Source of the DNA: a virus | Lineage: Duplodnaviria; Heunggongvirae; Uroviricota; Caudoviricetes | Length of the DNA stretch: 51,169 bases | IMG/VR virus record: IMGVR_UViG_2526164628_000012 | Strand: one strand, 5' to 3' | Part shown: positions 1 to 51,169 of the stretch, piece by piece | Layout: each line of letters starts with the position of its first letter | How positions within the stretch are numbered: position 1 is the first letter of the stretch | Program-made: the position numbers and the translations under genes | The notes under the pieces: generated by a model | The model's input: the letters and a program-made list of their open reading frames with translations, nothing else | The model's database searches: none | Told to the model about the DNA's origin: nothing

Positions 1-1131
1 TCAAATGACCAGTTTTTTCCATTCCTTACCGCGTGCGTCGTTGTAAATATCGGTCATTTTTTGATTCGAATGGCCTAGCAAAATTTTGGTATCAACCCCC
101 TGCTCTCTGAACAATCGCTCTGATAAAGATCTCTGCTCATGGAAAGAGGGTGGGGTGCCATTAGCACGCCAGTTGTAATCCACAGAATCCCGGGCTTTTT
201 TAAATGCAACGGTTAATGTTGCTGGCTTAACCATCCCGCCGCGCTTAGCTGTCCCTTTCGCGTGATGGTGGTGCAATAGCCACGGACTAAGAACGCAATC
301 GCGGCAGGATGACACTACATCATCCAGGGTGAGATTTAATTTATCGCAACGCAGAGCCAGAGGGATGGCAATCCGGGTTCCTGTTTTTTGCTGTTCGACA
401 TGAAGATAACCATCCCGGATATCCGAAAATTGCATTTTGCAAATATCTGAAAGGCGCTGGCCTGTCATCAGTGCCAGCAGCATACCGCGCTGTAAAAAGT
501 AACCATCCTTTTCCGCTGCGTTATAAATCATCATCCACTCATCAAAAGTCAGTCGCTGTCTTGATATCCGCACCTGCGGTTTTTTTGCCGATTCTGCAGG
601 GTTAAAGCCTGGCGGGACATCGCCCGTTTGCTGAGCTTCCCGGAAAACATCGATCAGTACCTTCCTGAAAATTTGTCCCATTCTGTTATGTCCTCTGGCC
701 TTGTACTCTTCCAGTACTGATACCACATCTTTTACGGTTATGGCATCTAACGGTCTGGTGCCAAAACGTTCATCAAATACCCTGAGAGGGGCCGCTTTCT
801 GTTTCAGCGTGTTGAGTTTGATCTCGCCGTTTTCATATCTTTCCTGTTGAATTTTTCTGTAATTATTCAGAAAAATGGTAACGGTTGATGAACCGCCGGT
901 ATCACTAATAATTTTCTCCTGCAGACTGAGCATTTGTTCCATTTGCTGCCGGGCAAGACGGCTGTTCGCTTCTGCTGCAATAGTTTCTGCCAGTTTCTGG
1001 TCAATACTGCCGAGACCGTGATTTTTGCCTGTTATGGGATGCCTGTAACGCCAGTAAACTTTGTTATTTCTTTTGTCAAAATACGGAGATAATCCCGGAA
1101 CATTGGTTTTATATTTTCGCGGGCGCGCCAT
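1..1131 (-). CDS. int: Phage integrase (tyrosine recombinase), 376 aa
   Basis: Full ORF with stop at 1-3; lambdoid-integrase-like N-terminus (MARPRKYKT...); sits at prophage end with xis overlapping its 5' end. Confidence 0.85.
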   Translation of the reverse strand: MARPRKYKTNVPGLSPYFDKRNNKVYWRYRHPITGKNHGLGSIDQKLAETIAAEANSRLARQQMEQMLSLQEKIISDTGGSSTVTIFLNNYRKIQQERYENGEIKLNTLKQKAAPLRVFDERFGTRPLDAITVKDVVSVLEEYKARGHNRMGQIFRKVLIDVFREAQQTGDVPPGFNPAESAKKPQVRISRQRLTFDEWMMIYNAAEKDGYFLQRGMLLALMTGQRLSDICKMQFSDIRDGYLHVEQQKTGTRIAIPLALRCDKLNLTLDDVVSSCRDCVLSPWLLHHHHAKGTAKRGGMVKPATLTVAFKKARDSVDYNWRANGTPPSFHEQRSLSERLFREQGVDTKILLGHSNQKMTDIYNDARGKEWKKLVI

Positions 1132-1357
1132 CTTCCAGTATCCTCTTCAAAGCAGGGTGATCTGTGGCGATCACCTCCGGCTTGTTTACCATTCCGACAA
1201 AGCGAGCTTGCGGATCCACTCGCCAGCGTCTTCCAACTTTTTTGGGGAGAGGAAATATCATTCCGGCTTTAGCGTATTTACTTAACGTACTCGGAGTTGG
1301 GACCGGTTCACTGAATTCCTCTTTTGCCCACTCAGTGAGCAGAATAAGTCTTGCCAT
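1109..1357 (-). CDS. xis: Excisionase-like protein, 82 aa
   Basis: Small basic ORF immediately upstream of and overlapping int start; position and size typical of Xis. Confidence 0.6.
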   Translation of the reverse strand: MARLILLTEWAKEEFSEPVPTPSTLSKYAKAGMIFPLPKKVGRRWRVDPQARFVGMVNKPEVIATDHPALKRILEDGAPAKI

Positions 1358-1421
1358 GAGCGTCGTTCGCTAATCATGGTCGCCGCCACTATAGCTGGTG
1401 GGCAACGACCGGGGTTGAACA

Positions 1422-3893
1422 TTAAAAATCAGCCTGATTCGGGATCAGTTTTTGCCAGATAACTGAAACGTATTTTGCCTGGTAACGGGCGTCATCAAGT
1501 GCATTATGGCGCTCACCTTCGAATGGAATAGCCGTTCTGGCATCGAAGTCTATGGCTTTCCCCAGCTCAACGATTGTGCGTACATCGCGATCGTTGTAGT
1601 AACGCCACGGGCAGGGGATCCCCTGCCGTTCGTATGAACGGCGCAAAATCGTGTTGTCGAAGTTGGCTCCATTTCCCCAGACCTGAACAAAAAATTCACC
1701 GGAGTTTTCGTCGATAAATTCCCGCAATTGTAACAGTGCATCATCTAACGGGATTTCATCGGTCATAATGGCAGACTGCGCTTCACGTGATTGCTTCAGC
1801 CACCTTTTAATGACGTCACGATCAATGACTCCGCCAGCAGTTTCCAGATCGATAGTCTTACTAAATTCCGGTCCCATATCTCCGGTTTGCGGATCGAAAA
1901 ATATTGCACCTATTGAGATAATCGGGGCATCAGGATTTTTTCCCATGGTTTCAAGGTCGATCATTAGATGGTCACACGTCCTGCTGGTGGATGTGATAAC
2001 GTGATGACCGTTCATCGCAATTAAGGGATCTGCCGTCTCGCCAGTTTCACTATCGCTGGCGTGATCCTGAGCGCTACCAGCATTCTCCTTGTGTGGATGT
2101 TCAGCGCCTTCGATTTCCTTCGGATCATTTTCCTGAACTTCAACCTGATTCTCTTCATCGAATGTTTCCTGGTATGTTGCGTCACCCATCACCGCGCCAC
2201 AATCAGGGCAGTTGCCGCCACCGCTTTGACCGCAGGCGGTGCAGACTTTTTCCGGTTCCTGTTGCGCTACTGGCTCAGGTTGTTTCGTTTCTGGCTCGTT
2301 TTGTTGCGTATTTGGGCTGTTTTGTTCCGCTTTCTGGTCGTTCTGTTCCGATTCTTGCTGGTTCTGGTTTACAGAATCGCGGGTTTCAATCCCCTTTACC
2401 CATTTCGGATCATTCGGGTCGCTAATCCCTGCAACAAATTCTCCGCGAGAGGCAGCAAGCAACTTATCGGCGTCAGGCTGGCTGATATTGGCTGCCTGCA
2501 TAATTTTGTTTACTTCGTCAGCGGTAACTTTTACCGGCTCTGGTTGTGCGGTCGTGTCAGATGCACCAGTATTTTGTTGTGAACCTGAGTACGTGCCGTT
2601 TTTACGTGCGAAGTATTCCTCTTTTGTGATTTCCGTAGCTCCCAGGGCTAGTGCTTTTTCCAGACCAGAAAGTTTGTTTGCGCGACCGTATTTTTCGCCA
2701 TCCTTGTCGGTGAAGAGGAAGTAGAACGGCCCCTCACGCTCTACAGATGGTTCGACTTCCACTTTGCATTCGGTTTTTTCGTTGCCCGGAATTGCCGTTT
2801 CCACTGCATCAGTTTCTGGTACTGGCGACGAGAGAGTATCAGTTGCGCTCTGATTTCTTCCTTCATCTTCAAACACGCCCTTTGTAGTCAGGTATTCAGT
2901 AATGTATTTGTTCAGTGCCACAGGGTCTTTGTGAATGTCGATCGGACGTTCACGGACAAGGCCAAAAATAGTCTGGCGGTCGTAGCGAAGGGCATCAGGC
3001 TGTTTGCGCATTGATGCCGAGATACGCTTCCAGTCTTCGCGGTCGTTGTCGATAACTTCATTTTTTGCCCAGCGATGGATGCTGCCGTCAATGTTTCCGG
3101 CATCCACATCACCAGGCCAGAGAGCGTAGGCCAGTTCGTCATCCAGTGTTTTCCATGTCTGCTTGTATTCGCGATGAATGGCAGCAATGACCGGGCTGAT
3201 TTTTCCTGTTGAATTTTCACTGTGCTGTTGATTGGTTCTGGCGCGGGCGAGATCAACAACAGACGTGTATTTTCCGGTTTCCTTGCGTTCACCTTCGCGA
3301 CGTTTTTTCCAGATGCGCATCTCTGCCTGAATTTCGGGCCATTTGGCACCAGGCTTACATTTATGCTTAACCCACCCGATGGCATGCAGCTTAAGCTCCG
3401 GATACATGGCGTTAACTTCTGGCATTTTCATCAACGCTTCAACGATATGTCCGTCGAATGTTGCCATGTCTTCCTGCAACAATTCCTGTGCGCTAATAAC
3501 CATATCAACGGTGATGTTTTCACATGTGTCGAACTTAACCATGACAGCGTTCTGTACTTCAGGGGCCAGCTTGTCAAAAGTGACGTTCATCGGATCGGAT
3601 TCAGTCTCAACCGGGACAAAGGAAGCAGACTCCTCATCCCAGCGGTTTTCCTGCATATATTCAGCATCCCAGGAATCGAGGGCAGGGCGGGGTATACCGG
3701 GTTTATCCTCGCAGACAAGAAATTTATAAGCGCAGTCCTGAGCAGCCGGATAATGTTCCAGGAATTGCCAGTGAAATTTTGCGCGGGCGCGACGTTCATC
3801 ACCGGCTTCAATGGCAGTGGCTACAGCGACGGCACCTTCTTCCTTTATTGCCTGTTCGTCCGGAATGGCGGCGCAAATAAAGACTTTACTCAT
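1422..3893 (-). CDS. Exodeoxyribonuclease VIII-like protein, 823 aa, C-terminal DnaQ/DEDDh-type exonuclease domain
   Basis: Long ORF; C-terminal region (MIDLETMG...HNALDDARY) looks like a DEDD 3'-5' exonuclease; central Gln-rich low-complexity stretch and CxxC...CxxC motif; position between xis and dicB as in Qin/Rac-type prophages. Confidence 0.7.
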   Translation of the reverse strand: MSKVFICAAIPDEQAIKEEGAVAVATAIEAGDERRARAKFHWQFLEHYPAAQDCAYKFLVCEDKPGIPRPALDSWDAEYMQENRWDEESASFVPVETESDPMNVTFDKLAPEVQNAVMVKFDTCENITVDMVISAQELLQEDMATFDGHIVEALMKMPEVNAMYPELKLHAIGWVKHKCKPGAKWPEIQAEMRIWKKRREGERKETGKYTSVVDLARARTNQQHSENSTGKISPVIAAIHREYKQTWKTLDDELAYALWPGDVDAGNIDGSIHRWAKNEVIDNDREDWKRISASMRKQPDALRYDRQTIFGLVRERPIDIHKDPVALNKYITEYLTTKGVFEDEGRNQSATDTLSSPVPETDAVETAIPGNEKTECKVEVEPSVEREGPFYFLFTDKDGEKYGRANKLSGLEKALALGATEITKEEYFARKNGTYSGSQQNTGASDTTAQPEPVKVTADEVNKIMQAANISQPDADKLLAASRGEFVAGISDPNDPKWVKGIETRDSVNQNQQESEQNDQKAEQNSPNTQQNEPETKQPEPVAQQEPEKVCTACGQSGGGNCPDCGAVMGDATYQETFDEENQVEVQENDPKEIEGAEHPHKENAGSAQDHASDSETGETADPLIAMNGHHVITSTSRTCDHLMIDLETMGKNPDAPIISIGAIFFDPQTGDMGPEFSKTIDLETAGGVIDRDVIKRWLKQSREAQSAIMTDEIPLDDALLQLREFIDENSGEFFVQVWGNGANFDNTILRRSYERQGIPCPWRYYNDRDVRTIVELGKAIDFDARTAIPFEGERHNALDDARYQAKYVSVIWQKLIPNQADF

Positions 3894-3985
3894 TTTGTTT
3901 TACCTCATTACAGATTTAAGGGTGAACAAATCCCTGCCATTGCTGGCATATAAGAATGAAACCGGATATTTATTACGGAACTGTT

Positions 3986-4177
3986 TTAAAGACCTGCCGG
4001 GATTTCGTTATTATCCTGGTGAATAACTTTATCGACCGGGTAACAGTTACCGGGAATTTTCTGTTCGGTTGCTGCAGTCACACACTCCTGCATTGTCCTG
4101 TGAACACTGACTGCAATATCAACTGGCTCTCCGGAAACAAGAAAAACTGTCAGAACAAGTGCAAATGCTGTATTCAT
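3986..4177 (-). CDS. ydfD: YdfD-like small membrane (lysis) protein, 63 aa
   Basis: ATG overlaps dicB stop (ATGA); N-terminal hydrophobic segment MNTAFALVLTVFLVSG; matches recalled Qin YdfD size and sequence. Confidence 0.55.
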   Translation of the reverse strand: MNTAFALVLTVFLVSGEPVDIAVSVHRTMQECVTAATEQKIPGNCYPVDKVIHQDNNEIPAGL

Positions 4178-4362
4178 TGCCAGCATCCTTTTTGTATCGG
4201 ACGTAAACGGGCCAGCATTGAAAGAATGCATATTTTATTTAATAGCTCCCGTTCGTGTTTTCTCTTGTTAATGGCATCTTCAGTAAATACAGGGTTACTG
4301 ATAGTGACACCAATTTCAAAACAACCTTCAGACGTATTAACGTTTGGTAATAACGTTTCCAT
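4174..4362 (-). CDS. dicB: Cell-division inhibitor DicB, 62 aa
   Basis: Internal Met of the 97-aa track ORF gives METLLPNVNTSEGCFEIGVTISNPVFTEDAINKRK..., near-identical to recalled DicB; immediately downstream of DicF. Confidence 0.85.
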   Translation of the reverse strand: METLLPNVNTSEGCFEIGVTISNPVFTEDAINKRKHERELLNKICILSMLARLRPIQKGCWQ

Positions 4363-4536
4363 TATCGCGTCCTCAACAATGAATTTTGTGATGCGGTGCC
4401 TGGTGCCTCCAGGTGACGTTAACCAGTTAACAATTAACGCCGGATACAGAGAATCCACCCATAACACTGTTTTTGGTTTTAACTGTTCCGCGTGCGCTCA
4501 GCCGCATTCACCACATCACAAAATTCACTTTAAAAA

Positions 4537-4589
4537 GGGCGGCAGAGCAGTCACGGAGTAAAACTGATACCGCCAAACGTCACCAGAAA
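4537..4589 (-). ncRNA. dicF: DicF small regulatory RNA (ftsZ-targeting)
   Basis: Reverse complement reads TTTCTGGTGACGTTTGGCGGTATCAGTTTTACTCCGTGACTGCTCTGCCGCCC followed by a T-run, matching recalled DicF; located directly upstream of dicB. Confidence 0.85.
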
Positions 4590-4921
4590 ATTGATAACAG
4601 AGGGCGTTGCAGCGGGGTTGTCACTTAAGCGTATGGTCAACCTGACAACCCGGTGTCCTCAACGGGGGAAGGAATAACCCCGCCATACTTACCGCCGCAC
4701 CATTTCGCGGATTGCCACAACCGGAAGCGCACGGTCGAACTAAATTTAACGACACCGTACAGAGAGACCAATTTCGCCGTGCGCTTTCGCGTTATGCCCT
4801 GACTTTTCAGGGACATATCCTTTCAGTAAACTGTCAGTGCCGGATGTTCACCCGTGTCCGGCGCACGCACTCCACCTGACCCGTGGAGAACTCCTTAATT
4901 ACCAACCCTCAGGAGGGTGAA

Positions 4922-5200
4922 ATGGATAAAAAGCAAATTGAGGCCCTGCAATCTATTATTGAAAAACAAGATGAAGCTATCAGGATTCTTTCATATCGCA
5001 CTGATATGATACTAAATATGCTTTCTGCATTAACGGCTGCGCTTGGTGGTACAAAAACAAACGTATACCGCGAAGTTGTTATTCAACAGATAGATAAATT
5101 TGAAAAAACCATACCAGGTATTAATGCTCATCTTGCAGAACAAGAGAAAGACCATGCTCTTATGGCAATTTCTTCAGTAGCTCTCCCGAAAGTTGAGTAG
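4922..5200 (+). CDS. Hypothetical protein, 92 aa, AT-rich gene convergent with the dicB operon
   Basis: ATG at 4922 preceded by AGGAGGGTGAA; about 37% GC versus about 55% in flanking DNA; 3' end overlaps the convergent minus-strand ORF by about 40 bp. Confidence 0.45.
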   Translation: MDKKQIEALQSIIEKQDEAIRILSYRTDMILNMLSALTAALGGTKTNVYREVVIQQIDKFEKTIPGINAHLAEQEKDHALMAISSVALPKVE

Positions 5201-5573
5201 TTTTAATTGTTGTTTTGAAATAATCACTGCTTTCACATTTGAGTGATTTCATGGCAATCCAAATGCGGGCCTCTGTGCCTGCATTTGGTTCCAGTTGCTG
5301 TAGACGTTTTGCGTCTTCCAAAAGTAAGGCGATAATGTGTTTCAGCTTCTCATCATTTGCTTGATTCTTGTTTTCAGGCGAATTCTGTCCGCCGAATAGG
5401 CGCTTCTCTTCATACAGACCTATAAAGGCACGACGCACGTTACCGGATATAGTATCGATGGTTTCTTTTTCTACGGTACTCAGGTCAAGAGTCGCCAGTT
5501 GAGAGCGAACCACATTCGATGCCATTTCCTGGAATGGTACTGGTAAATCTTTAAATTCCATCGTCAACCTCAT
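5160..5573 (-). CDS. Hypothetical protein, 133-137 aa
   Basis: Start ATG overlaps ydfA-like stop (TGATG coupling); alternative start 5561 with GAGG RBS; no recognisable motifs. Confidence 0.5.
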   Translation of the reverse strand: MRLTMEFKDLPVPFQEMASNVVRSQLATLDLSTVEKETIDTISGNVRRAFIGLYEEKRLFGGQNSPENKNQANDEKLKHIIALLLEDAKRLQQLEPNAGTEARIWIAMKSLKCESSDYFKTTIKTTQLSGELLKKLP

Positions 5574-5725
5574 CAGTCAGTGTTTCTGGTTAACCAGCGA
5601 CGCGCGCCAGCTTCAGTTTTAAACGTTTTGCTTCTGGTATACGTCATCGCGGTAAACGTGCCGTCCTGGTTGGGGAACACGCCACATACCAGAGATTCGT
5701 TGTTGCCAAGATTGAGCATATCCAT
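5573..5725 (-). CDS. ydfA: YdfA-like small protein, 50 aa
   Basis: Hand translation of minus strand: MDMLNLGNNESLVCGVFPNQDGTFTAMTYTRSKTFKTEAGARRWLTRNTD; GAGG RBS 5 nt upstream; not in supplied ORF track (below 60 aa); resembles recalled Qin YdfA. Confidence 0.5.
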   Translation of the reverse strand: MDMLNLGNNESLVCGVFPNQDGTFTAMTYTRSKTFKTEAGARRWLTRNTD

Positions 5726-5797
5726 GTTGACCTCATTTCCCCTTAACGCCGGGGTAGCGGAACAAAAGTAAGCGGCTCGTCAGAACCGTATTGATAT

Positions 5798-7369
5798 TTA
5801 CTGAGAGCTCAGATCAACTTTCCAGGGCAACAGATCGCGTACCCGGTTTGCCGGCCAGTCCTGGATATGTTCAATGACGTAGCGCAGCCACTTTTCTGGC
5901 TCCACATTGTTCAGACGGCATGTGCCGATCAGCGAGTACAACACCGCCGCATGTTCACCACCGCTGTCGGAACCCGCGAACATCCAGTTTTTCCGGCCTA
6001 CGGCCACTCCCCGTAAGGCGTTCTCTGCGATGTTGTTGTCGATTTCCACCCAGCCATTACTGCAGTACACGTTCAGTGCATCCCACTGTTTCAGCAGGTA
6101 TGCGAACGCTTTTGCCGTATCTGAGTGACGCGACAGTGTTTTCATCTGTTGCTGTATCCAGTCATACAGTGACTGCATCAGTGGCGCGGCTCTGGTTTTT
6201 CTTGCCGCCAGACGCTGTTCTGCTGAACAGCCCCGGACCTCTGCCTCGATGGCATACAGTTCACCGATACGCTGCAGGGCTTCCGTGGTGATGTCGGTGG
6301 GCGCTCTTGCATGCACATCGTGGATTTTTCTCCGGGCATGAGCCATACACGCGGCTTCCGTTATTCTGCCGGATTCGTATAACGCCCGGTAACCACCGTA
6401 AGCATCGGCCTGAAGCACACCGCTGTAACCGGCCAGGTGATTTTGTGGATGGATACCTTTCCGGTCCGGACTGTACGCGAACCAGACCGCCGGGGGCATC
6501 TGTGAACCGGCGTTACGGTCATCACGGACGTAGACCCACAGCCGGGCTGTCCGGGTTTTACCGCTGCCCGGCTCCTGGACCGGGACGGGGATATCATCAG
6601 CATGGACTTTACCGGGCATCAGCACATACTGGCGCAGGACGTCATACAGCGGCTCCAGTAGTTCAGCAACGGCACCTGTCCAGCGCCCCAGTGTGGCACG
6701 GCTCAGCTCCACACCCTGACGGCGGTATATCTCTGACTGGCGGTATAACGGCAGATGGTCTGCATATTTTCCGGTGACGACATGGGCCAGGAGCCCCGCT
6801 CCGGCATAACTGCGTGCAATGGGTTTTGAAGGTACTGGTGCCTGCACGATATGGTCGCACCGACAACAGGCCAGTTTCGGACGTTGTGTTTCGATAACCT
6901 TAAAGGCGCTGCTGATAAGCTCCAGTTGCTCTGACACATCACATCCCAGAGAACTGAGTTCACCACCACAGGCAGGACAGCATTCCTCTTCCGGCCGGAT
7001 AACCCGGGTTTCACGGGGAAGTGAGGCCGGTAACGGTTTACGGGCTGAAGACTGGCGCAGGGCGGATGGCAGTACCGGGTCATATTGCTCACCCAGCGTT
7101 TCCGCCATTTCTTCCTGAAGTGCGCTGATTCGCTCCTGTGCTTCCTGTATCTGCCGTTCGGTTTTTGCACGAAGTTTTTCTGAGCTTTTACCGAACTGCA
7201 TACGTTGCAGTTTCGCAACCAGCGCCTTCAGCCGGTTGATTTCGGAAGCATAAGCCGCCACCCGCTGTGAGAGCAGGCGGTTGTATTCAGCCATCTGGCG
7301 TATGGTGTCCTGTTGCGTCTGCAACAGTGCCCGCAGGCGGGCGTTCTCATGAGCAAGTGAGGTGTCCAT
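5798..7369 (-). CDS. IS66-family transposase (orf3/TnpC), 523 aa
   Basis: Characteristic IS66 transposase length and arrangement; identical protein in second copy. Confidence 0.85.
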
Positions 7370-7388
7370 ATCCTCACTTTACAACGGG

Positions 7389-7736
7389 TTATATGCGGAT
7401 TCCAGCGCGTTCCGTTCGTTTCGGGTGCTTCCAGTTGATACCTTCAAGAAGCATGGATAACTGAGCCGGAGTAAGGTGCACCTTGCCGTCACGGGTGACT
7501 GGCCAGACGAAGCGGCCCCGCTCCAGGCGTTTGGTGAAGAGGCACAGTCCGTCACTGTCAGCCCACAACACTTTTATCTGGTCACCCCGGCGTCCGCGGA
7601 AGATGAACAGGTGTCCGGAGAACGGGTCATCCTTCAGGACGTTCTGAACTTTTGATGCCAGGCCGTTAAAGCCATTTCGCATATCGGTGATACCTGCAAC
7701 CAGCCAGATACGCGAACCTGCAGGGAGAGATATCAT
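7389..7736 (-). CDS. IS66-family Orf2 (TnpB), 115 aa
   Basis: Middle ORF of IS66 three-gene arrangement. Confidence 0.8.
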   Translation of the reverse strand: MISLPAGSRIWLVAGITDMRNGFNGLASKVQNVLKDDPFSGHLFIFRGRRGDQIKVLWADSDGLCLFTKRLERGRFVWPVTRDGKVHLTPAQLSMLLEGINWKHPKRTERAGIRI

Positions 7737-8413
7737 CAGTGGCTGCTCCCTTTTATTTCGCGGATAAGTGTCTGTAATAACGCCGGCGTCAGTTTACCTT
7801 TAAGCCTGAGAGTTCCGGCCGGCAGAACCAGCTCACAACACAGACTGTCGGACGGTGTATTTATCTGCTCTGGTTCCTGTGCGGGGGCCGGGATTTTATT
7901 ATCCGGCTCCGGCGTTAACGTCACGGGAAGCAGTGCCGGCATATTTTTTCCGGAAGGCAGCAGGCCACCTTTCCGGTATTGATGGCGCCAGTTGAAGAGC
8001 AGGTTATCGTTGATTCCGTTTTCCCGGGCGATCTGCGCCACACAGGCTCCGGGCTGCAGTGACTGCTCCACTAAGGCGATTTTAAACTCATAAGGGAAGT
8101 TGGGCCGCCGGGGACGTTTTTTTACCACGGGGGCTTCGGATATAACGGTGCTTTCAGGACGTACGACTGGTACCGTGGAAAATTGTCCGTAAAGGCAGGC
8201 ATCAAGTTCCTGCTCCGACATGCCTGCGGGCAAAGGCCACGAAAGGCCAGCTCTCCGAAAGCGCACGAACATACTACAAACTGTTGATTTTGGTACACCC
8301 AGGCGACGCCCGGCCACAACCCGGGGTAAATGTTCTTCAAAGTGAAGACGTAAAGCTTCAGTGATCCAGGTCCGGTGTTTCATACGATAGTGTCCATTAA
8401 AAATGATGGACAT
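7736..8413 (-). CDS. IS66-family Orf1 (TnpA), 225 aa
   Basis: First ORF of IS66 arrangement; overlaps orf2 start. Confidence 0.8.
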   Translation of the reverse strand: MSIIFNGHYRMKHRTWITEALRLHFEEHLPRVVAGRRLGVPKSTVCSMFVRFRRAGLSWPLPAGMSEQELDACLYGQFSTVPVVRPESTVISEAPVVKKRPRRPNFPYEFKIALVEQSLQPGACVAQIARENGINDNLLFNWRHQYRKGGLLPSGKNMPALLPVTLTPEPDNKIPAPAQEPEQINTPSDSLCCELVLPAGTLRLKGKLTPALLQTLIREIKGSSH

Positions 8414-8618
8414 TATTTTTGTAGAGCCGGAGGAAACAGACCAGACGGTTTAAATGAGCCGGTTACGAACAAAAACCTGCTGCATAGTTATTAAAGTTGA
8501 ACCCTGCCGTCATGTTCTTACGCCTCGGGCTGGCTACTTAACCCCTGACCACTGCCTGGTAACTCGAAGTATTGCCCTGCATTCTGTGGGGCGGGGGGGG
8601 TTGGTATGAAAAGAAGGA

Positions 8619-8655
8619 TACCCATAGGTATTTAAAAAGTAAATACCCATGGGTA
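8619..8655. promoter_or_regulatory. Two palindromic operator-like sites TACCCATAGGTA and TACCCATGGGTA
   Basis: Two 12-bp TACC-N4-GGTA palindromes about 25 bp apart, downstream of the repressor gene and upstream (before IS insertion) of ydfA-DicF-dicB. Confidence 0.4.
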
Positions 8656-8697
8656 AATTTTTGCGGTGTCTTAACTGGTGACTAGTTGTTTGGTGAG

Positions 8698-9116
8698 CTA
8701 TGATGCGTTTTGTGCTTTCTTTTTACGGATTTCTTCGTAGATCATATTGTAATACTGTTTTTTCTCTTCAAGAGTTTTTAATAATTTATCCGCTTCACTT
8801 TCTGGCAGTTCGTCTAAGAGATCTAAAAAAATACGTTGTCGTGGCGTTAGAACCCTTGTTTCATAACTGGAGGCTGTGTTCGTTGATGATGAAACGATAC
8901 CATCCATCCATCCCCGGGGTAACCCAAAGGACTCTTCGATAATCTCCACCATATCATCAGCGATCCGTTTTTTCCCTTTTTCCCCTCTGGGTACAACATT
9001 CTTGATACATAAGAAGGCTCGCGCCCGATCTTTCTGGCCACGTTAACCGCTTTACCATCGCATTTCTCATCACGAATTTTGATGAGTTGCTGTCGTCTAA
9101 ATTCATATTTGTCCAT
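8698..9116 (-). pseudogene. DicA/CI-like HTH repressor, frameshifted
   Basis: Two overlapping ORFs (8847-9116 and 8698-8952) form one repressor-like protein if one base is added to the A6 run in GGGAAAAAAC (plus-strand T6 near 8967-8972); C-terminus resembles DicA. Confidence 0.55.
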
Positions 9117-9136
9117 AGGTAAATAATAGATGCGAT

Positions 9137-9187
9137 TACCGCAAGGTAAACAACCTGTGGGTATTGACTTTTGTTTACCTGTGGGTA
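9137..9187. promoter_or_regulatory. Divergent promoter/operator region with three TACC-N4-GGTA-type sites
   Basis: TACCGCAAGGTA (9137-9148), AACCTGTGGGTA (9152-9163), TACCTGTGGGTA (9176-9187) between divergent repressor and cro-like genes. Confidence 0.45.
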
Positions 9188-9216
9188 TTCTTTGCTGTGT
9201 TTACTAAGGAGTAGCT

Positions 9217-9498
9217 ATGGAAGAATTAAGAATATTTCTCAATTCTCTTTCGTCAGATGAACAGCGTATGTTTGCATGCGAGTGTGGTACCAGCATCGGT
9301 TATCTAAGAAAGGCATTGAGTAAAGGTCAAGTGTTAGGGGCATCGTTATGTGTCCTTATTGAGCGAGCCAGTAATGGTGAAGTTACACGTCAGCAACTAA
9401 GGCCTTTTGATTGGATGAATATTTGGCCCGAGCTGGAAGATACCAAAACGTTAACACAACCACTTTCTAGGAGCTTGATTCATGAAAATCAAGCATGA
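9217..9498 (+). CDS. Cro/DicC/YdaS-like HTH regulator, 93 aa
   Basis: Divergent from repressor; motif pattern resembles DicC/YdaS family. Confidence 0.6.
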   Translation: MEELRIFLNSLSSDEQRMFACECGTSIGYLRKALSKGQVLGASLCVLIERASNGEVTRQQLRPFDWMNIWPELEDTKTLTQPLSRSLIHENQA

Positions 9499-9907
9499 AC
9501 ACATCCGCATGGCGATGAATGTCTGGGCGCATCCGGACGGCGAAAAAGTGCCGGCTGCGAAAATTACCAAAGCGTATTTCGAGCTGGGAATGACGTTCCC
9601 GGAACTGTATGACGACAGCCATCCGGAAGCCCTGGCCCGTAATACCCAGAAAATTTTCCGTTGGCTGGATAAAGACACCCCTGATGCTGTTGAAAAAATG
9701 CAGGCTCTGTTACCGGCGATCGAAAAGGCGATGCCGCCTTTGCTGGTGGCCCGTATGCGTAGCCACAGTTCTGAATATTACCGTGATATCGTCGAACGGA
9801 GGGATCGGCTGGTGAAGGATGTCGATGATTTTGTTGCGTCAGCGGTTGTTTTGTATGACCAGATGAATCGCGGCGGCCCGGCAGGGAATGCTGTGGTGAT
9901 GCACTAA
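9482..9907 (+). CDS. YdaT-like protein (CII-analogue position), 141 aa
   Basis: N-terminus MKIKHEHI and C-terminal VVMH resemble recalled Rac YdaT; follows the cro-like gene as in Rac. Confidence 0.55.
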   Translation: MKIKHEHIRMAMNVWAHPDGEKVPAAKITKAYFELGMTFPELYDDSHPEALARNTQKIFRWLDKDTPDAVEKMQALLPAIEKAMPPLLVARMRSHSSEYYRDIVERRDRLVKDVDDFVASAVVLYDQMNRGGPAGNAVVMH

Positions 9908-9914
9908 AAGCACG

Positions 9915-10892
9915 GTGTTCGGGGGTTTTATGAGCAGCAAGCTTCATGGTCTTGTCTGGGAAGGGTGCGCCTTCACCGGCATGATCTTATCCAGGGTGGC
10001 GGTTATGGCCCGTCTTGCAGACTACAGCAATGACGAGGGCGTGTCATGGCCTGCCATTGAAACTATCCGGCGTCAGATCGGTGCAAGAAGTGAATCCACA
10101 GTGAAATCGGCTATTGCAGAACTGGCGAAAGAGGGCTGGCTGACGAAGGAAGAGCGTAAGGTCGGTGGGCGTAATGTAAGCAATATCTATCGGCTTAATG
10201 TGGAAAAACTCGAAGCAGCTGCGGCGGCGGCGCGTGAGTCATATAAACCGAAAAGAAAAATTAGCCCGGCAAAAAATGACCCGTTAACAGTTGACCCGTC
10301 AAATATTGACCCCTCAACGGTTGACCCGTCAAATTTTGATGGATCAACTGTTGATAAAAAACTGCCGATTAGGGGGCCGATGATTGACCCCGATCCGTCA
10401 GTATTAAAACCTGATCCGTCAGATAAAAGATCTTCTTGTCCGGACGCTTCGCAACCGGACCCGCAGACGGCTGAACAGGATTTTTTAACCCGACACCCTG
10501 ACGCGGTTGTGTTCAGTGCGAAAAAACGCCAGTGGGGAAGTCAGGAAGATTTGGTGTGCGCACAGTGGATCTGGGGACGAATCGTGAGTCTTTACGAGCA
10601 GGCGGCCAGCTATGATGGCGAGATCACTAGACCGAAAGAACCCAACTGGACAGCATGGGCCAATGACGTTCGCACAATGCGGATGCTGGATGGCAGAACT
10701 CACAGACAAATTTGTGAAATGTTTGGGCGTCTCCAGCGGGATTCGTTCTGGGTAAAAAACATCATGAGTCCGGCAAAACTCCGGGAAAAATGGGATGAAC
10801 TGGTTATCCGCCTGGGGCGTTCGCCTGCGCAGCGTTGCGTGAATCACATTTCTGAACCGGACACTGAAATTCCGCCGGGCTTCAGGGGGTAA
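9915..10892 (+). CDS. Replication initiator (O-like) with embedded origin iterons
   Basis: Winged-helix-like N-terminus; internal 15-bp iterons encode VDPSN peptide repeats; probable true start ATG 9930. Confidence 0.6.
   Translation: MFGGFMSSKLHGLVWEGCAFTGMILSRVAVMARLADYSNDEGVSWPAIETIRRQIGARSESTVKSAIAELAKEGWLTKEERKVGGRNVSNIYRLNVEKLEAAAAAARESYKPKRKISPAKNDPLTVDPSNIDPSTVDPSNFDGSTVDKKLPIRGPMIDPDPSVLKPDPSDKRSSCPDASQPDPQTAEQDFLTRHPDAVVFSAKKRQWGSQEDLVCAQWIWGRIVSLYEQAASYDGEITRPKEPNWTAWANDVRTMRMLDGRTHRQICEMFGRLQRDSFWVKNIMSPAKLREKWDELVIRLGRSPAQRCVNHISEPDTEIPPGFRG
10277..10425 (+). repeat. Origin-like iterons: TGACCCNTNAAC repeated at 15-bp spacing plus additional GATCCGTCAG repeats
   Basis: Direct repeats at 10277, 10292, 10307, 10322 (and degenerate 10337), further repeats 10383-10421, inside the initiator gene as in lambda O/ori. 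Confidence 0.5.
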
Positions 10893-10932
10893 GTGTTAAT
10901 TTCTGGTCATGAGGTAATTTTCAGGAGGGCTT

Positions 10933-11355
10933 GTGGCAAAAGTTTTTACACAAGAAGAGCGGGAAAAAATTAAAGGGCAGGTTGTTGAACTCGTACGCCA
11001 GAGTGGGCGCGAGACGTTACGACAACTGGAAACTAAAACTGGGGCAACAAGATATCTGATGAGCGTTCTGGCCAGAGAGCTGGTTGCCAGTGGCGATGTA
11101 TACAACTCTGGTTACGGGTTATTCCCGTCTGAACAGGCGCGTAAGGACTGGCAAAATGCCCGTAAAAAGCTCTCAAGGGCAAAGCTGAAGAAACCATCTG
11201 CGGTTGATCCGGACCTTATCTGGTCATTACCTGACGGAGAAATACGTCGCTACGACAGGCGCCTAAACATAATCTGTCGCGAGTGCCGGAAGAGTGAAGC
11301 TATGCAGCGTGTACTGGCGTTTTATCAGGGGAATTTTGAGGAGGTGGTGCGGTGA
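10933..11355 (+). CDS. Hypothetical phage protein, 140 aa
   Basis: ORF following replication initiator; no Walker motifs seen. Confidence 0.45.
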   Translation: MAKVFTQEEREKIKGQVVELVRQSGRETLRQLETKTGATRYLMSVLARELVASGDVYNSGYGLFPSEQARKDWQNARKKLSRAKLKKPSAVDPDLIWSLPDGEIRRYDRRLNIICRECRKSEAMQRVLAFYQGNFEEVVR

Positions 11356-11606
11356 GTGAATCAAAATGCCAGGTTAATGGCAACAAGATAGAACCATGTG
11401 CAGCACTGGCAAAGTCCCTTGAGCGTGATGCTGAATACACGATGCGAAAAGGTCTGCTGATATACAAAATCTGGAATGAGAGTTTAACTCGCGGTCCTGA
11501 TTTTGTGATGTTGCGTTCCGGTGAATTTTCTAAATTACCAGTTCGGGTTTCATTTTGTCCGTTCTGTGGTGAAAGTCTGAAAACGTGGGAGAACAGAAAT
11601 GAATGA
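11352..11606 (+). CDS. Hypothetical protein, 84 aa, CxxC-containing
   Basis: Overlapping start/stop with neighbours; C-terminal CPFCGE motif. Confidence 0.45.
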   Translation: MSESKCQVNGNKIEPCAALAKSLERDAEYTMRKGLLIYKIWNESLTRGPDFVMLRSGEFSKLPVRVSFCPFCGESLKTWENRNE

Positions 11607-11910
11607 AATTAAAGAAATACCAGTAGTACGTGATGAATATGGCTACTGGACGCATCCTGAATATGAAAAATTCTGTGACGGTCGGGAATATATTTCAACG
11701 GAAGAGTTTAACGCCTGGATGGAGGAAAATAATCTTCAATACGTCCTCTGCTTCAGAGATGAAGGATGTGCTGACCTTGATGCGTGTGATGCTGATATTT
11801 CTGCATGGGAACCGGAACGACCAGAGGGCAATGGATGGTTTATTGGTTCAATACATGACACCGAAGATGGCCCGGTTTGTGTATGGCTGAGAAATAAGGC
11901 CGAAGCATAA
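11599..11910 (+). CDS. Hypothetical protein, 103 aa, Cys-rich
   Basis: ORF in nin-like small-gene array. Confidence 0.45.
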   Translation: MNEIKEIPVVRDEYGYWTHPEYEKFCDGREYISTEEFNAWMEENNLQYVLCFRDEGCADLDACDADISAWEPERPEGNGWFIGSIHDTEDGPVCVWLRNKAEA

Positions 11911-12038
11911 AGGCTATAAACCGACTAACAACTAAATACTGAAGATTTAAATCAGAAACGATTTTTATTAAATCCTTAACCGGAGGGATTCCTGCACCCT
12001 CAGAACATCAGGAGGCCGTCCGAAAGGGCGGTAGTGAA

Positions 12039-12221
12039 ATGCGAAAATTCAAAATAATTATTGAAACGGGAATAGCCGGTGGAGATTTCGAGGATGAATT
12101 CGAAGTGGATGATGATGCAACACCAGATGAAATACAGGATGAAGCTAAAGATATTTTCTTTAACTACTGCAATTACTCATACCACGAAATAAAAGACGAA
12201 GAGGAAGAACAAAATGGCTGA
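12039..12221 (+). CDS. Very acidic small protein, 60 aa (candidate DNA mimic)
   Basis: About one third Asp/Glu (DFEDEFEVDDDATPDEIQDEAKD...EEEEQ); RBS GGAGG upstream. Confidence 0.4.
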   Translation: MRKFKIIIETGIAGGDFEDEFEVDDDATPDEIQDEAKDIFFNYCNYSYHEIKDEEEEQNG

Positions 12222-12390
12222 TTTTGGTTCAACTAAATATAACGCCAGTTTTGAAGAATGGCATGAACTGTTAATGGATTATGCAGAGTTACGCGGTGGA
12301 AGTGCCGCTGATGCTGAAGCATGGCGTGATGATTATGAAGCAGGGAAAACACCGGTCGAAGCATATTGTGATGAGTGGGGCGATGAATGA
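12214..12390 (+). CDS. Acidic small protein, 58 aa
   Basis: Hand-found ORF MADFGSTKYNASFEEWHELLMDYAELRGGSAADAEAWRDDYEAGKTPVEAYCDEWGDE; overlaps neighbours at both ends; below track threshold. Confidence 0.3.
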   Translation: MADFGSTKYNASFEEWHELLMDYAELRGGSAADAEAWRDDYEAGKTPVEAYCDEWGDE

Positions 12391-12746
12391 GCGAGATTAA
12401 TTATCAGGAAGGGCATGAAAAGGCAGGGCAGGCAAAACCAGTGGCATGGCGATATCGCTACGTGAAAAAAGGCGTTACAGACTTTCAGGGGAAGCAGTGG
12501 GTTGGTGACTGGAAATATGTCCCGACAAAAGAGGATTGTAACGACAGACCAAACTATGAAATTCAGGCGTTATTCACGGCCCCGCCAGCTTCGGTGACAT
12601 CAGAAGGACTGGTTAAAGCTGTGCGCTTTTATGAACAGGTACGGCGTGAGGATCCGCCAGTTGAAACCGGAGCATGGAAAGACGCTATTGACTGGGTACT
12701 CAAGGAGGCCTGCCTGGTTGTAAACACGGGCATCAAAGGAGGCTGA
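12387..12746 (+). CDS. Hypothetical protein, 119 aa
   Basis: ORF in nin-like array, start overlaps previous stop. Confidence 0.45.
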   Translation: MSEINYQEGHEKAGQAKPVAWRYRYVKKGVTDFQGKQWVGDWKYVPTKEDCNDRPNYEIQALFTAPPASVTSEGLVKAVRFYEQVRREDPPVETGAWKDAIDWVLKEACLVVNTGIKGG

Positions 12747-12962
12747 ATGGGTATTGCCGCAAGTTATACCATGCATCTCTATTGTGATTGCCGCCAGTGT
12801 ACGGATGGCAAATATCAGTCGCCAGATTTTGGTGAGTATATCGGTACGTCATGGGCTGGCTGTGCAAAAGAGGCACGTAAAGATGGGTGGCGAATAAGTG
12901 CCGACAAAACGCGTGCTTTTGCGCCAGGGCATAAAATTTTGAGGAGCAACAAAGGAGAGTGA
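12747..12962 (+). CDS. Hypothetical Cys-rich protein, 71 aa
   Basis: ORF in array. Confidence 0.4.
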   Translation: MGIAASYTMHLYCDCRQCTDGKYQSPDFGEYIGTSWAGCAKEARKDGWRISADKTRAFAPGHKILRSNKGE

Positions 12963-12963
12963 T

Positions 12964-13182
12964 GTGCCTACATTATTCAGAAAAGAATATCCGCGAAAAA
13001 GTAGAGCGACAGAATTTTTGTTTCTCATTCTGTTTATCGTGTTGATGATACCGATATCCCCGTTAATTCTGGTATGGGGAATCGGAAAAATAATTGAGCC
13101 AGTTATTGAATTGTATAACGACGTGGTATGGGCTCCGTTCAACACACTGCACAATAAAATTAATCCGTATAAGGAAAACTGA
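12964..13182 (+). CDS. Small membrane protein, 72 aa
   Basis: Long hydrophobic segment FLFLILFIVLMIPISPLILVWGIG; AT-rich. Confidence 0.4.
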   Translation: MPTLFRKEYPRKSRATEFLFLILFIVLMIPISPLILVWGIGKIIEPVIELYNDVVWAPFNTLHNKINPYKEN

Positions 13183-13183
13183 T

Positions 13184-13447
13184 ATGGCAACTTTGACAAA
13201 AAAAGAACAGGCATGGTTGAACGAATTACAGGACGTTCTTGATCGCTGTCCATCACCGAAAAAAATTGGTTTTTACACCATTGGCGATAAAAGCATTTAC
13301 CTGTATGACCTGCGCCGCATGGATGAAATCATGGAGGCTCTTGATAATCGTTCGTCAATGGATTGGTGTGTTGCTGTCCATGATATGAATGCAGGGTTTG
13401 ATGAAAAGATTTTGTTCCCCTCATCAGTTGAAAGCACTGCGGGTTAA
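13184..13447 (+). CDS. Hypothetical protein, 87 aa
   Basis: ATG 13184 directly after previous stop; track ORF 13094-13447 trimmed to this start. Confidence 0.4.
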   Translation: MATLTKKEQAWLNELQDVLDRCPSPKKIGFYTIGDKSIYLYDLRRMDEIMEALDNRSSMDWCVAVHDMNAGFDEKILFPSSVESTAG

Positions 13448-13457
13448 GGAGTAACAC

Positions 13458-13625
13458 ATGACCACTATTACCAAAGAACGTATTGAATTGTTCATTAAAA
13501 ACCCGCTTGAAAACGGGCTTACCCGTGGTGAACAAATGGAACTGGCACGGATTGCGCTGGCATCGCTGGAAGCAGAGCCGGTTGTGTTCTGGTTTGAAAA
13601 ATATCAAGAAGGTGCTACGGCATGA
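13458..13625 (+). CDS. Hypothetical protein, 55 aa
   Basis: Hand-found [58 protein letters not shown]; N-terminus similar to next gene. Confidence 0.3.
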
Positions 13626-13966
13626 CGACTTTTACCAGAGAGCAGTTAATAGCTCACGCAGAGGAGACTATTGAAGCACAGAGACTGTGCATACCGGGCA
13701 CAATCGACCATGACATCATCCGCACATATAAGATGGATATTGCTGTTCTGGAAATCGCACTGGTATCGCTGGCAGCAGAGCCAGCCGGTAAATTGCATGA
13801 ATACAAACCAGTGGGATATCAGCGTCTGGTCGATGAGTTAACCATGCTGGTAAAGCAGTTAACCTGGCAACTGAGGAAAGCGAAGCCAGACTGCAAATTA
13901 CCGGATAAGGCGATGAGTTATCTGGAGCGGAACGGACTGATAAGCGTGGAGGATATTTTACGATGA
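13622..13966 (+). CDS. Hypothetical protein, 114 aa
   Basis: ORF, ATGA overlap with previous. Confidence 0.45.
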
Positions 13967-14046
13967 CCTGGCCTGAAGCATTAACAACGGTAGGAATTGC
14001 GATGGCGGTGGCGCTGGTGGTGTATTCGATTTGCCGCTGGGGATAA
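13963..14046 (+). CDS. Putative 27-aa membrane peptide
   Basis: Hand-found [34 protein letters not shown]-coupled to upstream gene. Confidence 0.2.
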
Positions 14047-14257
14047 AAACGGTTTGCGGGAAAAGGAGAGTTAAGTAGAATTGCAGCGGGTGCTTGAGGC
14101 TATCTGTCTCAGGCATGAACACCAAAAGGCAGATAGAGAAAAGCCCCAGTTAACATTACGCGTCCGGCAAGACGCTTAACATTAATCTGAGGCCATATCT
14201 ATGCTCTACACACGTAGGTTAGCCTCTTACGTGCCGAAAGGCAAGGAGAAGCAGGCT

Positions 14258-14413
14258 ATGAAGCAGCAAAAGGCGATGCTAATCGCCCTGATCGTCATCT
14301 GTTTAACCGTCATTGTGACGGCACTGGTAACGAGGAAAGACCTCTGCGAGGTACGAATCCGAACCGGCCAGACGGAGGTCGCTGTCTTCACAGCTTACGA
14401 ACCTGAGGAGTAA
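14258..14413 (+). CDS. hok: Hok/Gef-family type I toxin, 51 aa
   Basis: MKQQKAMLIALIVICLTVIVTALVTRKDLCEVRIRTGQTEVAVFTAYEPEE matches the Hok family (HokD/RelF-like); terminator follows. Confidence 0.8.
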   Translation: MKQQKAMLIALIVICLTVIVTALVTRKDLCEVRIRTGQTEVAVFTAYEPEE

Positions 14414-14483
14414 GAGACCTGGCGGGGGAGAAATCCCTCGCCACCTCTGATGTGTCAGGCATCCTCAACGCACCCGCACTTAA

Positions 14484-14508
14484 CCCGCTTCGGCGGGTTT
14501 TGTTTTTT
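14484..14508 (+). terminator. Rho-independent terminator after hok
   Basis: CCCGCTTCGGCGGG hairpin followed by TTTTGTTTTTT. Confidence 0.6.
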
Positions 14509-14580
14509 CCTGGCATTCTGGTTTACAATTCGCACGTCAGCCTGAACACCTGACACCTGCTGCGCCAGCAGAGAAAACAG

Positions 14581-14853
14581 ATGGCGCACAAAACCAAATT
14601 TCACAATTCTGATACCGACCTTGCCATCCGGCATGAGCGGCGTTCACACGCATTTAAAACCGACTGGTACCAACACCCACCATGTACTGAAGAACAGGCC
14701 GAATGGCTGATTCATAACTACCGCAGACGTGGATATGAGTTTAGGAAAGCCCTCACCCTCGATTATCGTCACTGGATAATCTACGTCAGACTCCCTTATT
14801 CCGAACGCCCACCGCGTCCGTCCCGCACATTCCAGCAACGGATCTGGAGGTAA
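14581..14853 (+). CDS. Hypothetical protein, 90 aa
   Basis: ORF upstream of DUF968 gene. Confidence 0.4.
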   Translation: MAHKTKFHNSDTDLAIRHERRSHAFKTDWYQHPPCTEEQAEWLIHNYRRRGYEFRKALTLDYRHWIIYVRLPYSERPPRPSRTFQQRIWR

Positions 14854-14854
14854 C

Positions 14855-15913
14855 GTGCGGGTATTACTTCGATCTGTTCCGGTACCGGAACTTGGGCTGG
14901 TGGTCCTTAAGCCTGGTCGTGAATCCATGCAGGTATTCCGCAGCGGTCGTGTACTGGTGGAGCCGGAACCGAAAAGCATGCGCGGTCTGCCGTCCGGAGT
15001 CGTTCCTGCCGTTCGCCAGCCATTGGCGGAGGATAAATCACTACTGCCATTTTTCAGCGATGAGCGGGTGATTCGTGCTGCTGGCGGTGCTGGTGCGCTG
15101 TCTGACTGGCTGTTACGCCACGTTAAATCCTGCCAGTGGCCTCATGGTGACTATCATCACAGTGAAATCGTCATACATCGTTACGGTACCGGCGCGATGG
15201 TGTTGTGCTGGCACTGCGACAACCAGCTGCGTGACCAGACCTCCGAATCACTCGGGCAACTTGCTCATCAAAACCTGTCAGCATGGATGATTGACGTCAT
15301 ACGCCATGCAGTGAATGGCACGCAGGAGCGGGAATTATCGCTGGCTGAATTGTGCTGCTGGGCTTCTGTAAATGATGTAGTGGATGCCATGACCGAAAAT
15401 ATGGCGCGTCGAATCCTGAAGCTTCCGGGTGAAAAAATCCGCTCAGTATACCGCGAGAGCGACATCGTACCGGGAGAGCAGACCGCCATCAGCATACTGA
15501 AGCAGCGCACAAAAAATATTGCGCCGTTGCCTCACGCCCACCAGCAACAGAATCCACCACAGGAAAAGACGGTGGTCAGCATTGCCGTTGATCCGGAGTC
15601 ACCGGCTCAGTATCTCCAGCGCCAGAAACCACAACGGGAAGAGATGCCTGTATACACGCGCTGGGTAAAAACGCAGAAATGCATGACGTGTGGCAATCAG
15701 GCAGATGATCCGCATCACATCATTGGTCATGGACTGGGAGGGATGGGAACAAAGGCTGATGATTTGTTTGTTATTCCGCTGTGCCGTAAATGCCATAGCG
15801 AACTACACGCCGGGGTAAAAGATTTTGAAGAAAAACACGGCAGCCAGCTGTTGTTGCTGATTCGTTTTTTAATGCACGCGAGAAATTCGGGTGTCCTGAA
15901 GTGGAAAGCATGA
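14855..15913 (+). CDS. DUF968 (YdfU-like) protein with C-terminal HNH-like zinc-finger motif, 352 aa
   Basis: C-terminal CMTCGN...HHIIGHG...CRKCHSELH pattern; position next to rusA as in Qin. Confidence 0.55.
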   Translation: MRVLLRSVPVPELGLVVLKPGRESMQVFRSGRVLVEPEPKSMRGLPSGVVPAVRQPLAEDKSLLPFFSDERVIRAAGGAGALSDWLLRHVKSCQWPHGDYHHSEIVIHRYGTGAMVLCWHCDNQLRDQTSESLGQLAHQNLSAWMIDVIRHAVNGTQERELSLAELCCWASVNDVVDAMTENMARRILKLPGEKIRSVYRESDIVPGEQTAISILKQRTKNIAPLPHAHQQQNPPQEKTVVSIAVDPESPAQYLQRQKPQREEMPVYTRWVKTQKCMTCGNQADDPHHIIGHGLGGMGTKADDLFVIPLCRKCHSELHAGVKDFEEKHGSQLLLLIRFLMHARNSGVLKWKA

Positions 15914-16279
15914 ATGACTGAACGCATAGAATTTGTTTTGCCTTACCCGCCAACGGTGAACACTTACTGGCGACGTCGTGGCAGCACATATTTTGTATCA
16001 AAAGCCGGTGAGCGTTATCGCCGTGATGTGGCGCTTATTGTTCGCCAGCAGCGGCTGAAATTAAACCTGTCCGGAAGGCTGGCGATAAAGATTATTGCAG
16101 AGCCACCGGATAAACGTCGTCGTGACCTGGACAATATCCTGAAAGCACCACTGGATGCGCTGACGCATGCCGGACTTCTCATAGACGACGAGCAGTTTGA
16201 TGAAATTAATATTGTGCGCGGTCAGCTCGTTCCTGGGGGGCGGCTGGGCGTGAAGATTTACAAAATTGAGAGTGAGTGA
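15914..16279 (+). CDS. rusA: Holliday-junction resolvase RusA, 121 aa
   Basis: Size and motifs (PPTVNTYWRRRG, RRRDLDN) match RusA; ATGA overlap with upstream gene. Confidence 0.8.
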   Translation: MTERIEFVLPYPPTVNTYWRRRGSTYFVSKAGERYRRDVALIVRQQRLKLNLSGRLAIKIIAEPPDKRRRDLDNILKAPLDALTHAGLLIDDEQFDEINIVRGQLVPGGRLGVKIYKIESE

Positions 16280-16287
16280 TCGTAAAT

Positions 16288-16830
16288 ATGATATATCCGG
16301 AAATTACAGGCAAAAGCGGCGAGCATTTACGTCTAAAAACGCTGGAAGCCGTCTGGATCCAGGGGAAATTACGGATGTGGGGGCGTTGGTCGTATATAGG
16401 TGGTGGCAAACCAGGAAATATGTTCAATCAGTTGCTGGCATCCAAAAAACTGACAAAAACCGCGGTCAATGAAGCCCTGCGTAGAATCAGGGAGTCAGGG
16501 ATTGATAAACCAGAGCTGGAAGCATTCTTGCGAGAGATGATCGCTGGCAGACAGAAGAGCTGGTTGTCTCACTGTACTGATGCAGAGGCGTTACGCATTG
16601 ATGGGGTGATAAGTAAAGCGCTTGCACGTTATCCTGGATTGATTGATATCCTGCGGCAAAGGTACGAAGGGCGGGGGATGAGTAAACGCAAAATGGCTGA
16701 ATTGTTGAATGAGGTTCACCCTGAGTGGTGCTATGCAACATGCCGCAATCGTATAGATATGTGGCTGAGAATAGCTGAGTTTATTCTGTATCCACTGATG
16801 CGAGATGCATTTTCTTTTACTGACGCTTAG
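16288..16830 (+). CDS. Putative late-gene antiterminator (Q-like), about 180 aa
   Basis: Position after rusA and before a strong terminator, tRNAs and lysis genes; MWGRWS motif resembles phage 21/933W-type Q; track start GTG 16276 possible. Confidence 0.45.
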   Translation: MIYPEITGKSGEHLRLKTLEAVWIQGKLRMWGRWSYIGGGKPGNMFNQLLASKKLTKTAVNEALRRIRESGIDKPELEAFLREMIAGRQKSWLSHCTDAEALRIDGVISKALARYPGLIDILRQRYEGRGMSKRKMAELLNEVHPEWCYATCRNRIDMWLRIAEFILYPLMRDAFSFTDA

Positions 16831-16995
16831 AATCTGGAGGGCGTTTGTTGTTGCACGAAGAGGATTTTTGGCTGGTAGTAAGGTTTGTGCAGTTTTAGAA
16901 AAAAAGCTTGTATTTTTAGCCATAAACTGTTTCAATCCAGCTACGCTTCGCAAAGCTGTACCGCGAGGCGAATAGCAGACATGGACACCTGAAAG

Positions 16996-17019
16996 AACCC
17001 GCTTTATGCGGGTTTTTTT
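16996..17019 (+). terminator. Rho-independent terminator (candidate Q-modified tR-prime)
   Basis: AACCCGC TTTAT GCGGGTT hairpin followed by T7. Confidence 0.6.
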
Positions 17020-17142
17020 ATGCCTGAAAAACGGCACAGAACATTAAACGCGCTGGTAGTTGTGAATACTGGTCTTTCAGCTTGCTGGCTTTTTCGACAA
17101 GAGGTATTGGTATGTCACGTTAACCAGAAAAGGGAAAAAGGC

Positions 17143-17340
17143 ATGCTAAAACAGCAGGATATGACCGAAACCGCCAGAGTGGTGTTTAATGAATTAAGCG
17201 TCACCGAACCGGCGACCGTCGGGGAAATTGCGCAGAATACTTACCTTTCACGCGAACGCTGCCAGTTAATACTGACTCAGCTTGTTATGGCGGGTCTGGC
17301 AGATTATCAGTTCGGTTGTTACAGACGCCTTCCGCAGTGA
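17143..17340 (+). CDS. Hypothetical small winged-helix-like protein, 65 aa
   Basis: Internal Met of track ORF 17020-17340 after the terminator. Confidence 0.35.
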   Translation: MLKQQDMTETARVVFNELSVTEPATVGEIAQNTYLSRERCQLILTQLVMAGLADYQFGCYRRLPQ

Positions 17341-18131
17341 AGGCTTTTTAATTTGTGGTAATGGGCGGCTGGTGGGTGTTAGCGGCACCTGCCAGCCATC
17401 TGCTCATGCGTTGGGGTCACAAGCAAACCTCAGGCCCATCTGCTTTGCGCAAAAGCGGTATGAGCCTATCAGAGAAGTGCTTATTGATCTATGATTAATA
17501 CTGTAAAAATATCCAGTTGTGAGTTAATCAACGCTGATTGCCTGGAGTTTATCCAGACCTTACCGGAAAACTCTGTCGATCTGATAGTCACAGACCCGCC
17601 ATACTTTAAAGTGAAGCCCGAGGGCTGGGATAACCAGTGGGAGGGCGACGATGATTACCTGAAATGGCTGGACCAGTGTCTGGCGCAGTTCTGGCGGGTA
17701 CTGAAGCCTGCCGGAAGTCTTTACCTGTTCTGTGGTCATCGCCTGGCATCTGACACCGAAATCATGATGCGTGAGCGCTTTAATGTGCTGAACCACATTA
17801 TCTGGGCGAAGCCGTCCGGACGCTGGAACGGGTGCAATAAGGAAAGTCTGCGGGCGTATTTTCCGGCAACAGAGCGCATTCTGTTTGCAGAACATTATCA
17901 GGGACCGTATCGCCCGAAAGATGATGGCTATGTGGAGCAGGGGCGCGAGCTAAAACAGCACGTCATGGCCCCGCTGATTTCTTACTTTCGTGATGCGCGT
18001 AAATCACTGGGAATAACGTCAAAACAGATAGCGGAAGCCACCGGAAAGAAAAACATGGCTTCGCACTGGTTTGGTGCTGAACCGCCCCGGGAATCCTGGA
18101 GACTAAACTCCCTGAGAAAGAGGTAAACAGG

Positions 18132-18458
18132 ATGACTAAAAATACTCGTTTTTCCCCCGAAGTCCGTCAGAGGGCGATTCGTATGGTTCTGGAAAGTCAG
18201 GGCGAATATGACTCACAGTGGGCGGCAATTTGTTCCATTGCCCCAAAGATTGACTGTACACCGGAGACTCTGCGTGTCTGGGTACGCCAGCATGAGCGGG
18301 ATACCGGAGGCGGTGATGGCGGGCTCACCACCGCTGAACGTCAGCGTCTGAAAGAGCTGGAACGTGAAAATCGTGAACTGCGCCGCAGTAACGATATCCT
18401 TCGCCAGGCTTCCGCTTATTTTGCGAAGGCGGAGTTCGACCGCCTCTGGAAAAAGTGA
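18132..18458 (+). CDS. IS3-family transposase OrfA, 108 aa
   Basis: HTH/leucine-zipper OrfA typical of IS3 family; recalled as IS629 OrfA. Confidence 0.8.
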
Positions 18459-19345
18459 TGCCACTGCTGGATAAGCTGCGTAAGCTGTACGGGGTCGGAC
18501 CGGTATGCAGTGAACTACATATTGCCCCGTCAACGTATTACCACTGTCAGCAACAGCGACATCATCCTGATAAACGCAGTGCCCGTGCGCAGCGCGATGA
18601 CTGGCTGAAGAAAGAGATACTGCGCGTATACGATGGGAATCATCAGGTATACGGTGTGCGTAAAGTCTGGCGTCAGTTGTTACGGGAAGGAATCAGGGTA
18701 GCCAGATGTACAGTGGCGCGCCTCATGGCGGTTATGGGACTTGCCGGTGTTCTCCGGGGTAAAAAGGTCCGCACTACCGTCAGCCGGAAAGCCGTTGCCG
18801 CAGGCGACCGCGTAAACCGTCAGTTTGTGGCAGAACGTCCTGACCAGTTGTGGGTGGCTGATTTTACTTACGTCAGCACATGGCAGGGGGTCGTCTATGT
18901 GGCGTTCATCATTGATGTGTTTGCCGGATACATCGTGGGGTGGCGGGTCTCATCGTCTATGGAAACGACATTCGTGCTGGATGCTCTGGAGCAGGCGTTA
19001 TGGGCCCGTCGACCGTCCGGCACAGTCCATCACAGTGATAAAGGTTCTCAGTATGTATCGCTGGCCTACACACAGCGGCTTAAGGAAGCCGGATTACTGG
19101 CATCAACAGGAAGTACTGGTGACTCGTATGACAACGCGATGGCGGAGAGCATCAATGGCCTTTACAAAGCGGAGGTAATACACCGTAAGAGCTGGAAAAA
19201 CCGGACAGAAGTGGAACTGGCCACACTCACGTGGGTGGACTGGTATAACAATCGACGATTGCTGGAAAGGCTGGGCCATATCCCACCGGCAGAAGCAGAA
19301 AAAGCTTATTATGCTTCCATCGGAAACGATGATCTGGCAGCCTGA
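18455..19345 (+). CDS. IS3-family transposase OrfB (DDE), 296 aa
   Basis: DDE integrase-like catalytic ORF overlapping orfA. Confidence 0.8.
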
Positions 19346-19903
19346 GTTCACAGATAAAACACTCTCCAGGAAACCCGGGGCGGTTCAGTGCCAGTCAGTG
19401 GCAGTTACCGAACGAGGGTGATTACAATAAATTGCAGGCGTTGTTTGCGCGTGTTGCGGCAGAAAAACATCAGCGCGGGGAACTGGAAAAGCCACACCAC
19501 CAGCTGGTCAGCACATACAGTGAGCTGAACCGGCAGTATACGGAACTGCTGAGTGAATATAAAAATTTGCGGCGGTATTTCGGTGTGACGGCGCAGGTTC
19601 CGTACACCGATGTCTGGACGCATAAACCGGTGCAGTACTATCCAGGGAAACATCCGTGCGAAAAACCGGCAGAAATGCTGCAGCAGATAATCAACGCGAG
19701 CAGTCGTCCGGGAGACCTGGTTGCAGATTTTTTTATGGGTTCAGGTTCAACGGTAAAAGCGGCGATGGCACTGGGGCGTTGTGCGATTGGTGTTGAGCTG
19801 GAGACCGGACGTTTTGAACAGACAGTCAGGGAAGTTCAGGATTTAATCGTTTGAAACGGATGAGATTGCAGAATTAATTACGCACCATTATTATTCTGCT
19901 CCC

Positions 19904-19979
19904 GGCCCTTTAGCTCAGTGGTGAGAGCGAGCGACTCATAATCGCCAGGTCGCTGGTTCAAATCCAGCAAGGGCCACCA
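19904..19979 (+). tRNA. tRNA with CAU anticodon (Ile2/Met-type, ileZ-like)
   Basis: Cloverleaf folded by hand: acceptor GGCCCTT/AAGGGCC, anticodon loop CTCATAA, CCA end. Confidence 0.8.
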
Positions 19980-19986
19980 TCACATA

Positions 19987-20063
19987 CCGCCATTAGCTCA
20001 TCAGGATAGAGCGCCAGCCTTCGAAGCTGGTTGCGCGGGGTTCGAGTCCTCGATGGCGGTCCA
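19987..20063 (+). tRNA. tRNA-Arg (anticodon UCG)
   Basis: Acceptor CCGCCAT/ATGGCGG, anticodon stem CCAGC/GCTGG with loop CTTCGAA, TTCGAGT T-loop, CCA end. Confidence 0.75.
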
Positions 20064-20076
20064 TTATCTGTACCCT

Positions 20077-20153
20077 GCGTTGTTAGCTCAGCCGGACAGA
20101 GCAATTGCCTTCTAAGCAATCGGTCACTGGTTCGAATCCAGTACAACGCGCCA
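20077..20153 (+). tRNA. tRNA-Arg (anticodon UCU)
   Basis: Acceptor GCGTTGT/ACAACGC, anticodon loop CTTCTAA, TTCGAAT T-loop, CCA end. Confidence 0.8.
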
Positions 20154-20328
20154 CGCTTATTTTTCCAGGCTCGCTTCGGCGGGCCTTTTTCATATCCGCG
20201 CCACGCCCGGCGCACATCAAAAAACCACAGAGCCTTTCAGGGGTGAGCTTACGGGATGGTCAGTGTGACTTTCTCTGTGGGCTGGTCACCCCCGGGCGCA
20301 GGCTCACCCACTAAAAGGAAAAGTCACG

Positions 20329-20754
20329 ATGTTTGGTATTTTCAAAAAGAAAACCCGCAAGGTCATTACCGAGGTGAAGAAGATGGAGAACCGTGACGCA
20401 GTGGAGGCGACCGTCTGGGGCGCGTACTCCATTGCATACGCTGACGGCACCTGTGACGCGAAAGAAATCGCGGTACTGGAAAAAACCATTGCAGCACTTC
20501 CTGTCTTTGCGCCGTTCTCCGGTGAGATTGCACAAATGAGTGCAAATATCCGCGCCCGTTATGAAGCGTCGCCGCGTTCTGCCAATGCCGAAGCTCTTCG
20601 TCAGCTGGCTGATGTTGCCGGTACTGATGATGCAGTTAATGTGCTGTGCCTGTGTCTGGATATCGCTGACCAGGACGGTATCGGTCAGGAAGAAGAAGCG
20701 CAACTGAAGAAAATTGCGCAGGCGCTGCAGTTGCCGCTGGAGCAGTACCTGTGA
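20329..20754 (+). CDS. TerB-like domain protein, 141 aa
   Basis: Pattern resembles tellurite-resistance TerB family (paired DG/acidic helices); good RBS AAGGAAAAG; sits where stx lies in Stx phages. Confidence 0.4.
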   Translation: MFGIFKKKTRKVITEVKKMENRDAVEATVWGAYSIAYADGTCDAKEIAVLEKTIAALPVFAPFSGEIAQMSANIRARYEASPRSANAEALRQLADVAGTDDAVNVLCLCLDIADQDGIGQEEEAQLKKIAQALQLPLEQYL

Positions 20755-20903
20755 AAAGTGCGCGCCTTGTGCTGGCTGTCATCCTGTTGTTTCTGGTAGT
20801 GGTGGTTGATTTCACCGGACGACTGATGTCGGTGCTGGCAGATGGTGTGCTGGTGGCGATGGCGCTGGTCGTGCTCCGGCCTTTACTGCGTAAATCTGAA
20901 TAA
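20751..20903 (+). CDS. Putative small membrane peptide, 50 aa (GTG start)
   Basis: GTGA overlap with TerB-like stop; very hydrophobic (LVLAVILLFLVVVVDF...VLVAMALVVL); followed by two hairpin terminators. Confidence 0.3.
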   Translation: MKSARLVLAVILLFLVVVVDFTGRLMSVLADGVLVAMALVVLRPLLRKSE

Positions 20904-20913
20904 CATCACACAA

Positions 20914-20976
20914 AAGGCATCTGCGGATGCCTTTGACGGGGTGTTTTTTACGGGTCGCTGGTGGCCCTTTTTTATT
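20914..20976 (+). terminator. Tandem hairpin terminators
   Basis: AAGGCATC TGCG GATGCCTT hairpin and GGGTCGCTGGTGGCCC followed by T-run. Confidence 0.5.
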
Positions 20977-20989
20977 TTCAGGAGGAAGT

Positions 20990-21382
20990 ATGTCTGAACC
21001 CTTATCCGGTTCCGGCACGGCTGCGGCGCTGGGTGGCGCGACGGTATTCGGGCTGTTTACCGGGATGGATTTCGGGATTGTGTTTGGCGCGTTCGCCGGG
21101 GCGTTATTTGTGGCAACGATGCCGCAGTCACTTTCAGTCTGGCGCGTGGTGGCACATTTTCTGGTGTCGTTTATTGTCGGCGTGCTGGGAGCGCGTGTGC
21201 TGTCAGCCTGGATTGCATCAAAAACAGGGTATGACGGTACATCAGCAGATGCGCTTTGCGCGGTGCTGGTCTCGGTGGTGTCGGTGAAGATTCTCTCGTT
21301 CATCCACCAGCAGGATATTGCATCGCTGGTGTCCGGTGTGTTCTCCCGCCTGCGGGGTGGAGGAGGCGGCAATGTTAAGTAA
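20990..21382 (+). CDS. Putative holin, 130 aa
   Basis: Multi-TM Gly-rich membrane protein at start of lysis cassette; strong RBS GGAGGAAG. Confidence 0.5.
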   Translation: MSEPLSGSGTAAALGGATVFGLFTGMDFGIVFGAFAGALFVATMPQSLSVWRVVAHFLVSFIVGVLGARVLSAWIASKTGYDGTSADALCAVLVSVVSVKILSFIHQQDIASLVSGVFSRLRGGGGGNVK

Positions 21383-21647
21383 CCTTCCCGAATTGCTGAA
21401 TGTGGCGTTATGCATGGTTATCGTGCTGACGCTCTTTTTTTATCGTCGCCGTGATTCCAGACATAAACCGCTGGTGTCATGGCTGGCCTGGCTGCTGATG
21501 CTGCTGTATGCCTTTGCGCCCCTCAGCTATCTGTGTGGTCGCCCGTTAGCAACGGGCTGGCTGGAAGTGTTTTTTAATCTGCTGTTCTGCGTGCTGGTGA
21601 TACGCGCACGCGGGAACGTCACAAAAATCTTTCCATTGTTGAGGTGA
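21372..21647 (+). CDS. Second lysis-cassette membrane protein (holin/antiholin-like), 91 aa
   Basis: Three hydrophobic segments; RBS AGGAGG; overlaps holin stop and endolysin start. Confidence 0.45.
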   Translation: MLSNLPELLNVALCMVIVLTLFFYRRRDSRHKPLVSWLAWLLMLLYAFAPLSYLCGRPLATGWLEVFFNLLFCVLVIRARGNVTKIFPLLR

Positions 21648-22027
21648 ATATGCCGGGTAAATTCAGATTCAGCCGTCGCAGTGAAAAAAATCTGGAGGGT
21701 GTCAAACCACAGCTGGTTGCTGTAGTTCGCCGTGCGCTGGAGCTGACGGAGGTTGATTTCGGTATTACGGAAGGCCTGCGCAGTAAGTATCGCCAGAAAC
21801 AGCTGGTTGCGGAAGGGAAAAGCCAGACCATGAACAGCCGCCACCTGACCGGTGATGCGGTGGATGTTGTGGCCTACATTGGCAGTCAGGTGTCATGGGA
21901 GTGGCCTCTGTACGAGAAAATCGCACAGGCATTTAAGCAGGCTGCCGCAGAGCTGGGGATCGCTATCGAATGGGGCGGGGACTGGAAAACGCTGAAAGAC
22001 GGACCTCACTTTCAGCTGAAGCGATAA
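21644..22027 (+). CDS. Endolysin, peptidase M15 family (L-alanyl-D-glutamate peptidase-like), 127 aa
   Basis: Resembles T5-type M15 endolysin (VKPQLVAVVRRALEL...HLTGDAVDV...GGDW). Confidence 0.75.
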   Translation: MNMPGKFRFSRRSEKNLEGVKPQLVAVVRRALELTEVDFGITEGLRSKYRQKQLVAEGKSQTMNSRHLTGDAVDVVAYIGSQVSWEWPLYEKIAQAFKQAAAELGIAIEWGGDWKTLKDGPHFQLKR

Positions 22028-22035
22028 GTAAAACA

Positions 22036-22069
22036 AAACCCCGGCTGGGGGAACAGTCCGGGGTTTTTA
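22036..22069 (+). terminator. Rho-independent terminator after endolysin
   Basis: AAACCCCGG...CCGGGGTTTTT hairpin. Confidence 0.6.
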
Positions 22070-22159
22070 GTTTTCACGTCAAAGGGGAAATTGTGATTAG
22101 TGAGTAGGGAGAAAATCCTCGTGGGAAAGTATAAAAGATTCTTTTTGAGGTTGTCCATT

Positions 22160-22273
22160 ATGAAAGGTATTGAAATGGAAACTCCCGCGAGCCTTGATTT
22201 GACAAGGGCTGCGGCCTTTGCAATTCGCCTTGTGGCGGTCGCTGTTCTGATTTGGGCTGTGCGTTGGTGGTGA
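22160..22273 (+). CDS. Putative 37-aa membrane peptide
   Basis: Hand-found ORF MKGIEMETPASLDLTRAAAFAIRLVAVAVLIWAVRWW; stop immediately precedes next ATG. Confidence 0.2.
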   Translation: MKGIEMETPASLDLTRAAAFAIRLVAVAVLIWAVRWW

Positions 22274-22274
22274 T

Positions 22275-22457
22275 ATGGCGCGAAAACACTGGACACACAG
22301 AATGCCGCGAACGGCGGTGAAACGGGCACTGGTAGCGATACTGGTGCCTTTTTTATTGGTGGGGTGCGTCAGCCTGGATAAGGCGCGCCAGCTTTTCGAT
22401 ACCGCGTCTCAGGTCTGTGAAATTGTCGACGGTGTTCGGCAGTGTCTGCAGAACTGA
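22275..22457 (+). CDS. Putative small lipoprotein, 60 aa
   Basis: Signal-like N-terminus with lipobox-like LVGC. Confidence 0.35.
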   Translation: MARKHWTHRMPRTAVKRALVAILVPFLLVGCVSLDKARQLFDTASQVCEIVDGVRQCLQN

Positions 22458-22628
22458 TCGCCTGTAAGAGCAGAATATTTTGCTGAAAAATGAAGGATGC
22501 GCCAGCGTCCGGTAAGCATGAAATTCTGTGTTTGTGGCTACTCAATAAAATAAATTCTTTCTGTCGCCGCGAATACTCAAATGTTGATCAGTGCCCGGTG
22601 CGGCGACGGGCTTCGATATCAGGAGACG

Positions 22629-23024
22629 ATGATGGAAAAAACAGAAAACAAACCGATTGTAATTGGTGCTGATGCTGCTCCGTTTAAGTTTGAGTTGTCT
22701 CAACTGGTGGAGATGCGTATCAGTGATGAATGGGGTGAGGTTAAAGCCCGCGCGCAGTATGCGGATGGCGAAAACCAGTACTTGATCCACTACAAAGCAG
22801 CTGATGGTCGCGCCACGACGGAGTGGTTTGGTGAGTCAATGCTGGAAGCAACAGAAGATGATCGTCATCCGGGTTGTCCGGTATTTGCCGGTATGAAATT
22901 ACCGGAAGGTGCAGTTGAACTGCAGCCGGGTGAGGTGTTCGTAATGACAGACATCATTGATGGTAAACCGCAGTATTCGCGTATTGAAATGAATAGTAAG
23001 AGTGCTCGCCTGATTCGTGAGTAA
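22629..23024 (+). CDS. Hypothetical protein, 131 aa
   Basis: ATG at 22629 after GGAGA; hairpin terminator follows at about 23030-23070. Confidence 0.45.
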   Translation: MMEKTENKPIVIGADAAPFKFELSQLVEMRISDEWGEVKARAQYADGENQYLIHYKAADGRATTEWFGESMLEATEDDRHPGCPVFAGMKLPEGAVELQPGEVFVMTDIIDGKPQYSRIEMNSKSARLIRE

Positions 23025-23394
23025 CAGGCATTACAGCAGCCCTTCACTCTAAGGGGTTGCTGTAATGTGAGAAATAAAAAACCGGTCACAGGGAGCAGCT
23101 ACACAGAAGCGGCCGGCGAAGACCGCCAATACCACCCATGCATTGATGCAACATACTAATGACAATAGCCGCTATTGATGTAAATGCAATGTTATGCATC
23201 GACGAAAATAAAAAACCGGCAGGGGAAATCCATTGAAGATTTGCCGGTGGCAAAAGAGGGCCATGTTTTTAACCTTAGTCGCAGAGTTACGGAGTGCAAC
23301 TACGAATGCTGCCGGTATATGGCTGAATGGCGTTTCAATGATGTACGTCATCTTATCTGTAAATGTTAATGACAAACGCTCTCATTTGTGCGGG

Positions 23395-23600
23395 TCCTTC
23401 CGGTGGGGTGGCCTGCCACGGGGCGGAAGGCGCGCGGGTTTTCGCTATTTATGAAAATTTTCCGGGGAAAATCATGTCGGTACTTCTCGAACATAACTAT
23501 TTGTTTTTTCTAATATCGAATCCGTAAAAGGTCCGACATGAAAACGCCTAAAAAAGTCATTTTCGGGCACTTTCATGTCGGACCCTGTGTTTGTTGTGAG
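23395..23600 (+). promoter_or_regulatory. cos site (cosN with flanking terminase-binding inverted repeats)
   Basis: ACGGGGCGGAAGGCGCGCGGGTTTTCGCTATTTATGAAAATTTTCCGG resembles lambda cos except for the cohesive-end 12-mer; inverted repeats GTCCGACATGAAA / TTTCATGTCGGAC just upstream of Nu1. Confidence 0.55.
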
Positions 23601-23608
23601 ACTGTTTC

Positions 23609-24128
23609 ATGAAGGTTAATAAAAAGAAACTTGCCGAAATTTTCAACGTGGATCCGCGAACGATTGAACGCTGGCAGTCTCAGGGACTCCCTTGCGTCTC
23701 CGGAGGTGGTAAGGGCGTTGAATCTGTATTTGATACCTCCATGGCAATTCAGTGGTATGCGCAGAGGGAGGCTGATATCGAAAATGAAAAACTCCGTAAA
23801 GAGGTTGAGGATTACAGAGCTGCCAGTGAGGCAGATCTCCAGCCTGGGACTATTGAGTACGAACGCCATCGACTTACGCGTGCGCAGGCCGACGCACAGG
23901 AGCTGAAGAATGCCAGAGACTCCGCAGAAGTGGTGGAAACCGCATTCTGTACTTTCGTGCTGTCACGGATCGCAGGTGAAATTGCCAGTATTCTTGACGG
24001 GATCCCTCTCTCGGTACAGCGGCGTTTTCCGGAACTGGAAAACCGACATGTTGATTTCCTGAAACGGGATATCATCAAAGCCATGAACAAAGCAGCCGCG
24101 CTGGATGAACTGATACCGGGGTTGCTGA

Positions 24129-24154
<26 letters not shown>
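23609..24154 (+). CDS. Nu1: Terminase small subunit Nu1
   Basis: Near-identical to recalled lambda gpNu1. Confidence 0.9.
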
Positions 24155-27835
<3,681 letters not shown>

Positions 27836-27855
<20 letters not shown>

Positions 27856-29155
27856 TCTCCCGCATATTGCCAGTATGGCCTTTAATGAGCCGCTGATGCT
27901 TGAACCCGCCTATGCGCGGGTTTTCTTTTGTGCGCTTGCAGGCCAGCTTGGGATCAGCCGCCTGACGGATGCGGTGTCCGGCGACAGCCTGACTGCCGGA
28001 GAGGCACCCGCGGCGCTGGCGTTATCCGTTGATGATGACGGACCACGACAGGCCCGCAGTTATCAGGTCATGAACGGCATCGCCGTGCTGCCGGTGTCCG
28101 GCACGCTGGTCAGCCGGACGCGGGCGCTGCAGCCGTATTCGGGGATGACCGGTTACAACGGCATTATCGCCCGTCTGCAACAGGCTGCCAGCGATCCGAT
28201 GGTGGACGGCATTCTGCTCGATATGGACACGCCCGGCGGGATGGTGGCGGGGGCATTTGACTGCGCTGACATCATCGCCCGTGTGCGTGACATAAAACCG
28301 GTATGGGCGCTGGCCAACGACATGAACTGCAGTGCAGGTCAGCTGCTTGCCAGTGCCGCCTCCCGGCGTCTGGTCACGCAGACCGCCCGGACAGGCTCCA
28401 TCGGCGTCATGATGGCTCACAGTAATTACGGTGCTGCGCTGGAGAAACAGGGTGTGGAAATCACTCTGATTTACAGCGGCAGCCATAAGGTGGATGGCAA
28501 CCCCTACAGCCATCTTCCGGATGACGTCCGGGAGACACTGCAGTCCCGGATGGACGCAACCCGCCAGATGTTTGCGCAGAAGGTGTCGGCATATACCGGC
28601 CTGTCCGTGCAGGCTGTGCTGGATACCGAGGCTGCAGTGTACAGCGGTCAGGAGGCCATTGATGCCGGACTGGCTGATGAACTTGTTAACAGCACCGATG
28701 CGATCACCGTCATGCGTGATGCACTGGATGCACGTAAATCCCGTCTCTCAGGAGGGCGAATGACCAAAGAGACTCAATCAACAACTGTTTCAGCCACTGC
28801 TTCGCAGGCTGACGTTACTGACGTGGTGCCAGCGACGGAGGGCGAAAACGCCAGCGCGGCGCAGCCGGACGTGAACGCGCAGATCACCGCAGCGGTTGCG
28901 GCAGAAAACAGCCGCATTATGGGGATCCTCAACTGTGAGGAGGCTCACGGACGCGAAGAACAGGCACGCGTGCTGGCAGAAACCCCCGGTATGACCGTGG
29001 AAACGGCCCGCCGCATTCTGGCCGCAGCACCACAGAGTGCACAGGCGCGCAGTGACACTGCGCTGGATCGTCTGATGCAGGGGGCACCGGCACCGCTGGC
29101 TGCAGGTAACCCGGCATCTGATGCCGTTAACGATTTGCTGAACACACCAGTGTAA
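27836..29155 (+). CDS. C: Prohead protease/minor capsid protein C (GTG start)
   Basis: 439 aa from GTG 27836, lambda gpC-like; overlaps B end. Confidence 0.9.
28550..29155 (+). CDS. Nu3: Scaffold protein Nu3 (nested in-frame within C)
   Basis: In-frame ATG at 28550 gives a 606-bp nested ORF ending at the C stop, as in lambda. Confidence 0.7.
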   Translation: MDATRQMFAQKVSAYTGLSVQAVLDTEAAVYSGQEAIDAGLADELVNSTDAITVMRDALDARKSRLSGGRMTKETQSTTVSATASQADVTDVVPATEGENASAAQPDVNAQITAAVAAENSRIMGILNCEEAHGREEQARVLAETPGMTVETARRILAAAPQSAQARSDTALDRLMQGAPAPLAAGNPASDAVNDLLNTPV

Positions 29156-29164
29156 GGGATGTTT

Positions 29165-29497
29165 ATGACGAGCAAAGAAACCTTTACCCATTACCAGCCG
29201 CAGGGCAACAGTGACCCGGCTCATACCGCAACCGCGCCCGGCGGATTGAGTGCGAAAGCGCCTGCAATGACCCCGCTGATGCTGGACACCTCCAGCCGTA
29301 AGCTGGTTGCGTGGGATGGCACCACCGACGGTGCTGCCGTTGGCATTCTTGCGGTTGCTGCTGACCAGACCAGCACCACGCTGACATTCTACAAGTCCGG
29401 CACGTTCCGTTATGAGGATGTGCTCTGGCCGGAGGCTGCCAGCGACGAGACGAAAAAACGGACCGCGTTTGCCGGAACGGCAATCAGCATCGTTTAA
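29165..29497 (+). CDS. D: Head decoration protein D
   Basis: 110 aa, [15 protein letters not shown]..., lambda gpD-like. Confidence 0.9.
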
Positions 29498-29515
29498 CTT
29501 TACCCTTCATCACTA

Positions 29516-29540
29516 AAGGCCGCCTGTGCGGCTTTTTTTA
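29516..29540 (+). terminator. Rho-independent terminator after D
   Basis: GGCCGC CTGT GCGGC followed by T7. Confidence 0.6.
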
Positions 29541-29552
29541 CGGGATTTTTTT

Positions 29553-30578
29553 ATGTCGATGTACACAACCGCCCAGCTGCTGGCGGCAAATGAGCAGAAA
29601 TTTAAGTTTGATCCGCTGTTTCTGCGTCTCTTTTTCCGTGAGAGCTATCCCTTCACCACGGAGAAAGTCTATCTCTCACAAATTCCGGGACTGGTAAACA
29701 TGGCGCTGTACGTTTCGCCGATTGTTTCCGGTGAGGTTATCCGTTCCCGTGGCGGCTCCACCTCTGAATTTACGCCGGGATATGTCAAGCCGAAGCATGA
29801 AGTGAATCCGCAGATGACCCTGCGTCGCCTGCCGGATGAAGATCCGCAGAATCTGGCGGACCCGGCTTACCGCCGCCGTCGCATCATCATGCAGAACATG
29901 CGTGACGAAGAGCTGGCCATTGCTCAGGTCGAAGAGATGCAGGCAGTTTCTGCCGTGCTCAAGGGCAAATACACCATGACCGGTGAAGCCTTCGATCCGG
30001 TTGAGGTGGATATGGGCCGCAGTGCGGCGAACAACATCACGCAGTCCGGCGGCACGGAGTGGAGCAAGCGTGACAAGTCCACGTATGACCCGACCGACGA
30101 TATCGAAGCCTACGCGCTGAACGCCAGCGGCGTGGTGAATATCATCGTGTTTGACCCGAAAGGCTGGGCGCTGTTCCGTTCCTTCAAAGCCGTCAGGGAG
30201 AAGCTGGATACCCGTCGCGGCTCTCATTCCGAACTGGAGACAGCGGTAAAAGACCTGGGCAAAGCGGTGTCTTATAAGGGAATGTATGGCGATGTGGCCA
30301 TCGTCGTGTATTCCGGACAGTACGTGGAAAACGGCGTCAAAAAGAACTTCCTGCCGGACAACACGATGGTGCTGGGTAACACTCATGCACGCGGTCTGCG
30401 CACCTATGGCTGTATTCAGGATGCAGATGCATTGAGTGAGGGTATTAATGCGTCTCCCCGTTATCCGAAAAACTGGAAGACATCCGGCGATCCGGCGCGA
30501 GAGTTCACCATGATTCAGTCAGCACCGCTGATGCTGCTGGCTGATCCTGATGAGTTCGTGTCCGTTCAACTGGCGTAA
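29553..30578 (+). CDS. E: Major capsid protein E
   Basis: 341 aa from ATG 29553, lambda gpE-like. Confidence 0.95.
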   Translation: MSMYTTAQLLAANEQKFKFDPLFLRLFFRESYPFTTEKVYLSQIPGLVNMALYVSPIVSGEVIRSRGGSTSEFTPGYVKPKHEVNPQMTLRRLPDEDPQNLADPAYRRRRIIMQNMRDEELAIAQVEEMQAVSAVLKGKYTMTGEAFDPVEVDMGRSAANNITQSGGTEWSKRDKSTYDPTDDIEAYALNASGVVNIIVFDPKGWALFRSFKAVREKLDTRRGSHSELETAVKDLGKAVSYKGMYGDVAIVVYSGQYVENGVKKNFLPDNTMVLGNTHARGLRTYGCIQDADALSEGINASPRYPKNWKTSGDPAREFTMIQSAPLMLLADPDEFVSVQLA

Positions 30579-30619
30579 TCATGGCCCTTCGGGGCCATTT
30601 TCTCTCTGTGGAGGAGTCC

Positions 30620-31015
30620 ATGACGAAAGATGAACTGATTGCCCGTCTCCGTTCGCTGGGTGAGCAACTGAACCGTGATGTCAGCCTGACGGGGACGAAA
30701 GAAGAACTGGCGCTCCGTGTGGCAGAGCTGGAAGAGGAGCTTGATGACACGGATGACGCAGCCGGTCAGGACACGTCTGTCAGCCCGGAAAATGTGCTGA
30801 CCGTGCATGAAAATGAGGTGGTATCAGCGCAGCCGGATACCGTGACTGATACGGCTGAACTGGTCACGGTCGTGGCACTGGTGACGCTGCATACTGATGC
30901 ACTTCACGCCACGCGGGATGAACCTGTGGCATTTGTGCTGCCGGGAACGGCGTTTCGTGTCTCTGCCGGTATGGCAGCCGAAATGACAGAGCGCGGCCTG
31001 GCCAGAATGCAATAA
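30620..31015 (+). CDS. FI: DNA-packaging protein FI
   Basis: MTKDELIARLRSLGEQL..., lambda gpFI-like. Confidence 0.9.
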   Translation: MTKDELIARLRSLGEQLNRDVSLTGTKEELALRVAELEEELDDTDDAAGQDTSVSPENVLTVHENEVVSAQPDTVTDTAELVTVVALVTLHTDALHATRDEPVAFVLPGTAFRVSAGMAAEMTERGLARMQ

Positions 31016-31026
31016 CGGGAGGCGCT

Positions 31027-31380
31027 GTGGCTGATTTCGATAACCTGTTCGATGCTGCCATTGCCTGCGCCGATGAAACGATACGCGGGTACATGGGAAC
31101 GTCAGCCACCATGACATCCGGTGAGCAGTCCGGTGCTGTGATACGTGGTGTTTTTGATGACCCTGAAAATATCAGCTATGCCGGACAGGGCGTGCGCGTT
31201 GAAGGCTCCAGCCCGTCCCTGTTTGTCCGGACTGATGATGTGCGGCAGCTGCGGCGCGGCGACACGCTGACCATCGGTGAGGAAAACTTCTGGATAGACC
31301 GGATTTCGCCGGATGATGGCGGAAGCTGTCATCTCTGGCTTGGGCGGGGCGTACCGCCTGCCGTTAACCGTCGCCGCTGA
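31027..31380 (+). CDS. FII: Head-tail connector FII
   Basis: 117 aa, lambda gpFII-like. Confidence 0.9.
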   Translation: MADFDNLFDAAIACADETIRGYMGTSATMTSGEQSGAVIRGVFDDPENISYAGQGVRVEGSSPSLFVRTDDVRQLRRGDTLTIGEENFWIDRISPDDGGSCHLWLGRGVPPAVNRRR

Positions 31381-31391
31381 AAGGGGGATGT

Positions 31392-31970
31392 ATGGCCATA
31401 AAAGGTCTTGAGCAGGCCGTTGAAAACCTCAGCCGTATCAGCAGAACGGCGGTGCCCGGTGCCGCCGCAATGGCCATTAACCGCGTTGCTTCATCCGCGA
31501 TATCGCAGTCGGTGTCACAGGTTGCCCGTGAGACAAAGGTACGCCGGAAACTGGTAAAGGAAAGGGCCAGGCTGAAAAGGGCCACGGTCAAAAATCCGCA
31601 GGCCAGAATCAAGGTTAACCGGGGGGATTTGCCCGTAATCAAGCTGGGTAATGCGCGGGTTGTCCTTTCGCGCCGCAGGCGTCGTAAAAAGGGGCAGCGT
31701 TCATCCCTGAAAGGTGGCGGCAGCGTGCTTGTGGTGGGTAACCGTCGTATTCCCGGCGCGTTTATTCAGCAACTGAAAAATGGCCGGTGGCATGTCATGC
31801 AGCGTGTGGCCGGGAAAAACCGTTACCCCATTGATGTGGTGAAAATCCCGATGGCGGTGCCGCTGACCACGGCGTTTAAACAAAATATTGAGCGGATACG
31901 GCGTGAACGTCTTCCGAAAGAGCTGGGCTATGCGCTGCAGCATCAACTGAGGATGGTAATAAAGCGATGA
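31392..31970 (+). CDS. Z: Tail completion protein Z
   Basis: 192 aa, lambda gpZ-like. Confidence 0.9.
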   Translation: MAIKGLEQAVENLSRISRTAVPGAAAMAINRVASSAISQSVSQVARETKVRRKLVKERARLKRATVKNPQARIKVNRGDLPVIKLGNARVVLSRRRRRKKGQRSSLKGGGSVLVVGNRRIPGAFIQQLKNGRWHVMQRVAGKNRYPIDVVKIPMAVPLTTAFKQNIERIRRERLPKELGYALQHQLRMVIKR

Positions 31971-32162
31971 AACATACTGAATTCCGTGCAGCCGTACTGG
32001 ATGCACTGGAGAAGCATGACACCGGGGCGACGTTTTTTGATGGTCGCCCCGCTGTTTTTGATGAGGCGGATTTTCCGGCAGTTGCCGTTTATCTCACCGG
32101 CGCTGAATACACGGGCGAAGAGCTGGACAGCGGTAAGCGGCTCGTCAGAACCGTATTGATAT

Positions 32163-33734
32163 TTACTGAGAGCTCAGATCAACTTTCCAGGGCAACAGAT
32201 CGCGTACCCGGTTTGCCGGCCAGTCCTGGATATGTTCAATGACGTAGCGCAGCCACTTTTCTGGCTCCACATTGTTCAGACGGCATGTGCCGATCAGCGA
32301 GTACAACACCGCCGCATGTTCACCACCGCTGTCGGAACCCGCGAACATCCAGTTTTTCCGGCCTACGGCCACTCCCCGTAAGGCGTTCTCTGCGATGTTG
32401 TTGTCGATTTCCACCCAGCCATTACTGCAGTACACGTTCAGTGCATCCCACTGTTTCAGCAGGTATGCGAACGCTTTTGCCGTATCTGAGTGACGCGACA
32501 GTGTTTTCATCTGTTGCTGTATCCAGTCATACAGTGACTGCATCAGTGGCGCGGCTCGGGTTTTTCTTGCCGCCAGACGCTGTTCTGCTGAACAGCCCCG
32601 GACCTCTGCCTCGATGGCATACAGTTCACCGATACGCTGCAGGGCTTCCGTGGTGATGTCGGTGGGCGCTCTTGCATGCACATCGTGGATTTTTCTCCGG
32701 GCATGAGCCATACACGCGGCTTCCGTTATTCTGCCGGATTCGTATAACGCCCGGTAACCACCGTAAGCATCGGCCTGAAGCACACCGCTGTAACCGGCCA
32801 GGTGATTTTGTGGATGGATACCTTTCCGGTCCGGACTGTACGCGAACCAGACCGCCGGGGGCATCTGTGAACCGGCGTTACGGTCATCACGGACGTAGAC
32901 CCACAGCCGGGCTGTCCGGGTTTTACCGCTGCCCGGCTCCTGGACCGGGACGGGGATATCATCAGCATGGACTTTACCGGGCATCAGCACATACTGGCGC
33001 AGGACGTCATACAGCGGCTCCAGTAGTTCAGCAACGGCACCTGTCCAGCGCCCCAGTGTGGCACGGCTCAGCTCCACACCCTGACGGCGGTATATCTCTG
33101 ACTGGCGGTATAACGGCAGATGGTCTGCATATTTTCCGGTGACGACATGGGCCAGGAGCCCCGCTCCGGCATAACTGCGTGCAATGGGTTTTGAAGGTAC
33201 TGGTGCCTGCACGATATGGTCGCACCGACAACAGGCCAGTTTCGGACGTTGTGTTTCGATAACCTTAAAGGCGCTGCTGATAAGCTCCAGTTGCTCTGAC
33301 ACATCACATCCCAGAGAACTGAGTTCACCACCACAGGCAGGACAGCATTCCTCTTCCGGCCGGATAACCCGGGTTTCACGGGGAAGTGAGGCCGGTAACG
33401 GTTTACGGGCTGAAGACTGGCGCAGGGCGGATGGCAGTACCGGGTCATATTGCTCACCCAGCGTTTCCGCCATTTCTTCCTGAAGTGCGCTGATTCGCTC
33501 CTGTGCTTCCTGTATCTGCCGTTCGGTTTTTGCACGAAGTTTTTCTGAGCTTTTACCGAACTGCATACGTTGCAGTTTCGCAACCAGCGCCTTCAGCCGG
33601 TTGATTTCGGAAGCATAAGCCGCCACCCGCTGTGAGAGCAGGCGGTTGTATTCAGCCATCTGGCGTATGGTGTCCTGTTGCGTCTGCAACAGTGCCCGCA
33701 GGCGGGCGTTCTCATGAGCAAGTGAGGTGTCCAT
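32163..33734 (-). CDS. IS66-family transposase (orf3/TnpC), 523 aa
   Basis: Identical protein to copy 1. Confidence 0.85.
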
Positions 33735-33753
33735 ATCCTCACTTTACAACGGG

Positions 33754-34101
33754 TTATATGCGGATTCCAGCGCGTTCCGTTCGTTTCGGGTGCTTCCAGT
33801 TGATACCTTCAAGAAGCATGGATAACTGAGCCGGAGTAAGGTGCACCTTGCCGTCACGGGTGACTGGCCAGACGAAGCGGCCCCGCTCCAGGCGTTTGGT
33901 GAAGAGGCACAGTCCGTCACTGTCAGCCCACAACACTTTTATCTGGTCACCCCGGCGTCCGCGGAAGATGAACAGGTGTCCGGAGAACGGGTCATCCTTC
34001 AGGACGTTCTGAACTTTTGATGCCAGGCCGTTAAAGCCATTTCGCATATCGGTGATACCTGCAACCAGCCAGATACGCGAACCTGCAGGGAGAGATATCA
34101 T
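33754..34101 (-). CDS. IS66-family Orf2 (TnpB), 115 aa
   Basis: Identical to copy 1. Confidence 0.8.
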   Translation of the reverse strand: MISLPAGSRIWLVAGITDMRNGFNGLASKVQNVLKDDPFSGHLFIFRGRRGDQIKVLWADSDGLCLFTKRLERGRFVWPVTRDGKVHLTPAQLSMLLEGINWKHPKRTERAGIRI

Positions 34102-34778
34102 CAGTGGCTGCTCCCTTTTATTTCGCGGATAAGTGTCTGTAATAACGCCGGCGTCAGTTTACCTTTAAGCCTGAGAGTTCCGGCCGGCAGAACCAGCTCA
34201 CAACACAGACTGTCGGACGGTGTATTTATCTGCTCTGGTTCCTGTGCGGGGGCCGGGATTTTATTATCCGGCTCCGGCGTTAACGTCACGGGAAGCAGTG
34301 CCGGCATATTTTTTCCGGAAGGCAGCAGGCCACCTTTCCGGTATTGATGGCGCCAGTTGAAGAGCAGGTTATCGTTGATTCCGTTTTCCCGGGCGATCTG
34401 CGCCACACAGGCTCCGGGCTGCAGTGACTGCTCCACTAAGGCGATTTTAAACTCATAAGGGAAGTTGGGCCGCCGGGGACGTTTTTTTACCACGGGGGCT
34501 TCGGATATAACGGTGCTTTCAGGACGTACGACTGGTACCGTGGAAAATTGTCCGTAAAGGCAGGCATCAAGTTCCTGCTCCGACATGCCTGCGGGCAAAG
34601 GCCACGAAAGGCCAGCTCTCCGAAAGCGCACGAACATACTACAAACTGTTGATTTTGGTACACCCAGGCGACGCCCGGCCACAACCCGGGGTAAATGTTC
34701 TTCAAAGTGAAGACGTAAAGCTTCAGTGATCCAGGTCCGGTGTTTCATACGATAGTGTCCATTAAAAATGATGGACAT
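34101..34778 (-). CDS. IS66-family Orf1 (TnpA), 225 aa
   Basis: Identical to copy 1. Confidence 0.8.
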   Translation of the reverse strand: MSIIFNGHYRMKHRTWITEALRLHFEEHLPRVVAGRRLGVPKSTVCSMFVRFRRAGLSWPLPAGMSEQELDACLYGQFSTVPVVRPESTVISEAPVVKKRPRRPNFPYEFKIALVEQSLQPGACVAQIARENGINDNLLFNWRHQYRKGGLLPSGKNMPALLPVTLTPEPDNKIPAPAQEPEQINTPSDSLCCELVLPAGTLRLKGKLTPALLQTLIREIKGSSH

Positions 34779-35076
34779 TATTTTTGTAGAGCCGGAGGAA
34801 ACAGACCAGACGGTTTAAATGAGCCGGTTACGGACAGCGATACCTGGCAGGCGGAGCTGCATATCGAAGTTTTCCTGCCTGCTCAGGTGCCGGATTCAGA
34901 GCTGGATGCGTGGATGGAGTCCCGGATTTATCCGGTGATGAGCGATATCCCGGCACTGTCAGATTTGATCACCAGTATGGTGGCCAGCGGCTATGACTAC
35001 CGGCGCGACGATGATGCGGGCCTGTGGAGTTCAGCCGATCTGACTTATGTCATTACCTATGAAATGTGAGGACGCT

Positions 35077-35817
35077 ATGCCTGTACCAAATCCTACAATG
35101 CCGGTGAAAGGTGCCGGGACCACCCTGTGGGTTTATAAGGGGAGCGGTGACCCTTATGCGAATCCGCTTTCAGACGTTGACTGGTCGCGTCTGGCAAAAG
35201 TTAAAGACCTGACGCCCGGCGAACTGACCGCTGAGTCCTATGACGACAGCTATCTCGATGATGAAGATGCAGACTGGACTGCGACCGGGCAGGGGCAGAA
35301 ATCTGCCGGAGATACCAGCTTCACGCTGGCGTGGATGCCCGGAGAGCAGGGGCAGCAGGCGCTGCTGGCGTGGTTTAATGAAGGCGATACCCGTGCCTAT
35401 AAAATCCGCTTCCCGAACGGCACGGTCGATGTGTTCCGTGGCTGGGTCAGCAGTATCGGTAAGGCGGTGACGGCGAAGGAAGTGATCACCCGCACGGTGA
35501 AAGTCACCAATGTGGGACGTCCGTCGATGGCAGAAGATCGCAGCATGGTAACAGCGGCAACCGGCATGACCGTGACGCCTGCCAGCACCTCGGTGGTGAA
35601 AGGGCAGAGCACCACGCTGACCGTGGCCTTCCAGCCGGAGGGCGTAACCGACAAGAGCTTTCGTGCGGTGTCTGCGGATAAAACAAAAGCCACCGTGTCG
35701 GTCAGTGGTATGACCATCACCGTGAACGGCGTTGCTGCAGGCAAGGTCAACATTCCGGTTGTATCCGGTAATGGTGAGTTTGCTGCGGTTGCAGAAATTA
35801 CCGTCACCGCCAGTTAA
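35077..35817 (+). CDS. V: Major tail protein V
   Basis: 246 aa from ATG 35077, lambda gpV-like. Confidence 0.9.
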
Positions 35818-35832
35818 TCCGGAGAGTCAGCG

Positions 35833-36255
35833 ATGTTCCTGAAAACCGAATCATTTGAACATAACGGTGTGACCGTCACGCTTTCTGAACTGTCAGCCCT
35901 GCAGCGCATTGAGCATCTCGCCCTGATGAAACGGCAGGCAGAACAGGCGGAGTCAGACAGCAACCGGAAGTTTACTGTGGAAGACGCCATCAGAACCGGC
36001 GCGTTTCTGGTGGCGATGTCCCTGTGGCATAACCATCCGCAGAAGACGCAGATGCCGTCCATGAATGAAGCCGTTAAACAGATTGAGCAGGAAGTGCTTA
36101 CCACCTGGCCCACGGAGGCAATTTCTCATGCTGAAAACGTGGTGTACCGGCTGTCTGGTATGTATGAGTTTGTGGTGAATGATGCCCCTGAACAGGCAGA
36201 GGACGCCGGGCCTGCAGAGCCTGTTTCTGCGGGAAAGTGTTCGACGGTGAGCTGA
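35833..36255 (+). CDS. G: Tail assembly chaperone G
   Basis: 140 aa, lambda gpG-like; slippery GGGAAAG at 36231-36237. Confidence 0.9.
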   Translation: MFLKTESFEHNGVTVTLSELSALQRIEHLALMKRQAEQAESDSNRKFTVEDAIRTGAFLVAMSLWHNHPQKTQMPSMNEAVKQIEQEVLTTWPTEAISHAENVVYRLSGMYEFVVNDAPEQAEDAGPAEPVSAGKCSTVS

Positions 36256-36671
36256 GTTTTGCCCTGAAACTGGCGCGCGAGATGGGGCGACCCGACTGGC
36301 GTGCCATGCTTGCCGGGATGTCATCCACGGAGTATGCCGACTGGCACCGCTTTTACAGTACCCATTATTTTCATGATGTTCTGCTGGATATGCACTTTTC
36401 CGGGCTGACGTACACCGTGCTCAGCCTGTTTTTCAGCGATCCGGATATGCATCCGCTGGATTTCAGTCTGCTGAACCGGCGCGAGGCTGACGAAGAGCCT
36501 GAAGATGATGTGCTGATGCAGAAAGCGGCAGGGCTTGCCGGAGGCGTTCGTTTTGGCCCGGACGGGAATGAAGTTATCCCCGCTTCCCCGGATGTGGCGG
36601 ACATGACGGAGGATGACGTAATGCTGATGACAGTATCAGAAGGGATCGCAGGAGGAGTCCGGTATGGCTGA
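36237..36671 (+). CDS. T: Tail assembly protein T (expressed as G-T fusion by programmed -1 frameshift)
   Basis: -1 frame ORF downstream of slippery heptamer GGGAAAG, as in lambda. Confidence 0.75.
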   Translation: MFDGELSFALKLAREMGRPDWRAMLAGMSSTEYADWHRFYSTHYFHDVLLDMHFSGLTYTVLSLFFSDPDMHPLDFSLLNRREADEEPEDDVLMQKAAGLAGGVRFGPDGNEVIPASPDVADMTEDDVMLMTVSEGIAGGVRYG

Positions 36672-39225
36672 ACCGGTAGGCGATCTGGTCGTTGATTTAA
36701 GTCTGGATGCGGCCAGATTTGACGAGCAGATGGCCAGAGTCAGGCGTCATTTTTCCGGTACGGAAACTGATGCGAAAAAAACAGCGGCAGTCGTTGAACA
36801 GTCGCTGAGCCGACAGGCGCTGGCTGCACAGAAAGCGGGGATTTCCGTCGGGCAGTATAAAGCCGCCATGCGTATGCTGCCTGCACAGTTCACCGACGTG
36901 GCCACGCAGCTTGCAGGCGGGCAAAGTCCGTGGCTGATCCTGCTGCAACAGGGGGGTCAGGTGAAGGACTCCTTCGGCGGGATGATCCCCATGTTCCGGG
37001 GGCTTGCCGGTGCGATCACCCTGCCGATGGTGGGGGCCACCTCGCTGGCGGTGGCGACCGGTGCGCTGGCGTATGCCTGGTATCAGGGCAACTCAACCCT
37101 GTCCGATTTCAACAAAACGCTGGTCCTTTCCGGCAATCAGGCGGGACTGACGGCAGATCGTATTCTGGCCCTGTCCAGAGCCGGGCAGGCGGCAGGGCTG
37201 ACGTTTAACCAGACCAGCGAGTCACTCAGCGCACTGGTTAAGGCGGGGGTAAGCGGTGAGGCTCAGATTGCGTCCATCAGCCAGAGTGTGGCGCGTTTCT
37301 CCTCTGCATCCGGCGTGGAGGTGGACAAGGTCGCTGAAGCCTTCGGGAAGCTGACCACAGACCCGACGTCGGGGCTGACGGCGATGGCACGCCAGTTCCA
37401 TAACGTGACGGCGGAGCAGATTGCGTATGTTGCTCAGTTGCAGCGTTCCGGCGATGAAGCCGGGGCATTGCAGGCGGCGAACGAGGCCGCAACGAAAGGG
37501 TTTGATGACCAGACCCGCCGCCTGAAAGAGAACATGGGCACGCTGGAGACCTGGGCAGACAGGACAGCACGGGCATTCAAATCCATGTGGGATGCGGTGC
37601 TGGATATTGGTCGTCCTGATACCGCGCAGGAGATGCTGATTAAGGCAGAGGCTGCGTTTAAGAAAGCAGACGACATCTGGAATCTGCGCAAGGATGATTA
37701 TTTTGTTAACGATGAAGCGCGGGCGCGTTACTGGGATGATCGTGAAAAGGCCCGTCTTGCGCTTGAAGCCGCCCGAAAGAAGGCTGAGCAGCAGACTCAA
37801 CAGGACAAAAATGCGCAGCAGCAGAGCGATACCGAAGCGTCACGGCTGAAATATACCGAAGAGGCGCAGAAGGCTTACGAACGGCTGCAGACGCCGCTGG
37901 AGAAATATACCGCCCGTCAGGAAGAACTGAACAAGGCACTGAAAGACGGGAAAATCCTGCAGGCGGATTACAACACGCTGATGGCGGCGGCGAAAAAGGA
38001 TTATGAAGCGACGCTGAAAAAGCCGAAACAGTCCGGCGTGAAGGTGTCTGCGGGCGATCGTCAGGAAGACAGTGCTCATGCTGCCCTGCTGACGCTTCAG
38101 GCAGAACTCCGGACGCTGGAGAAGCATGCCGGAGCAAATGAGAAAATCAGCCAGCAGCGCCGGGATTTGTGGAAGGCAGAAAGTCAGTTCGCGGTACTGG
38201 AGGAGGCGGCACAACGTCGCCAGCTGTCCGCACAGGAGAAATCCCTGCTGGCGCATAAAGATGAGACGCTGGAGTACAAACGCCAGCTGGCTGCACTTGG
38301 CGACAAGGTTACGTATCAGGAGCACCTGAATGCGCTGGCGCAGCAGGCGGATAAGTTCGCACAGCAACAACGGGCAAAACGGGCAGCCATTGAGGCGAAA
38401 AACCGGGGGCTGACTGACCGGCAGGCAGCGCGGGAAGCCACAGAACAGCGCCTGAAGGAACAGTATGGCGATAATTCGCTGGCGCTGAATAACGTCATGT
38501 CAGAGCAGAAAAAGACCTGGGCGGCTGAAGACCAGCTTCGCGGGAGCTGGATGGCAGGCCTCAGGTCCGGCTGGAGTGAGTGGGAAGAGAGCGCCACGGA
38601 CAGTATGTCGCAGGTTAAAAGTGCAGCCACGCAGACCTTTGATGGTATTGCGCAGAATATGGCGGCGATGCTGACCGGCAGTGAACAGAACTGGCGCAGC
38701 TTCACCCGCTCCGTGCTGTCCATGATGACAGAAATTCTGCTTAAGCAGGCAATGGTGGGGATTGTCGGGAGTATCGGCAGCGCCATTGGCGGGGCTGTTG
38801 GTGGCGGCGCATCAGCGTCAGGCGGTACAGCCATTCAGGCAGCTGCGGCGAAATTCCATTTTGCGACCGGAGGATTTACGGGAACCGGCGGCAAATATGA
38901 GCCAGCGGGGATTGTTCACCGTGGTGAATTTGTCTTCACTAAGGAGGCAACCAGCCGGATTGGCGTGGGGAATCTCTACCGGCTGATGCGCGGCTATGCC
39001 ACCGGCGGTTATGTCGGTACACCGGGCAGCATGGCGGACAGCCGCTCGCAGGCGTCCGGGAAGTTTGAGCAGAATAACCATGTGGTGATTAACAACGACG
39101 GCACGAACGGTCAGATAGGGCCACAGGCGCTGAAGGCGGTTTATGACGTAGCCCGTAAGGCGGCAATGGATGTTGTGACCGGGCAGATGCGCGATGGTGG
39201 TCTGTTCTCCGGAGGTGGACGATGA
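36664..39225 (+). CDS. H: Tail tape-measure protein H
   Basis: 853 aa, same length as lambda gpH. Confidence 0.9.
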   Translation: MAEPVGDLVVDLSLDAARFDEQMARVRRHFSGTETDAKKTAAVVEQSLSRQALAAQKAGISVGQYKAAMRMLPAQFTDVATQLAGGQSPWLILLQQGGQVKDSFGGMIPMFRGLAGAITLPMVGATSLAVATGALAYAWYQGNSTLSDFNKTLVLSGNQAGLTADRILALSRAGQAAGLTFNQTSESLSALVKAGVSGEAQIASISQSVARFSSASGVEVDKVAEAFGKLTTDPTSGLTAMARQFHNVTAEQIAYVAQLQRSGDEAGALQAANEAATKGFDDQTRRLKENMGTLETWADRTARAFKSMWDAVLDIGRPDTAQEMLIKAEAAFKKADDIWNLRKDDYFVNDEARARYWDDREKARLALEAARKKAEQQTQQDKNAQQQSDTEASRLKYTEEAQKAYERLQTPLEKYTARQEELNKALKDGKILQADYNTLMAAAKKDYEATLKKPKQSGVKVSAGDRQEDSAHAALLTLQAELRTLEKHAGANEKISQQRRDLWKAESQFAVLEEAAQRRQLSAQEKSLLAHKDETLEYKRQLAALGDKVTYQEHLNALAQQADKFAQQQRAKRAAIEAKNRGLTDRQAAREATEQRLKEQYGDNSLALNNVMSEQKKTWAAEDQLRGSWMAGLRSGWSEWEESATDSMSQVKSAATQTFDGIAQNMAAMLTGSEQNWRSFTRSVLSMMTEILLKQAMVGIVGSIGSAIGGAVGGGASASGGTAIQAAAAKFHFATGGFTGTGGKYEPAGIVHRGEFVFTKEATSRIGVGNLYRLMRGYATGGYVGTPGSMADSRSQASGKFEQNNHVVINNDGTNGQIGPQALKAVYDVARKAAMDVVTGQMRDGGLFSGGGR

Positions 39226-39551
39226 AAACCTTCCGCTGGAAAGTGAAACCCGGTATGGATGTGGCTTCGGCCCCTTCTGTAAGAAAGGTGCGCTTTGGTG
39301 ATGGCTATTCCCAGCGAGCGCCTGCCGGGCTGAATGCCAACCTGAAAACGTACAGCGTGACGCTTTCTGTTCCCCGTTGGGAGGCCACGGTACTGGAGTC
39401 GTTTCTGGAAGAGCACGGGGGCTGGAAAGCCTTTCTGTGGACGCCGCCTTATGAGTGGCGGCAGATAAAGGTGACCTGCGCAAAATGGTCGTCGCGGGTC
39501 AGTATGCTGCGTGTTGAGTTCAGCGCAGAGTTTGAACAGGTGGTGAACTGA
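39222..39551 (+). CDS. M: Minor tail protein M
   Basis: 109 aa. Confidence 0.9.
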   Translation: MKTFRWKVKPGMDVASAPSVRKVRFGDGYSQRAPAGLNANLKTYSVTLSVPRWEATVLESFLEEHGGWKAFLWTPPYEWRQIKVTCAKWSSRVSMLRVEFSAEFEQVVN

Positions 39552-40249
39552 TGCAGGATATCCGGCAGGAAACACTGAATGAATGCACCCGTGCGGAGCA
39601 GTCGGCCAGCGTGGTGCTCTGGGAAATCGACCTGACAGAGGTCGGTGGAGAACGTTATTTTTTCTGTAATGAGCAGAACGAAAAAGGTGAGCCGGTCACC
39701 TGGCAGGGGCGACAGTATCAGCCGTATCCCATTCAGGGGAGTGGTTTTGAACTGAATGGCAAAGGCACCAGTACGCGCCCCACGCTGACGGTTTCTAACC
39801 TGTACGGTATGGTCACCGGGATGGCGGAAGATCTGCAGAGTCTGGTCGGCGGAACGGTGGTCCGGCGTAAGGTTTACGCCCGTTTTCTGGATGCGGTGAA
39901 CTTCGTCAACGGAAACAGTGACGCCGATCCGGAGCAGGAGGTGATCAGCCGCTGGCGCATCGAGCAGTGCAGCGAACTGAGCGCGGTGAGTGCCTCCTTT
40001 GTACTGTCCACGCCGACGGAAACAGATGGCGCTGTTTTTCCGGGACGTATCATGCTGGCCAACACCTGCACCTGGACCTATCGCGGCGATGAGTGCGGTT
40101 ATCACGGTCCGGCGGTCGCGGATGAATATGACCAGCCAACGTCCGATATCACGAAGGATAAATGCAGCAAATGCCTGAGTGGCTGTAAGTTTCGCAATAA
40201 CGTCGGCAACTTTGGCGGCTTCCTTTCCATTAACAAACTTTCGCAGTAA
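39551..40249 (+). CDS. L: Minor tail protein L
   Basis: 232 aa. Confidence 0.9.
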   Translation: MQDIRQETLNECTRAEQSASVVLWEIDLTEVGGERYFFCNEQNEKGEPVTWQGRQYQPYPIQGSGFELNGKGTSTRPTLTVSNLYGMVTGMAEDLQSLVGGTVVRRKVYARFLDAVNFVNGNSDADPEQEVISRWRIEQCSELSAVSASFVLSTPTETDGAVFPGRIMLANTCTWTYRGDECGYHGPAVADEYDQPTSDITKDKCSKCLSGCKFRNNVGNFGGFLSINKLSQ

Positions 40250-40254
40250 ATCCC

Positions 40255-40998
40255 ATGACACAGACAGAATCAGCGATTCTGGCGCACGCCCGGCGATGTG
40301 CGCCAGCGGAGTCGTGCGGCTTCGTGGTGAGAGCGCCGGAGGGGGAAAGCTATTTTCCCTGCGTGAATATCTCCGGTGAGCCGGAGGCGTATTTCCGGAT
40401 GGCTCCGGAGGACTGGCTGCAGGCAGAGATGCAGGGTGAGATTGTGGCGCTGGTCCACAGCCACCCCGGTGGTCTGCCCAGGCTGAGTGAGGCTGACCGG
40501 CGGCTGCAGGTGCAGAGTGATTTGCCGTGGTGGCTGGTCTGCCGGGGGGCGATTCACAAGTTCCGCTGTGTGCCGCATCTCACCGGGCGGCGCTTTGAGC
40601 ACGGGGTGACGGACTGTTACACGCTGTTCCGGGATGCTTATCATCTGGCGGGGATTGAGATGCCGGATTTTCATCGCGGGGATGACTGGTGGCGTAACGG
40701 TCAGAATCTCTATCTTGACAATATGGAGGCGACTGGTTTTTACCGTGTCGCACTGACAGAGGCGCAGCCTGGCGACGTGCTGCTGTGCTGCTTTGGTTCA
40801 TCGGTGCCGAATCATGCCGCCATTTACTGTGGTGACGGCGAGCTGCTGCACCATATTCCTGAACAACTGAGCAAACGAGAGAGGTATACCGACAAATGGC
40901 AGCGACGCACACACTCCCTCTGGCGTCACCGGGCATGGCGCGCATCTGCCTTTACGGGGATTTACAACGATTTGGCCGCCGCATCGACCTTCGTGTGA
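40255..40998 (+). CDS. K: Tail assembly protein K (JAMM/MPN plus NlpC/P60-like)
   Basis: HSHPGG JAMM-type motif; classical lambda-annotated start corresponds to ATG 40399 (199 aa). Confidence 0.85.
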   Translation: MTQTESAILAHARRCAPAESCGFVVRAPEGESYFPCVNISGEPEAYFRMAPEDWLQAEMQGEIVALVHSHPGGLPRLSEADRRLQVQSDLPWWLVCRGAIHKFRCVPHLTGRRFEHGVTDCYTLFRDAYHLAGIEMPDFHRGDDWWRNGQNLYLDNMEATGFYRVALTEAQPGDVLLCCFGSSVPNHAAIYCGDGELLHHIPEQLSKRERYTDKWQRRTHSLWRHRAWRASAFTGIYNDLAAASTFV

Positions 40999-41567
40999 AA
41001 ACGGGGGCTGAAGCCATTCGGGCGCTGGCCACACAGCTCCCGGCGTTTCGTCAGAAACTGAGCGACGGCTGGTATCAGGTACGGATTGCCGGGCAGGATG
41101 TCAGCACGTCCGGATTAACGGCGCAGTTACATGAGACTCTGCCTGATGGCGCTGTGATTCATATTGTTCCCAGAGTCGCCGGGGCCAAGTCAGGTGGCGT
41201 ATTCCAGATTGTCCTGGGGGCTGCCGCCATTGCCGGATCATTCTTTACCGCCGGGGCCACCCTTGCAGCATGGGGGGCAGCCATTGGGGCCGGTGGTATG
41301 ACCGGCATCCTGTTTTCTCTCGGTGCCAGTATGGTGCTCGGTGGTGTGGCGCAGATGCTGGCACCGAAAGCCAGAACTCCCCGTACACAGACAACGGATA
41401 ACGGCAAACAGAACACCTATTTCTCCTCACTGGATAACATGGTTGCCCAGGGCAATGTTCTGCCGGTTCTGTACGGTGAAATGCGCGTGGGGTCGCGGGT
41501 GGTCTCTCAGGAGATCAGCACGGCAGACGAAGGGGATGGTGGTCAGGTTGTGGTGATTGGTCGCTGA
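40896..41567 (+). CDS. I: Tail assembly protein I
   Basis: 223 aa, overlaps K 3' end as in lambda. Confidence 0.9.
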   Translation: MAATHTLPLASPGMARICLYGDLQRFGRRIDLRVKTGAEAIRALATQLPAFRQKLSDGWYQVRIAGQDVSTSGLTAQLHETLPDGAVIHIVPRVAGAKSGGVFQIVLGAAAIAGSFFTAGATLAAWGAAIGAGGMTGILFSLGASMVLGGVAQMLAPKARTPRTQTTDNGKQNTYFSSLDNMVAQGNVLPVLYGEMRVGSRVVSQEISTADEGDGGQVVVIGR

Positions 41568-41626
41568 TGAAAAACGTTTATGTGAAACCGCCTCCGGGCG
41601 GTTTTGTCGTTTATGGAGCGTGAGGA

Positions 41627-44600
41627 ATGGGTAAAGGCAGCAGTAAGGGGCATACCCCGCGCGAAGCGAAGGACAACCTGAAATCCACGCAGTTGCTGAG
41701 TGTGATTGATGCCATCAGTGAAGGGCCGATTGAAGGTCCGGTGGATGGATTAAAAAGCGTGCTGCTGAACAGTACGCCGGTGCTGGACACTGAGGGGAAT
41801 ACCAACATCTCCGGTGTCACGGTGGTGTTCCGGGCAGGTGAGCAGGAGCAGATTCCGCCGGAGGGATTTGAATCCTCCGGCTCCGAGACGGTGCTGGGTA
41901 CGGAAGTGAAATATGACACGCCGATCACCCGGACCATCACGTCTGCAAATATCGACCGTCTGCGCTTTACCTTCGGTGTGCAGGCACTGGTGGAAACCAC
42001 CTCAAAGGGGGACAGGAATCCGTCGGAAGTCCGCCTGCTGGTTCAGATACAACGTAACGGTGGCTGGGTGACAGAAAAAGACATCACCATTAAGGGCAAA
42101 ACCACGTCGCAGTATCTGGCCTCAGTGGTGGTGGATAACCTGCCGCCGCGCCCGTTTAATATCCGGATGCGCAGGATGACGCCGGACAGCACCACAGACC
42201 AGCTGCAGAACAAAACGCTCTGGTCGTCATACACCGAAATTATCGATGTGAAACAGTGCTACCCGAACACGGCACTGGTCGGCGTGCAGGTGGACTCGGA
42301 GCAGTTCGGCAGCCAGCAGGTGAGCCGTAATTATCATCTGCGCGGGCGTATTCTGCAGGTGCCGTCGAATTATAACCCGCAGACGCGGCAATACAGCGGT
42401 ATCTGGGACGGAACGTTTAAACCGGCATACAGCAACAACATGGCCTGGTGTCTGTGGGATATGCTGACCCACCCGCGCTACGGCATGGGGAAACGTCTTG
42501 GTGCGGCAGATGTGGATAAATGGGCGCTGTATGTTATCGGCCACTACTGCGACCAGTCGGTGCCGGACGGCTTTGGCAGCACGGAGCCGCGCATCACCTG
42601 TAATGCCTGGCTGACCACACAGCGCAAGGCGTGGGATGTGCTCAGTGATTTCTGCTCGGCGATGCGCTGTATGCCGGTATGGAACGGGCAGACGCTGACG
42701 TTCGTGCAGGACCGACCATCAGATAAGGTGTGGACCTATAACCGCAGTAATGTGGTGATGCCGGATGATGGCGCGCCGTTCCGCTACAGCTTCAGCGCCC
42801 TGAAGGACCGCCATAATGCCGTTGAGGTGAACTGGATTGACCCGAACAACGGCTGGGAGACGGCGACAGAGCTTGTTGAAGATACGCAGGCCATTGCCCG
42901 TTACGGTCGTAACGTCACGAAGATGGATGCCTTTGGCTGTACCAGCCGGGGGCAGGCGCACCGCGCCGGGCTGTGGCTGATTAAAACGGAACTGCTGGAA
43001 ACGCAGACCGTGGACTTCAGCGTGGGTGCGGAAGGGCTTCGCCATGTACCGGGGGATGTCATTGAAATCTGCGATGATGACTATGCGGGTATCAGCATCG
43101 GCGGGCGCGTGCTGGCGGTGAACAGCCAAACCCGGACGCTGACGCTCGACCGTGAAATCACGCTGCCATCCTCCGGTACCACGCTGATAAGCCTGGTTGA
43201 CGGTCAGGGTAATCCGGTCAGCGTGGAGGTCCAGTCCGTCACCGACGGCGTGAAGGTGAAAGTGAGCCGGGTTCCTGACGGCGTTGCAGAATACAGCGTG
43301 TGGGGGCTGAAGCTGCCGACGCTGCGCCAGCGCCTGTTCCGCTGTGTGAGTATCCGTGAGAACGACGACGGCACGTATGCCATCACTGCCGTGCAGCATG
43401 TACCGGAGAAAGAAGCCATCGTGGATAACGGGGCGCACTTTGACGGCGACCAGAGCGGCACGGTGAATGGTGTCACGCCGCCAGCGGTGCAGCACCTGAC
43501 CGCCGAAGTCACCGCAGACAGCGGGGAATATCGGGTGCTGGCGCGCTGGGACACGCCGAAGGTGGTGAAGGGCGTGAGCTTCCTGCTCCGTCTGACCGTA
43601 ACAGCGGATGACGGCAGTGAGCGGCTGGTCAGCACGGCCCGGACGACGGAAACCACATACCGCTTCACGCAACTGGCGCTGGGGCGGTACACGCTGACAG
43701 TCCGGGCGGTAAATGCGTGGGGACAGCAGGGCGATCCGGCGTCGGTATCGTTCCGGATTGCCGCACCGGTAGCACCGTCGCGGATTGAGCTGACGCCGGG
43801 CTATTTTCAGATAACCGCCACGCCGCATCTTGCGGTTTATGATCCGACGGTACAGTTTGAGTTCTGGTTCTCGGAAAAGCGGATTACCGATATCAGGCAG
43901 GTTGAAACCAGCGCGCGTTATCTTGGTACGGGGCTGTACTGGATAGCTGCCAGTATCAATATCAAACCGGGCCATAATTATTATTTTTACGTTCGCAGTG
44001 TGAACACCGTTGGCAAATCGGCATTCGTGGAGGCTGTTGGTCAGCCGAGTGATGACGCATCCGGCTATCTGGATTTTTTCAAAGGCGAGATAGGGAAAAC
44101 CCATCTGGCTCAGGAGCTGTGGACGCAGATTGATAACGGTCAGCTTGCGCCTGACCTGGCTGAAATCAGGACATCCATTACGGATGTCAGCAATGAAATC
44201 ACGCAGACTGTCAATAAGAAACTGGAAGACCAGAGTGCAGCGATCCAGCAGATACAGAAGGTTCAGGTTGATACAAATAATAATCTGAACAGCATGTGGG
44301 CTGTGAAGCTGCAGCAGATGCAGGACGGACGCCTTTATATTGCGGGTATCGGTGCCGGTATTGAGAACACCCCCGACGGCATGCAGAGTCAGGTGCTGCT
44401 GGCGGCAGACAGGATTGCGATGATTAATCCTGCAAATGGCAACACAAAACCGATGTTTGTTGGTCAGGGTGATCAGATATTCATGAACGACGTGTTCCTG
44501 AAACGCCTGACGGCCCCCACCATTACCAGCGGCGGTAATCCTCCGGCATTTTCCCTGACACCGGACGGGCGGCTGACGGCGAAAAATGCCGATATCAGCG

Positions 44601-45106
44601 GTAACGTGAATGCGAACTCCGGGACGCTCAACAACGTCACGATTAACGAGAACTGTCGGGTTCTGGGAAAACTGTCCGCGAACCAGATTGAAGGCGATCT
44701 CGTTAAAACAGTGGGCAAAGCTTTCCCCCGTGACTCCCGGGCACCGGAGCGGTGGCCATCAGGGACCATTACCGTCAGGGTTTATGACGATCAGCCGTTT
44801 GACCGGCAAATTGTTATTCCGGCTGTGGCATTCAGTGGCGCTAAGCATGAGAGAGAGCATACTGATATTTACTCCTCATGCCGTCTGATAGTGCGGAAAA
44901 ACGGTGCTGAAATTTATAACCGTACCGCGCTGGATAATACGCTGATTTACAGTGGCGTTATTGATATGCCTGCCGGTCACGGTCACATGACACTGGAGTT
45001 TTCGGTGTCAGCATGGCTGGTAAATGGCTGGTATCCCACAGCAAGTATCAGCGATTTGCTGGTTGTTGTGATGAAGAAAGCCACTGCAGGCATCACGATT
45101 AGCTGA
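41627..45106 (+). CDS. J: Host-specificity (central tail fibre) protein J
   Basis: 1159 aa, lambda gpJ-like. Confidence 0.9.
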
Positions 45107-45125
45107 ATTTTATAACCCAGATACG

Positions 45126-45150
45126 GGCACCAGAAATGGTGCCTTTTTTA
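45126..45150 (+). terminator. Rho-independent terminator after J
   Basis: GGCACC AGAAAT GGTGCC followed by T6. Confidence 0.55.
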
Positions 45151-45173
45151 TTGCAGAAAAGCGAGAGGTAATT

Positions 45174-45773
45174 ATGCGTAAATTATGTGCTGTTATTCTG
45201 TCCGCAGTAGTCTGGCTGGTTGCCGCTGGTACGCCAGCGAGCGCAGCAGAGCATCAGTCCACACTAAGCGCCGGGTATCTTCAGACCCATACTGATATGC
45301 CAGGCAGTGATGACCTGAAGGGCATTAACGTGAAATACCGTTATGAGTTTACGGACACGCTGGGGCTGGTGACGTCATTCAGTTATGCCAATGCCAAAGA
45401 TGAGCAAAAAACGCATTACAGCGATACCCGCTGGCATGAGGATTCCGTGCGTAATCGCTGGTTCAGCGTGATGGCGGGGCCGTCTGTGCGCGTGAATGAA
45501 TGGTTCAGCGCGTATGCGATGGCGGGTATGGCTTACAGCCGTGTTTCGACTTTCTCCGGGGATTATATCCGCGTAACTGACAACAAGGGGAAAACGCACG
45601 ATGTGCTGACCGGAAGTGATGACGGTCGCCACAGCAACACGTCTCTGGCGTGGGGAGCTGGCGTGCAGTTTAACCCGACCGAATCCGTGGCCGTTGACGT
45701 CGCTTATGAAGGCTCCGGCAGCGGTGACTGGCGTACCAACAGTTTCATCGTGGGTGTCGGTTATAAATTCTGA
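45174..45773 (+). CDS. lom: Outer-membrane protein Lom (Ail/PagC family)
   Basis: 199 aa with signal peptide and beta-barrel pattern ending in aromatic residue (GYKF). Confidence 0.85.
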   Translation: MRKLCAVILSAVVWLVAAGTPASAAEHQSTLSAGYLQTHTDMPGSDDLKGINVKYRYEFTDTLGLVTSFSYANAKDEQKTHYSDTRWHEDSVRNRWFSVMAGPSVRVNEWFSAYAMAGMAYSRVSTFSGDYIRVTDNKGKTHDVLTGSDDGRHSNTSLAWGAGVQFNPTESVAVDVAYEGSGSGDWRTNSFIVGVGYKF

Positions 45774-45799
45774 TTAGCCAGGTAACACAGTGTTATGAC

Positions 45800-45826
45800 A
45801 GCCCGCCGGTTCAGGCGGGCTTTTTT
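45800..45826 (+). terminator. Rho-independent terminator after lom
   Basis: AGCCCGCC GGTTCAG GCGGGCT followed by T6. Confidence 0.6.
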
Positions 45827-45831
45827 GTGGG

Positions 45832-48800
45832 GTGAATATGGCAGTAAAGATTTCAGGTGTACTGAAAGACGGCACAGGAAAACCGGTACAGAACTGCACA
45901 ATCCAGCTGAAAGCAAAACGTAACAGCACCACGGTGGTGGTGAACACGCTGGCCTCAGAAAATCCGGATGAAGCCGGGCGTTACAGTATGGACGTTGAGT
46001 ACGGTCAGTACAGCGTTATTCTGTTGGTGGAAGGATTCCCGCCGTCACATGCCGGGACCATCACCGTGTATGAAGATTCCCGACCCGGTACGCTGAATGA
46101 TTTTCTCGGTGCCATGACGGAGGATGATGCCCGTCCGGAGGCACTGCGCCGTTTTGAGCTGATGGTGGAAGAGGTGGCGCGTAACGCGTCCGCGGTGGCA
46201 CAGAACACGGCAGCCGCGAAGAAGTCAGCCGGCGATGCCGGCACATCAGCCCGTGAGGCGGCAACCCATGCGACTGATGCTGCAGGCTCAGCACGCGCAG
46301 CCAGCACATCAGCCGGGCAGGCCGCGACGTCGGCTCAGTCAGCGTCTTCCAGCGCAGGAACGGCATCAACAAAGGCTACTGAAGCATCAAAAAGTGCTGC
46401 CGCTGCAGAGTCCTCAAAAAGCGCGGCAGCTACCAGTGCCGGTGCGGCGAAAACGTCAGAAACGAATGCGGCAGCGTCACAAAAATCTGCAGCCACTTCT
46501 GCATCCGCAGCGACCACAAAGGCGTCAGAAGCTGCCACCTCAGCCCGGGATGCGGCGGCCTCAAAAGAGGCAGCGAAATCATCAGAAACGAACGCATCAT
46601 CAAGCGCCAGTAGTGCCGCTTCCTCGGCAACGGCGGCAGGAAATTCCGCGAAGGCGGCAAAGACGTCCGAGACGAACGCCAGGTCTTCTGAAACGGCAGC
46701 GGGACAGAGTGCCTCAGCTGCGGCAGGCTCAAAAACAGCGGCAGCATCATCTGCCAGTGCCGCGTCAACAAGTGCCGGGCAGGCCTCAGCCAGTGCCACC
46801 GCTGCCGGAAAGTCGGCAGAAAGTGCCGCCTCGTCTGCTTCAACAGCCACAACGAAGGCTGGCGAAGCCACTGAACAGGCCAGTGCAGCAGCGAGGTCTG
46901 CTTCCGCAGCGAAGACATCCGAGACGAACGCGAAAGCGTCGGAAACCAGCGCAGAATCCTCAAAAACGGCTGCCGCATCGTCCGCCAGTTCGGCGGCGTC
47001 ATCGGCATCATCGGCGTCAGCTTCAAAAGATGAGGCGACCAGACAGGCGTCAGCAGCGAAGGGCAGCGCCACGACAGCATCCACGAAGGCGACAGAGGCA
47101 GCTGGCAGTGCGACGGCGGCAGCACAGAGCAAAAGTACGGCGGAATCCGCGGCAACGCGCGCCGAGACAGCAGCTAAACGGGCAGAGGATATTGCATCCG
47201 CCGTGGCGCTTGAGGATGCAAGTACGACGAAAAAGGGGATAGTACAGCTCAGCAGTGCGACCAACAGTACGTCTGAAACGCTGGCGGCAACGCCAAAGGC
47301 AGTAAAATCAGCCTATGACAATGCAGAGAAACGTCTGCAGAAAGACCAGAACGGCGCTGATATACCCGATAAGGGACGCTTCCTGAACAACATTAACGCG
47401 GTCAGTAAAACAGACTTTGCTGATAAGCGTGGTATGCGTTATGTGCGGGTTAACGCTCCTGCAGGTGCAACATCTGGAAAATATTACCCTGTTGTTGTTA
47501 TGCGTTCTGCTGGCTCAGTAAGCGAACTGGCATCAAGGGTCATTATCACCACGGCACCGCGAACCGCAGGCGATCCGATGAATAACTGCGAGTTTAACGG
47601 ATTTGTTATGCCTGGTGGCTGGACTGACAGGGGGCGTTATGCTTATGGAATGTTCTGGCAATATCAAAACAATGAACGAGCCATCCACTCAATAATGATG
47701 AGTAATAAGGGCGATGATTTGCGCTCTGTGTTCTATGTTGATGGCGCTGCTTTCCCTGTTTTTGCGTTTATCGAAGATGGCCTGTCAATATCCGCACCTG
47801 GTGCTGATCTCGTTGTTAATGATACGACCTATAAGTTTGGGGCAACAAATCCAGCGACTGAATGTATCGCGGCGGACGTTATCCTTGATTTTAAGAGTGG
47901 GCGTGGTTTTTATGAGTCTCATTCGTTAATCGTTAACGATAACTTGTCGTGCAAAAAACTTTTTGCCACAGACGAAATTGTAGCGCGTGGTGGTAATCAG
48001 ATTCGAATGATAGGTGGGGAGTATGGTGCATTATGGCGTAATGATGGCGCTAAAACTTACCTGCTGCTTACCAATCAAGGTGATGTTTATGGTGGCTGGA
48101 ATACATTAAGACCGTTTGCTATTGATAACGCAACCGGCGAACTGGTTATTGGAACCAAACTGTCCGCAAGTCTGAACGGTAATGCATTAACAGCAACAAA
48201 GCTGCAAACGCCAAGACGGGTTTCTGGTGTTGAGTTTGATGGTTCCAAAGATATTACTTTAACCGCCGCGCATGTGGCTGCTTTTGCCAGAAGGGCAACG
48301 GATACATATGCCGATGCGGATGGTGGCGTTCCCTGGAATGCCGAATCAGGCGCTTACAATGTCACCCGCTCTGGCAACAGCTATATTCTGGTTAACTTCT
48401 ATACCGGAGTCGGAAGTTGCCGGACATTGCAGATGAAGGCGCATTACAGAAATGGAGGTCTGTTCTACCGTTCCTCAAGAGATGGCTATGGTTTTGAGGA
48501 AGACTGGGCAGAAGTTTATACCTCGAAAAATCTTCCACCAGAAAGCTACCCAGTCGGTGCACCAATCCCGTGGCCATCAGATACCGTTCCGTCTGGTTAT
48601 GCCCTGATGCAGGGGCAGACTTTTGACAAATCTGCTTACCCGAAACTTGCAGCCGCTTATCCGTCAGGCGTGATCCCTGATATGCGTGGCTGGACGATTA
48701 AGGGCAAACCTGCCAGTGGTCGGGCCGTATTGTCTCAGGAACAGGACGGCATTAAATCGCACACCCACAGCGCCAGCGCATCCAGTACGGATTTGGGGAC

Positions 48801-49251
48801 GAAAACCACATCGTCGTTTGATTACGGCACTAAATCCACGAATAACACCGGGGCGCATACGCACAGTCTGAGTGGCTCTACGGGGTCTGCCGGTGTTCAT
48901 ACTCATGGTAATGGTATTCGTTGGCCAGGAGGCGGCGGTTCTGCGTTAGCATTTTATGATGGCGGTGGGTTCACTTATGTCCAGAATTCACAGTATCAAG
49001 TAAGCCCGGAGACTTCTTCCTATAGATCGTATTATCAACGTATTCAGACACAGTCAGCAGGTGCTCATACCCACTCGCTGTCTGGTACTGCAGCAAGTTC
49101 TGGCGCACATGCACATACTGTAGGTATTGGTGCGCATACGCACTCCGTTGCGATTGGTTCACATGGACACACCATCACCGTTAACGCTGCGGGTAACGCG
49201 GAAAACACCGTCAAAAACATCGCATTTAACTATATTGTGAGGCTTGCATAA
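45832..49251 (+). CDS. stf: Side tail fibre protein (Stf-like), 1139 aa
   Basis: N-terminal lambda Stf-like region, long Ala/Ser/Thr-rich repeat tract, C-terminal region with repeated GAHTHS motifs. Confidence 0.85.
46180..47220 (+). repeat. GC-rich degenerate tandem repeats encoding Ala/Ser/Thr-rich tract of Stf
   Basis: Recurrent peptide units such as [12 protein letters not shown], SSASAAS; generates long spurious ORFs in all other frames. Confidence 0.7.
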
Positions 49252-49835
49252 TGGCATTCAGAATGAGTGAACAAGCACGGACCATAAAAATTTATAATCT
49301 GCTGGCCGGAACTAATGAATTTATTGGTGAAGGTGACGCATATATTCCGCCTCATACAGGTCTGCCAGCAAACAGTACCGATATTGCACCACCAGATATT
49401 CCTGCTGGCTTTGTGGCTGTTTTCAACAGTGATGAGGCATCGTGGCATCTCGTTGAAGACCATCGGGGTAAAACGGTTTATGACGTAGCGTCAGGGGACG
49501 AGTTATTTATTTCTGAACTCGGTCCGTTACCGGAAAATGTTACCTGGTTATCGCCGGAAGGGGAGTTTCAGAAGTGGAACGGCACAGCCTGGGTGAAGGA
49601 TACGGAAGCAGAAAAACTGTTCCGGATCCGGGAGGCGGAAGAAACAAAAAACAACCTGATGCAGGTAGCCAGTGAGCATATTGCGCCGCTTCAGGATGCT
49701 GCAGATCTGGAAATTGCAACGGAGGAAGAAACCTCATTGCTGGAAGCCTGGAAAAAGTATCGGGTGTTGCTGAACCGTGTTGATACATCAACTGCACCTG
49801 ATATTGAGTGGCCTACGAACCCTGTCAGGGAGTAA
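49251..49835 (+). CDS. tfa: Tail fibre assembly protein (Tfa), 194 aa
   Basis: Immediately follows stf with ATGA-type overlap; lambda Tfa-like. Confidence 0.85.
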
Positions 49836-49884
49836 TCATTGGGATTATGCCGCAGCACGTCTTAAGCAAGAACGTGCTGCGGTT
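49670..49884 (+). repeat. Direct repeat copy 1 (tfa 3' end plus hairpin), about 215 bp
   Basis: About 88% identical to 50720-50934; includes hairpin GCCGCAGCACGT...ACGTGCTGCGGT. Confidence 0.75.
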
Positions 49885-49889
49885 GGATG

Positions 49890-50558
49890 CTATTTTTTCC
49901 CTGAAGCGGAAAACATTACTACAGTACCTTGAACCTTGGTTTTAACATTCTCGAAATGCTCTGAGAGTATATGTGTTAAGCCTTCTTCGGAATCTTTTGT
50001 GTTTGAAAAGATGCCTTTCTGATTGTAAATGCGCATCAGTTTTTGACCGAAGCTATTGTGCACAACTCCATCGCCAAGAATTGTGGCTCCGTATAGAGTT
50101 CCATCGTCAGTTAAGGCCTGCGCCGCATTGCGTATTACACAGCTTTTTGTAGATATATTTCCAGGCAGGCAGTGAAGAAGGTAAAACATGGAAATGGAAT
50201 CAAATTGACCATGTAACGCCGCGGGATAAGGTTCAAAAACATCATGGCTAATTTTATGTTTAATTTTTGATTCCCCAGCCCTTGTAGATGCCGCGTTCAG
50301 GCTAGCTTCGTTCAAATCCATTAAAGATATCAGACTACTCTCAGGTACGTGAGTAAGGTAAAACCCAGTTCCAACACCAATATCCAGATGGTTGTTACCT
50401 ACATGTTCCAGAAAGTGTGGAAGAAGGTGTTCCTTTGTAGGACATCCCCATGCAAGCCGATTTGATACTCCCAAAACCCACCAGTCATAAAGCTTTAGGG
50501 TAAGTGGTGTGTAAATTTTAGCCCCATCATCTGTGTTTTTTTTCATTGATTTCACCAT
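49890..50558 (-). CDS. Class I SAM-dependent methyltransferase, 222 aa (moron)
   Basis: Motif I HLDIGVGTGFY; opposite strand to late operon; about 40% GC; bracketed by the 215-bp tfa direct repeats. Confidence 0.6.
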   Translation of the reverse strand: MVKSMKKNTDDGAKIYTPLTLKLYDWWVLGVSNRLAWGCPTKEHLLPHFLEHVGNNHLDIGVGTGFYLTHVPESSLISLMDLNEASLNAASTRAGESKIKHKISHDVFEPYPAALHGQFDSISMFYLLHCLPGNISTKSCVIRNAAQALTDDGTLYGATILGDGVVHNSFGQKLMRIYNQKGIFSNTKDSEEGLTHILSEHFENVKTKVQGTVVMFSASGKK

Positions 50559-50614
50559 GTTATAGTTTTATTTGTGAATTAAATCAATTATGGCGATGAA
50601 TTACAAGGGGTTAA

Positions 50615-50884
50615 ATGCTGCCGCAGCATAGCGATATTGAAATAGCCTGGTATGCTTCGATACAGCAGGAGCCGAATGGCTGGAAGACCGTCACCACACA
50701 GTTCTACATCCAGGAATTCAGTGAGTATATTGCGCCACTGCAGGATGCTGTAGATCTGGAAATCGCAACGGAGGAAGAAAGATCGTTGCTGGAGGCATGG
50801 AATAAATATCGGGTATTGTTGAATCGTGTTGATACATCAACTGCACCTGATATTGAGTGGCCTGCAAATCCTGTCAGGGAGTAA
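50615..50884 (+). pseudogene. Tfa C-terminal remnant fused to unrelated N-terminus
   Basis: Only the last 45 codons resemble Tfa; upstream 44 codons unrelated. Confidence 0.45.
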
Positions 50885-50934
50885 TCATTGGGATTATGCC
50901 GCAGACACGTCGTATGCAGGAACGTGCTGCGGTT
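50720..50934 (+). repeat. Direct repeat copy 2 (tfa 3' end remnant plus hairpin)
   Basis: Matches 49670-49884; encodes C-terminal 45 aa of a Tfa-like protein. Confidence 0.75.
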
Positions 50935-51169
50935 AGTTTGTGAGCTTTCGATAGTGGTTGTTATTTTTGCCCTTATTTGTTCCGGAGGCCATGGTTCAAT
51001 GGTCCGTCTGCCCCCTGTGGTGATGTCAGCAAAATCAGCCACTGCGCGAACCACAATAGCCCGGGAAGATGCTGAAGATCACCAGGTAAAGCTATCAGCG
51101 CAGAAACTGGAAGAACTGCTCGCATCAATGGTTAAGGATGAGGTTGATCGCAATGATGGGATTTATTGA
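50888..51169 (+). CDS. Partial ORF running off the window end (unknown product)
   Basis: No stop before window end; likely true start at internal Met (about 51023, MSAKSATARTT...). Confidence 0.3.
   Translation: MGLCRRHVVCRNVLRLVCELSIVVVIFALICSGGHGSMVRLPPVVMSAKSATARTTIAREDAEDHQVKLSAQKLEELLASMVKDEVDRNDGIY

Follow-up and report, generated by a model that had tools for sequence, protein, structure and literature searches.

A small reverse-oriented gene in the sieB slot of a dicB-type prophage operon, probably accessory cargo beside a mosaic early gene

The closest described relatives of the locus analysed here are found in the early-left regions of the K-12 prophages Qin and Rac and of phage lambda. 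In Qin, ydfABC-dicF-dicB is read as a polycistronic transcript that starts upstream of ydfA and that RNases III and E process (PMC10448788, PMC5069750); the dicBF operon is toxic and placed under layered control (PMC10448788). Rac shows the order racR-ydaG-ydaF(DUF1391), then an opposite-strand sieB that overlaps ydaF by 4 bp, the sRNA kilS and kilR, and in lambda a reverse-oriented sieB abuts N. The region beside the repressor is a known hotspot for genes that benefit the lysogen, such as those that exclude or abort other phages (PMC8585504, PMC7067206).

We analysed a stretch of 51,169 nucleotides from a Caudoviricetes virus (IMG/VR record IMGVR_UViG_2526164628_000012), hereafter called the window, whose relevant features are collected in Table 1. 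It is a 100% match to the ompW-integrated lambdoid prophage of the ETEC strain TW10590, and the match to EPEC E2348/69 is 99.4%. A first-pass annotation had described an AT-rich pair of converging genes embedded in a dicB operon. The location proved correct, since the DUF1391 gene, DicF and dicB all lie on the minus strand, as do a ydfD-like gene and an exonuclease gene. The base composition, on the other hand, sets apart the 92-aa gene (36.9% GC, against 55.9% between 4600 and 4880 and 52.8% for the whole window) but not to the same degree the 133-aa gene (42.3%), of which the N-module has 45.7% GC and only the tail that overlaps its neighbour is AT-rich. A coding role for the GC-rich stretch 4600-4880 was considered and rejected: when compared with K-12, the 59-aa ORF that it contains on the minus strand is interrupted by two indels, one of 3 bp and one of 1 bp. 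Searching 4400-5700 with Rfam, both at the gathering thresholds and at E<=5, returned DicF and a sub-threshold STnc100 match only.

Table 1. Features of the dicB-type operon and of the variable block in the window.
Feature	Position	Strand	Basis or remark
IS66-family element	5798-8413	minus	
ydfA-like DUF1391 gene, first in the early-left operon, homologue of Rac ydaF	5573-5725	minus	Pfam PF07151, 1.4e-28
133-aa gene, WP_001339605.1	5160-5561	minus	PGAP
133-aa gene, N-module (residues 1-53)	5403-5561	minus	linker follows
133-aa gene, C-module (residues 71-103)	5253-5351	minus	
133-aa gene, tail (residues 104-133)	5163-5252	minus	
3' overlap of the 92-aa and 133-aa ORFs	5160-5200		41 bp; sequence
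92-aa gene, WP_000358771.1	4922-5200	plus	PGAP
Leader of the 92-aa gene, 83 nt	4839-4921	plus	one copy in the window; none in 100 shuffles
Leader helix H1, GCCGGAU...GUCCGGC	4839-4845/4856-4862	plus	
Leader helix H2	4870-4875/4883-4888	plus	
Leader helix H3	4891-4895/4911-4915	plus	anti-SD CTCCT pairing with SD
Predicted sigma-70 promoter of the 92-aa gene	4804-4832	plus	-35 TTTTCA 4804-4809, 17-nt spacer, -10 TAAACT 4827-4832
Conserved upstream motif TGCGCTTTCGCGTTATG and hairpin CCCTGA-CTTT-TCAGGG (4797-4812)	4780-4812	plus	alignment of upstream regions
GC-rich untranslated stretch, with the DicF leader common to K-12 Qin at 4589-4838	4589-4908	minus	near-identical to K-12
DicF sRNA	4537-4588	minus	Rfam RF00039, 76.7 bits
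dicB	4174-4362	minus	Pfam PF05358, 1.7e-37; PGAP

When the window is compared with K-12 Qin, ydfA is nearly identical, as is everything leftwards from about 4908 (DicF leader, DicF and dicB), and the stretch between these flanks contains ydfB and ydfC in K-12 but the 133-aa and 92-aa genes in the window. Both products are annotated as hypothetical proteins in RefSeq (PGAP). BLASTP against K-12 YdfB and YdfC gave a best E-value of 2.6, and homology of either protein to YdfB or YdfC was rejected. The idea of an acquired two-gene module is supported as regards an acquired, swappable block; as regards a dedicated pair it finds no support, the two genes also occurring separately. To reach DicF, the early-left transcript would have to cross the 92-aa gene in antisense.

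The 92-aa gene occupies the slot held by sieB in Rac and lambda. Like sieB, it is reverse-oriented and converges on the first early-left genes, and a promoter of its own can be predicted. The sequence upstream of Rac sieB (AAATGCGCCTTCGTGTTGTGCC followed by the hairpin) is almost the same as that found upstream of a Salmonella gene for a 93-aa homologue, it can be made out at 4780-4812 of the window, and the hairpin is also homologous to that of lambda sieB. The alignment shows this upstream motif in Rac sieB, in the Salmonella loci L007, L012, L014 and L016, in phiES15 and in L024; the last of these carries the lambda hairpin and GGTGGT almost verbatim, directly before the leader described below. 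The gene is a rare accessory one and its slot is of a kind already known, and the analogy with sieB is one of position, silent on biochemistry. Indeed, homology to SieB was looked for and rejected: the 92-aa protein has no Pfam match and no BLASTP match to Rac or lambda SieB at E<=10, and its maximum 19-residue Kyte-Doolittle score (0.93, against 2.19 for Rac SieB) argues that it contains no membrane segment.

The 92-aa ORF had been credited with a strong ribosome-binding site, and AGGAGG is indeed present at 4911-4916, 5 nt upstream of its ATG. A scan for consensus promoters and terminators gave nothing relevant on the plus strand, and the promoter listed in Table 1 fits the consensus at 8 of 12 positions, under the scan threshold of 9/12; transcription is predicted to start at about 4839. 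What suggests a promoter proper to the gene is the conservation of the -10 element at a fixed distance in unrelated contexts: a TAnnnT hexamer precedes H1 by 4-9 nt in no fewer than eight distinct upstream sequences (the main E. coli type, L007, L012, L016, L023, L024, L031 and L081); such a promoter would be active.

Between this candidate promoter and the ATG lies an 83-nt leader. RNAalifold predicts helices H1 and H3 in it. Within H3, where an anti-SD sequence faces the SD, the pair 59-81 switches between AU and UA (15:11 sequences), and no column shuffle or slid register reaches the pairing observed. H2 was assessed sequence by sequence: it forms in all 19 of the unique variants (mean z -2.9), whose stems come in five or more different sequences, and was missed by RNAalifold because its variants differ by a one-base bulge that puts them out of register. 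H1 could not vary here since it was fixed in the search pattern. This H1-based pattern picked up the leader in E. coli, Shigella, E. albertii, Pluralibacter and two Edwardsiella species; IMG/VR contributed at least 120 contigs that carry it, and the copies there come mostly from close E. coli relatives.

The same leader precedes at least ten mutually unrelated small ORFs of 57-104 aa, which we call cargoes, in prophages of E. coli, Salmonella, Edwardsiella and Pluralibacter. Only a 91-aa group (MSTEN) could be related to the 92-aa family by hhalign (probability 96.5%), and another copy is followed by a 30-aa ORF and then by a gene for a 156-aa membrane protein. All the cargo ORFs have a strong SD (GGAG) at constant spacing.

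We propose, as a reading that we find rather probable, that the pair consists of two independent genes that share a block defined by recombination, the 92-aa gene being moron cargo and the 133-aa gene a mosaic early gene, and that they do not form a functional pair. The 92-aa gene would be carried by a reverse-oriented accessory ("moron") cassette inserted in the early-left (dicB) operon. Two features usual in morons are observed, namely the presence or absence of the gene between similar prophages (K-12 against the window, to which the alternative cargoes behind the same leader can be added) and the deviant base composition (36.9% against 55.9% GC); a terminator of its own was not found by the terminator scan after 5200 on the plus strand. 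The cargo mRNA would start at the 5' hairpin and carry the 83-nt leader, whose third helix, by pairing with the SD, would give modest and possibly regulated translation in the lysogen. Once the repressor is lifted, DicF and DicB would be made by early-left transcription that traverses the entire cassette in antisense. Because it must cross the cassette in this way, the two transcription units would oppose each other, by convergent transcription and by RNA pairing over the whole gene, well beyond the 41 bp of the overlap, and lytic development would turn the cargo off. Against this reading, H2 is stabler as a minus-strand structure for 15 of the 19 variants and 78 of the 147 leader copies carry no cargo ORF, so that the hairpins may be, in whole or in part, elements of the early-left transcript.

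One could assume instead that the promoter and the hairpins serve mainly to silence the toxic early-left operon in the lysogen (dicF and dicB here, kil in Rac), by antisense RNA or convergent transcription, with the ORFs as passengers. Supporting this idea, 78 of 147 leader copies have no cargo ORF, K-12 Qin among them, which keeps the promoter, H1 and H2 and where the leader points antisense into ydfC. With no terminator after the cargo, transcripts may also extend across the 133-aa gene and ydfA, in an operon whose toxicity is known to be held under several controls (PMC10448788). We nevertheless consider this explanation unlikely, since the 92-aa ORF is under purifying selection and strong SDs stand at a fixed spacing before all cargo ORFs; in addition, the covariation of the anti-SD/SD helix indicates a cargo that is translated.

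The 133-aa gene had been described as coupled to ydfA through a TGATG, a statement that merges two possible starts of what is indeed a minus-strand ORF. It is a 137-aa reading, opening with the ATG at 5573, that overlaps the ydfA stop in TGATG. The 133-aa reading, which is the choice of PGAP, begins at ATG 5561, 9 nt past the ydfA stop and with a GAGG of its own, and this start fits the conserved MEFKDLP that opens homologues having no preceding ydfA. The protein is divided in two by its PHROG matches (residues 1-62 against 69-117), and the tblastn matches are also split. In alignment A5, the N-module (MEFKDLP...RRAFIGLYEEK) continues into the C-module (KLKHIIALLLEDAKRLQQLEPNAGTEARIWIA) in some genes and into a different middle module in others, and the short tails after either of them vary with the downstream cargo. 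A YdfB-like gene precedes the gene with the C-module in L012 and phiES15. Compared with Salmonella, the C-module has a dN/dS of 0.09-0.16 and the tail (the last ~30 codons) of 1.2-1.3. The AlphaFold2 model has a mean pLDDT of 62.6, with about 80 in the N-module and less than 50 both in the linker (residues 56-69) and at residues 123-133 of the tail. The 133-aa ORF, too, is a real gene and, by these comparisons, a mosaic early-left one made of a conserved N-module, a C-module and a tail that evolves neutrally and is predicted to be disordered.

The convergent ORFs had been said to overlap by some 40 bp at their 3' ends; the overlap measures 41 bp. This same length is found again in Salmonella, where the partner of the 92-aa family is a 71-aa protein reduced to the C-module, and in a P2-like prophage, where it is an unrelated 214-aa HTH protein, and the family also occurs with no overlapping partner at all. 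Conversely, the 133-aa gene, tail included, is met with a 57-aa cargo located 80 bp away or with the pseudogene of that cargo, and the C-module is further paired with the 94/95-aa cargo of phiES15 and pAEv1818. The two genes are therefore independent of each other, and since each occurs without the other their overlap looks incidental. The C-terminal motif SVALPk.E of the 92-aa family is kept even in members overlapped by no gene, so that the most fitting view of the 133-aa protein's tail is that it results from reading through into the cargo's 3' end: its frame would simply continue to the first stop met in that antisense direction, and the recurring 41 bp reflect the position of this stop. 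A selected antisense interaction between the 3' ends, as had been suggested, is unlikely because the overlapping tail of the 133-aa gene is neutral (dN/dS about 1.2).

Could the two genes nevertheless be cognate, on the model of SieB and Esc or of a defence gene and its self-immunity element? The 92-aa protein, made in the lysogen, would then block lytic growth, and the early 133-aa protein, through its C-terminal part, would neutralise it upon the lytic switch of its own prophage. The immunity region offers precedents, BstA/aba (PMC8585504) and P22 sieB/esc, and E. coli and Salmonella have the 41-bp overlap in common. In most cassette types the C-terminal part of the forward gene also changes with the type of cargo (77 aa with 135, 64 with 116, 73 with 124-128, 69 with 212-216 and 80 aa with 186). 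Yet members of the 92-aa family also go with the unrelated 214-aa protein, or have no partner of this sort and lie next to cI-type repressors or an integrase, an identical 133-aa gene accompanies the 57-aa cargo or its pseudogene, and the C-module goes with three cargo families. Furthermore, the partners of the M2 type differ by cargo only in their short tail, as physical linkage predicts, and the tail of the 133-aa protein is neutral. We regard a cognate pair as quite unlikely.

Cargo-dependent C-terminal halves of forward genes are, for their part, also what a cognate pair predicts.

A toxin-antitoxin-like nature of the pair, raised by the first-pass annotation, is not borne out either. The genes of type II systems are co-directional and co-transcribed and travel together; here they converge, with their 3' ends overlapping, and the cargo occurs without the partner as the partner does with other cargoes. 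Pfam, NCBIfam and PADLOC gave no toxin, antitoxin or defence family for the two proteins, the best NCBIfam match being to a RelB-like model, with 15.9 bits where the cut-off is 50. A type I toxin with an antisense RNA was likewise rejected: with 92 aa and the low hydrophobicity given above the product is no hydrophobic peptide, and Rfam gave no such family in 4400-5700.

As for the 92-aa protein itself, neither it nor the 133-aa protein belongs to an informative family in Pfam, NCBIfam or PADLOC (nothing better than E 0.02 in the latter), and their PHROG matches are to families of unknown function, phrog_18692 in the case of the 92-aa protein. Five alternative cargoes are likewise devoid of informative family matches, and a literature search by the two protein accessions found no paper. 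The AlphaFold2 model of the 92-aa protein shows helices at residues 3-41, 46-63 and 69-85, and the product is predicted to be a small, soluble, all-helical protein of three helices. Foldseek searches of the PDB and BFVD yielded no match at E<=0.001 (the generic three-helix ribosomal protein bS20, at E 0.23, heads the PDB matches), a negative result that weighs little because the pLDDT of the model is only 69.7.

By analogy, from the position and orientation of its gene and the sieB precedent, the protein is most likely of benefit to the lysogen, perhaps binding a phage or host protein and thereby excluding other phages or aborting their infection; a defence-type role, to which its position points, is possible. 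Another hypothesis would be that the cargo acts in anti-defence or in host takeover and is produced as soon as infection begins, a constitutive promoter driving it ahead of the early-left operon. In favour of this, the cargoes are diverse proteins of small size, rapidly swapped and adjacent to the early region, and in lambda ral, which alleviates restriction, lies beside sieB. The orientation opposite to the early operon is, however, typical of morons expressed in the lysogen (PMC7067206), and no match to known anti-defence families was obtained, so that we hold this role to be very improbable.

Whatever its function, the 92-aa ORF is a real gene. Its Salmonella homologues are 93 aa long and 71-73% identical; relative to them the dN/dS is 0.08-0.25 in its own frame, 0.19-0.47 in frame 1 of the reverse complement and at least 0.8 in the other frames. 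Length is kept at 90-93 aa down to about 40% identity. Out of 5.8 billion proteins the family makes up 22 clusters when these are formed at 90% identity, an exhaustive profile search of 1.84 billion proteins gives 12 representatives, and the gene is carried by about 125 of 5426 complete E. coli genomes. Remote members (about 40% identity) are also located in immunity regions, where they converge on early or repressor genes: one, in the P2-like prophage, comes after cox and the 214-aa HTH gene, two directly follow cI-type repressors and one has an integrase as its neighbour. A chance or mis-annotated ORF, which its AT-richness, its position antisense to a known polycistronic transcript, the lack of family annotation and the absence of any tblastn match in 50,697 phage records might have suggested, is hardly credible and already contradicted by this conservation, by length-conserved homologues in four different genomic architectures and by the strong SD; the plus-strand gene is thus far from unconserved in relatives.

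A broader and more tentative proposal, which may well turn out to be wrong, is that the sieB slot of Qin-, Rac-, cI-type and P2-like prophages is an unrecognised cassette hotspot, that the promoter and the SD-sequestering leader constitute a portable expression platform for at least ten unrelated small proteins, and that the 92-aa family is a new exclusion or abortive-infection factor expressed in the lysogen, with the leader as its gate and convergent transcription of the early-left operon as its off-switch.

One would also wonder what is gained from this analysis. The pair in itself is not a new system: it associates an orphan accessory gene and a mosaic early gene, both already annotated as hypothetical. 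The useful result lies in the context, as the slot of sieB in lambda and Rac holds elsewhere many different small genes behind the same promoter and leader. With the leader as a simple sequence handle, Enterobacterales prophages can be mined for candidate proteins of exclusion, defence or regulation. The locus also raises the question of how a reverse-oriented unit interacts with the toxic dicF/dicB (kil) operon transcribed through it, all the more since K-12 itself carries an apparently empty copy of promoter and leader. One leader, many cargoes and empty copies such as that of K-12 are, in our opinion, the part worth following.

Finally, several parallels can be drawn with known systems. Like type II toxin-antitoxin loci, the block consists of two small adjacent genes in a prophage; unlike them, it has converging genes and no operon, no toxin or antitoxin domains and no obligate co-occurrence. 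With BstA/aba and the defence genes of the cI-N hotspot it shares a location in the mosaic region adjoining the immunity repressor, and remote members of the 92-aa family directly follow cI-type repressors. BstA, however, is a large protein encoded in the same direction as cI, and here a defence role, for which position speaks, and a self-immunity element would both be hypothetical. The resemblance to K-12 Qin extends over ydfA, the long DicF leader, DicF, dicB and ydfD, all nearly identical, and the difference lies in ydfB and ydfC there, the 133-aa gene and the antisense 92-aa gene here. As in the sieB loci, a reverse-oriented gene converges on or abuts the first early-left gene (ydaF in Rac, N in lambda), with the upstream motif and hairpin in common, and it lies upstream of a kil-type division inhibitor and its sRNA (kilS-kilR there, dicF-dicB here). 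SieB differs by its length (162-184 aa against 92), its membrane score (2.19 against 0.93) and its unrelated sequence; neither an internal Esc-like product nor a sas-like RNA was seen here, and the H1-H2-H3 leader is an addition absent from lambda and Rac sieB. To conclude with phage morons such as HK97 gp15 and STMMW_20121 of ST64B, the 92-aa gene has in common with them the presence/absence polymorphism, the deviant composition, a predicted promoter and an orientation antisense to lytic genes. It departs from the classic single-gene morons in that no terminator of its own was found and that its promoter and leader are common to many unrelated cargoes, which makes the arrangement more cassette-like.

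A copy of the cassette leader is found in the Qin prophage of E. coli K-12, where it retains the -10 (TAAACT) and both hairpins, H1 and H2, with no ORF behind it; the first pair of H1 is broken in this copy (TCCGGA). If active, the promoter of this leader would produce an RNA antisense to ydfC. In 15 of the 19 variants compared (window 4839-4888 and homologues), H2 is more stable when folded from the minus strand, and three variants carry a plus-strand C.A that corresponds to G.U on the minus strand. Together, these data hint at a role for the leader hairpins in the ydfA-dicF precursor RNA as well.

Features in the window and in the comparison prophages
Feature	Locus	Coordinates	Strand	Remark
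Cassette leader, ORF-less	K-12 Qin	~3045-3175 (L003; NC_000913.3 ~1,649,045-1,649,175)	minus	
Edwardsiella-type cassettes	L024; also L023, L033	5085-5662 (L024)	plus (leader)	same leader
95-aa ORF	phiES15	2735-3022 (L005)	minus	unannotated; converges on gene 010
105-aa cargo gene version	L010 (Salmonella)	5001-5318		
42-aa ORF WP_001368000.1	L013	2008-2136	plus	RefSeq
STnc100	window	4400-4535	minus	Rfam, sub-threshold
sok antitoxin RNA	window	14088-14263		Rfam
ALIL frameshift pseudoknot (IS3-type)	window	18413-18529		Rfam
Three tRNA genes in a row	window	19904-20150		Rfam
IS009 RNA	window	49594-49792		Rfam
IS66-family element (ISCro1-like tnpA, tnpB, transposase)	window	5798-8413		
kilS-kilR	K-12 Rac	1906-2170 (L034)		
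dicF-dicB	window	4480-4600 (part compared with Rac)		

The Edwardsiella-type cassettes encode first a proline-rich ORF of 30-32 aa and then a protein of 156 aa that contains a hydrophobic segment (KD19 1.83). For this protein, a candidate membrane exclusion protein, Pfam and PADLOC gave no match. The 95-aa ORF of phiES15 is homologous to a 94-aa cargo lying behind the leader in IMG/VR contigs, and a homologue is annotated as a gene in Aeromonas phage pAEv1818.

In the 105-aa version of the cargo gene at the Salmonella locus L010, the C-terminus is replaced beyond residue 73. This gene adjoins the repressor, lacks any forward partner and probably represents a recombinant copy or one in decay. 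A ParE/Phd pair lies nearby.

The 42-aa ORF called in a different E. coli strain, inside the GC-rich leader of DicF, is probably spurious, because indels break the frame of this region between strains. Between DicF and dicB, the STnc100 match (E 0.019) reached 22.6 bits, below the gathering score of 47.

In the window, ~73 bp lie between the ydfA-like gene and the IS66-family element inserted upstream of it, which splits the repressor/promoter region from the early-left operon. E2348/69 harbors the same prophage in a form that lacks this element.

Finally, a parallel can be drawn with Rac, whose kilS-kilR region mirrors dicF-dicB of Qin. Directly 3' of the sRNA terminator, the K-12 Rac locus and the window have in common the sequence AAAGTGAATTTTGTGATG(C/T)GGTGAATGCGGCT.., which indicates that Rac and Qin have homologous early-left backbones that surround different sRNAs.

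Follow-up and report, generated by a model that had tools for sequence, protein, structure and literature searches.

An ISCro1 insertion in the early-left operon leader and a putative repressor frameshift in an ompW prophage of enterotoxigenic Escherichia coli

The window, by which we mean the whole analysed stretch of 51,169 nucleotides, carries a lambdoid prophage of roughly 48 kb that is a mosaic of Rac and Qin types, resides at ompW and belongs to an enterotoxigenic E. coli lineage. In length it is almost complete; int, xis, a Q-like gene, the lysis genes and most virion genes are intact, and the region considered here is its immunity and early-left (PL) region. The gene order of the early-left operon is ydfA, two genes of unknown function, DicF, dicB, ydfD, exo, xis and int. 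The first gene, ydfA-like (5573..5725, minus strand), encodes a DUF1391 protein (Pfam, E=1.4e-28) with 84% identity to K-12 YdfA. It is followed by a gene of 133–137 aa (5160..5573, minus strand; phrog_1363, E=1.1e-44, no Pfam match), which stands where K-12 has ydfB and ydfC, and by a 92-aa gene on the plus strand (4922..5200; phrog_18692, E=5.9e-63; hypothetical in the annotation of strain TW10590), which is convergent with the operon and extends into the former gene's 3' end. The remaining genes are all on the minus strand: the small RNA DicF (4537..4588; Rfam RF00039, 76.7 bits against a gathering score of 48), identical to K-12 dicF; the intact, 62-aa cell-division inhibitor gene dicB (4174..4362; Pfam DicB, E=1.7e-37), with 89% identity to K-12 DicB; a ydfD-like gene (3986..4177; Pfam DUF1482, E=3.7e-25); an intact RecE-like exonuclease gene of 823 aa (1422..3893); the excisionase gene (1109..1357; open reading frame and TW10590 annotation); and, as the last gene of the unit, an intact integrase gene of 376 aa (1..1131; phage integrase in the TW10590 annotation).

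With a DUF1391 gene upstream of the DicF RNA and DicB on one strand, the unit is a dicBF operon, and the ydfA, DicF and dicB that the earlier note read from the letters are all present by their Pfam (DUF1391, DicB) and Rfam (DicF) matches. The arrangement resembles the dicA-dicC/dicBF region of the K-12 prophage Qin, where a repressor at the CI position likewise precedes, in the same orientation, a PL-type operon that begins with ydfA and carries DicF, dicB and ydfD, with a divergent cro-like gene opposite. In contrast to Qin, the window prophage is nearly full length, has a leader of the Rac rather than the Qin type with ISCro1 in it, and lacks ydfB and ydfC between ydfA and dicF, the phrog_1363 gene and the convergent phrog_18692 gene being found in their place. 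The relatives F8704-2 and ETEC1703 do carry ydfB and ydfC.

The leader of this operon is interrupted by an IS66-family element of 2699 bp (5768..8466, minus strand), which shows 100% full-length identity to RefSeq copies annotated as ISCro1 and no difference from the ISCro1 reference, with tnpA, tnpB and tnpC, an 8-bp target duplication and imperfect repeats beginning GTAAGCG. The three genes, so named by RefSeq in identical copies, are intact open reading frames on the minus strand (tnpC, 5798-7369; tnpB, 7389-7736; tnpA, 7736-8413) and point in the direction of the operon. The terminal inverted repeats, GTAAGCGGCTCG... and GTAACCGGCTCA..., match at 19 of their first 26 positions, and the target-site duplication GAACAAAA is found at 5760-5767 and 8467-8474. 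Alignment with uninterrupted relatives, together with the junctions, delimits a ydfA-proximal leader part (5726..5767, minus strand) that holds the left copy of the duplication and a promoter-proximal part (8467..8608, minus strand) that holds the right one. Such an alignment had been proposed by the earlier note, and in four uninterrupted relatives it yielded the empty site, GCGGAACAAAAACCTG, where GAACAAAA occurs once; the ends, the duplication and the empty site thus confirm the 2699-bp IS66-family insertion which that note had described. The insertion point lies in the 5' leader, 35 nt upstream of the ydfA start codon and about 132 nt downstream of the predicted start of transcription from a two-operator, PL-type promoter.

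The nearest complete genome, that of the ETEC strain TW10590 (NZ_CP035850.1), contains the same ompW prophage with ISCro1 at the same site, which indicates that the insertion was inherited. The ISCro1 copy is a standard one, and a publicly available complete genome already contains and annotates its insertion. The window has three insertion sequences in this prophage, the other two being an IS629-like element (18078-19387) and a second ISCro1 (32133-34831) that differs from the first copy by 1 nt and is flanked by the duplication GGACAGCG. TW10590 lacks both of these and has an ISEc62 in the O-like gene that the window lacks; the sister strain thereby carries a different second insertion sequence.

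The leader module interrupted here is conserved in about half of E. coli genomes, an uninterrupted leader being the norm and occurring in 2693 of 5426, and past the left promoter it is 87% identical to the racR-ydaG leader of K-12 Rac. An evenly spaced sample of 4175 matching leader records contained mosaic variants of the Rac and Qin types only, with no split matches of the kind that recurrent insertion into the same leader would leave. ISCro1 also lies beside exo and xis in many genomes; these cases trace to a separate insertion into the integrase gene of a related prophage. A search for an RNA split by the element, using Rfam at permissive thresholds, returned DicF and a sub-threshold STnc100 match only, and the fold of the uninterrupted leader is no more stable than those of shuffled sequences (z=+1.1).

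On the far side of the element from the ydfA start are the two operator-like sites that the earlier note had placed at 8619-8655, namely TACCCATAGGTA at 8619-8630 and TACCCATGGGTA at 8644-8655. Both overlie a putative PL-type promoter (8613..8655, minus strand) with a -35 hexamer TTTACT (8641-8636), a 17-nt spacer and a -10 hexamer TATCCT (8618-8613); the hexamers were read by eye and score 8 of 12, under the scan threshold, and the promoter position is one that we infer. Elsewhere in the 51 kb, TACCNNNNGGTA is matched exactly at just two places, 9137-9148 and 9176-9187, in the repressor-cro intergenic region, which means that all four exact sites flank the repressor gene. A further site with one mismatch lies at 9152-9163, giving three operators within a region of divergent promoters (9123..9191) that consists of a PRM-like promoter on the minus strand (9150-9123) and a PR-like promoter on the plus strand (9164-9191). 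The two left operators pair into a 16-bp hairpin with a U-rich tail behind it (-22.2 kcal/mol, z=-7.25), which probably also terminates the repressor mRNA. Judged from these signals, the operon would be transcribed from a putative repressor-controlled promoter upstream of ydfA.

The repressor gene occupies the CI/DicA position (8698..9116, minus strand) and would encode 139 aa if intact (phrog_5736, 'transcriptional regulator'). Left and right operator clusters with one half-site pattern, divergent promoters and cro-like and CII-like neighbours place it in the functional class of lambdoid CI-type immunity repressors. These neighbours, on the plus strand, are an intact Cro/YdaS-like regulator gene (9217..9498; phrog_35, E=4.8e-23; Pfam YdaS_toxin at 25.8 bits, under the cutoff of 30) and an intact CII/YdaT-like regulator gene (9482..9907; Pfam YdaT_toxin, 40.8 bits against a cutoff of 21; phrog_163 'CII-like'; 31% identity to K-12 YdaT); further to the right an O-like gene, a Q-like gene (16288-16830) and the holin-endolysin genes (about 20990-22027) are intact as well. 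The YdaS-like and YdaT-like pair to the right of the repressor is a feature shared with the K-12 Rac region racR-ydaS-ydaT, as are the leader and a RecE-like exonuclease in the left operon, whereas the window repressor is unrelated to RacR, dicB and DicF stand in for kilR, and the integration site is ompW. The repressor was found in 0 of 50,697 phage records, with which the leader alone is shared, and hence no isolated phage with this immunity region was encountered.

The intact form of the repressor is WP_000362153.1 in TW10590. In the window, a run of seven T is reduced to T6 at 8968-8973, corresponding to the loss of one base in an A7 run of the gene, and the frame is lost after residue 49 of 139, leaving open reading frames of 89 aa (8847-9116) and 84 aa (8698-8952). 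The frameshifted DicA/CI-like repressor of the earlier note accordingly holds as to the T6 run and the CI position, but not as to a general likeness to DicA: BLASTP aligns only residues 89-134 with DicA 84-129 (33% identity). Homology does not extend across the DNA-binding domain, and since the likeness covers the C-terminal ~46 residues only, the DNA-binding part and the operators differ from those of Qin. Furthermore, the repressor contains no Pfam domain and has no relative of solved structure below E=0.07.

How the insertion and the frameshift relate to one another can be judged first from TW10590. Over about 47 kb of shared non-IS sequence, which is 99.97-100% identical, the window differs from TW10590 by 9 substitutions and a single indel, the repressor frameshift; that this lone indel should fall in the 420-bp repressor gene would be a coincidence if the change were random. 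TW10590 has the intact repressor (T7, 139 aa). Since the insertion sequence is common to both strains and the frameshift is private to the window, the insertion sequence came first. The element therefore did not arise to compensate for the loss of the repressor, as the earlier note had suggested, given that TW10590 keeps it beside an intact repressor. The order as read from these two genomes would fit a weaker, permissive version of that proposal, in which ISCro1 cut DicF and dicB off from PL and removed their toxicity, so that a later repressor frameshift survived. The premise that DicA restrains dicBF is sound, because in K-12 dicA is essential (PMC11481867), its deletion was studied in a strain that also lacks the dicBF operon, which avoids growth inhibition, and dicBp was shown experimentally to be the sole promoter of that operon (PMC10448788).

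Nevertheless, we consider the permissive version unlikely. The repressor also controls PR, and with the Cro/YdaS-like, YdaT-like, O-like, Q-like antiterminator and lysis genes of that side intact, silencing dicB alone would not be enough to tolerate its loss; in Rac, ydaS and ydaT by themselves make repressor loss lethal (PMC5700377, PMC5700373). In addition, the T6 allele occurs without the insertion sequence, and with ydfA and dicB intact, in the genomes of ETEC1703 and MLI104K2, which detaches the frameshift from an uncoupled operon. The element is moreover co-directional with the operon and poor in terminator-like structure, as described below, and the frameshift is itself only putative, lying in a 7-base homopolymer. 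Loss of an N-like antiterminator was considered as another reason for tolerance and was dropped, no N-like gene being found in the left operon, where the matches of YdfA and the 133-aa protein are all to families without an assigned function.

The homopolymer setting raises the question of whether the frameshift is a residual one-base assembly error, with the repressor intact and the insertion alone real. This we regard as a serious candidate that falls just short of being the probable one. The indel is the only one relative to TW10590 in about 47 kb and sits in a 7-base run; among complete genomes with this repressor, T7 is found in 820 of 822 and the shortened allele in the two mentioned above (2/822); and loss of repressor function should kill the cell, because PR, the Q-like gene and the lysis genes are all intact. 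Furthermore, in two other T6 sequences, those of MLI104K2 and a Logan contig, the second A7 run of the repressor gene is shortened as well, which looks like homopolymer sequencing error. Against this, ETEC1703 has T6 without any other indel in the gene, one indel per 9 substitutions is normal for real divergence, and while the window has about 18 homopolymer runs of at least seven bases, all others of that length shared with TW10590 agree, which shows that errors are not common across the assembly. The 89-aa frameshift product is present on one contig, compared with at least 1000 contigs for the intact protein. Its exact look-up was rejected as a proof of inheritance, the match being one 2-kb Logan contig with the empty site and several other homopolymer indels, and hence unreliable. 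Contigs with the 84-aa C-terminal reading frame were likewise discarded as a proxy for a broken gene, as O145 RM12761 and others have an intact T7 run in which annotators chose an internal start.

The effect of the insertion on the operon depends on transcription across the element. The only terminator-like hairpin in ISCro1 is a weak one of 6 bp at its end, and the segment folds no better than shuffled sequence (z=-0.69); no strong terminator was found between tnpC and ydfA. The earlier note had spoken of the operon as severed from its operator region, but this is unproven, since the element runs in the operon's direction and no terminator within it is convincing. Read-through from PL or from a transposase promoter is possible, and the insertion sequence thus need not shut the operon off; a strong polar block may also be its effect, and the degree of polarity imposed by the element is something we infer. 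These same features, the shared orientation and the lack of a strong terminator between tnpC and ydfA, would suit an operon made weak and repressor-independent by the co-directional element, with constitutive DicB and DicF serving, for example, in phage exclusion, and leaky dicBF expression in K-12 already reduces the plating efficiency of lambda (PMC6832061). However, no outward promoter-like site was found at the end of the element, promoter-like matches in the region are no commoner than in shuffled sequence, and the insertion is limited to one lineage, which makes this reading very improbable. More speculative still, and to be given hardly any credence, is the idea that the A7 run at codons 49-50 of this widespread repressor is a slippage-prone off-switch, recurring in lineages that are unrelated (the window, ETEC1703, MLI104K2 and one Logan sample), whose consequences ISCro1 buffers in the TW10590 lineage by damping PL-driven DicF, dicB, xis and int; the prophage would then be locked in, and a little leaky DicB and DicF would serve to exclude phages.

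The insertion and the frameshift are probably independent, ordinary decay events in an IS-rich prophage rather than a compensated pair. An ISCro1 copy entered the early-left operon in its untranslated leader and was passed on in the lineage, with the expected effect of moving the repressor-controlled promoter 2.7 kb away and imposing some polarity. The repressor frameshift would be a separate, private event, a one-base contraction of the A7 run for which recent slippage and an error left in the assembly at this homopolymer are the two possible origins.

As it stands, the locus matters little: in an IS-rich pathogen, a decaying prophage shows one more IS insertion and one more possible pseudogene. 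If the frameshift were real and the insertion sequence made it survivable, the locus would offer a natural case of stepwise prophage domestication, in which a mobile element first disarms a toxic operon and the repressor guarding it decays afterwards. This would be a tidy illustration and no new principle, as the laboratory deletion of dicA already relies on the deletion of dicBF.

The leader of the ydfA-DicF-dicB operon in the ompW prophage is interrupted by a copy of ISCro1 (IS66 family) at 5768-8466, whose three genes, tnpA (7736-8413), tnpB (7389-7736) and tnpC (5798-7369), are intact and lie on the minus strand, co-directional with the operon. The element ends in imperfect repeats (GTAAGCGGCTCG... 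and GTAACCGGCTCA...), is flanked by an 8-bp duplication (GAACAAAA, at 5760-5767 and 8467-8474) and is 100% identical to ISCro1 copies that RefSeq annotates on chromosomes and plasmids of ETEC. Four uninterrupted relatives have the empty site GCGGAACAAAAACCTG, in which the target occurs once. At 2699 bp, the element has the size given in the earlier note. In many unrelated E. coli genomes (e.g. F8704-2, locus L002 3001-5699), ISCro1 also interrupts the integrase gene of a related prophage that carries dicB, an insertion distinct from that in the leader.

Downstream of the element, the early-left operon on the minus strand consists of a ydfA-like gene (DUF1391, 5573-5725), a neighboring gene of unknown function encoding 133-137 aa (5160-5573), DicF (4537-4588; Rfam 76.7 bits, identical to K-12), dicB (4174-4362, 89% identical to K-12), a ydfD-like gene (3986-4177), a RecE-like exonuclease gene (1422-3893), xis (1109-1357) and int (1-1131). 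On the plus strand, a 92-aa gene (phrog_18692, 4922-5200) converges on this operon and shares 41 bp with the 3' end of the 133-aa gene. In place of these two genes, both of unknown function, the K-12 Qin prophage carries ydfB and ydfC. The dicF-dicB spacer (equivalent to 5129-5338 of locus L005) contains a sub-threshold Rfam match to STnc100 (34.3 bits; gathering score, 47).

Upstream of the element lie two left operators, TACCCATAGGTA (8619-8630) and TACCCATGGGTA (8644-8655). Elsewhere in the 51 kb, TACCNNNNGGTA has just two exact matches, at 9137 and 9176, and these, together with a one-mismatch site at 9152, all lie in the interval that separates the repressor gene from the divergent cro-like gene. 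Because only ~0.8 exact sites are expected from composition, this is a real arrangement of left and right operators. A promoter scan detected a PRM-like promoter (9150-9123, minus strand) and a PR-like promoter (9164-9191, plus strand). For the left promoter, PL, a by-eye reading gives a putative -35 box TTTACT (8641-8636), a 17-nt spacer and a -10 box TATCCT (8618-8613), hexamers that score 8/12 and fall under the scan threshold. This placement is backed by the conservation pattern, as sequence common to prophages of other immunity types starts at ~8608, directly downstream of the operators, and runs into ydfA. With this promoter, the leader would be interrupted after ~132 nt, with the insertion lying 35 nt upstream of the ydfA start codon (ATG). 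The paired left operators also form a perfect-looking 16-bp hairpin (8619-8655, minus strand; -22.2 kcal/mol, z=-7.25) with a U-rich tail, directly past the repressor stop codon. The hairpin probably terminates the repressor mRNA as well, and one sequence may thereby act as both operator pair and intrinsic terminator.

The leader itself (5736-5767 and 8475-8608) is a conserved module, present without interruption in 2693 of 5426 E. coli genomes and shared across different immunity types, with its mosaic boundary at the operators. Rfam gives no match for it, and its fold is not unusual. The K-12 Rac leader is 87% identical to it, whereas similarity to the K-12 Qin leader stops at GGAAC, exactly the IS target site. 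An evenly spaced sample of leader matches yielded nothing beyond mosaic variants of the Rac and Qin types. The leader insertion is not recurrent in this sampling, and among the genomes compared only the ETEC strain TW10590 shares it.

The intact repressor gene (8698-9116) encodes 139 aa. The product matches phrog_5736 ('transcriptional regulator') and is labeled 'phage repressor protein CI' by one public source; it lacks a Pfam domain and any solved relative below E=0.07. The gene is carried by 822 of the 5426 complete E. coli chromosomes and, at megablast sensitivity, by none of 50,697 phage records. It is unrelated to RacR of Rac, and its likeness to DicA is confined to the C-terminal ~46 residues (33% identity), so that the description 'DicA-like' holds for its position and C-terminal part and not elsewhere. 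The window reads T6 at 8968-8973 instead of T7, which changes the coding strand from GGA AAA AAA CGG to GGA AAA AAC GG. Native sequence is lost after residue 49, leaving an 89-aa ORF and an 84-aa ORF starting at native residue 56.

The window and the ompW prophage of TW10590 (NZ_CP035850.1) are sisters: over ~47 kb of shared sequence they differ by nine substitutions and a single indel, the T6/T7 difference in the repressor. TW10590 has ISCro1 at the same site together with an intact repressor (WP_000362153.1). Since the insertion is shared, it is ancestral to both strains, and the frameshift is private to the window sequence. Further insertions differ between the two sisters, which have been gathering different IS hits. 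The window alone has an IS629-like element (IS3 family, 1310 bp, 18078-19387; Rfam ALIL frameshift pseudoknot at 18413-18529) in a phage DNA methyltransferase gene and a second ISCro1 (32133-34831), one base different from the first and with its own duplication GGACAGCG, in a gpU-like minor tail gene. TW10590 alone has ISEc62 (IS21 family; locus L001 11928-14035, corresponding to window ~10004-10007) in the O-like replication gene, which is intact in the window (9915-10892). Rfam matches in the window also include sok antitoxin RNA at 14088-14263, adjoining hokD, and 'IS009' at 49594-49792 in the tail-fibre region.

The frameshift may be an assembly artefact caused by a homopolymer error, a reading to which we give slightly less than an even chance. 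The change is a one-base homopolymer deletion, and 820 of the 822 genomes with the repressor contradict it. It recurs in noisy assemblies: MLI104K2, one of the two complete genomes with T6, and a Logan contig have a shortened second A7 run in the gene too, a pattern indicative of homopolymer sequencing error. Furthermore, a null repressor looks incompatible with the intact PR, Q-like and lysis genes. However, the assembly is otherwise clean compared to TW10590, ETEC1703 (the other T6 genome) has no further indel in the gene, and a ratio of one indel to nine substitutions would be normal for genuine divergence.

The earlier note proposed that uncoupling of the operon from its promoter by the IS may be a compensatory event by which repressor loss becomes tolerable. 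Its premise of repressor-held dicBF toxicity is sound: in K-12 the dicA repressor is essential (PMC11481867), the dicBF transcript has dicBp as its sole promoter, and deletion of dicA was examined in a strain lacking dicBF, avoiding growth inhibition (PMC10448788). Compensation itself is contradicted by TW10590, and because this strain keeps an intact repressor alongside the IS, only a permissive version survives, in which the IS came first and the frameshift was tolerated later. The inferred order of events is the one predicted by this version, and it is a mild coincidence that the sole indel relative to TW10590 hits the repressor. Yet the window contains 17 homopolymer runs of at least seven bases (~18 with the TW10590 T7 site), making the odds not extreme if indels target runs, and T6 also occurs in MLI104K2 and ETEC1703, where the leader is uninterrupted and ydfA and dicB are intact. 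The T6 allele, if real, would thus need no IS. In addition, the repressor guards PR too, and the PR-side genes are intact (Cro/YdaS-like, CII/YdaT-like, O-like, a Q-like antiterminator at 16288-16830 and holin-endolysin). In Rac, ydaS and ydaT alone make repressor depletion lethal (PMC5700377; PMC5700373; bioRxiv 10.64898/2026.09.06.749655). Silencing of dicB would not render a null repressor harmless in this prophage. The best reading is that insertion and frameshift, artefact or not, are ordinary events with no link to each other, in a prophage gaining IS hits. The components are all known and annotated in a public genome, and IS disruption and pseudogenisation of resident prophages are familiar phenomena.

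ISCro1 puts the putative repressor-controlled promoter 2.7 kb from ydfA. To say that it severs the operon is too strong, because read-through from PL or the transposase promoter may occur: on the operon strand, a single terminator-like feature is present, a weak hairpin of 6 bp at the end of the IS, and the fold of its segment shows no gain over shuffled sequence (z=-0.69). Upon induction, expression of DicF, dicB, ydfD, exo, xis and int would probably be lowered and not necessarily abolished. Since xis and int are in the same transcription unit as dicB, the insertion may matter for prophage anchoring as much as for division control.

Follow-up and report, generated by a model that had tools for sequence, protein, structure and literature searches.

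Candidate operators of a lambda-type immunity switch in a Rac-like prophage: a TACC-N4-GGTA code that recurs in related loci

The window, by which we mean the whole stretch of 51,169 bp analysed here, is a Rac-like lambdoid prophage. Its leftward arm carries an operon headed by a DUF1391 gene, its rightward arm opens with a cro-like gene followed by ydaT, and the features discussed below are collected in Table 1. The cro-like protein gave a weak Pfam match to YdaS_toxin, belongs to PHROG 35 and has PDB relatives named 'Cro' at E = 1e-10. At the end of its gene, overlapping the ATG of ydaT, TTGATTCATGAAAATCAA at 9475-9492 forms a perfect TTGATT-N6-AATCAA repeat. An earlier reading of the locus, made from the letters alone and hereafter called the sequence-only reading, had spoken of a 'dicB side' to the left of the repressor gene. 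This naming proved apt, both the DicF sRNA and the DicB ORF being found in the leftward operon. An IS66-family element sits between DUF1391 and the left-hand sites with their predicted promoter, PL; it is bounded by an 8-bp target duplication, GAACAAAA, at 5760-5767 and 8467-8474, and the arrangement in TW10590 is identical.

Table 1. Features of the immunity region and of the two arms (operators and promoters are predicted).
Feature	Position	Strand	Details
Integrase	1-1131	-	Leftward arm
Exonuclease, 823 aa		-	Leftward arm
DicB ORF	~4174-4362	-	Leftward operon
DicF sRNA	4537-4588	-	Rfam, 76.7 bits
137-aa ORF		-	Leftward arm
DUF1391 gene	5573-5725	-	First gene of leftward operon
IS66-family element (ISCro1-like)	5768..8466	-	ORFs, junction alignments, TW10590 annotation
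Predicted leftward early promoter PL	8615..8643	-	-35 TTTACT 8643..8638, 17-nt spacer, -10 TATCCT 8620..8615; read from sequence
Candidate operator OL1	8619..8630	.	TACCCATAGGTA; exact match; over spacer and first two bases of predicted PL -10
Candidate operator OL2	8644..8655	.	TACCCATGGGTA; exact match, perfect 12-bp palindrome; adjoins predicted PL -35; 25 bp from OL1
Repressor gene	8698..9116	-	Frameshifted, split into two ORFs; intact form 139 aa
Predicted promoter PRM	9123..9150	-	-35 TTTACC 9150..9145, 16-nt spacer, -10 TATTAT 9128..9123; promoter scan
Candidate operator OR3	9137..9148	.	TACCGCAAGGTA; exact match; overlaps predicted PRM -35
Candidate operator OR2	9152..9163	.	AACCTGTGGGTA; one mismatch; between PR -35 and PRM -35
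Predicted promoter PR	9164..9191	+	-35 TTGACT 9164-9169, 16-nt spacer, -10 TATTCT 9186-9191; promoter scan
Candidate operator OR1	9176..9187	.	TACCTGTGGGTA; exact match; over predicted PR spacer and first two bases of -10
cro-like gene (YdaS-like, 93 aa)	9217..9498	+	ORF; first gene of rightward operon
ydaT	9482-9907	+	Rightward arm, then replication genes, late genes

A pattern search of the window found four exact matches to TACCNNNNGGTA (TACC-N4-GGTA), starting at 8619, 8644, 9137 and 9176. The mean number expected from dinucleotide-preserving shuffles was 0.25, and none of 100 shuffles reached four. Together with one further site that carries a single mismatch (9152-9163), these are the five TACC-N4-GGTA sites that the sequence-only reading had placed around the repressor, and they flank the frameshifted gene on both sides. 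Their extended consensus is tTTACC-yryr-GGTAAa. When one mismatch was allowed, the window contained 15 matches in total, against 9.0 +/- 2.9 expected, and the 10 scattered matches other than the five sites correspond to the background level of the whole window. Good copies were confined to 570 bp around the repressor gene, with none elsewhere in the 51 kb; by our own arithmetic from the shuffle rate, about 0.003 exact sites would be expected per 570 bp. The concern that the motif might be just as frequent elsewhere was not borne out: away from the repressor gene it occurs at chance level, and exact copies are found only near that gene.

The repressor gene is interrupted by the loss of one nucleotide from a homopolymer. 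Alignment with the intact 139-aa gene of E. coli O55:H7 RM12579 and TW10590 (protein WP_000362153.1) showed T6 at 8968-8973 in place of T7, that is, A7 shortened to A6 on the coding strand. The region of TW10590 is otherwise 99.9% identical to the window, with an intact repressor gene. The idea of a 'repaired' repressor put forward earlier was thus right, since the gene carries a 1-nt deletion relative to the intact genes of these two genomes. The frameshift could be a homopolymer sequencing error.

The intact repressor consists of an N-terminal helix-turn-helix (HTH) domain (residues 1-72) and a helical C-terminal domain. A Pfam search with the protein returned no family at E <= 0.1, sequence searches of the PDB with the repressor and with a profile of the domain gave nothing meaningful, and PHROG 5736 was its only family match; the fold search was informative and assigned a five-helix HTH fold to the N-terminal domain. 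Database searches showed that residues 1-72 are common, at 50-85% identity, to many repressors whose C-terminal part is either the same short helical one or a LexA/S24 peptidase domain. The window repressor (139 aa, helical C-terminus) lacks the S24 domain, PF00717 being present only in relatives that share its N-terminal domain. At least 80% of this 1.1-kb region is carried by more than 800 complete E. coli genomes. A scan of viral contigs retrieved only copies 100% identical to the query and is thus uninformative on divergence.

Three of the sites lie inside the 100-bp region 9117-9216 between the divergent repressor and cro genes. A promoter scan placed PR and PRM here, with hexamers that match only 4-5 of 6 positions; these overlap OR1 and OR3 and flank OR2, which directly adjoins the predicted PR -35 on its upstream side. 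Because the PRM -10 ends only 6 nt from the repressor ATG (9116) and no Shine-Dalgarno sequence is found, the repressor mRNA is probably leaderless and starts at that ATG. Measured from this predicted start, the centres of OR1, OR2 and OR3 lie at about -65.5, -41.5 and -26.5, OR1 and OR2 being 24 bp apart centre to centre. In lambda, too, three dyads lie between the divergent repressor and cro genes, and a second set is found at the leftward early promoter downstream of the repressor. OR1 and OR2 of lambda are located at about -66 and -42 from PRM, and CI bound at OR2 activates PRM in that geometry; the offsets of OR1 and OR2 in the window are similar. Leaderless repressor mRNAs have been reported for lambda cI and for paaR2 of CP-933P (PMC8630535).

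The comparison was extended to 43 related loci with 38-82% identity in the N-terminal domain. These comprised phages mEp043 and CharmingMan and 41 more loci that a scan limited to one genome for each species retrieved from Enterobacterales, Aeromonas, Neisseria, Burkholderiales, Nitrosomonadales and Xanthomonadales; counts given out of 44 include the window as the 44th locus. The 43 loci (258 kb) contained 124 exact sites, against about 4 expected at uniform composition by our own arithmetic. Sixty-four of the 124 fell within a zone of 71 nt ahead of the repressor ATG, and almost all others formed downstream pairs. A site at about -73, the OR1 homologue, was present in 40 of 44 loci (exact in 37), one at -48/-47 (OR2 homologue) in 35, one at -33/-32 (OR3 homologue) in 38, and the downstream pair (OL homologue) in 32 of 44. 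The motif proposed from one prophage is therefore conserved in homologous immunity regions. The OR1-3-like array suggested by the sequence-only reading likewise holds up, in that the three sites overlap the predicted PR and PRM and their layout and offsets from the ATG recur in some 35-40 of the 43 relatives.

When the upstream regions of 34 loci were stacked, they aligned gap-free between the ATG and -75. Conservation was restricted to the half-sites, the TTGA beside OR2 (PR -35), ATTTAC (PRM -35), the last T of each -10 and a TAnnAT-like PRM -10; the columns between these elements varied freely, and the distance from the PRM -10 to the ATG was kept. On sequence grounds, the stack is a clean phylogenetic footprint of the predicted operators and promoters. 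A candidate fourth site over the repressor ATG (9111-9122, TGTCCATAGGTA, two mismatches) was not kept in the stacked relatives and was dropped. In 27 of 35 loci the OR2 homologue had a single mismatch, mostly the same GGTT, and would so be a conserved weak site. The central four bases also differed between positions: they alternated as YRYR in 34 of 40 OR1 homologues and 30 of 35 OR2 homologues, and in only 6 of 38 OR3 homologues. Central bases that are not contacted by the protein tune the operator affinity of the 434 and P22 repressors, and by analogy we speculate that they might do so here.

Close parallels to the window in site layout came from mEp043 and CharmingMan, whose repressors share about 65% identity with the window's in the N-terminal domain and whose Cro proteins are homologous to the window's. 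In both phages the region between cI and cro contains three sites, whose starts are separated by 25 and 15 bp and which overlap promoters in the same way as in the window; a pair spaced 25-26 bp follows downstream of cI. This pair stands, in mEp043, directly upstream of gene N, which is where the PL/OL of a lambdoid phage belongs. The differences lie elsewhere: their CI proteins (about 225 aa) carry a LexA/S24 autocleavage domain (PF00717 in relatives) that the window repressor lacks, and their neighbouring genes are lambda-like (cII, N), whereas the window has ydaT and dicB instead. A literature search found no published operator analysis for either phage. Likewise, full-text searches of the literature open without subscription, made with the site strings and with variants of TACC-N4-GGTA, turned up no phage paper describing the motif.

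Which protein reads these sites could be approached through loci in which parts of the cassette have been exchanged. Phage Tritos shares the window's repressor C-terminal domain and its YdaT (86% identity) and has another DNA-binding domain and another cro; no site was found in 6.3 kb of Tritos. Among motif-bearing proteins, the recognition-helix residues S35, Y36, R39, M40 and L41 were invariant. The recognition helix is altered in two Advenella loci (HPASISHMLY and HPATISHLLL) and one Nitrosomonas locus (DQSYVNRIFY), and all three lack the motif. The Advenella loci have instead N8-spaced repeats about -55 from the repressor ATG, TACCGC-N8-GCGGTA in one (L042) and ACCGT-N8-ACGGT in the other (L046), and it looks as though operator spacing had shifted there together with the recognition helix. 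These comparisons suggest that the motif follows the N-terminal DNA-binding domain of the repressor and neither its C-terminal domain nor the neighbouring genes. They agree with the earlier prediction that TACC-N4-GGTA is the repressor's binding motif: it tracks the N-terminal HTH across genera and is absent or changed where the domain or the recognition helix differs.

The YdaS-like Cro might nevertheless be the only protein to bind the sites, with the repressor taking no part. A divergent homologue of the cro-like gene is present in 35 of the 43 related loci, so the co-occurrence fits Cro equally well, and YdaS of CP-933P does bind the intergenic region (PMC8630535). Since repressor and Cro co-occur so widely, the two can be told apart only through four Klebsiella loci (L007, L010, L011 and L013), in which the repressor domain is present and a cro homologue is not; sites at -73 and -33 are still found there, as is a downstream pair in three of the four. 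That the motif changes when the recognition helix of the repressor changes points the same way, and sole use by Cro would be unusual, given that repressor and Cro share operators in lambda and CP-933P (PMC8630535). We consider binding by Cro alone very improbable; by analogy with the same two systems, the YdaS-like Cro probably uses the sites alongside the repressor. Still less credible is a reading in which the sites have nothing to do with the immunity repressor, being chance occurrences or else sites bound by a host factor or by YdaT/CII. AT-rich intergenic DNA commonly contains short palindromes, and YdaT too binds DNA in this region. Chance, however, sits badly with four exact sites where shuffles give 0.25, and the retention of the positions in hosts of two proteobacterial classes speaks against any single host factor. 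YdaT for its part recognises a different repeat, TTGATT-N6-AATCAA, and is absent from all motif-bearing related loci.

The four Klebsiella loci have an organisation of their own. At locus positions of about 2930-3970 they encode a solitary S24-type repressor without a divergent cro, preceded by two upstream sites only. The downstream pair lies some 930-960 nt away in three of them, with a single site in L010, and L011 has an ORF for a small membrane protein some 600 nt beyond. The four loci may represent SOS-controlled elements of a different kind in which this operator code is used again.

The two sites downstream of the repressor gene are arranged around PL in the way that OR1 and OR2 are arranged around PR. 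Read along the minus strand, OL2 (8655..8644) is followed by TTTACT, by the spacer with OL1 (8630..8619) and by TATCCT, which is the same build as PR. PL fell below the threshold of the promoter scan tool and so was not called. The layout, with OL2 before the -35 and OL1 over the -10, is nevertheless kept in relatives, including upstream of N in mEp043: the members of the downstream pair are spaced 24-26 bp apart, the distal one is followed by TTGAC and the promoter-proximal one by a TAnnnT -10. The second operator set that had been postulated for the dicB-side operon is thereby matched by a PR-like PL that faces DUF1391, DicF and DicB in the window. In the uninterrupted prophage of E. coli O55:H7 the same promoter faces DUF1391, dicB, recE, recT, xis and int.

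The left-hand pair (8619-8655) could alternatively be mainly an RNA element, an intrinsic terminator of the repressor transcript and not a pair of operators. A terminator scan does call a minus-strand hairpin made of both left palindromes, with 16 pairs and a U-rich tail (TCCTTCTTTT / UCCUUCUUUU). RNA folding gave a centroid of -22.2 kcal/mol for the hairpin, with a minimum free energy of -23.4 for the whole 116-nt segment and z = -4.4. The hairpin lies 43 nt past the repressor stop codon with no other terminator between, and its U-tract is upstream of the predicted PL start, which would place the hairpin in PRM transcripts only. Such a structure, however, comes free with any two similar palindromes, as these pair with each other. 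Across 31 related loci the hairpin is often broken up (-6 to -18 kcal/mol) and its tail is usually not T-rich, whereas the half-sites persist in the same relatives, as do the TTGAC that separates them and the TAnnnT that follows. Upstream of its pair, mEp043 has a distinct canonical terminator, and the same 12-mer also occurs in the right-hand region, where a terminator makes no sense. Because hairpin and tail degenerate in relatives in which half-sites and promoter elements persist, and because mEp043 has a terminator of its own, termination does not appear to be the conserved function of the left pair, and a primarily RNA-based role is unlikely. In this prophage nothing other than the hairpin separates the repressor transcript from PL, and here the OL pair may double as the terminator of the repressor transcript.

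The prophage CP-933P of E. coli O157:H7 has the same gene order as the window, with a leaderless short repressor, a divergent YdaS-type Cro and YdaT (PMC8630535, PMC9986795), and its operators are found at PR/PRM and at the PL analogue, as predicted for the window. These operators are 18-bp repeats with the consensus GTTTAGTAA (PMC8630535); we rejected this operator family for the sites of the window, as its consensus does not match TACC-N4-GGTA. A further difference is the paaA2-parE2 toxin-antitoxin pair that follows PaaR2 in CP-933P and is absent in the window. YdaT, on the other hand, is identical at 139 of 140 residues to the crystallised YdaT of CP-933P (PDB 8bt1), and the high-affinity YdaT operator (OM) defined by DNase footprinting in CP-933P, TTGATT-N6-AATCAA, is in the same place in the window, at the repeat described above. 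Because the operators differ from those of CP-933P while ydaT and OM are shared, the immunity region would be a mosaic in which an mEp043-type repressor-operator-cro cassette is joined to a CP-933P-type ydaT.

The five sites thus exist in clear excess and in one cluster, keep fixed places relative to promoter elements and co-occur with the DNA-binding domain in about 40 species. We put the probability that they are the operators (OR1-3 and OL1-2) of a lambda-type immunity switch at roughly 0.85. In the switch that we propose, the binding itself, the order of occupancy, the activation of PRM, the binding of Cro and the leaderless start are predictions. A dimer of the 139-aa repressor, which is inactive here through the frameshift, would bind each TACC-N4-GGTA dyad via its N-terminal HTH. 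From OR1, which covers the PR spacer and -10, and the weak OR2 upstream of the PR -35, it would shut off the cro/ydaT/replication operon. At OR2, about -41.5 from the predicted PRM start, it could also activate PRM as lambda CI does, and at high repressor levels occupation of OR3, over the PRM -35, would lead to negative autoregulation. From OL2 and OL1, which are placed likewise with respect to PL, the repressor would silence the DUF1391-dicF-dicB-exonuclease-integrase operon.

The architecture is that familiar from lambdoid operators; the operator code, seemingly uncharacterised, is shared by many bacterial genera. What strikes us most is the nucleotide-precise conservation of the cassette over two proteobacterial classes (Gamma- and Betaproteobacteria), combined with its fusion to alternative induction domains. 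A joint reading, which goes further and which we regard as tentative and on balance somewhat doubtful, is that the DNA-binding domain of the repressor, the operators, the leaderless PRM and cro form one portable cassette whose layout is fixed to the nucleotide (about -73, -48 and -33 from the ATG). Such a cassette would have spread over Enterobacterales, Aeromonas, Neisseria, Burkholderiales and Xanthomonadales, joined to induction domains that can replace one another, the S24 autoprotease or the short helical one. Since the recognition helix and the half-sites are nearly invariant, many of these prophages may form one very broad cross-immunity group, or what tells them apart may be no more than the central four bases, which are not contacted (YRYR in OR1 and OR2, non-YRYR in OR3); a possible second role of the OL pair of the window as terminator would be part of the same picture. 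Independently of this reading, the analysis yields a concrete operator code, tTTACC-N4-GGTAAa, for an immunity type that occurs in over 800 complete E. coli genomes as well as in the prophages of numerous further genera. The code can be used for the annotation of PR, PRM and PL, for predicting cross-immunity between prophages and for designing reporter and induction experiments. An immunity cassette can, on this evidence, hold its operator geometry constant while its induction-sensing domain is exchanged.

As to how a repressor without the S24 domain is induced, short repressors of the Gifsy GfoR/GtgR type are controlled by antirepressors (PMC3121763), and in this class the cognate antirepressor is usually under LexA control. 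The window repressor resembles the short repressors of Gifsy and of Salmonella phage SPC32H in its size (139 aa, in a class of up to about 150 aa) and in the lack of an S24 domain. No homologue of SPC32H Ant was found in the window, and no convincing LexA box stands beside a small gene there, CTGT-N8-ACAG occurring only inside the IS66 copies and the tape-measure gene. SPC32H Rep, studied with Ant (PDB 5d50, 5d4z), has 198 aa and a C-terminal domain unlike that of the window repressor, and its candidate half-sites are 5 bp apart, against 4 in the window. TACC-N5-GGTA occurs 11 times in SPC32H, where 0.24 are expected: at positions 13, 3176, 20014, 26961, 35973 and 36035 and in the rep flanks at 33529-33679 and 34391-34420. 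Some copies are remote from rep, such as those that precede int or lie between ant and the divergent tailspike gene, which suggests that SPC32H Rep controls several promoters.

In the prophage studied here, the sites may be unoccupied, unless the deletion in the repressor gene is a sequencing error or repressor is supplied in trans; with a real frameshift and no repressor in trans, PR and PL would lose their repression, and with them ydaS/ydaT and dicB. The IS66 insertion cuts PL off from the DUF1391-dicF-dicB-exonuclease-integrase operon, and because the IS genes run in the same direction as PL, the promoter would transcribe into the element. A frameshifted repressor together with an IS66 element between PL and dicF/dicB suggests a rewired control of the toxic left operon. 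A second IS66-family copy, which matches the first in its set of ORFs and in orientation, lies at about 32100-34830 in the late-gene region, and recombination between the two copies would delete about 26 kb.

Follow-up and report, generated by a model that had tools for sequence, protein, structure and literature searches.

In the lambdoid, Rac/Qin-like prophage analysed here, the gene that appears to encode the immunity-type repressor is split into two open reading frames (ORFs) by the lack of a single A in a homopolymer run, and this missing base is probably a sequencing or assembly undercall in the draft assembly. The window, by which is meant the whole stretch of 51,169 nucleotides that was analysed, comprises a whole lambdoid prophage located at ompW in an enterotoxigenic-lineage E. 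coli, its start coinciding exactly with the 3′ end of the integrase gene (window positions 1-1131). In the nearest relative, TW10590, ompW is found on one side of the prophage and an OmpW-family fragment on the other.

The A run and the intact form of the repressor gene

Two overlapping ORFs were listed on the minus strand of the window, at 9116-8847 (89 aa) and 8952-8698 (84 aa), and the insertion of one A in the A6 run fused both into a single uninterrupted ORF of 139 aa. The first-pass annotation had claimed that the two ORFs would be contiguous only with one base added to this run, and this was borne out, the repaired protein being exactly WP_000362153.1. In other E. coli genomes, this protein is the product of an annotated CDS of 420 nt; it is found in many genomes of the species and is labeled 'hypothetical protein' or, elsewhere, 'phage repressor protein CI'. 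Its sequence was present on at least 1000 public contigs, and the 89-aa frameshift product on one; because the repaired product exactly matches a protein so widely represented, the split is not due to chance. In its natural form, the gene is one 139-aa ORF encoding an HTH domain (residues 1-74) and a DicA-like hairpin (residues 92-138), with a disordered linker between them. The locus comprised the following features:

8698..9116, minus strand: repressor gene, 139 aa if the run is A7, split here by a one-base shortfall (identity to WP_000362153.1; phrog_5736)
8847..9116, minus strand: upstream ORF, 89 aa, of which the first 49 are native (helices 1-3, with the HTH) and the other 40 are out of frame (ORF list and structure model)
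8698..8952, minus strand: downstream ORF, 84 aa, starting at the internal Met56 and retaining the final helix of the N-domain together with the LPRGWMD motif, linker, and DicA-like helical tail
8968..8973, minus strand: A6 run, A7 in nearly all other genomes, coding for the conserved Lys49-Lys50
8968..8985, minus strand: purine-only tract of 18 nt, G4-A5-G3-A6 (codons GGG AAA AAG GGA AAA AA-)

The A6 run corresponds to a plus-strand T6 at 8968-8973; such a T6 had been placed at about 8967-8972, so that the run stood and its coordinates were off by one base. The minus strand around it reads GGGAAAAAAC, with the junction codons CCA GAG GGG AAA AAG GGA AAA AAC GGA, and the missing A was the sole difference between the window and two other loci (L001 and L002) over 581 nt. 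The existence of the run follows from the conservation of Lys49-Lys50.

The frameshift, at codons 49/50, falls within the N-terminal domain (residues 1-74), which is conserved, and maps to the loop connecting the recognition helix of this domain with its final helix. It had been presented as the divider between an HTH part and a DicA-like part of the protein; both regions exist, but the DicA-like one starts only at about residue 89, and a frameshift at the domain boundary was rejected on the basis of the alignment and the structure model, which place it inside the N-domain. Twelve residues that are invariant in 20 short and long homologues (K50, R51, I52, A53, D54, M56, E61, F64, L66, G69, W70, and D72) lie past the frameshift. 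The 89-aa product lacks part of the DNA-binding domain and the entire tail, and therefore a real A6 allele should be null.

Domain composition and regulatory setting of the repressor

The protein is modular, joining a CI-type DNA-binding domain to a DicA-like tail that replaces the autocleavage domain. Residues 1-74 were 64-83% identical to the DNA-binding domains of CI/LexA-type repressors bearing PF00717 (S24 peptidase). A search of 5.8 billion protein sequences retrieved, from Salmonella, Serratia, and Yersinia, homologues encoded by a single ORF of 135-140 aa (54-85% identity), together with many LexA-family/S24 repressors of 220-242 aa, whose first ~75-100 residues were 64-83% identical. 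Therefore, the comparison with homologous repressors, E. coli included, yielded single ORFs of 135-140 aa in four genera, and the suggestion that the two ORFs might be naturally separate was rejected, since homologues down to 54% identity, in other genera too, were all single ORFs.

The longer relatives, such as the 221-242-aa 'LexA family protein' of Salmonella, Edwardsiella, Pantoea, and Klebsiella, share the N-domain, including the GKKGKKRIADDM segment with the A run, and carry an autocleavage domain, instead of which the repressor described here has a linker and a helical hairpin. In the alignment, its 50-residue helical tail stands where the S24 domain sits in these proteins. In the absence of an S24 domain, RecA-stimulated self-cleavage cannot be the induction route of this repressor. 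The same N-domain (residues 1-74) was thus observed joined to an S24 peptidase in Salmonella, Edwardsiella, Pantoea, Klebsiella, and Citrobacter (220-242 aa) and, as an alternative partner, to the DicA-like helical tail in E. coli, Salmonella, Serratia, and Yersinia (135-140 aa). Judging from these alignments, shared N-domains with different tails would imply equal operator specificity and different induction routes.

Profile searches assigned the protein to phrog_5736 ('transcriptional regulator'), with residues 1-139 matching positions 1-133 of the 133 in the profile (E 6.4e-70), and a Pfam search revealed no match at E ≤ 1, neither to the S24 peptidase PF00717 nor to HTH_3. Another PHROG of 59 positions, phrog_27486 ('unknown function'), matched residues 1-50 only (E 2.5e-36); this family was apparently built from truncated or frameshifted N-terminal fragments of the repressor gene, in which case errors in the tract have been propagated into a family database.

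The AlphaFold (AF2) model (pLDDT 85.6) presented helices at residues 3-18, 23-30, 34-40, and 54-63, a disordered linker at 77-87, and the helical hairpin at 92-138. Its top Foldseek matches were HTH proteins of the Xre/Cro/CI type, namely the Rep of Salmonella phage SPC32H, controller C proteins, HigA, and the N-domain of TP901-1 CI, with weak E-values that were all above 1e-3. The best of them was SPC32H Rep (PDB 5d50/5d4z, Rep-Ant complex; E 1.9e-3, probability 1.00), which is likewise a short HTH repressor and whose structure was solved with its antirepressor; with an identity of 16-22%, an rmsd of about 10 Å, and a TM of 0.4-0.5, the likeness is at the level of fold and architecture only. 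No antirepressor was identified in the 51-kb window. No significant sequence homologue was found in the PDB, and a match to the Z-alpha domain of ADAR1 (E 0.08) was taken as chance.

Concerning gene position, the repressor resembles DicA of the Qin cryptic prophage of E. coli K-12 (b1570), which occupies the same place, divergent from a cro-like gene and upstream of ydfA(DUF1391)-ydfB-ydfC-dicB-ydfD. In fact, relatives of the window without the insertion sequence (IS) that separates these genes here present the order repressor - DUF1391/ydfA - ydfB - ydfC - dicB - ydfD, as for dicA in K-12 Qin. Both proteins have a similar size (135 aa for DicA and 139 aa here) and lack an S24 peptidase domain, and DicA residues 84-129 aligned with repressor residues 89-134 at 33% identity (E 2e-7), a likeness limited to a 46-residue tail. 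The N-terminal domain of DicA had no detectable sequence similarity to that of the repressor, and the operator sequences of the two are therefore expected to differ. The identification of the gene as a CI/DicA-like repressor, proposed from the sequence at the outset, was thus supported by the identity of its N-domain, the HTH-fold model, the DicA-like tail, and the DicA-type gene position. RacR of the Rac prophage (b1356) holds an equal regulatory position, divergent from ydaS-ydaT; a homology with RacR was considered and discarded (best BLASTP E 2.3).

The genes and candidate operators around the repressor gene were the following:

9217..9498, plus strand: divergent cro-like gene encoding a YdaS-like HTH protein (phrog_35; PF15943 match below the Pfam cutoff)
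9482..9907, plus strand: cII-like gene of the YdaT family (PF06254, 40.8 bits with a cutoff of 21; phrog_163 'CII-like transcriptional activator', E 5e-47)
9152-9163 and 9176-9187, no strand: operator-like pair in the divergent promoter region (pattern search)
8619-8630 and 8644-8655, no strand: operator-like pair close to the downstream end of the repressor gene, before the ydfA-like...dicB operon (pattern search)

The ydaS-like gene, annotated in relatives as 'transcriptional regulator' or 'YdaS family', lies 100 nt from the repressor gene on the opposite strand, and the cII-like gene is followed by an HTH_36 replication gene, which is intact at 9915-10892. The ydaS/ydaT-like genes are intact in the window as well, and the lysis genes are intact according to the TW10590 annotation.

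The TACCCAYRGGTA palindrome occurs at four sites in the 51-kb window, every one of them flanking the repressor gene; the search with the pattern TACCYAYRGGTA gave 7 strand matches at these 4 sites, with 0.34 expected by chance. Site 9176-9187 overlaps the -10 of a promoter-like site for the ydaS-like gene. These palindromes are putative operators of the repressor, which, bound to the four TACCCAYRGGTA sites, would shut off both the divergent ydaS/ydaT-like (cro/cII-like) early operon and the ydfA-like...dicB operon. The 12-bp palindromes are spaced 24-25 bp within each pair, and the pairs are ~520 bp apart across the repressor gene, a geometry that would allow repressor-mediated looping over its own gene.

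Run length across genomes and the recoding and phase-variation readings

The locus was carried by 822 of 5,426 complete E. coli genomes, which constituted the population sample. The exact A7 82-mer was found in 709 of the 822, the exact A6 81-mer in two (MLI104K2 and ETEC1703), and the A8 83-mer in none of these locus-bearing complete genomes; the remaining ~110 corresponded to SNP haplotypes, with an in-frame length in those sampled. Some genomes carry two copies of the locus, and an 88%-identical homologue has other nucleotides at the site and keeps the frame. Among the fetched loci, the A7→A6 change was observed in 10 (L007, L008, L012, L013, L016-L020, and L022), and other one-base deletions affected the neighbouring runs, as G4→G3 in L014 and A5→A4 in L021. 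All public frameshift alleles examined were one-base deletions within the 18-nt purine tract at 8968-8985. The 84-aa ORF entries were dropped as a proxy for frameshift frequency, having been found annotated at times on intact A7 genes (RM12761 and L015).

These counts bear on the reading that A6 is functional, whether by -1 ribosomal frameshifting or transcriptional slippage that gives the full-length repressor, or as one state of an A7/A6 phase-variable switch that derepresses the prophage stochastically, a reading that we consider very improbable. Its main attraction is a heptamer overlapping the run:

8967..8973, minus strand: A_AAA_AAC heptamer, in phase for a -1 slip (GG[A AAA AAC] in the zero frame, X_XXY_YYZ type)

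A P-site -1 slip at this heptamer would give the exact wild-type 139-aa protein, and a tandem slip would give K50N. The same heptamer is found, equally in phase and followed by an ORF in the -1 frame, at the insA-insB' frameshift site of IS1, where it is a proven motif of low efficiency in E. coli (PMC4066793); moreover, A6 recurs on several backgrounds. However, the two-ORF layout is conserved and required in IS1, whereas here it was found in about 0.2% of complete genomes and was absent from all homologues, the exact A7 prevailing in 709 of 822 genomes and single ORFs in four genera. No stimulatory RNA structure was revealed downstream of the heptamer: the 97 nt that follow fold at -27.4 kcal/mol, with a shuffle mean of -26.6 (z = -0.26), and the inverted repeat I10 (8880-8890 / 8953-8963) belongs to a fold that does not exceed the shuffles. 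Heptamers without a stimulator reach in E. coli just 2-10 times the background of ~0.055%, so that the frameshift yield here would be far below 1% (PMC4066793).

The proposed phase-variable switch was not supported either. Phase-variable homopolymer loci are usually polymorphic in length in both directions and have tracts of 8 nt or more. Here, the tract has just 7 nt, A7 (709 genomes), A6 (2 genomes), and A8 (none) are distributed in a single direction, and the A6 copies are singletons at the tips or belong to error-prone drafts, their recurrence tracking assemblies with error signatures. It would accordingly be most surprising if A6 were real and IS1-type slippage yielded a trickle of repressor that left a barely repressed, hair-trigger prophage, or if A7 and A6 switched recurrently across E. 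coli lineages.

Undercall or recent deletion in a decaying prophage

The first-pass annotation had also offered a genuine inactivating mutation and a homopolymer error; these two readings survive, and the evidence favours the error. The window was 100% identical over 6,255 bp to the draft contig AIHF01000013.1 (GCA_000250315.2). Two other drafts, L018 (AIEX01000028.1) and L022 (AIFD01000014.1), also carry A6, on a different, E2348/69-like haplotype, and their neighbouring accession prefixes suggest that they come from the same project as AIHF01. Each of these sisters presented a private T6→T5 deletion that neither the other sister nor E2348/69 (L024) carries, and in L022 this deletion splits the HTH_36 replication gene into ORFs of 42 and 253 aa; such private deletions are evidence of homopolymer undercalls in both drafts. 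Similarly, MLI104K2 (A6) has a T7→T5 change in the repressor gene and a frameshifted exonuclease adjoining it, L019 (A6) has 20 gap openings in 2.4 kb, and the near-identical L013 and L014 differ in which base of the purine tract is deleted (A7→A6 and G4→G3, respectively). The concentration of frameshift alleles in assemblies with independent homopolymer errors is what base-calling errors would be expected to produce. Moreover, loss-of-function mutations would scatter along the gene, and thus deletions confined to one 18-nt tract of four successive homopolymers favour base-calling errors and fit those of flow-based or nanopore methods. Among Logan contigs, a single one had the 89-aa product (ERR4562137); it was 98.4% identical to the window, with 4 gaps, and, as a different haplotype, was rejected as read-level support for the A6 of the window.

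The alternative reading, which we regard as possible though doubtful, is a very recent A7→A6 deletion by replication slippage, making the repressor a lineage-private pseudogene in a degenerating prophage, where the null would be tolerated because the prophage is crippled by ISs or because a homoimmune repressor elsewhere acts in trans. The state of the prophage is relevant to this reading:

5768..8466, minus strand: IS66-family element with an 8-bp target duplication (GAACAAAA), common to ETEC TW10590
7736-8413, 7389-7736, and 5798-7369, all minus strand: tnpA, tnpB, and transposase genes of this IS66
32133-34836: second copy of IS66, differing from the first by 2 mismatches and located in a phage minor-tail-U-family gene; the site is empty in TW10590
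18078-19387: IS3-family element of 1,310 bp with ends TGAACCGCCCCGGG (orfA 18132-18458, orfB 18455-19345), interrupting the prophage DNA-methyltransferase gene

The decay of the prophage is visible in these insertions, two of IS66 and one of an IS3-family element. Inserted 42 nt upstream of the DUF1391/ydfA-like ORF, the first IS66 parts the ydfA-like...dicB operon from the downstream operator pair, and dicB has probably lost its link to the native promoter under repressor control. The second, placed in the minor-tail-U-family gene, makes the prophage of the window probably defective for tail assembly. The IS3-family element is absent from TW10590, which has instead an IS21/ISEc62 in the HTH_36 replication gene. 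The prophage also carries a tRNA cluster at 19904-20153, composed of tRNA-Met(CAT), tRNA-Arg(TCG), and tRNA-Arg(TCT); the first is annotated as tRNA-Ile in TW10590 and is probably tRNA-Ile2 with a modified CAT anticodon.

A genuine deletion would be in keeping with these three insertions, one of them parting the operators from the dicB operon, and with the presence of two copies of the locus in some genomes. Homopolymer indels are, besides, a frequent class of spontaneous mutation. The comparison with TW10590 points in the same direction: over ~47 kb aligned, the two sequences differ by 9 substitutions, three ISs, and one indel, which is the A run, and all 7-base runs (15) and 8-base runs (2) of the window agree with TW10590, so that this contig has few errors (1 indel per 47 kb) and the assembly is generally accurate. 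Furthermore, the complete genome ETEC1703 (A6) shows an equally clean single-base difference, with one gap in 4 kb, from its three clonal sisters.

On the other hand, TW10590 shares the first IS66 and its target duplication with the window and has A7 and an intact CDS; therefore, A6 is either younger than the shared insertion or an artefact, and if real it is private to the assembly of the window. A6 was found at tips only, and no lasting A6 clade exists outside one set of error-prone drafts. The deletions at the shorter G4 and A5 runs in other assemblies are hard to explain as mutations, and a genuine A6 would leave a product devoid of the 12 invariant residues of the DNA-binding domain, while the early operon to be repressed and, per the TW10590 annotation, the lysis genes remain intact. 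The analogous racR is essential in K-12, where its loss is lethal, because it represses ydaS-ydaT (PMC5700377, PMC5700373; context in PMC5917428). By this analogy, a true null in a prophage with intact ydaS/ydaT-like, replication, and lysis genes would probably be deleterious, which favours an artefact or a compensating factor outside the window. The IS66 that probably already uncouples dicB would, for its part, make a real null less costly.

Taken together, these observations lead us to infer an artefact, rather than a mutation, behind the missing base. According to this interpretation, an undercall in the draft AIHF01000013.1 would have dropped one A of the A7 that codes for Lys49-Lys50, giving the gene its two-ORF appearance, and the real gene would be intact.

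The repressor gene is widespread and already catalogued, and its split is an ordinary one-base homopolymer discrepancy, whose biological weight is small and whose practical value lies in curation. The 18-nt purine tract GGGGAAAAAGGGAAAAAAA is a recurrent one-base undercall site in public E. coli assemblies, and undercalls at GGGGAAAAAGGGAAAAAAA give rise to false 'phage repressor protein' entries of 84 aa and, apparently, to a PHROG of N-terminal fragments too. Consequently, split calls at this locus should not be taken as pseudogenisation, immunity loss, or recoding without read-level support. If, instead, the deletion were real, the strain would offer a natural experiment on whether a Rac/Qin-type prophage can persist in the absence of the repressor when its ydaS/ydaT-like genes are intact.

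Follow-up and report, generated by a model that had tools for sequence, protein, structure and literature searches.

Where does this prophage begin to replicate, and how is the helicase brought to that place? The question is raised by an open reading frame of 320 codons in the window, the name used here for the whole stretch of 51,169 nucleotides that was analyzed (IMG/VR record IMGVR_UViG_2526164628_000012, Caudoviricetes). The frame contains short direct repeats. With a probability of about 0.8, and judged from the sequence, the segment from approximately 10270 to 10460 is the replication origin of a lambdoid E. coli prophage, located within the initiator gene where this codes for the linker, in a variant that lacks a helicase loader. 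An origin within the initiator gene is a familiar design; unusual are only the lack of an own helicase loader and a tail copied from DnaT. The features discussed are collected in Table 1.

Table 1. Features of the putative replication module, with positions given in the window.
Feature	Position	Strand	Evidence and remarks
cro-position regulator, YdaS-like HTH	9217..9498	+	weak Pfam YdaS_toxin; PHROG 35 'transcriptional repressor'
cII-position gene, YdaT family	9482..9907	+	Pfam YdaT_toxin, E 3e-10; PHROG 163 'CII-like transcriptional activator', E 5e-47
Initiator gene, O-type, 320 aa, contains putative origin	9930..10892	+	PHROG 391 'replication initiation O-like', E 4e-115
N-terminal winged-helix domain, aa 1-104, presumed iteron reader	9930..10241	+	Pfam HTH_36; pLDDT 75-90
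Iteron array	10276..10362	.	sites at 10276, 10291, 10306, 10321 and 10336; half-site at 10351
Second repeat element	10384..10422	.	TTGACCCCGATCCGTCAG and CCTGATCCGTCAG; GAY-CCG-TCA core, one GATC site each
Right arm	10423..10459	.	A-rich/GATC stretch ATAAAAGATCTTCTTGT, then inverted repeat GTCCGG-N11-CCGGAC
C-terminal lambda-O-type domain, aa 183-297	10476..10820	+	BLASTP to lambda O and phi80 gp15
DnaT-like C-terminal tail QRCVNHISEPDTEIPPGFRG	10830..10889	+	similarity to DnaT C-terminus; predicted disordered
DUF977/LygF/Ren-like gene, 140 aa, accessory	10933..11355	+	Pfam DUF977 (PF06163), E 6e-29 over 1-135; PHROG 142 'Ren-like exclusion protein'

The cro-position gene starts a rightward early operon which reads into the initiator gene; the RefSeq start of the latter in E2348/69 corresponds to window position 9930. 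The AF2 model of the initiator consists of a winged helix (wHTH, residues 1-104), a disordered part (110-180), a helical part (205-295) and a disordered tail (298-320). The original prediction had called the protein an O-like initiator, and this was borne out by the PHROG assignment and by homology of the C-terminal domain to lambda O (BLASTP, 35% identity over 148 aa, E 5e-26) and to phi80 gp15 (BLASTP, 36% identity, E 4e-26). This domain gave no match to Pfam or to PDB sequences; its identity was established through direct comparison with lambda O and gp15 alone. The N-terminal domain is of a different kind. A Pfam scan of it returned HTH_36 and a weak DnaD_N but not Phage_rep_O (PF04492), the family of the lambda N-domain, and BLASTP against lambda O and gp15 revealed no N-terminal similarity. 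Foldseek matched it best to wHTH regulators of the MarR/PadR/ArsR type; with the model of the whole protein as query, all matches were generic winged-helix regulators, and not one reached E ≤ 0.001. Furthermore, the initiator had no Pfam match to Rep_3, the iteron-plasmid RepA/pi type, and the model contains a single wHTH, not a double one. Resemblance to the Rep proteins of iteron plasmids is functional only.

Reading of the sequence revealed five internally palindromic 12-bp sites of the form TTGA-N4-TCAA, which follow each other at an exact spacing of 15 bp between 10276 and 10347. The first unit, ATGACCCGTTAA, is degenerate; those at 10291 and 10321 are both TTGACCCGTCAA, that at 10306 is TTGACCCCTCAA, and the last one at 10336, TTGATGGATCAA, comes nearest to the reverse orientation. 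The array of these five iterons with internal dyads encodes aa 116-140, between the N- and C-domains and within the predicted disordered linker (pLDDT 30-43). Tandem Repeats Finder, proposed along with the original prediction as a check, reported a 15-bp period with five copies at 10256-10339; its top score was a 30-bp period with 84% matches. The window contains six TTGA-N4-TCAA sites in 51 kb, four of which lie in the array at the 15-bp phase. In 200 Markov simulations, the mean for the whole window was 1.0, and there were never more than two sites within 75 bp. The repeats that had been described inside the initiator frame are thus real and non-random, and they are translated in frame into the peptide given for them, DPLTVDPSNIDPSTVDPSNFDGSTVD. 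Their core, previously given as TGACCCNTNAAC, had to be revised, as it is better described by the palindromic-arm site TTGA-N4-TCAA. No second cluster comparable to the array was found when the initiator region was scanned for repeats.

The repeats might be a mere low-complexity linker of the type (D-P-S-x-x)n which arose by slippage, the DNA periodicity being a by-product without any function in cis. They are in frame, a peptide with a 5-aa period is present in all homologues, the segment is predicted to be disordered, and copy number is variable as in slippage-prone linkers, with E. coli initiator alleles of 320, 315, 310 and 305 aa differing in the number of iterons. However, codon usage argues against this explanation. 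We tallied 307 repeat units from 81 homologues, anchored on [DE]xS. The repeat serine is encoded by TCA in 276 of them (90%), as compared to 15% in the remainder of these genes; all 307 units use TCA or TCG, and AGY never occurs. Positions 2 (A/P/T/G/R/V) and 5 (S/F/P/N/I) of the repeat peptide vary freely while the bases T-GA...TCA-A are fixed. Furthermore, close relatives contain the site in both orientations, and the peptide changes with the orientation: TTGACCCCTCAA encodes IDPS and its reverse complement TTGAGGGGTCAA encodes VEGS. Where the amino acid is unchanged, codons are identical at a rate of 0.84-0.97 over 10290-10440 as compared to 0.3-0.5 in both flanking domains, and the non-repetitive stretch 10350-10440 even exceeds the repeats in silent-site conservation. 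The TCA bias, the occurrence of both orientations and the raised synonymous-site identity therefore show computationally that the repeats are constrained as DNA and not as peptide. Conservation of the repeats at the protein level only had been named as a possible objection; the homologues keep both the DNA periodicity and the conservation at the DNA level, and the interpretation stands. A linker without cis function is largely refuted by these codon-level data and appears highly improbable.

The array is followed by further repeats, as had been predicted, namely the direct-repeat pair GATCCGTCAG at 10392-10401 and 10413-10422, 21 bp apart. The second repeat element was found in all homologues examined with a spacing of 21, 24 or 12 bp, and its synonymous-site identity is 0.94-0.97. 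A mosaic junction with mEp460 is located at 10423, and the right arm is kept in homologues, with substitutions limited to the loop of its inverted repeat. AT content reaches only 55-70% at 10395-10440 and 65-70% at 10330-10365. No strongly A/T-rich unwinding element is present near the array, where 20-bp windows peak at 70-75% AT; with its AT content of only 55-70%, the right arm would be a weak unwinding element. Four GATC sites at 10342-10429 form the densest GATC cluster in the window. This cluster was rejected as an origin hallmark, as 110 of 200 simulations reached four sites within 100 bp; the GATC stretch is cited solely for the conservation of the GATC-containing motif among homologues. 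Candidate DnaA boxes near the array were rejected as well: two matches with one mismatch each (10199 and 10349), with about 0.5 expected by chance, are not meaningful.

The locus had been likened to the lambda O/ori arrangement, and comparison with annotated origins supports this, since the repeats are placed like the annotated iterons of lambda and phi80, inside the initiator gene and directly after the N-terminal DNA-binding domain. Features in common with lambda are several iterons, each with a dyad of its own, a candidate A/T-richer stretch and, like it on the right side of the iterons, an inverted repeat, furthermore a homologous C-terminal domain and the gene order cro-cII-O-...-ren-like. 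In contrast, the lambda sites are 18-19 bp long and spaced by 20-24 bp, whereas those of the window measure 12 bp and follow every 15 bp, and the putative A/T-rich element of the window is weaker than in the classical lambda picture. Phage phi80 (gene 15/gene 14) has four annotated gp15 sites at the equivalent place in the gene. Directly to the right of these sites lies AGTATTAAAAGATCTTCGTCCG, which resembles the right arm of the window, and AGTATTAAAAGATCTTC...GTCCG is common nearly base for base to two genes which have no other nucleotide similarity. The phi80 iterons themselves differ, being about 15 bp long at 21-bp spacing and of the GGAAAA/TTCCCG type; the N-domain is different too, and phi80 has a P-like gp14.

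These similarities also bear on a second explanation, in which the initiator does bind the sites, yet they serve as operator or for handcuffing (autoregulation, copy control), or as an incompatibility determinant, while the true origin lies elsewhere. Plasmid iterons also work in autorepression and handcuffing, and a strong AT-rich unwinding element does not adjoin the array. However, the region is homologous in position and sequence to the origins which lambda and phi80 have inside O and gene 15, a phi80-like right-arm motif is found next to the sites together with the conserved inverted repeat, and the scanned initiator region contains no other comparable repeat cluster. We therefore regard an origin located elsewhere as improbable.

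Which protein reads the repeats can be judged from mosaic relatives, in which the N-domain and the repeats are always swapped together. Where a relative has a different N-domain, the place of the array is taken by other repeats (GGTCAAAATG four times, GTCACG five times), even if the cII-like gene, the C-domain or DUF977 is kept. Two of these relatives, L001 and L002, share with the window the cII-like gene (86%) and DUF977 (94%), and in L003 the shared parts are the C-domain and DUF977 (88%), but in all three the N-domain and the repeats are different. The computational comparison thus shows that the N-terminal winged-helix domain and the repeats are one exchangeable unit; the DnaT-like tail and the downstream gene form a separate mosaic block. 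The YdaT-like and DUF977 neighbors are both predicted to bind DNA, and either could in principle bind the repeats. But the cII-like gene does not co-vary with the iterons, because it has 86% nucleotide identity to phages with different repeats, DUF977 is likewise kept in L001, L002 and L003, and relatives with the same repeats lack it. Binding by another protein of the module is hardly conceivable.

The same N-domain family is present in the phages Shigella SfII and SfIV, Citrobacter phiNP, Yersinia YeP1 and Klebsiella prophage-derived phages, the N-domains of which are 62-67% identical to that of the window. They have 15-bp units with the core TGAC-N3-TCA-AAA followed by GATCCGTCA repeats and no adjacent loader gene, and most of their initiators end in GFRG/S/T. 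They differ in the unit flanks (CTGAC...TCAAAATC) and in the peptide, which reads DxSKS where the window has VDPSN; the C-domain is in some of them of the Phg_2220_C and not of the lambda-O type, and methyltransferases are located downstream instead of DUF977. SfII, SfIV, phiNP and YeP1 are inducible or isolated phages.

A replication origin of the lambda type would work here as follows. Dimers of the initiator N-domain may bind the TTGA-N4-TCAA sites at 15-bp spacing and the related GATCCGTCAG sites, and the bound initiators would form an O-some-like complex which distorts the adjacent, moderately A/T-rich and GATC-containing right arm. As is the case in lambda, this is probably aided by transcription which starts at the early rightward promoter and passes through the gene. 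As the least certain step, the helicase would be recruited as host DnaB-DnaC via the initiator C-domain and the DnaT-like tail; such recruitment is probable because a loader of the P or DnaC type is not encoded by the phage. The window contains no P-like, DnaC-like or Walker-A open reading frame, and tblastn of lambda P and phi80 gp14 over the window gave no match. Reliance on the host loader is hence the natural inference.

The 140-aa protein encoded downstream was considered as a hidden helicase loader and rejected: it matches only DUF977 in Pfam, has no Walker A motif and is predicted to adopt a wHTH fold. Its AF2 model shows a wHTH and a small domain, for which Foldseek found GntR/MarR/IclR regulators and not the P- or DnaC-like fold that was to be looked for. 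The earlier statement that this gene lacks loader motifs thus holds for a DUF977/Ren-like winged-helix protein; over the last 20 aa, it has 60% identity (12/20) to the C-terminus of lambda Ren. In L004, the DUF977 gene is accompanied by a DnaC-like gene, and many loader-less relatives do not have it. A literature search on the function of DUF977/LygF/YdaW yielded nothing useful.

In lambda, O ends in TDWIYGVDL and a P gene is present; the window initiator has no P gene and carries a tail of the type ...VSEPDxxIPPGFRG. This tail matches the last 21 residues of DnaT from E. coli and Klebsiella (PDB 2ru8, 6aep, 9zbt_D), and 16 of the 21 agree with the E. coli protein, also called primosomal protein I. 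Full-length DnaT is composed of an N-terminal oligomerization domain, an acidic linker and a three-helix domain that binds ssDNA. No similarity extends beyond this nearly identical stretch of about 20 residues: the NCBIfam DnaT model PRK02854 scored 16.7 bits against a cut-off of 201, with only profile positions 159-179 matching, and a profile of the initiator C-domain did not find any DnaT chain in PDB. The proteins differ in action as well, DnaT working sequence-independently on forks with PriA/PriB and the initiator being a presumed sequence-specific origin binder. Reviews describe the DnaT tail as flexible and 20 residues long (PMC5778457, PMC13377028); a full-text literature search for the motif PPGFRG gave no match.

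Tail type and the presence of a P gene are correlated. All eight relatives with lambda-type tails have a P homologue downstream, as compared to none of about 45 with GFRG tails (Fisher p ~1e-9, not corrected for relatedness). In IMG/VR, all 79 lambda-P loci come after an O ending TDWIYGVDL, and since the scans returned, for the N-domain, 80 copies without any difference from the window and, for P, 80 copies of the lambda gene, they are informative on abundance and tail, not on divergence. Part of the covariation could be due to physical linkage, as the codons of the tail lie directly beside the following gene and the counts include loci that are closely related. Neither is the exclusion universal, because DopC, an O-like protein with a DnaT C-terminal motif, adjoins a P-like gene (Brezellec et al. 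2017, PMC5509034). The locus L004 has the same tail type with a DnaC-like gene 7 nt downstream, a pair which mirrors the host dnaT-dnaC operon. We tentatively propose, though with less than even confidence, that the tail common to host DnaT and phage initiators is a portable adaptor which recruits host DnaB-DnaC or another primosome component and makes a P-type loader dispensable.

Routes other than that via the DnaT-like tail to host DnaC must also be weighed. The C-domain may contact DnaB directly, the tail may bind PriA/PriB of the restart primosome, or an unrecognized phage loader may exist. As single-stranded DNA, the iteron array can form a hairpin of 67 nt (z -5), the kind of structure that PriA recognizes at primosome assembly sites, but units that are palindromic are expected to give such a hairpin in any case. 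The DnaT CTD docks on PriA (PMC13377028), and DopC pairs its DnaT motif with a P-like protein (PMC5509034). Against these routes, the window has no candidate loader open reading frame, and L004 combines the same tail with a DnaC-like gene. Taken together, they seem unlikely, yet they have to be taken seriously.

Among 5,426 complete E. coli genomes, about 900 contain the module; EPEC E2348/69 and ST131 strains belong to them. The prophage copy in the window has IS insertions and a frameshifted repressor gene, and its origin may therefore never fire. Similar modules were described in Stx phages: 'Eru' regions contain a YdaT-family gene and then an HTH_36 protein next to cI, and were classified as non-lambdoid, without O and P and with unknown replication roles (Llarena et al., BMC Genomics 2022, PMC8951638). 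In contrast, the HTH_36 protein of the window has a lambda-O-type C-domain and a putative internal iteron origin.

For the annotation of such prophages, RefSeq labels the initiator merely as 'helix-turn-helix domain-containing protein', which can be replaced by a usable one, O-type initiator with internal origin; this concerns also the look-alike Stx-phage modules filed as non-lambdoid with unknown replication genes in recent typing (PMC8951638). For binding studies, a compact site is now defined, TTGA-N4-TCAA at 15-bp phase. Furthermore, it can be predicted which prophages need the host for helicase loading, and this need may have an influence on the dynamics of induction. For replication restart, the DnaT-like tail makes the question of what the DnaT tail binds accessible to simple genetics. 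If the adaptor proposal is true, the phage proteins would indicate the contact, sought for a long time, through which DnaT passes DnaB-DnaC to DNA, and the host dnaT-dnaC pair may be a descendant of a phage 'initiator-DnaC' module.

The stretch 9200-11400 of the window belongs to a lambdoid Escherichia coli prophage. These 2.2 kb were found at a coverage of at least 80% in 936 of 5,426 complete E. coli genomes, with identities of 99.6% in E2348/69 and 99.1% in ST131 strains. The prophage of E2348/69 adjoins ompW and carries genes for integrase, excisionase, exonuclease, dicB, repressor, early regulators, Q, RusA and lysis. The genes around the initiator gene and further features of the window are listed below. 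The gene at the cII position is labeled 'toxin YdaT family' in RefSeq and Pfam and CII-like activator in PHROGs (E 5e-47); in the present context, 'toxin' may be a misleading name. Downstream of DUF977 lie two small conserved phage ORFs, the first of which is annotated in E2348/69 as a pseudogene with an internal stop.

Features of the replication region and its surroundings in the window
Feature	Position	Sequence or remark
IS66-family element, first copy	5768-8471	2,704 bp
Repressor-position gene	8698-9116	minus strand
cro-position HTH gene	9217-9498	upstream of initiator
cII-position YdaT-family gene	9482-9907	upstream of initiator
Initiator ORF, 320 aa	9930-10892	RefSeq start matches 9930
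Iteron site	start 10276	ATGACCCGTTAA; degenerate
Iteron site	start 10291	TTGACCCGTCAA
Iteron site	start 10306	TTGACCCCTCAA
Iteron site	start 10321	TTGACCCGTCAA (as at 10291)
Iteron site	start 10336	TTGATGGATCAA; nearest to reverse orientation
Half-site	start 10351	TTGATAAAAAAC
Element right of array, two copies	10392 and 10413	GATCCGTCAG
Inverted repeat	10437-10459	GTCCGG-N11-CCGGAC
DUF977 gene, 140 aa	10933-11355	downstream of initiator
Two small phage ORFs	11352-11910	PHROG 4030, PHROG 1372
IS3-family transposase	17491-19345	rve integrase core, HTH_21
Three tRNA genes in a row	19904-20153	Met-CAT, Arg-TCG, Arg-TCT
IS66-family element, second copy	32133-34836	2,704 bp

The prophage copy in the window is probably defective because it is interrupted by two IS66-family elements, one 230 bp from the repressor gene and the other in the late region. 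They are 99.9% identical and encode a 523-aa DDE_Tnp_IS66 transposase plus accessory ORFs. A further disruption, an IS3-family transposase, is located after the replication genes and before the tRNA cluster; such rows of tRNA genes are often found upstream of late and lysis genes in lambdoid and Stx-type prophages. Compared to E2348/69, the repressor-position gene has a 1-bp deletion at 8968-8974 (A7 to A6 on the coding strand), so that it reads as two overlapping ORFs (89 and 84 aa); this may reflect a true frameshift, a tract prone to slippage or an error of sequencing. The sequence of the putative origin is intact, with 99.6% identity to that of E2348/69.

The initiator ORF was assigned to 'replication initiation O-like' in PHROGs (E 4e-115). 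RefSeq names the product a generic HTH protein, and its only Pfam match is an N-terminal HTH_36. Direct comparison showed that aa 153-300 are homologous to the C-terminal domains of lambda O (35% identity, E 5e-26) and phi80 gp15 (36%, E 4e-26), in agreement with the original prediction of an O-like initiator. In an AlphaFold2 model built with 38 homologues, aa 1-104 form a confidently modelled winged-helix domain and aa 205-295 a helical C-domain; the segment between them (aa 110-180, pLDDT 30-43) and the tail (aa 298-320) are disordered. The iterons and the GATCCGTCAG element correspond to aa 116-164, wholly within the predicted disordered segment. A Foldseek search revealed that the N-domain resembles winged-helix regulators of the MarR/PadR/ArsR type, which are typically dimers on palindromic sites.

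Periodicity was determined with Tandem Repeats Finder, and unit boundaries were read directly from the sequence. Five copies with a 15-bp period were detected at 10256-10339, and a 30-bp period gave 84% matches. Each unit is a 12-bp site whose arms are palindromic, and the array translates to DPLTVDPSNIDPSTVDPSNFDGSTVD. The motif TTGA-N4-TCAA occurs six times in the 51-kb window, four times within the array at perfect 15-bp phase; simulated sequences contained on average one per window and never more than two within 75 bp. Thus, the 15-bp direct repeats claimed to lie within the initiator gene were confirmed. This phase puts neighboring sites about 1.4 helical turns apart and therefore alternate sites on the same DNA face, which agrees with the 30-bp super-period. 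To the right of the array, both copies of GATCCGTCAG contain a GAY-CCG-TCA core.

Additionally, the array from 10286 to 10352 has dyad symmetry centered at 10319, because its units are palindromic and one unit is inverted. In single-stranded form, the array gives a 67-nt hairpin of -16.9 kcal/mol (z about -5 on both strands), which may be a by-product or may represent a cruciform or a primosome-assembly-like structure.

The original prediction had named as its decisive test whether the repeats reflect protein-level conservation alone or DNA periodicity in homologues. We therefore considered 80 loci taken from various Enterobacterales species, with N-domain identities of 54-78%, plus six phages. 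Tandem [D/E]-x-S-x-x units were present at the array position in 76 of 81 distinct genes. Among 307 units, serine was encoded by TCA (276) or TCG (31) and never by AGC, AGT, TCC or TCT, as compared to 15% TCA and 49% AGY outside the units of the same genes. Position 2 is occupied by A, P, T, G, R, V, L, Q, E, H or D and position 5 by S, F, P, N, I, T, Y or V. At the DNA level, GA (positions 1-2) and TC (7-8) are invariant, A accounts for 83-97% at each position of the A run (9-12), and T is found at position 15 in 75% of units. In Erwinia, Mixta, Edwardsiella and Morganella, which belong to the window's own subfamily, arrays mix TTGACCCCTCAA with its exact reverse complement TTGAGGGGTCAA, an inversion that turns the peptide IDPS into VEGS. 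Such mixed orientations have no reason in a peptide repeat and would be expected of a symmetric DNA site. The Edwardsiella anguillarum locus (L017, 2852-2986) has a 45-bp higher-order repeat, forward-forward-reverse three times (TTGACCCCTCAA/TTGACCCCCCAA/TTGAGGGGTTAA).

Furthermore, the window and seven subfamily members were aligned by codons. Codon identity given the same amino acid was 0.3-0.5 across both folded domains and rose to 0.84-0.97 over 10290-10440, with a peak at the GATCCGTCAG element and the adjoining AAAAGATCTTCTTGTCC. E. coli initiator alleles (P0002-P0019) of 320, 315, 310 and 305 aa differ by whole 5-aa (15-bp) units, and P0013 and P0019 lack one GATCCGTCAG copy; hence, the number of sites in the putative origin is polymorphic within E. 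coli. Codon bias, both orientations, the rise in codon identity and the whole-unit allele differences together argue that the peptide repeat is a passive translation of a constrained DNA element in a tolerant linker, and the test thus came out in favor of DNA constraint.

The last site is followed on its right by ATAAAAGATCTTCTTGT and then by an inverted repeat, the arms of which are kept in relatives while the loop varies. In phi80, AGTATTAAAAGATCTTCGTCCG is located directly right of the gp15 sites; 17 consecutive bases are common to both right arms if the second GATCCGTCAG copy is skipped, and blastn revealed no other nucleotide similarity between the phi80 gp15 gene and the window initiator gene. 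The A/T content of the right arm is modest (55-70%), so that the start of unwinding is uncertain. As read from sequence, the whole putative origin would extend over about 10270-10460.

Mosaic phages indicate which domain goes with the sites. Phage mEp460_ev081 shares window 10423-11330 (C-domain and DUF977) at 88% and has a different N-domain, with GGTCAAAATG four times at the array position. The cII-like gene (86%) and a block of tail codons plus DUF977 (94%) are common to the window and phages vB_EcoS-640R1 and Tritos, whose initiator body is different and contains five GTCACG at 10-11-bp spacing. The repeats thus do not follow the cII-like gene, C-domain or DUF977, which occur in phages with other repeats. 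Judged by these mosaics, the repeats travel with the N-terminal domain, the presumed reader of the sites because relatives with other N-domains have other repeats. Such an N-domain/iteron unit is an origin-specificity arrangement known in lambdoid phages.

Compared to the lambda order O-P-ren, the P gene is absent and DUF977 comes next after the initiator. Lambda P, phi80 gp14 and a phage DnaC-like protein gave no tblastn match in the 51-kb window, and no canonical Walker A motif was found in its ORFs of at least 80 aa. As had been predicted, the 140-aa DUF977 protein is without helicase-loader motifs: it is 'Ren-like' in PHROGs, it shares 60% identity with lambda Ren over its last 20 residues, and its model, a winged helix plus a small domain, matched transcription regulators in structure searches. 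DUF977 as a substitute loader was rejected; it co-occurs with a DnaC-like gene in phiSTEC1589 and is absent from the loader-less SfIV and phiNP. The loader-less layout is viable since inducible or isolated phages (SfII, SfIV, phiNP, YeP1, Tritos and mEp460) have it too.

At the end of the initiator, 21 residues (AQRCVNHISEPDTEIPPGFRG) match those at the C-terminus of DnaT from E. coli and Klebsiella; the rest of the initiator gave no match to DnaT. The same tail occurs on O-like proteins with unrelated N- and C-domains. The DnaT tail has been described only as a flexible 20-residue tail (PMC5778457), and preprimosome structures from 2026 leave DnaB-DnaC recruitment open and favor the DnaT N-domain (PMC13377028). 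The DnaT C-terminal motif was already noted in O-like DopC, which pairs with a P-like gene (Brezellec et al., PMC5509034).

A lambda P/phi80 gp14 homologue came next in 8 of 8 fetched loci with a lambda-type tail (NTDWxDG..., WNxxxxWExxL) and in none of about 45 with a GFR[G/S/T] tail; at one of the latter, a DnaC-like gene lies 7 nt after the initiator. This association (Fisher's exact p about 1e-9, relatedness among loci left in) is inflated because the tail codons abut the next gene and are thus linked to it. In IMG/VR, the O gene in front of lambda P ends in LDLTNTDWIYGVDL at 79 of 79 loci. The fetched loci also include a third tail type (AWNxIWKE...Q), with no P or DnaC gene in its vicinity. 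When the window is compared with its Edwardsiella/Erwinia relatives of the same C-domain family, the tail and the presence of P are essentially the only differences. As tail type tracks the next gene and the same C-domain family differs in tail and P, we infer that the tail may select the route of helicase delivery. The DnaT-like tail would use the host (DnaC-type) route, in line with the earlier suggestion of host DnaC.

A literature search found no published description of the 10270-10460 origin; in the typing of Stx phages, modules of YdaT plus HTH_36 were listed among the non-lambdoid ones, with replication function unknown (PMC8951638). Four initiator-binding sites are annotated in each of the lambda and phi80 records, within the gene and directly behind the part for the N-domain, which corresponds to the position of the window array. 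At the place equivalent to the right arm, an A-rich stretch and an inverted repeat are found in lambda. In contrast to lambda and phi80, the window initiator lacks the Phage_rep_O N-domain and an adjacent P gene, and it adds the DnaT-like tail and short 12-bp sites at 15-bp phase. The proposed lambda O/ori arrangement holds in architecture, namely site position, dyad-symmetric iterons and O-type C-domain. Thus, 10270-10460 appears to be a variant of the lambda/phi80 design: the putative origin lies within the gene of its own initiator, the iterons are dyad-symmetric and form an exchangeable unit with the N-domain, and the C-domain is of the O type.

Follow-up and report, generated by a model that had tools for sequence, protein, structure and literature searches.

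Proteins of phages T7 and lambda, together with ArdA, offer the closest described comparisons for ORF60 and ORF58, two very acidic proteins encoded next to each other in an Escherichia coli lambdoid prophage of the Rac/Qin type. T7 gp5.9 is a 52-amino-acid acidic RecBCD inhibitor and DNA mimic that forms a helical coiled-coil dimer, and it resembles both proteins in its size, in a pI of about 4 and in its early expression. T7 Ocr shares the pI of about 4 and has an equal density of charge (-0.24 per residue, compared with -0.25 for ORF60 and -0.21 for ORF58); the value for gp5.9 is -0.15. ArdA is common to phages and conjugative plasmids, as is the ORF58 family, and lambda Gam, Ral and the small nin and ea proteins are encoded in the same kind of place as the pair, among the delayed-early accessory genes of a lambdoid phage. 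An earlier sequence-only reading of the 51,169-nucleotide stretch analysed here (the window) had picked out two overlapping, highly acidic small ORFs at 12039-12390 and had suggested that they may be DNA mimics directed against host defences, an idea that is plausible but unproven.

Position of the two genes in the prophage

Both ORFs lie where they had been placed, on the + strand, and share an 8-nt overlap, ATGGCTGA, read directly from the sequence (Table 1). They belong to a chain of small ORFs with overlaps of 8 or 4 nt, or no space at all, between neighbours, the sole break being a 128-nt gap 5' of ORF60, and the coupled array that the sequence-only reading had described in a nin-like region is thus borne out. 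Every member of the chain matches a PHROG family to which PHROG assigns no function. In RefSeq an identical stretch is annotated, in order, with a LexA-family repressor, Cro, a YdaT-family protein, an HTH replication protein, DUF977, the run of small genes and then hokD, DUF968, RusA and an antiterminator. With the replication genes on one side of the chain and hok/sok, DUF968, RusA and the antiterminator on the other, the region qualifies as nin-like, and ORF60 and ORF58 fall within the delayed-early nin-like section of the rightward operon. The 128-nt gap contains no RNA family found with Rfam and has an unremarkable RNA fold (z-score -1.65), and promoter and terminator scans gave scores no better than those of shuffled sequences.

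Table 1. Coordinates in the window of the two genes, their translation signals and other features mentioned in the text.
Feature	Position	Strand	Remarks
Small early ORF chain containing ORF60 and ORF58	11352-13966	+	From ORF coordinates, RefSeq annotation of an identical locus and PHROG matches
ORF103	11599-11910		Just upstream of ORF60
ORF60 leader	12010-12038	+	AGGAGG 12010-12015; hairpin CCGTCC-GAAA-GGGCGG 12016-12031; 7-nt spacer; ATG
ORF60	12039-12221	+	60 aa; DUF7167 family; net charge -15
ORF58 coupling junction	12200-12221	+	AGAGGA 12200-12205 in Glu codons of the ORF60 tail; ATGGCTGA overlap 12214-12221
ORF58	12214-12390	+	58 aa; unnamed family (phrog_519); net charge -12
ORF119	12387-12746		Partial phrog_660 match
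ORF55	13458-13625		Partial phrog_660 match
ORF114	13622-13966		Partial phrog_660 match
hok/sok module	14088-14263		Rfam sok, 117 bits
isrK-like match	14422-14503		Weak, 27 bits, below threshold
Terminator-like hairpin	14482-14499		Strong; end of the isrK-like match
ORF set, first copy	5798-8413	-	523, 115 and 225 aa
ORF set, second copy	32163-34778	-	523, 115 and 225 aa

Both ORFs are genes under purifying selection

The 551 bp around ORF60 and ORF58 were matched in 2385 of 5426 complete E. coli genomes (about 44%), and the exact ORF60 protein and the exact ORF58 protein each occur on at least 1000 contigs. When diverged alleles with a dS of 0.2-0.6 were taken as the comparison set, ORF60 showed 8-9 synonymous changes and 1 non-synonymous change and ORF58 showed 7-14.5 synonymous and 1-9.5 non-synonymous changes, which corresponds to a dN/dS of 0.02-0.17 for the two ORFs. 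The ratio did not exceed 0.27 against Klebsiella and Enterococcus-phage homologues and spanned 0.02-0.27 for ORF60 and 0.03-0.24 for ORF58 over all comparisons. Both are real genes under purifying selection, and the conservation on which the sequence-only reading had staked its proposal is evident from these ratios and from homologues found across genera.

Translation signals, which that reading had also regarded as decisive, can be read in front of each gene. ORF58 has AGAGGA 8 nt before its ATG in addition to the start/stop overlap, and the same ATGGCTGA overlap recurs on IncI2 and Klebsiella plasmids, where the genes upstream of the ORF58 relatives are unrelated. The arrangement before ORF60 is less usual in that AGGAGG stands 23 nt upstream and is followed by a hairpin, with a 6-bp stem and a GAAA loop, and a further 7 nt before the ATG. 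This leader is present in every E. coli allele, Stx-phage copies with otherwise unrelated upstream DNA among them; the only variation in the stem is T/C at a G-U/G-C position, besides which there is one loop change. More distant ORF60 homologues have an ordinary Shine-Dalgarno sequence in place of the hairpin leader. In gene 38 of phage T4 the Shine-Dalgarno sequence is brought to normal spacing by a hairpin, and by analogy the ORF60 hairpin may bring AGGAGG to an effective spacing of 7 nt and so create a split ribosome-binding site.

Very short ORFs of no known function in a mosaic region might be suspected of being selectively neutral filler or simply mis-called, but this explanation is effectively refuted by the conservation data, since dN/dS is low, the cores of both families are retained among members that are only 35-60% identical and the AlphaFold2 (AF2) models of the two proteins are confident (pLDDT 88-89).

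Acidity is a property of both families

Calculation of pI and charge, which the sequence-only reading had put forward as a check, gave a pI of 4.05 for both proteins, alongside the net charges in Table 1. Asp and Glu account for 20 of the 60 residues of ORF60 (33.3%), slightly fewer than the 35% or so previously estimated, while the acidic runs noted at the time are present (EDE18-20, DDD24-26 and DEEEE53-57); the overlapping ORF58, correctly described as acidic, has 16 such residues in 58 (27.6%). In all six frames the window contains 297 ORFs of 50 aa or more, whose Asp/Glu content averages 6.3% (sd 5.1); by this measure ORF60 ranks first among them and ORF58 second. ORF103, just upstream of ORF60, matches phrog_1372 and no Pfam family; with 24% Asp/Glu and a net charge of -17 it is the third most acidic of the 297, so that the three most acidic ORFs of the window are contiguous.

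Strong negative charge is a family-wide trait in both cases: net charge runs from -6 to -16 (mean -12.8) among members of the ORF60 family and from -4 to -15 (mean -9.8) among those of the ORF58 family. Within the predicted strands and helices of both families, acidic and hydrophobic columns take turns, a periodicity expected of solvent-facing positions, which shows solvent exposure only. The strong net negative charge and pI near 4 by which DNA mimics are recognized are found in both proteins.

ORF60 is a DUF7167 protein of replication and recombination regions

By profile match ORF60 is a full-length member of the Pfam family DUF7167 (PF23768; 54.5 bits, cut-off 24.4), with residues 2-53 covering profile positions 1-60 of 60. 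It also matches phrog_1997 (E 2.7e-30), and the identical protein is labelled 'DUF7167 family protein' in RefSeq. Relatives with as little as about 45% identity were retrieved by profile from Klebsiella, Citrobacter, Yersinia, Pseudomonas and metagenomes, and tblastn added further ones in Klebsiella and Enterococcus phages; records of ORF60 number 35 in phages and 15 in plasmids. Nearly invariant positions are R2, F4, I8, F21, V23, D25-D26-A27-T28, I32, A36, F40, C44, Y46 and E50. The AF2 model, built from a 41-sequence alignment (pLDDT 88), predicts strands at 2-8 and 17-23 and a helix at 29-43, with low confidence for the C-terminal segment that bears the acidic tail. BFVD returned only uncharacterized phage proteins for ORF60.

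DUF7167 genes are always found among early replication and recombination genes. In the Guernseyvirinae (Klebsiella phages) the gene lies directly upstream of a 454-aa PD-(D/E)XK exonuclease gene and overlaps its start, and the exonuclease gene in turn adjoins that of a gp2.5-like annealing protein. The overlapping genes occupy 2501-4025 in two extracted Klebsiella Guernseyvirinae loci; positions 960-2007 of a further extracted locus served for comparison. On a podovirus contig the DUF7167 gene overlaps the start of an SNF2 helicase gene, and in P22-like prophages it stands in the early-left operon between Dam and a homologue of the DNA polymerase III theta subunit, after Arf-Erf-SSB. The gene 3' of DUF7167 encodes a Cys-rich 70-aa protein in Klebsiella, a coiled-coil protein in Yersinia and a membrane protein in Pseudomonas.

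This setting gives rise to the main rival of an inhibitory function, namely that the two proteins serve the DNA replication or recombination machinery of the element itself, as its accessory subunits or as regulators such as a modulator of an exonuclease, helicase or SSB, and are not inhibitors of host defence. The position of DUF7167 within replication and recombination modules, overlapping the start of an exonuclease or a helicase in some phages and following Erf and SSB in others, would fit such a role, as would the location of the pair after the replication genes in the window. Acidic tails are moreover known to dock onto DNA-binding proteins, the C-termini of SSB and T7 gp2.5 being examples. 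However, no one partner is conserved, the adjoining enzyme being a different one in each lineage, and the E. coli copies are mobile, occurring in the nin-like region and, in Stx phages, in the early-left one. Members of the ORF58 family are also carried by plasmids and by large virulent phages, whose replication systems are quite different. On balance we consider a role in the element's own machinery unlikely.

ORF58 belongs to a family of phages and conjugative plasmids

ORF58 has no match in Pfam or NCBIfam. It matches phrog_519 (E 8.5e-23), a family of 261 phage proteins with no assigned function, and because it covers only positions 76-137 of the 143 in the profile it represents the bare core domain of that family. 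An exhaustive HMMER scan of 1.84 billion protein representatives yielded 61 relatives, each of which is a cluster representative. W37 is invariant in the family and F13, W16, Y41 and G44 are nearly so. The AF2 model (pLDDT 89) predicts a Trp-cored three-helix bundle with helices at 13-26, 34-42 and 47-55.

Relatives of ORF58 occur in 198 phage records, which include virulent Kuttervirus and 157-kb Klebsiella phages, and on 554 plasmids, of which 516 are conjugative and mostly IncI2. The homologue is a backbone gene of the IncI2 plasmids of about 60 kb. On one of these, NZ_CP024156.1, which carries mcr-1, it is 86% identical to ORF58 and directly follows DUF1187. The apparent operon there consists of a CaiF/GrlA-type regulator, DUF1187, the ORF58-like gene, SPFH and NfeD (8348-10980 of the extracted locus). 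According to a gene table that is incomplete, about 15 kb with genes in mixed orientation separate the ORF58-like gene from mobC/oriT, and the missing relaxase gene would lie on the other side of mobC. A 49%-identical relative on a large Klebsiella plasmid lies in a co-directional run, about 20 kb long, of small uncharacterized genes; the plasmid relatives are preceded by DUF1187 or by a membrane protein gene. Occurrence on conjugative plasmids and in virulent phages would suit a factor that is useful to any incoming DNA.

Two phage records with matches deserve a comment. An 'Actinobacillus phage' (PP818812.1) contains the E. coli ORF60/ORF58 module at 95% DNA identity and an 'Enterococcus phage' of 111 kb (OR844942.1) contains a Kuttervirus-type ORF58 homologue; in both the host label or the assembly looks doubtful.

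Another possibility is that proteins of the ORF58 family are anti-CRISPR proteins. They are small, acidic and encoded on mobile elements, and Kuttervirus members of phrog_519 have been scored as candidate anti-CRISPRs by the machine-learning method PaCRISPR (PMC9409062). That score is a prediction, however, no Aca-type regulator was noted beside any of the ORF58-family copies examined, and the gene is present in a large fraction of E. coli genomes even though the I-E system is normally silent in this species (PMC12248084). We regard an anti-CRISPR function as improbable.

The two genes are independent modules

At each of the 81 loci where ORF60 is 98-100% identical, ORF58 follows with the same 8-nt overlap while the flanking genes are shuffled, as expected of accessory genes that persist while their flanks change. 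Stx2 phages, ArgO145 for example, have the pair in their early-left region. This constancy could be taken to mean that ORF60 and ORF58 form one functional unit, either a two-gene system or a heterodimer. However, adjacency is seen only where ORF60 is 98-100% identical, that is, in closely related E. coli prophage DNA, and recent common descent of that DNA explains the linkage. Elsewhere, in Klebsiella, Yersinia, Pseudomonas, Guernseyvirinae, Enterococcus phages, IncI2 plasmids and Kuttervirus, the DUF7167 and ORF58 families are apart: the distant DUF7167 genes in the first three genera and in the Guernseyvirinae and Enterococcus phages precede unrelated genes, and the plasmid relatives of ORF58 follow other genes, as described above. 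The numbers of phage and plasmid records are likewise unequal for the two families, and pairing is disfavoured by the strong negative charge of both proteins. A single unit is thus very improbable, and the pair as one system was rejected on synteny. A split or fused form of the 143-position phrog_519 protein, considered separately, was also rejected as ORF60 matches phrog_1997 only.

ORF60 and ORF58 are independent modules that, as it happens, are linked in one lineage of E. coli DNA, and the conserved pairing that the sequence-only reading had implied does not hold beyond that lineage. That the genes are real and at the same time independent is a conclusion we hold with high confidence.

Relationship to characterized inhibitors

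When the PDB sequences (all chains) were searched with single sequences and profiles, a scope that for the HMM search would include the solved DNA mimics, nothing was found below an E value of 0.08 for either protein. Comparison of both family alignments by hhalign with 22 small proteins of T7 and lambda gave no probability above 1.7%. The sequences of this panel, taken from GenBank records, were Ocr, gp0.4, gp1.2, gp2, gp4.5, gp5.5, gp5.7 and gp5.9 of T7 and Gam, Kil, cIII, Ea10, Ea8.5, Ral, orf61, orf63, orf60a, NinD, NinE, NinF, NinH and Ren of lambda; ArdA lay outside it. Profile similarity to either family was therefore absent from lambda Gam, Ral, Kil, cIII, Ea8.5, Ea10, NinD, NinE, NinF, NinH and Ren, despite the niche that the lambda proteins share with the pair. 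ORF60 also differs from gp5.9, to which its hhalign probability is below 2%, in that its predicted fold is a beta-hairpin with a helix. PADLOC defence models gave no match at E ≤0.1 for ORF60, ORF58 or three neighbours, and no published function for either family was found in the literature searched, including the supplements of an accessory-gene screen; DUF7167 is not named in any of the papers covered. There is thus no link of homology or fold to any characterized DNA mimic, anti-restriction protein or inhibitor. The two sequences are not new to the databases: they are listed under DUF7167 and phrog_519, and thousands of genomes have them annotated as uncharacterized.

A proposed mode of action

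We propose that ORF60 and ORF58 are two independent accessory binder proteins, and put the probability of this full explanation at about 0.4. As part of the translationally coupled chain, both would be produced from the rightward operon early in the lytic cycle, and each would be a minimal single-domain fold in which a small hydrophobic or aromatic core is covered by a carboxylate surface. Each protein might then bind stoichiometrically to the basic nucleic-acid-binding surface of a host protein, or of a protein from a competing element, and act as a decoy in the way that small DNA-mimic inhibitors do. Candidate targets are enzymes of restriction or of another defence, nucleases (RecBCD, for instance) and nucleoid proteins. 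We infer both this binding-inhibitor mechanism and the class of target; blockage of such a basic surface in a host protein is a tentative proposal, with the odds somewhat against it. The structured core is only 45-50 residues in each case, and oligomers would be needed to present a DNA-like surface.

Since the ORF58 family is shared by phages, both temperate and virulent, and by conjugative plasmids, its target would be expected to be one that any DNA entering the Enterobacterales meets. For DUF7167, the T7 GenBank record shows gp5.9 upstream of the gene 6 exonuclease, the same position that DUF7167 has in the Guernseyvirinae. In view of this parallel a nuclease or RecBCD-type target is an attractive guess, but a weak one given that the neighbour of DUF7167 is not conserved. 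A more specific version of the proposal would make the ORF58 family, which phages of the temperate and the large virulent kind share with IncI2 and further conjugative plasmids of Enterobacterales, an unrecognized establishment or anti-defence factor with a new Trp-cored acidic three-helix fold, and DUF7167 an analogue of gp5.9, a host-nuclease inhibitor that accompanies phage recombination modules. We consider it rather unlikely that both parts of this version are correct.

Besides the small cores and the absence of homology or fold similarity to characterized inhibitors, three further considerations speak against an inhibitory function. Acidity by itself is weak evidence, many small phage proteins being acidic for reasons that are not understood; no conserved neighbour indicates a target; and the IncI2 setting, with a regulator, SPFH and NfeD and some 15 kb away from mobC/oriT, is not a classic anti-restriction context. 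The observation of two exceptionally acidic small proteins is sound, and the decoy interpretation, reasonable but unverified, is offered as a reasoned hypothesis.

If either protein does prove to be an inhibitor, a new and very small fold would be added to the acidic decoy proteins, and the two together would be small acidic decoys of mobile elements with folds absent from the solved examples. A function would also have been given to genes that about 44% of complete E. coli genomes contain. As the ORF58 family is found on hundreds of IncI2 plasmids, the one examined carrying mcr-1, its activity could bear on the establishment of these plasmids in new hosts.

Other features of the window

Downstream of ORF58, three members of the small-gene chain, ORF119, ORF55 and ORF114, match different parts of phrog_660, and the last two also match phrog_60. 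These matches suggest that these ORFs are shuffled pieces of modular proteins of the Ea22/DUF551 type. The hok/sok module follows the chain, and downstream of it is the weak isrK-like match that ends in a terminator-like hairpin (Table 1). Two minus-strand sets of ORFs with identical lengths, one in the early region and the other among the tail genes, resemble a single IS66-type insertion sequence present twice.

What the first reader, a model, noticed from the sequence alone, without database searches (positions are those of the whole stretch)
20160..20976. TerB-like protein plus coupled membrane peptide occupies the stx-equivalent slot
In Stx phages the interval between the ileZ-argN-argO-type tRNA cluster and the holin carries stxAB. 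Here the same slot holds a 141-aa TerB-like protein with its own RBS, GTGA-coupled to a 50-aa highly hydrophobic peptide, closed by two hairpin terminators. A Q-dependent, induction-coupled cargo pair of a soluble TerB-fold protein and a membrane peptide could be a membrane-acting toxin or abortive-infection module. I cannot tell from sequence alone whether it is already described.
Basis: partly seen in the sequence, partly recalled or inferred. Interest (0 to 1): 0.6.

Follow-up and report, generated by a model that had tools for sequence, protein, structure and literature searches.

The report
Phage TerB cassette with structured leader
The gene pair is the already-named phage P1 tciA/tciB module (a TerB-family protein plus a tiny membrane peptide) sitting where Shiga-toxin phages carry stx, but it is preceded by a previously unannotated, strongly covarying pseudoknotted leader RNA that hides the ribosome-binding site and is shared by many other prophage cargo genes.

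Summary
Window 20329-20754 encodes a 141-aa TerB-family protein. A GTGA-overlapped ORF at 20751-20903 encodes a 50-aa two-helix membrane peptide (DUF3927). Two terminator hairpins follow, between the tRNA cluster and the holins.

The pair is not new. It is the phage P1 tciA/tciB module (85% and about 50% identity). RefSeq already labels it "TerB family / DUF3927", and its function has never been tested experimentally.

The stx-slot idea is right. Stx2e phage phiP27 has the same backbone and still carries a decayed 3' tciB remnant behind stx2eB.

The pairing is conserved from lambdoid prophages to N4-like, jumbo Erwinia and Pseudomonas phages. Its presence in virulent phages argues against a lysogen toxin or abortive-infection role.

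One result was unexpected. The 139 nt between the post-tRNA hairpin and the tciA ATG (20190-20328) form a conserved structured RNA:
- 17 base pairs carry compensatory changes.
- An anti-SD:SD helix is present.
- A hairpin-loop-to-bulge pseudoknot is present.
- Rfam has no match.
- RefSeq annotates nothing there, although 1230 of 5426 complete E. coli genomes carry it.
- The same leader precedes antirepressor-type and unknown cargo genes elsewhere.

I read the interval as a mobile late-operon cargo cassette whose translation is gated by this leader. The function of TciA/TciB at the membrane is inferred.

The parts
19904..20153 (+). tRNA cluster (CAT-anticodon Ile2/Met, Arg-TCG, Arg-TCT). This is the left flank shared with Stx phages.
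   Evidence: ARAGORN; Rfam tRNA; 91-95% identical to ileZ-argN-argO of Stx2 phages
20167..20191 (+). Terminator-like hairpin GGCUCGCUUCGGCGGGCC plus a U run. It marks the left recombination boundary of the cassette and is also present upstream of stx in Stx phages.
   Evidence: -14.6 kcal/mol, z -3.1; alignment. Cassette homology starts at 20160-20167 or at 20188 in 52 loci. Weak match to the 3' end of STnc100.
20190..20328 (+). Conserved structured 5' leader RNA of tciA.

Helices, in window coordinates:
- P0 hairpin: 20198-20202 / 20209-20213.
- P1: P0 loop 20204-20208 pairs with 20294-20298.
- P2: 20225-20232 / 20273-20280.
- Anti-SD 20233-20237 pairs with SD 20314-20318.
- b 20241-20250 pairs with b' 20300-20309.
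- Variable hairpin P3: 20258-20270.
   Evidence: Covariance model R1 scores 149.6 bits. Covariation counts. Register-free test of b:b'. Constrained folds. No Rfam hit. No RefSeq feature under it.
20329..20754 (+). tciA: a 141-aa TerB-family protein with two ADG-x5-E motifs and a basic N-terminus MFGIFKKKTRK.
   Evidence: PF05099 at 32.7 bits; phrog_632 at 1e-63; 85% identical to P1 TciA; profile hit to PDB 2JXU TerB at 1.6e-14; AF2 model with pLDDT 85.7 and six helices; top Foldseek hit 2H5N; pN/pS 0.066
20751..20903 (+). tciB: a 50-aa DUF3927 peptide with a GTG start overlapping the tciA stop (GTGA). It is a predicted N-in/C-in two-helix hairpin with the conserved motif DFTG..MSVLADGVLV....(W/R)PLL+.
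   Evidence: PF13064 at 54.2 bits; phrog_1470 'TciB-like'; about 50% identical to P1 TciB; hydropathy; conserved next to TerB in nine phage lineages; intact in 78 of 80 loci
20902..20976 (+). Two tandem terminator-like hairpins closing the cassette (20913-20934 with an outer stem 20902-20945; 20952-20967 plus a U run). This is the right recombination boundary.
   Evidence: Homology of alternative downstream lysis cassettes ends at 20980 in 5 loci. Hairpin 1 is retained in phiP27.
20990..22027 (+). Lysis cassette (context): PF16931 holin, PF05449 holin and M15 endolysin.
   Evidence: 85-97% identical proteins in phiP27
16296..17020 (+). Upstream context: a Q-type antiterminator gene (DUF1133, ends at 16830) followed 160 nt later by a strong tR'-like terminator (16990-17020).
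   Evidence: RefSeq annotation of the identical region in TW10590; sequence; fold at -18.2 kcal/mol, z -5.5

Best explanation
The interval 20160-20980 is a self-contained, mobile accessory ('moron-type') cassette in the Q-controlled late operon of a lambdoid ETEC prophage.

Its order is: terminator hairpin, about 139 nt of structured leader RNA, tciA, tciB, two terminators.

Shown here:
1. The genes are the P1 tciA/tciB module: a TerB-fold protein plus an overlapping DUF3927 two-helix membrane peptide.
2. The pair is an obligate unit conserved across very different temperate and virulent phages.
3. It occupies the same recombination slot as stx2e in phiP27, which keeps a dead 3' piece of tciB.
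4. The 5' leader is a conserved RNA with many compensatory base-pair changes. Its most stable nested fold is a long hairpin in which a conserved CCUUU pairs with the Shine-Dalgarno AAAGG. A hairpin-loop-to-bulge pseudoknot (P0 loop with P1 3' strand) clamps this hairpin. A further helix (P2) crosses it.
5. The same leader precedes unrelated cargo genes elsewhere.

Inferred:
- On induction, Q-modified RNA polymerase reads through the flanking terminators.
- The leader keeps the tciA ribosome-binding site closed unless it is opened. Opening could come from co-transcriptional P2 formation or from an unknown factor.
- tciB is translated by coupling, in fixed ratio to tciA.
- TciB inserts N-in/C-in in the inner membrane.
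- TciA, like the amphitropic chromosomal TerB that partners the membrane protein TerC, works with TciB at the cytoplasmic face. It changes the membrane or ion state of the infected cell, for example by exclusion of superinfecting phage or colicins, or by stress buffering.
- It does not act as a toxin.
For: Identity of the genes:
- Pfam, PHROG and PDB-profile hits.
- 85% and about 50% identity to P1 TciA and TciB.
- RefSeq names.

Obligate pairing:
- TerB is followed by a 46-60 aa DUF3927-like peptide in P1, P7, Evi, LMessi, FSL SP-058, As2, Asesino and phiK7B1.
- The same holds in 80 of 80 IMG/VR loci.
- It also holds in Klebsiella, metagenomic and Salmonella phage-plasmid loci reached from the peptide side.

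Slot and cassette boundaries.

Late-operon position:
- A Q-type gene and a tR'-like terminator lie upstream.
- In Klebsiella prophages the cassette follows Q directly.

Leader RNA:
- It is better conserved than the protein it precedes.
- The covariance model finds it upstream of tciA in 94 of the lambdoid loci tested, and also in jumbo phages.
- 17 pairs carry compensatory changes, against 8.9 +/- 1.6 in shuffles (0 of 500) and at most 6 in slid controls. P0, P1 and P2 are 92-98% paired.
- P0 was not part of the model, yet all 5 of its pairs covary.
- The b:b' helix averages 8.8 contiguous bp against 5.4 in shuffles, with covarying extensions.
- The SD-occluded hairpin is the nested MFE in 3 of 5 representatives and within 0.3 kcal/mol of it in a fourth.
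- Cargo other than TerB follows the leader elsewhere.

Membrane partnership by analogy:
- TerB interacts with TerC (PMC11003894).
- TerB is membrane-associated or amphitropic.

Against a toxin role: presence in virulent phages, no PADLOC hit, and dispensability in P1.
Against: - No experiment or expression data bear on any functional step.
- No TciA-TciB contact was tested; a complex prediction was not possible with these tools.
- The anti-SD:SD pairs are invariant, so they say nothing for or against pairing.
- P2 crosses the long hairpin. I cannot tell whether the RNA is one multi-pseudoknotted fold or a two-state switch.
- The nested MFE of the window copy is only z = -1.8 against shuffles.
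- Many of the leader sequences are phylogenetically related, so cell counts overstate the number of independent events.
- P1, P7 and the Salmonella phage-plasmid carry tciAB with a different leader, so the leader is not required for the module.
- Q-dependence is inferred from gene order. An IS3-family element now lies between Q and the cassette in this window.
- TerB domains also occur in anti-phage systems with membrane effectors, so a defence role is not excluded.
Confidence: 0.6

Rival explanations
1. Membrane-acting toxin or abortive-infection module. TciB is a toxic membrane peptide, and TciA is its sensor or antidote. The prophage uses them to kill the host or block other phages.
For: - Small hydrophobic peptide translationally coupled to a soluble partner.
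- TerB domains occur in the validated defence systems Bunzi, Shango and Dionysus. In Dionysus the TerB protein works with a membrane pore-former.
- An SD-occluding leader would suit a dangerous product.
Against: - No PADLOC hit for either protein at E <= 1.
- The same pair is carried by strictly lytic phages: N4-like, jumbo Erwinia and Pseudomonas Nickievirus phages. A defence system for a lysogen makes little sense there.
- It sits in lytic-phase operons: late here, and the C1-repressed ban operon in P1.
- Knock-down in P1 gives no phenotype.
- tciA is under strong purifying selection as a normal protein.
Confidence: 0.1
2. Counter-defence decoy. The phage-borne TerB and its membrane partner mimic or titrate host TerB-based membrane surveillance (ter operon Phi phenotype, Shango, Bunzi, Dionysus). 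This would let the phage replicate.
For: - Broad presence in virulent and temperate phages.
- Expression during lytic growth.
- In Salmonella phage-plasmids the module lies next to a Tad2-like anti-defence gene.
- It lies in a hypervariable accessory region of P1-like elements (PMC9603915).
Against: - There is no direct evidence.
- TciA is only distantly related to chromosomal TerB (profile E 1.6e-14) and unrelated at HMM level to PADLOC TerB components.
- Adjacency to Tad2-like was seen in only one lineage.
Confidence: 0.15
3. Lysis-timing accessory. TciB, tethered or regulated by TciA, modulates the adjacent holins as an antiholin-like or holin-priming factor.
For: - In lambdoid prophages the pair sits immediately upstream of three different holin/endolysin cassettes.
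- TciB has a small two-TM topology with a charged C-tail, like class II holins.
Against: - In P1, P7, N4-like, jumbo and Pseudomonas phages the pair is not next to lysis genes.
- The Q-to-holin interval is a generic cargo hot-spot (stx, tRNAs), so adjacency is expected by position alone.
- TciB gives no holin family hit.
Confidence: 0.1
4. The leader is not a functional RNA. Its conservation would reflect a DNA-level feature instead: a recombination 'boundary' sequence between modules, a promoter/operator, or simply recent horizontal spread.
For: - It lies exactly at module junctions.
- It contains short palindromes.
- Most copies are closely related.
- The thermodynamic z-score is unremarkable.
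Against: - Compensatory double changes keep long-range helices 50-110 nt apart: P1 in at least 7 sequence versions, and P0 in at least 5.
- Slid and shuffled controls are far lower.
- The motif is retained between E. coli prophages and Erwinia jumbo phages whose TerB proteins are only about 40% identical.
- No sigma-70-like promoter was found on the + strand.
Confidence: 0.1
5. The leader is a true riboswitch. Its pseudoknotted core would bind a small molecule or ion, such as a divalent metal linked to TerB biology, and open or close the SD helix.
For: - Highly conserved unpaired blocks (AGAGYCUUUCAG, GGCUG) sit between covarying helices.
- The SD is part of a helix.
- The pseudoknot architecture resembles SD-sequestering riboswitches.
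Against: - The same leader precedes functionally unrelated cargo: TerB, KilA-N/ANT/P22_AR antirepressor-like proteins, unknown proteins and a small membrane protein. This is atypical for a metabolite riboswitch and fits a general phage or host-state signal better.
- No ligand clue is available.
Confidence: 0.15

Closest known systems
Phage P1 tciA-tciB-tciC (ban operon; Lobocka et al. 2004 annotation, NC_005856)
   Same: - TciA is 85% identical and also 141 aa.
- TciB is a DUF3927 homologue immediately downstream with an overlapping start.
- tRNA genes lie next to the module.
- The module is expressed in the lytic phase.
   Different: - There is no tciC homologue here.
- The pair lies in the late operon between Q/tRNAs and the holins, not in the C1-controlled early ban operon.
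- P1 has a different 5' leader that lacks the motif.
- TciB is only about 50% identical.
TerB of the terZABCDE tellurite-resistance operon (PDB 2JXU)
   Same: - Same Pfam family.
- The profile aligns over almost the full length.
- Two ADG-x5-E repeats are present.
- All-helical fold.
- TerB also works with a membrane partner, TerC, and is membrane-associated.
   Different: - No TerC, TerD, TerZ or TerA neighbours are present.
- The partner is a 50-aa peptide, not a 9-TM TerC.
- A single-sequence search does not reach 2JXU.
- No tellurite, colicin or phage phenotype has been shown for the phage proteins.
stx cassettes and other cargo ('morons') between Q/tRNAs and the lysis genes of lambdoid phages (e.g. 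phiP27 stx2e, Stx2a phages)
   Same: - Same flanks and the same slot.
- Terminator-bounded insert.
- The same post-tRNA hairpin lies upstream.
   Different: - The cargo is a TerB/membrane-peptide pair, not a toxin.
- No promoter of its own was found.
- It carries a structured leader that is absent from the stx loci.
- phiP27 shows that stx2e displaced tciA and the 5' third of tciB.
TerB-containing anti-phage systems (Bunzi, Shango, Dionysus)
   Same: A TerB-like domain is combined with membrane components, and 'membrane surveillance' has been proposed for it.
   Different: - No HMM match to PADLOC components.
- The module is encoded by phages, including virulent ones, not by defence islands.
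- The partner is a 50-aa hairpin, not a helicase/ATPase or a pore-forming toxin.
SD-sequestering pseudoknotted leaders (e.g. preQ1-II and SAM-II riboswitches, RNA thermometers)
   Same: - A 5' UTR element in which the Shine-Dalgarno is base-paired within a conserved, covarying, pseudoknotted fold directly upstream of the start codon.
   Different: - No sequence or structure match to any Rfam 15 family.
- It is much larger (about 135 nt, at least 5 helices).
- It is associated with heterogeneous phage cargo genes.
- The effector is unknown.
Prophage sRNAs of the Q-to-holin region (STnc100/PasD, PasA/PasC; bioRxiv 10.64898/2026.05.13.724894)
   Same: - Same genomic neighbourhood.
- TerB is listed as a gene conserved near PasA/PasC.
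- The hairpin at 20167-20186 weakly resembles the STnc100 terminator.
   Different: - PasA/PasC are described between the sialate esterase and the holin, not upstream of TerB.
- STnc100 itself does not match the leader.

Membership tests
TerB family (Pfam PF05099) | Pfam model score above the gathering threshold | tested here: met
   32.7 bits against a cut-off of 24.4, E 1e-7
TerB family (Pfam PF05099) | Full-length similarity to an experimentally solved TerB | tested here: met
   A profile of 9 phage homologues hits 2JXU TerB at E 1.6e-14, covering positions 14-137 of 143. A single-sequence search missed it.
TerB family (Pfam PF05099) | Duplicated acidic ADG-x5-E motif | tested here: met
   D39, G40 and E46, and A113, I118 and E122, are invariant across 9 distant phage homologues
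TerB family (Pfam PF05099) | All-alpha TerB-clan fold | tested here: met
   AF2 model with pLDDT 85.7, pTM 0.81 and six helices. The only confident Foldseek hit is 2H5N, a TerB-clan protein (prob 1.0, TM about 0.5, E 0.015).
ter operon (terZABCDE) system | Co-location with terC, terD/E, terZ and terA | tested here: not met
   The neighbours are tRNAs, tciB and holins. This is a stand-alone phage TerB, not a ter operon member.
P1 Tci module | TciA orthologue with a DUF3927 TciB gene immediately downstream and overlapping | tested here: met
   85% and about 50% identity; GTGA overlap
P1 Tci module | Third gene tciC (35-aa membrane peptide) | tested here: not met
   tblastn with P1 TciC finds nothing credible in the window (best E 0.19, elsewhere)
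DUF3927 (Pfam PF13064) | Model score above the gathering threshold; small stand-alone peptide | tested here: met
   54.2 bits against a cut-off of 25. The 120 best of 903 matching clusters are all 50-90 aa stand-alone proteins.
Moron (Hendrix/Juhala sense) | Present between two backbone genes in some phages and absent from, or replaced in, close relatives | tested here: met
   phiP27 and Stx2a phages share the flanks but carry other cargo. Boundaries cluster at the hairpins.
Moron (Hendrix/Juhala sense) | Intrinsic terminator downstream | tested here: met
   Two hairpins with U runs at 20913-20976
Moron (Hendrix/Juhala sense) | Own sigma-70 promoter upstream, allowing expression from the repressed prophage | tested here: inconclusive
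   The consensus scan finds no + strand promoter in 16500-22200. Only about 10 nt separate the upstream terminator from the leader. No expression data are available.
Known anti-phage defence systems (PADLOC-DB v2, incl. Bunzi/Shango) | HMM match of a component | tested here: not met
   0 families for either protein at E <= 1
Any Rfam 15 RNA family (for the leader) | Covariance-model match | tested here: not met
   No hit at gathering thresholds in the window apart from tRNAs. No hit in 20195-20328 even at E <= 10.
Structured cis-regulatory 5' leader / riboswitch-like element | Conserved secondary structure supported by compensatory changes | tested here: met
   17 pairs with double changes against 8.9 +/- 1.6 in shuffles and at most 6 in slid controls; covariation score 0.270 against 0.134
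Structured cis-regulatory 5' leader / riboswitch-like element | Expression platform: the SD can be sequestered | tested here: inconclusive
   CCUUU:AAAGG is paired in 100% of sequences but is invariant. It extends the covarying b:b' helix and is part of the nested MFE in 3 of 5 representatives, and within 0.3 kcal/mol of it in a fourth. No functional test was done.
Structured cis-regulatory 5' leader / riboswitch-like element | Defined effector (ligand, protein, temperature) | not testable with these tools
   This needs probing or reporter experiments.

The most novel reading that the evidence does not exclude
The 135-nt leader would be a new class of phage regulatory RNA. It would be a multi-pseudoknotted, SD-occluding 'cargo gate' that travels with accessory genes (TerB/TciB, antirepressor-type proteins, unknown proteins). 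It is found in lambdoid prophages of pathogenic E. coli and Klebsiella, and also in Erwinia jumbo phages. It would switch translation of these cargos on only under a specific phage or host state, through a ligand, a protein, or a co-transcriptional folding timer.
Probability: 0.45. Interest if true: 0.75.

Novelty: new variant of a known kind. Interest (0 to 1): 0.55.

Why it matters
The gene pair itself is ordinary in the sense that it is already named and annotated. Three points go beyond that.

1. phiP27 keeps a dead fragment of tciB behind stx2e. This gives a concrete picture of how a Shiga-toxin cassette entered a lambdoid backbone by displacing an older cargo at terminator-hairpin junctions.

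2. The TerB plus DUF3927 pairing is universal across unrelated temperate and virulent phages. This marks it as a functional two-protein unit of lytic growth. Its role is still unknown, while TerB domains are now turning up in anti-phage systems, so it is a good target for a simple genetic test.

3. The unannotated leader RNA is present in about a quarter of complete E. coli genomes, at up to six copies per genome. If it gates translation of prophage cargo, including antirepressor-type genes, it would be a widespread regulatory layer for lysogenic-conversion and induction genes in EHEC, EPEC and ETEC prophages, and a new structured RNA family.

Tried and rejected
- A single-sequence PDB search gave only spurious PNPase hits. 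The profile search was needed.
- No tciC homologue was found in the window.
- The upstream ORF starting at ATG 20256 (46 aa) was rejected as the reason for leader conservation. Its ATG is absent in Klebsiella, LMessi and other copies.
- The promoter scan found nothing on the + strand.
- The 196-aa TerB+DUF3927 fusion P0060 is a single-contig frameshift of the P1 allele. It is not evidence for a natural fusion.
- I tried to use P0060 with a block alignment as a proxy for a complex prediction. MAFFT misplaced the peptides onto the TerB ADG motif, so I abandoned it.
None of the 100 loci checked was a true hit.
- Rfam searches at both thresholds gave nothing for the leader.
- A literature search for leader sequence strings returned nothing relevant.
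- The Pas-sRNA preprint supplement holds no sequences to compare.
- The RNAalifold nested model (P1+P2+P3) was kept only in part. P0, b:b' and the anti-SD helix cross it.
- Papers on tciA/tciB give only homology-based names, one CRISPRi 'non-essential' call and one transcript-level mention.
- The original P1 genome paper was not held in the library.
Full report
**1. What is there**

The window is a lambdoid prophage of enterotoxigenic E. coli. The finding region is 100% identical to strain TW10590 and more than 99% identical to B7A and other ETEC strains.

Three tRNA genes lie at 19904-20153. After them come, in order:
- A terminator-like hairpin at 20167-20186.
- A 139-nt untranslated stretch.
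- A 141-aa ORF at 20329-20754 with an AAAGGA ribosome-binding site.
- A 50-aa ORF at 20751-20903, whose GTG start overlaps the stop of the first ORF (GTGA).
- Two terminator-like hairpins at 20913-20976.
- Two holins and an M15 endolysin.

**2. Identity of the proteins**

The 141-aa protein:
- It passes the Pfam TerB threshold (32.7 bits against 24.4).
- It matches PHROG 632 'tellurite resistance' end to end.
- It is 85% identical to TciA of phage P1.
- A profile of nine phage homologues aligns over nearly the full length of the solved TerB structure 2JXU (E 1.6e-14).
- The two ADG-x5-E motifs are invariant.
- An AlphaFold model (pLDDT 85.7) is a six-helix bundle. Its only confident structural neighbour is the TerB-clan protein 2H5N.

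The 50-aa peptide:
- It is DUF3927 (54.2 bits), PHROG 1470 'TciB-like', and about 50% identical to P1 TciB.
- It has two hydrophobic helices joined by DFTGR. Both ends are basic, so it is predicted to be an N-in/C-in hairpin.
- It carries a conserved Asp inside the second helix.

RefSeq already annotates the pair as 'tellurite resistance TerB family protein' and 'DUF3927 family protein'. P1's third gene, tciC, has no counterpart here.

In the papers held by the library, the function of the Tci genes rests on homology only. A CRISPRi screen scored all three as non-essential for P1 plaque formation (PMC10695390). P1-like phage-plasmids treat the operon as a hypervariable accessory region (PMC9603915).

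**3. The pair is an obligate unit of phages in general**

A TerB-like gene is followed at once by a 46-60-aa peptide of the same family. The spacing runs from a 4-nt overlap to a 34-nt gap. This holds in:
- P1, P7, Evi and LMessi.
- The N4-like phages FSL SP-058 and As2.
- The 246-kb Erwinia phage Asesino.
- Pseudomonas phage phiK7B1.
- All 80 related IMG/VR loci. The peptide ORF is intact in 78 of them, always with the overlapping GTG start.

Starting from the peptide side, Klebsiella prophages, a metagenomic contig and Salmonella phage-plasmids all have TerB immediately upstream.

Selection and recombination:
- tciA is under strong purifying selection (pN/pS 0.066).
- tciB is under moderate selection (0.40, against 0.79 and 0.93 in the off-frames).
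- P1 and P7 share an almost identical TciB C-terminal half but have TciA proteins that are each related to the window protein at very different levels (85% and 33%). Recombination therefore occurs inside the module.

Virulent phages carry the pair. In P1 it sits in the C1-repressed early ban operon. Its role is therefore in lytic growth, not in protecting a lysogen.

**4. The stx-equivalent slot**

Stx2e phage phiP27 has the same backbone: a small wHTH gene, a DNA methyltransferase, ileZ and argO, then stx2eA/B, then the same two holins and M15 endolysin.
- DNA homology with the window runs up to 20202. It resumes at 20809, inside tciB.
- phiP27 retains the last 95 nt or so of tciB, with a stop codon and a frameshift, plus the first downstream hairpin.
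- In that lineage, stx2e therefore displaced tciA and the 5' third of tciB.

Stx2a phages share the tRNAs and the post-tRNA hairpin.

Across 80 loci the left end of cassette homology falls at 20160-20167 or at 20188, that is, on either side of the hairpin. The right end falls at about 20858, inside tciB with an alternative C-terminus, or at 20980, just after the second terminator.

The pair is found upstream of at least three different lysis cassettes.

Upstream in the window, a Q-type antiterminator gene (DUF1133) ends at 16830. A strong tR'-like terminator follows at 16990-17020. In Klebsiella prophages the cassette follows Q and its terminator directly. Q-dependent late expression is therefore a reasonable inference, but it is not shown.

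**5. The unexpected part: a structured leader**

I aligned the region upstream of tciA from loci whose TciA proteins are only 40-43% identical: Evi and the jumbo phage Asesino. The non-coding stretch turned out to be better conserved than the protein.

No conserved upstream ORF explains this. The ATG at 20256 is missing elsewhere.

Rfam 15 has no match, either at gathering thresholds or at E <= 10.

I built a covariance model from 25 copies. It recovers the motif in these places:
- Upstream of tciA in 94 of the lambdoid loci tested, with seven further copies elsewhere in those loci.
- In Erwinia jumbo phages, at 55-80 bits.
- In front of other genes, at 31-67 bits. These are ANT/KilAC, KilA-N+ORF11CD3 and P22_AR_N+ORF11CD3 antirepressor-type proteins lying just after the lysis cassette, three proteins with no Pfam family, a 102-aa membrane protein and a 50-aa Cys-rich peptide.

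It is absent from P1, P7 and the Salmonella phage-plasmid leaders, and from the stx loci.

Every copy whose upstream sequence I inspected follows a terminator hairpin plus U run, or the end of a tRNA gene in one jumbo-phage copy, and the leader ends at the start codon.

**6. Structure of the leader (window coordinates)**

| Helix | Window coordinates | Sequence |
|---|---|---|
| P0 | 20198-20202 / 20209-20213 | GCGCC / GGCGC |
| P1 | 20204-20208 / 20294-20298 | P0 loop CGCCC pairs with GGGCG |
| P2 | 20225-20232 / 20273-20280 | CCACAGAG / CUCUGUGG |
| anti-SD:SD | 20233-20237 / 20314-20318 | CCUUU / AAAGG |
| b:b' | 20241-20250 / 20300-20309 | GGGUGAGCUU / AGGCUCACCC |
| P3 | 20258-20270 | variable hairpin |

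Pair counts on 25 diverse copies:
- 17 of 32 pairs carry changes on both sides. Shuffles give 8.9 +/- 1.6 (0 of 500 reach 17), and slid controls give at most 6.
- The covariation score is 0.270 against 0.134.
- P0, P1 and P2 are 92%, 98% and 96% paired.
- The 34-sequence set gives the same picture.

P0 was not in the model used to align the sequences, yet all five of its pairs covary.

P1 exists in at least seven versions:
- CGCUC/GAGCG
- CGCCC/GGGCG
- CGUAC/GUACG
- CGCAC/GUGCG
- GACAC/GUGUC
- UCUCAC/GUGAGA
- UGCCCA/UGGGCA

For b:b', a register-free test gives 8.8 contiguous pairs on average against 5.4 for shuffled partners. The extensions covary (GCCA/UGGC, GCCUUA/UAAGGC, GCCCUG/CAGGGU and others).

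Constrained folding:
- In three of five representatives the most stable nested fold is P0 plus one long hairpin made of anti-SD:SD, b:b' and a further helix c:c'. In a fourth it is within 0.3 kcal/mol of the MFE. In the window copy it is 3.3 kcal/mol above the MFE.
- In that fold the P1 3' strand forms a 5-6-nt bulge, and the P1 5' strand lies in the P0 loop.
- P1 is therefore a loop-to-bulge pseudoknot that can clamp the SD-occluded state.
- P2 pairs the 5' flank of the long hairpin with its apical region and crosses it.

I cannot tell whether all helices coexist, or whether P2 defines an alternative, SD-open state that forms first during transcription.

The anti-SD:SD pairs never vary, so they carry no covariation evidence.

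**7. Distribution of the leader**

A BLAST search with the leader alone finds it in 1230 of 5426 complete E. coli genomes. There are 2658 places, up to six per genome. No RefSeq feature is annotated under any listed match.

A full-text search for characteristic sequence strings returned nothing relevant.

A 2026 preprint on prophage Pas sRNAs lists TerB among the genes conserved near PasA/PasC. It places those sRNAs between the sialate esterase and the holin.

**8. How it most likely works**

Shown:
- The identity of the genes.
- The obligate pairing and translational coupling.
- The slot, and the terminator-bounded cassette.
- A covarying leader whose stable fold pairs the SD.

Inferred:
- Late, Q-dependent transcription.
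- Translation gated by the leader.
- TciB inserted in the inner membrane.
- TciA acting with TciB at the membrane.

The last point is by analogy. Chromosomal TerB interacts with the membrane protein TerC (PMC11003894). It is described as membrane-associated or amphitropic in the defence-system literature.

The phenotype is unknown. Candidates are exclusion of other phages or colicins, stress buffering, or counter-defence.

The toxin/abortive-infection reading is the least favoured:
- The pair lives in virulent phages.
- It has no PADLOC match.
- It is dispensable in P1.

TerB-plus-pore-former defence systems such as Dionysus keep this reading from being excluded.

**9. Verdict**

The finding as written is correct in observation and partly correct in interpretation. 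The gene pair is already known by name.

The added value is threefold:
- The tciB remnant in phiP27.
- The universality of the TerB-DUF3927 pair.
- A widespread, unannotated, pseudoknotted leader RNA shared by diverse prophage cargo genes.

Confidence by claim:
- Identity and cassette architecture: about 0.95.
- The leader being a functional structured RNA: about 0.85.
- The SD-gating role: about 0.5.
- The membrane function of TciA/TciB: about 0.35.

Noticed in passing
window 18076-19381 (orfA 18132-18458, orfB 18455-19345): An IS3-family element (IS629-like, with an ALIL frameshift pseudoknot at 18413-18529) splits the DNA methyltransferase gene (17491-18126 / 19432-19854). It lies between Q and the tRNAs. 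The gene is intact in TW10590.
   Followed up: partly
window 5768-8471 and 32133-34836: Two direct copies (2704 bp, 99.9% identical) of an IS66-family element (three-ORF TnpA/B/C type) lie 26.4 kb apart in the prophage.
   Followed up: partly
L091 (phiP27 NC_003356) 4415-4570: A decayed 3' remnant of tciB (stop codon plus frameshift) and its first terminator hairpin lie immediately downstream of stx2eB. They overlap the annotated hypothetical gene L27 on the other strand.
   Followed up: yes
L004 5777-5917; L043 6092-6233; L116 13778-13922; L133 8849-8993; L104 7085-7226; L135 14205-14346; L138 3694-3815: Second copies of the leader motif occur in the same prophages. Most lie after the lysis cassette, in front of KilA-N, ANT or P22_AR-type antirepressor-like genes or unknown genes.
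   Followed up: partly
window 19904-20153; L002, L085, L088, L089, L382: TerB/TciB pairs lie next to phage tRNA genes in several unrelated phages (this prophage, P1, P7, Erwinia jumbo phages, Pseudomonas phiK7B1). I cannot tell whether this is more than shared 'accessory region' placement.
   Followed up: no
L098-L100 (Salmonella phage-plasmid contigs) 2567-4456: TerB, DUF3927 and a 34-aa ORF (TciC-like position) are followed by a Tad2-like (PF11195) gene. Tad2 is a known anti-Thoeris family. This is a hint of an anti-defence neighbourhood.
   Followed up: no
window 20876-20881 (TciB residue 43): The Trp of the otherwise conserved WP motif of TciB is Arg (or Leu) in most E. coli lambdoid-prophage alleles, including this one. 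P1, P7, N4-like, Klebsiella and Pseudomonas versions keep Trp.
   Followed up: partly
window 20155-20197: The post-tRNA hairpin gives a weak match to the 3' terminator end of sRNA STnc100 (17.5 bits, E 0.27). The same hairpin precedes stx in Stx phages.
   Followed up: no
window 4537-4588 (-), 14088-14263 (+), 49594-49792 (+): Rfam hits elsewhere in the prophage: DicF, sok (next to hokD) and IS009 RNA.
   Followed up: no
L092 (SerU-LTIIb phage) 1122-4395: The same slot in an LT-IIb prophage holds a duplicated holin1 copy and two extra tRNA pairs. The LT-IIb genes lie after the endolysin.
   Followed up: no
L002 2310-2500, L085 1010-1200, L098 2380-2566: P1, P7 and the Salmonella phage-plasmid share a different conserved region of about 190 nt upstream of their TerB gene. 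It is unrelated to the leader motif and was not analysed for structure.
   Followed up: no
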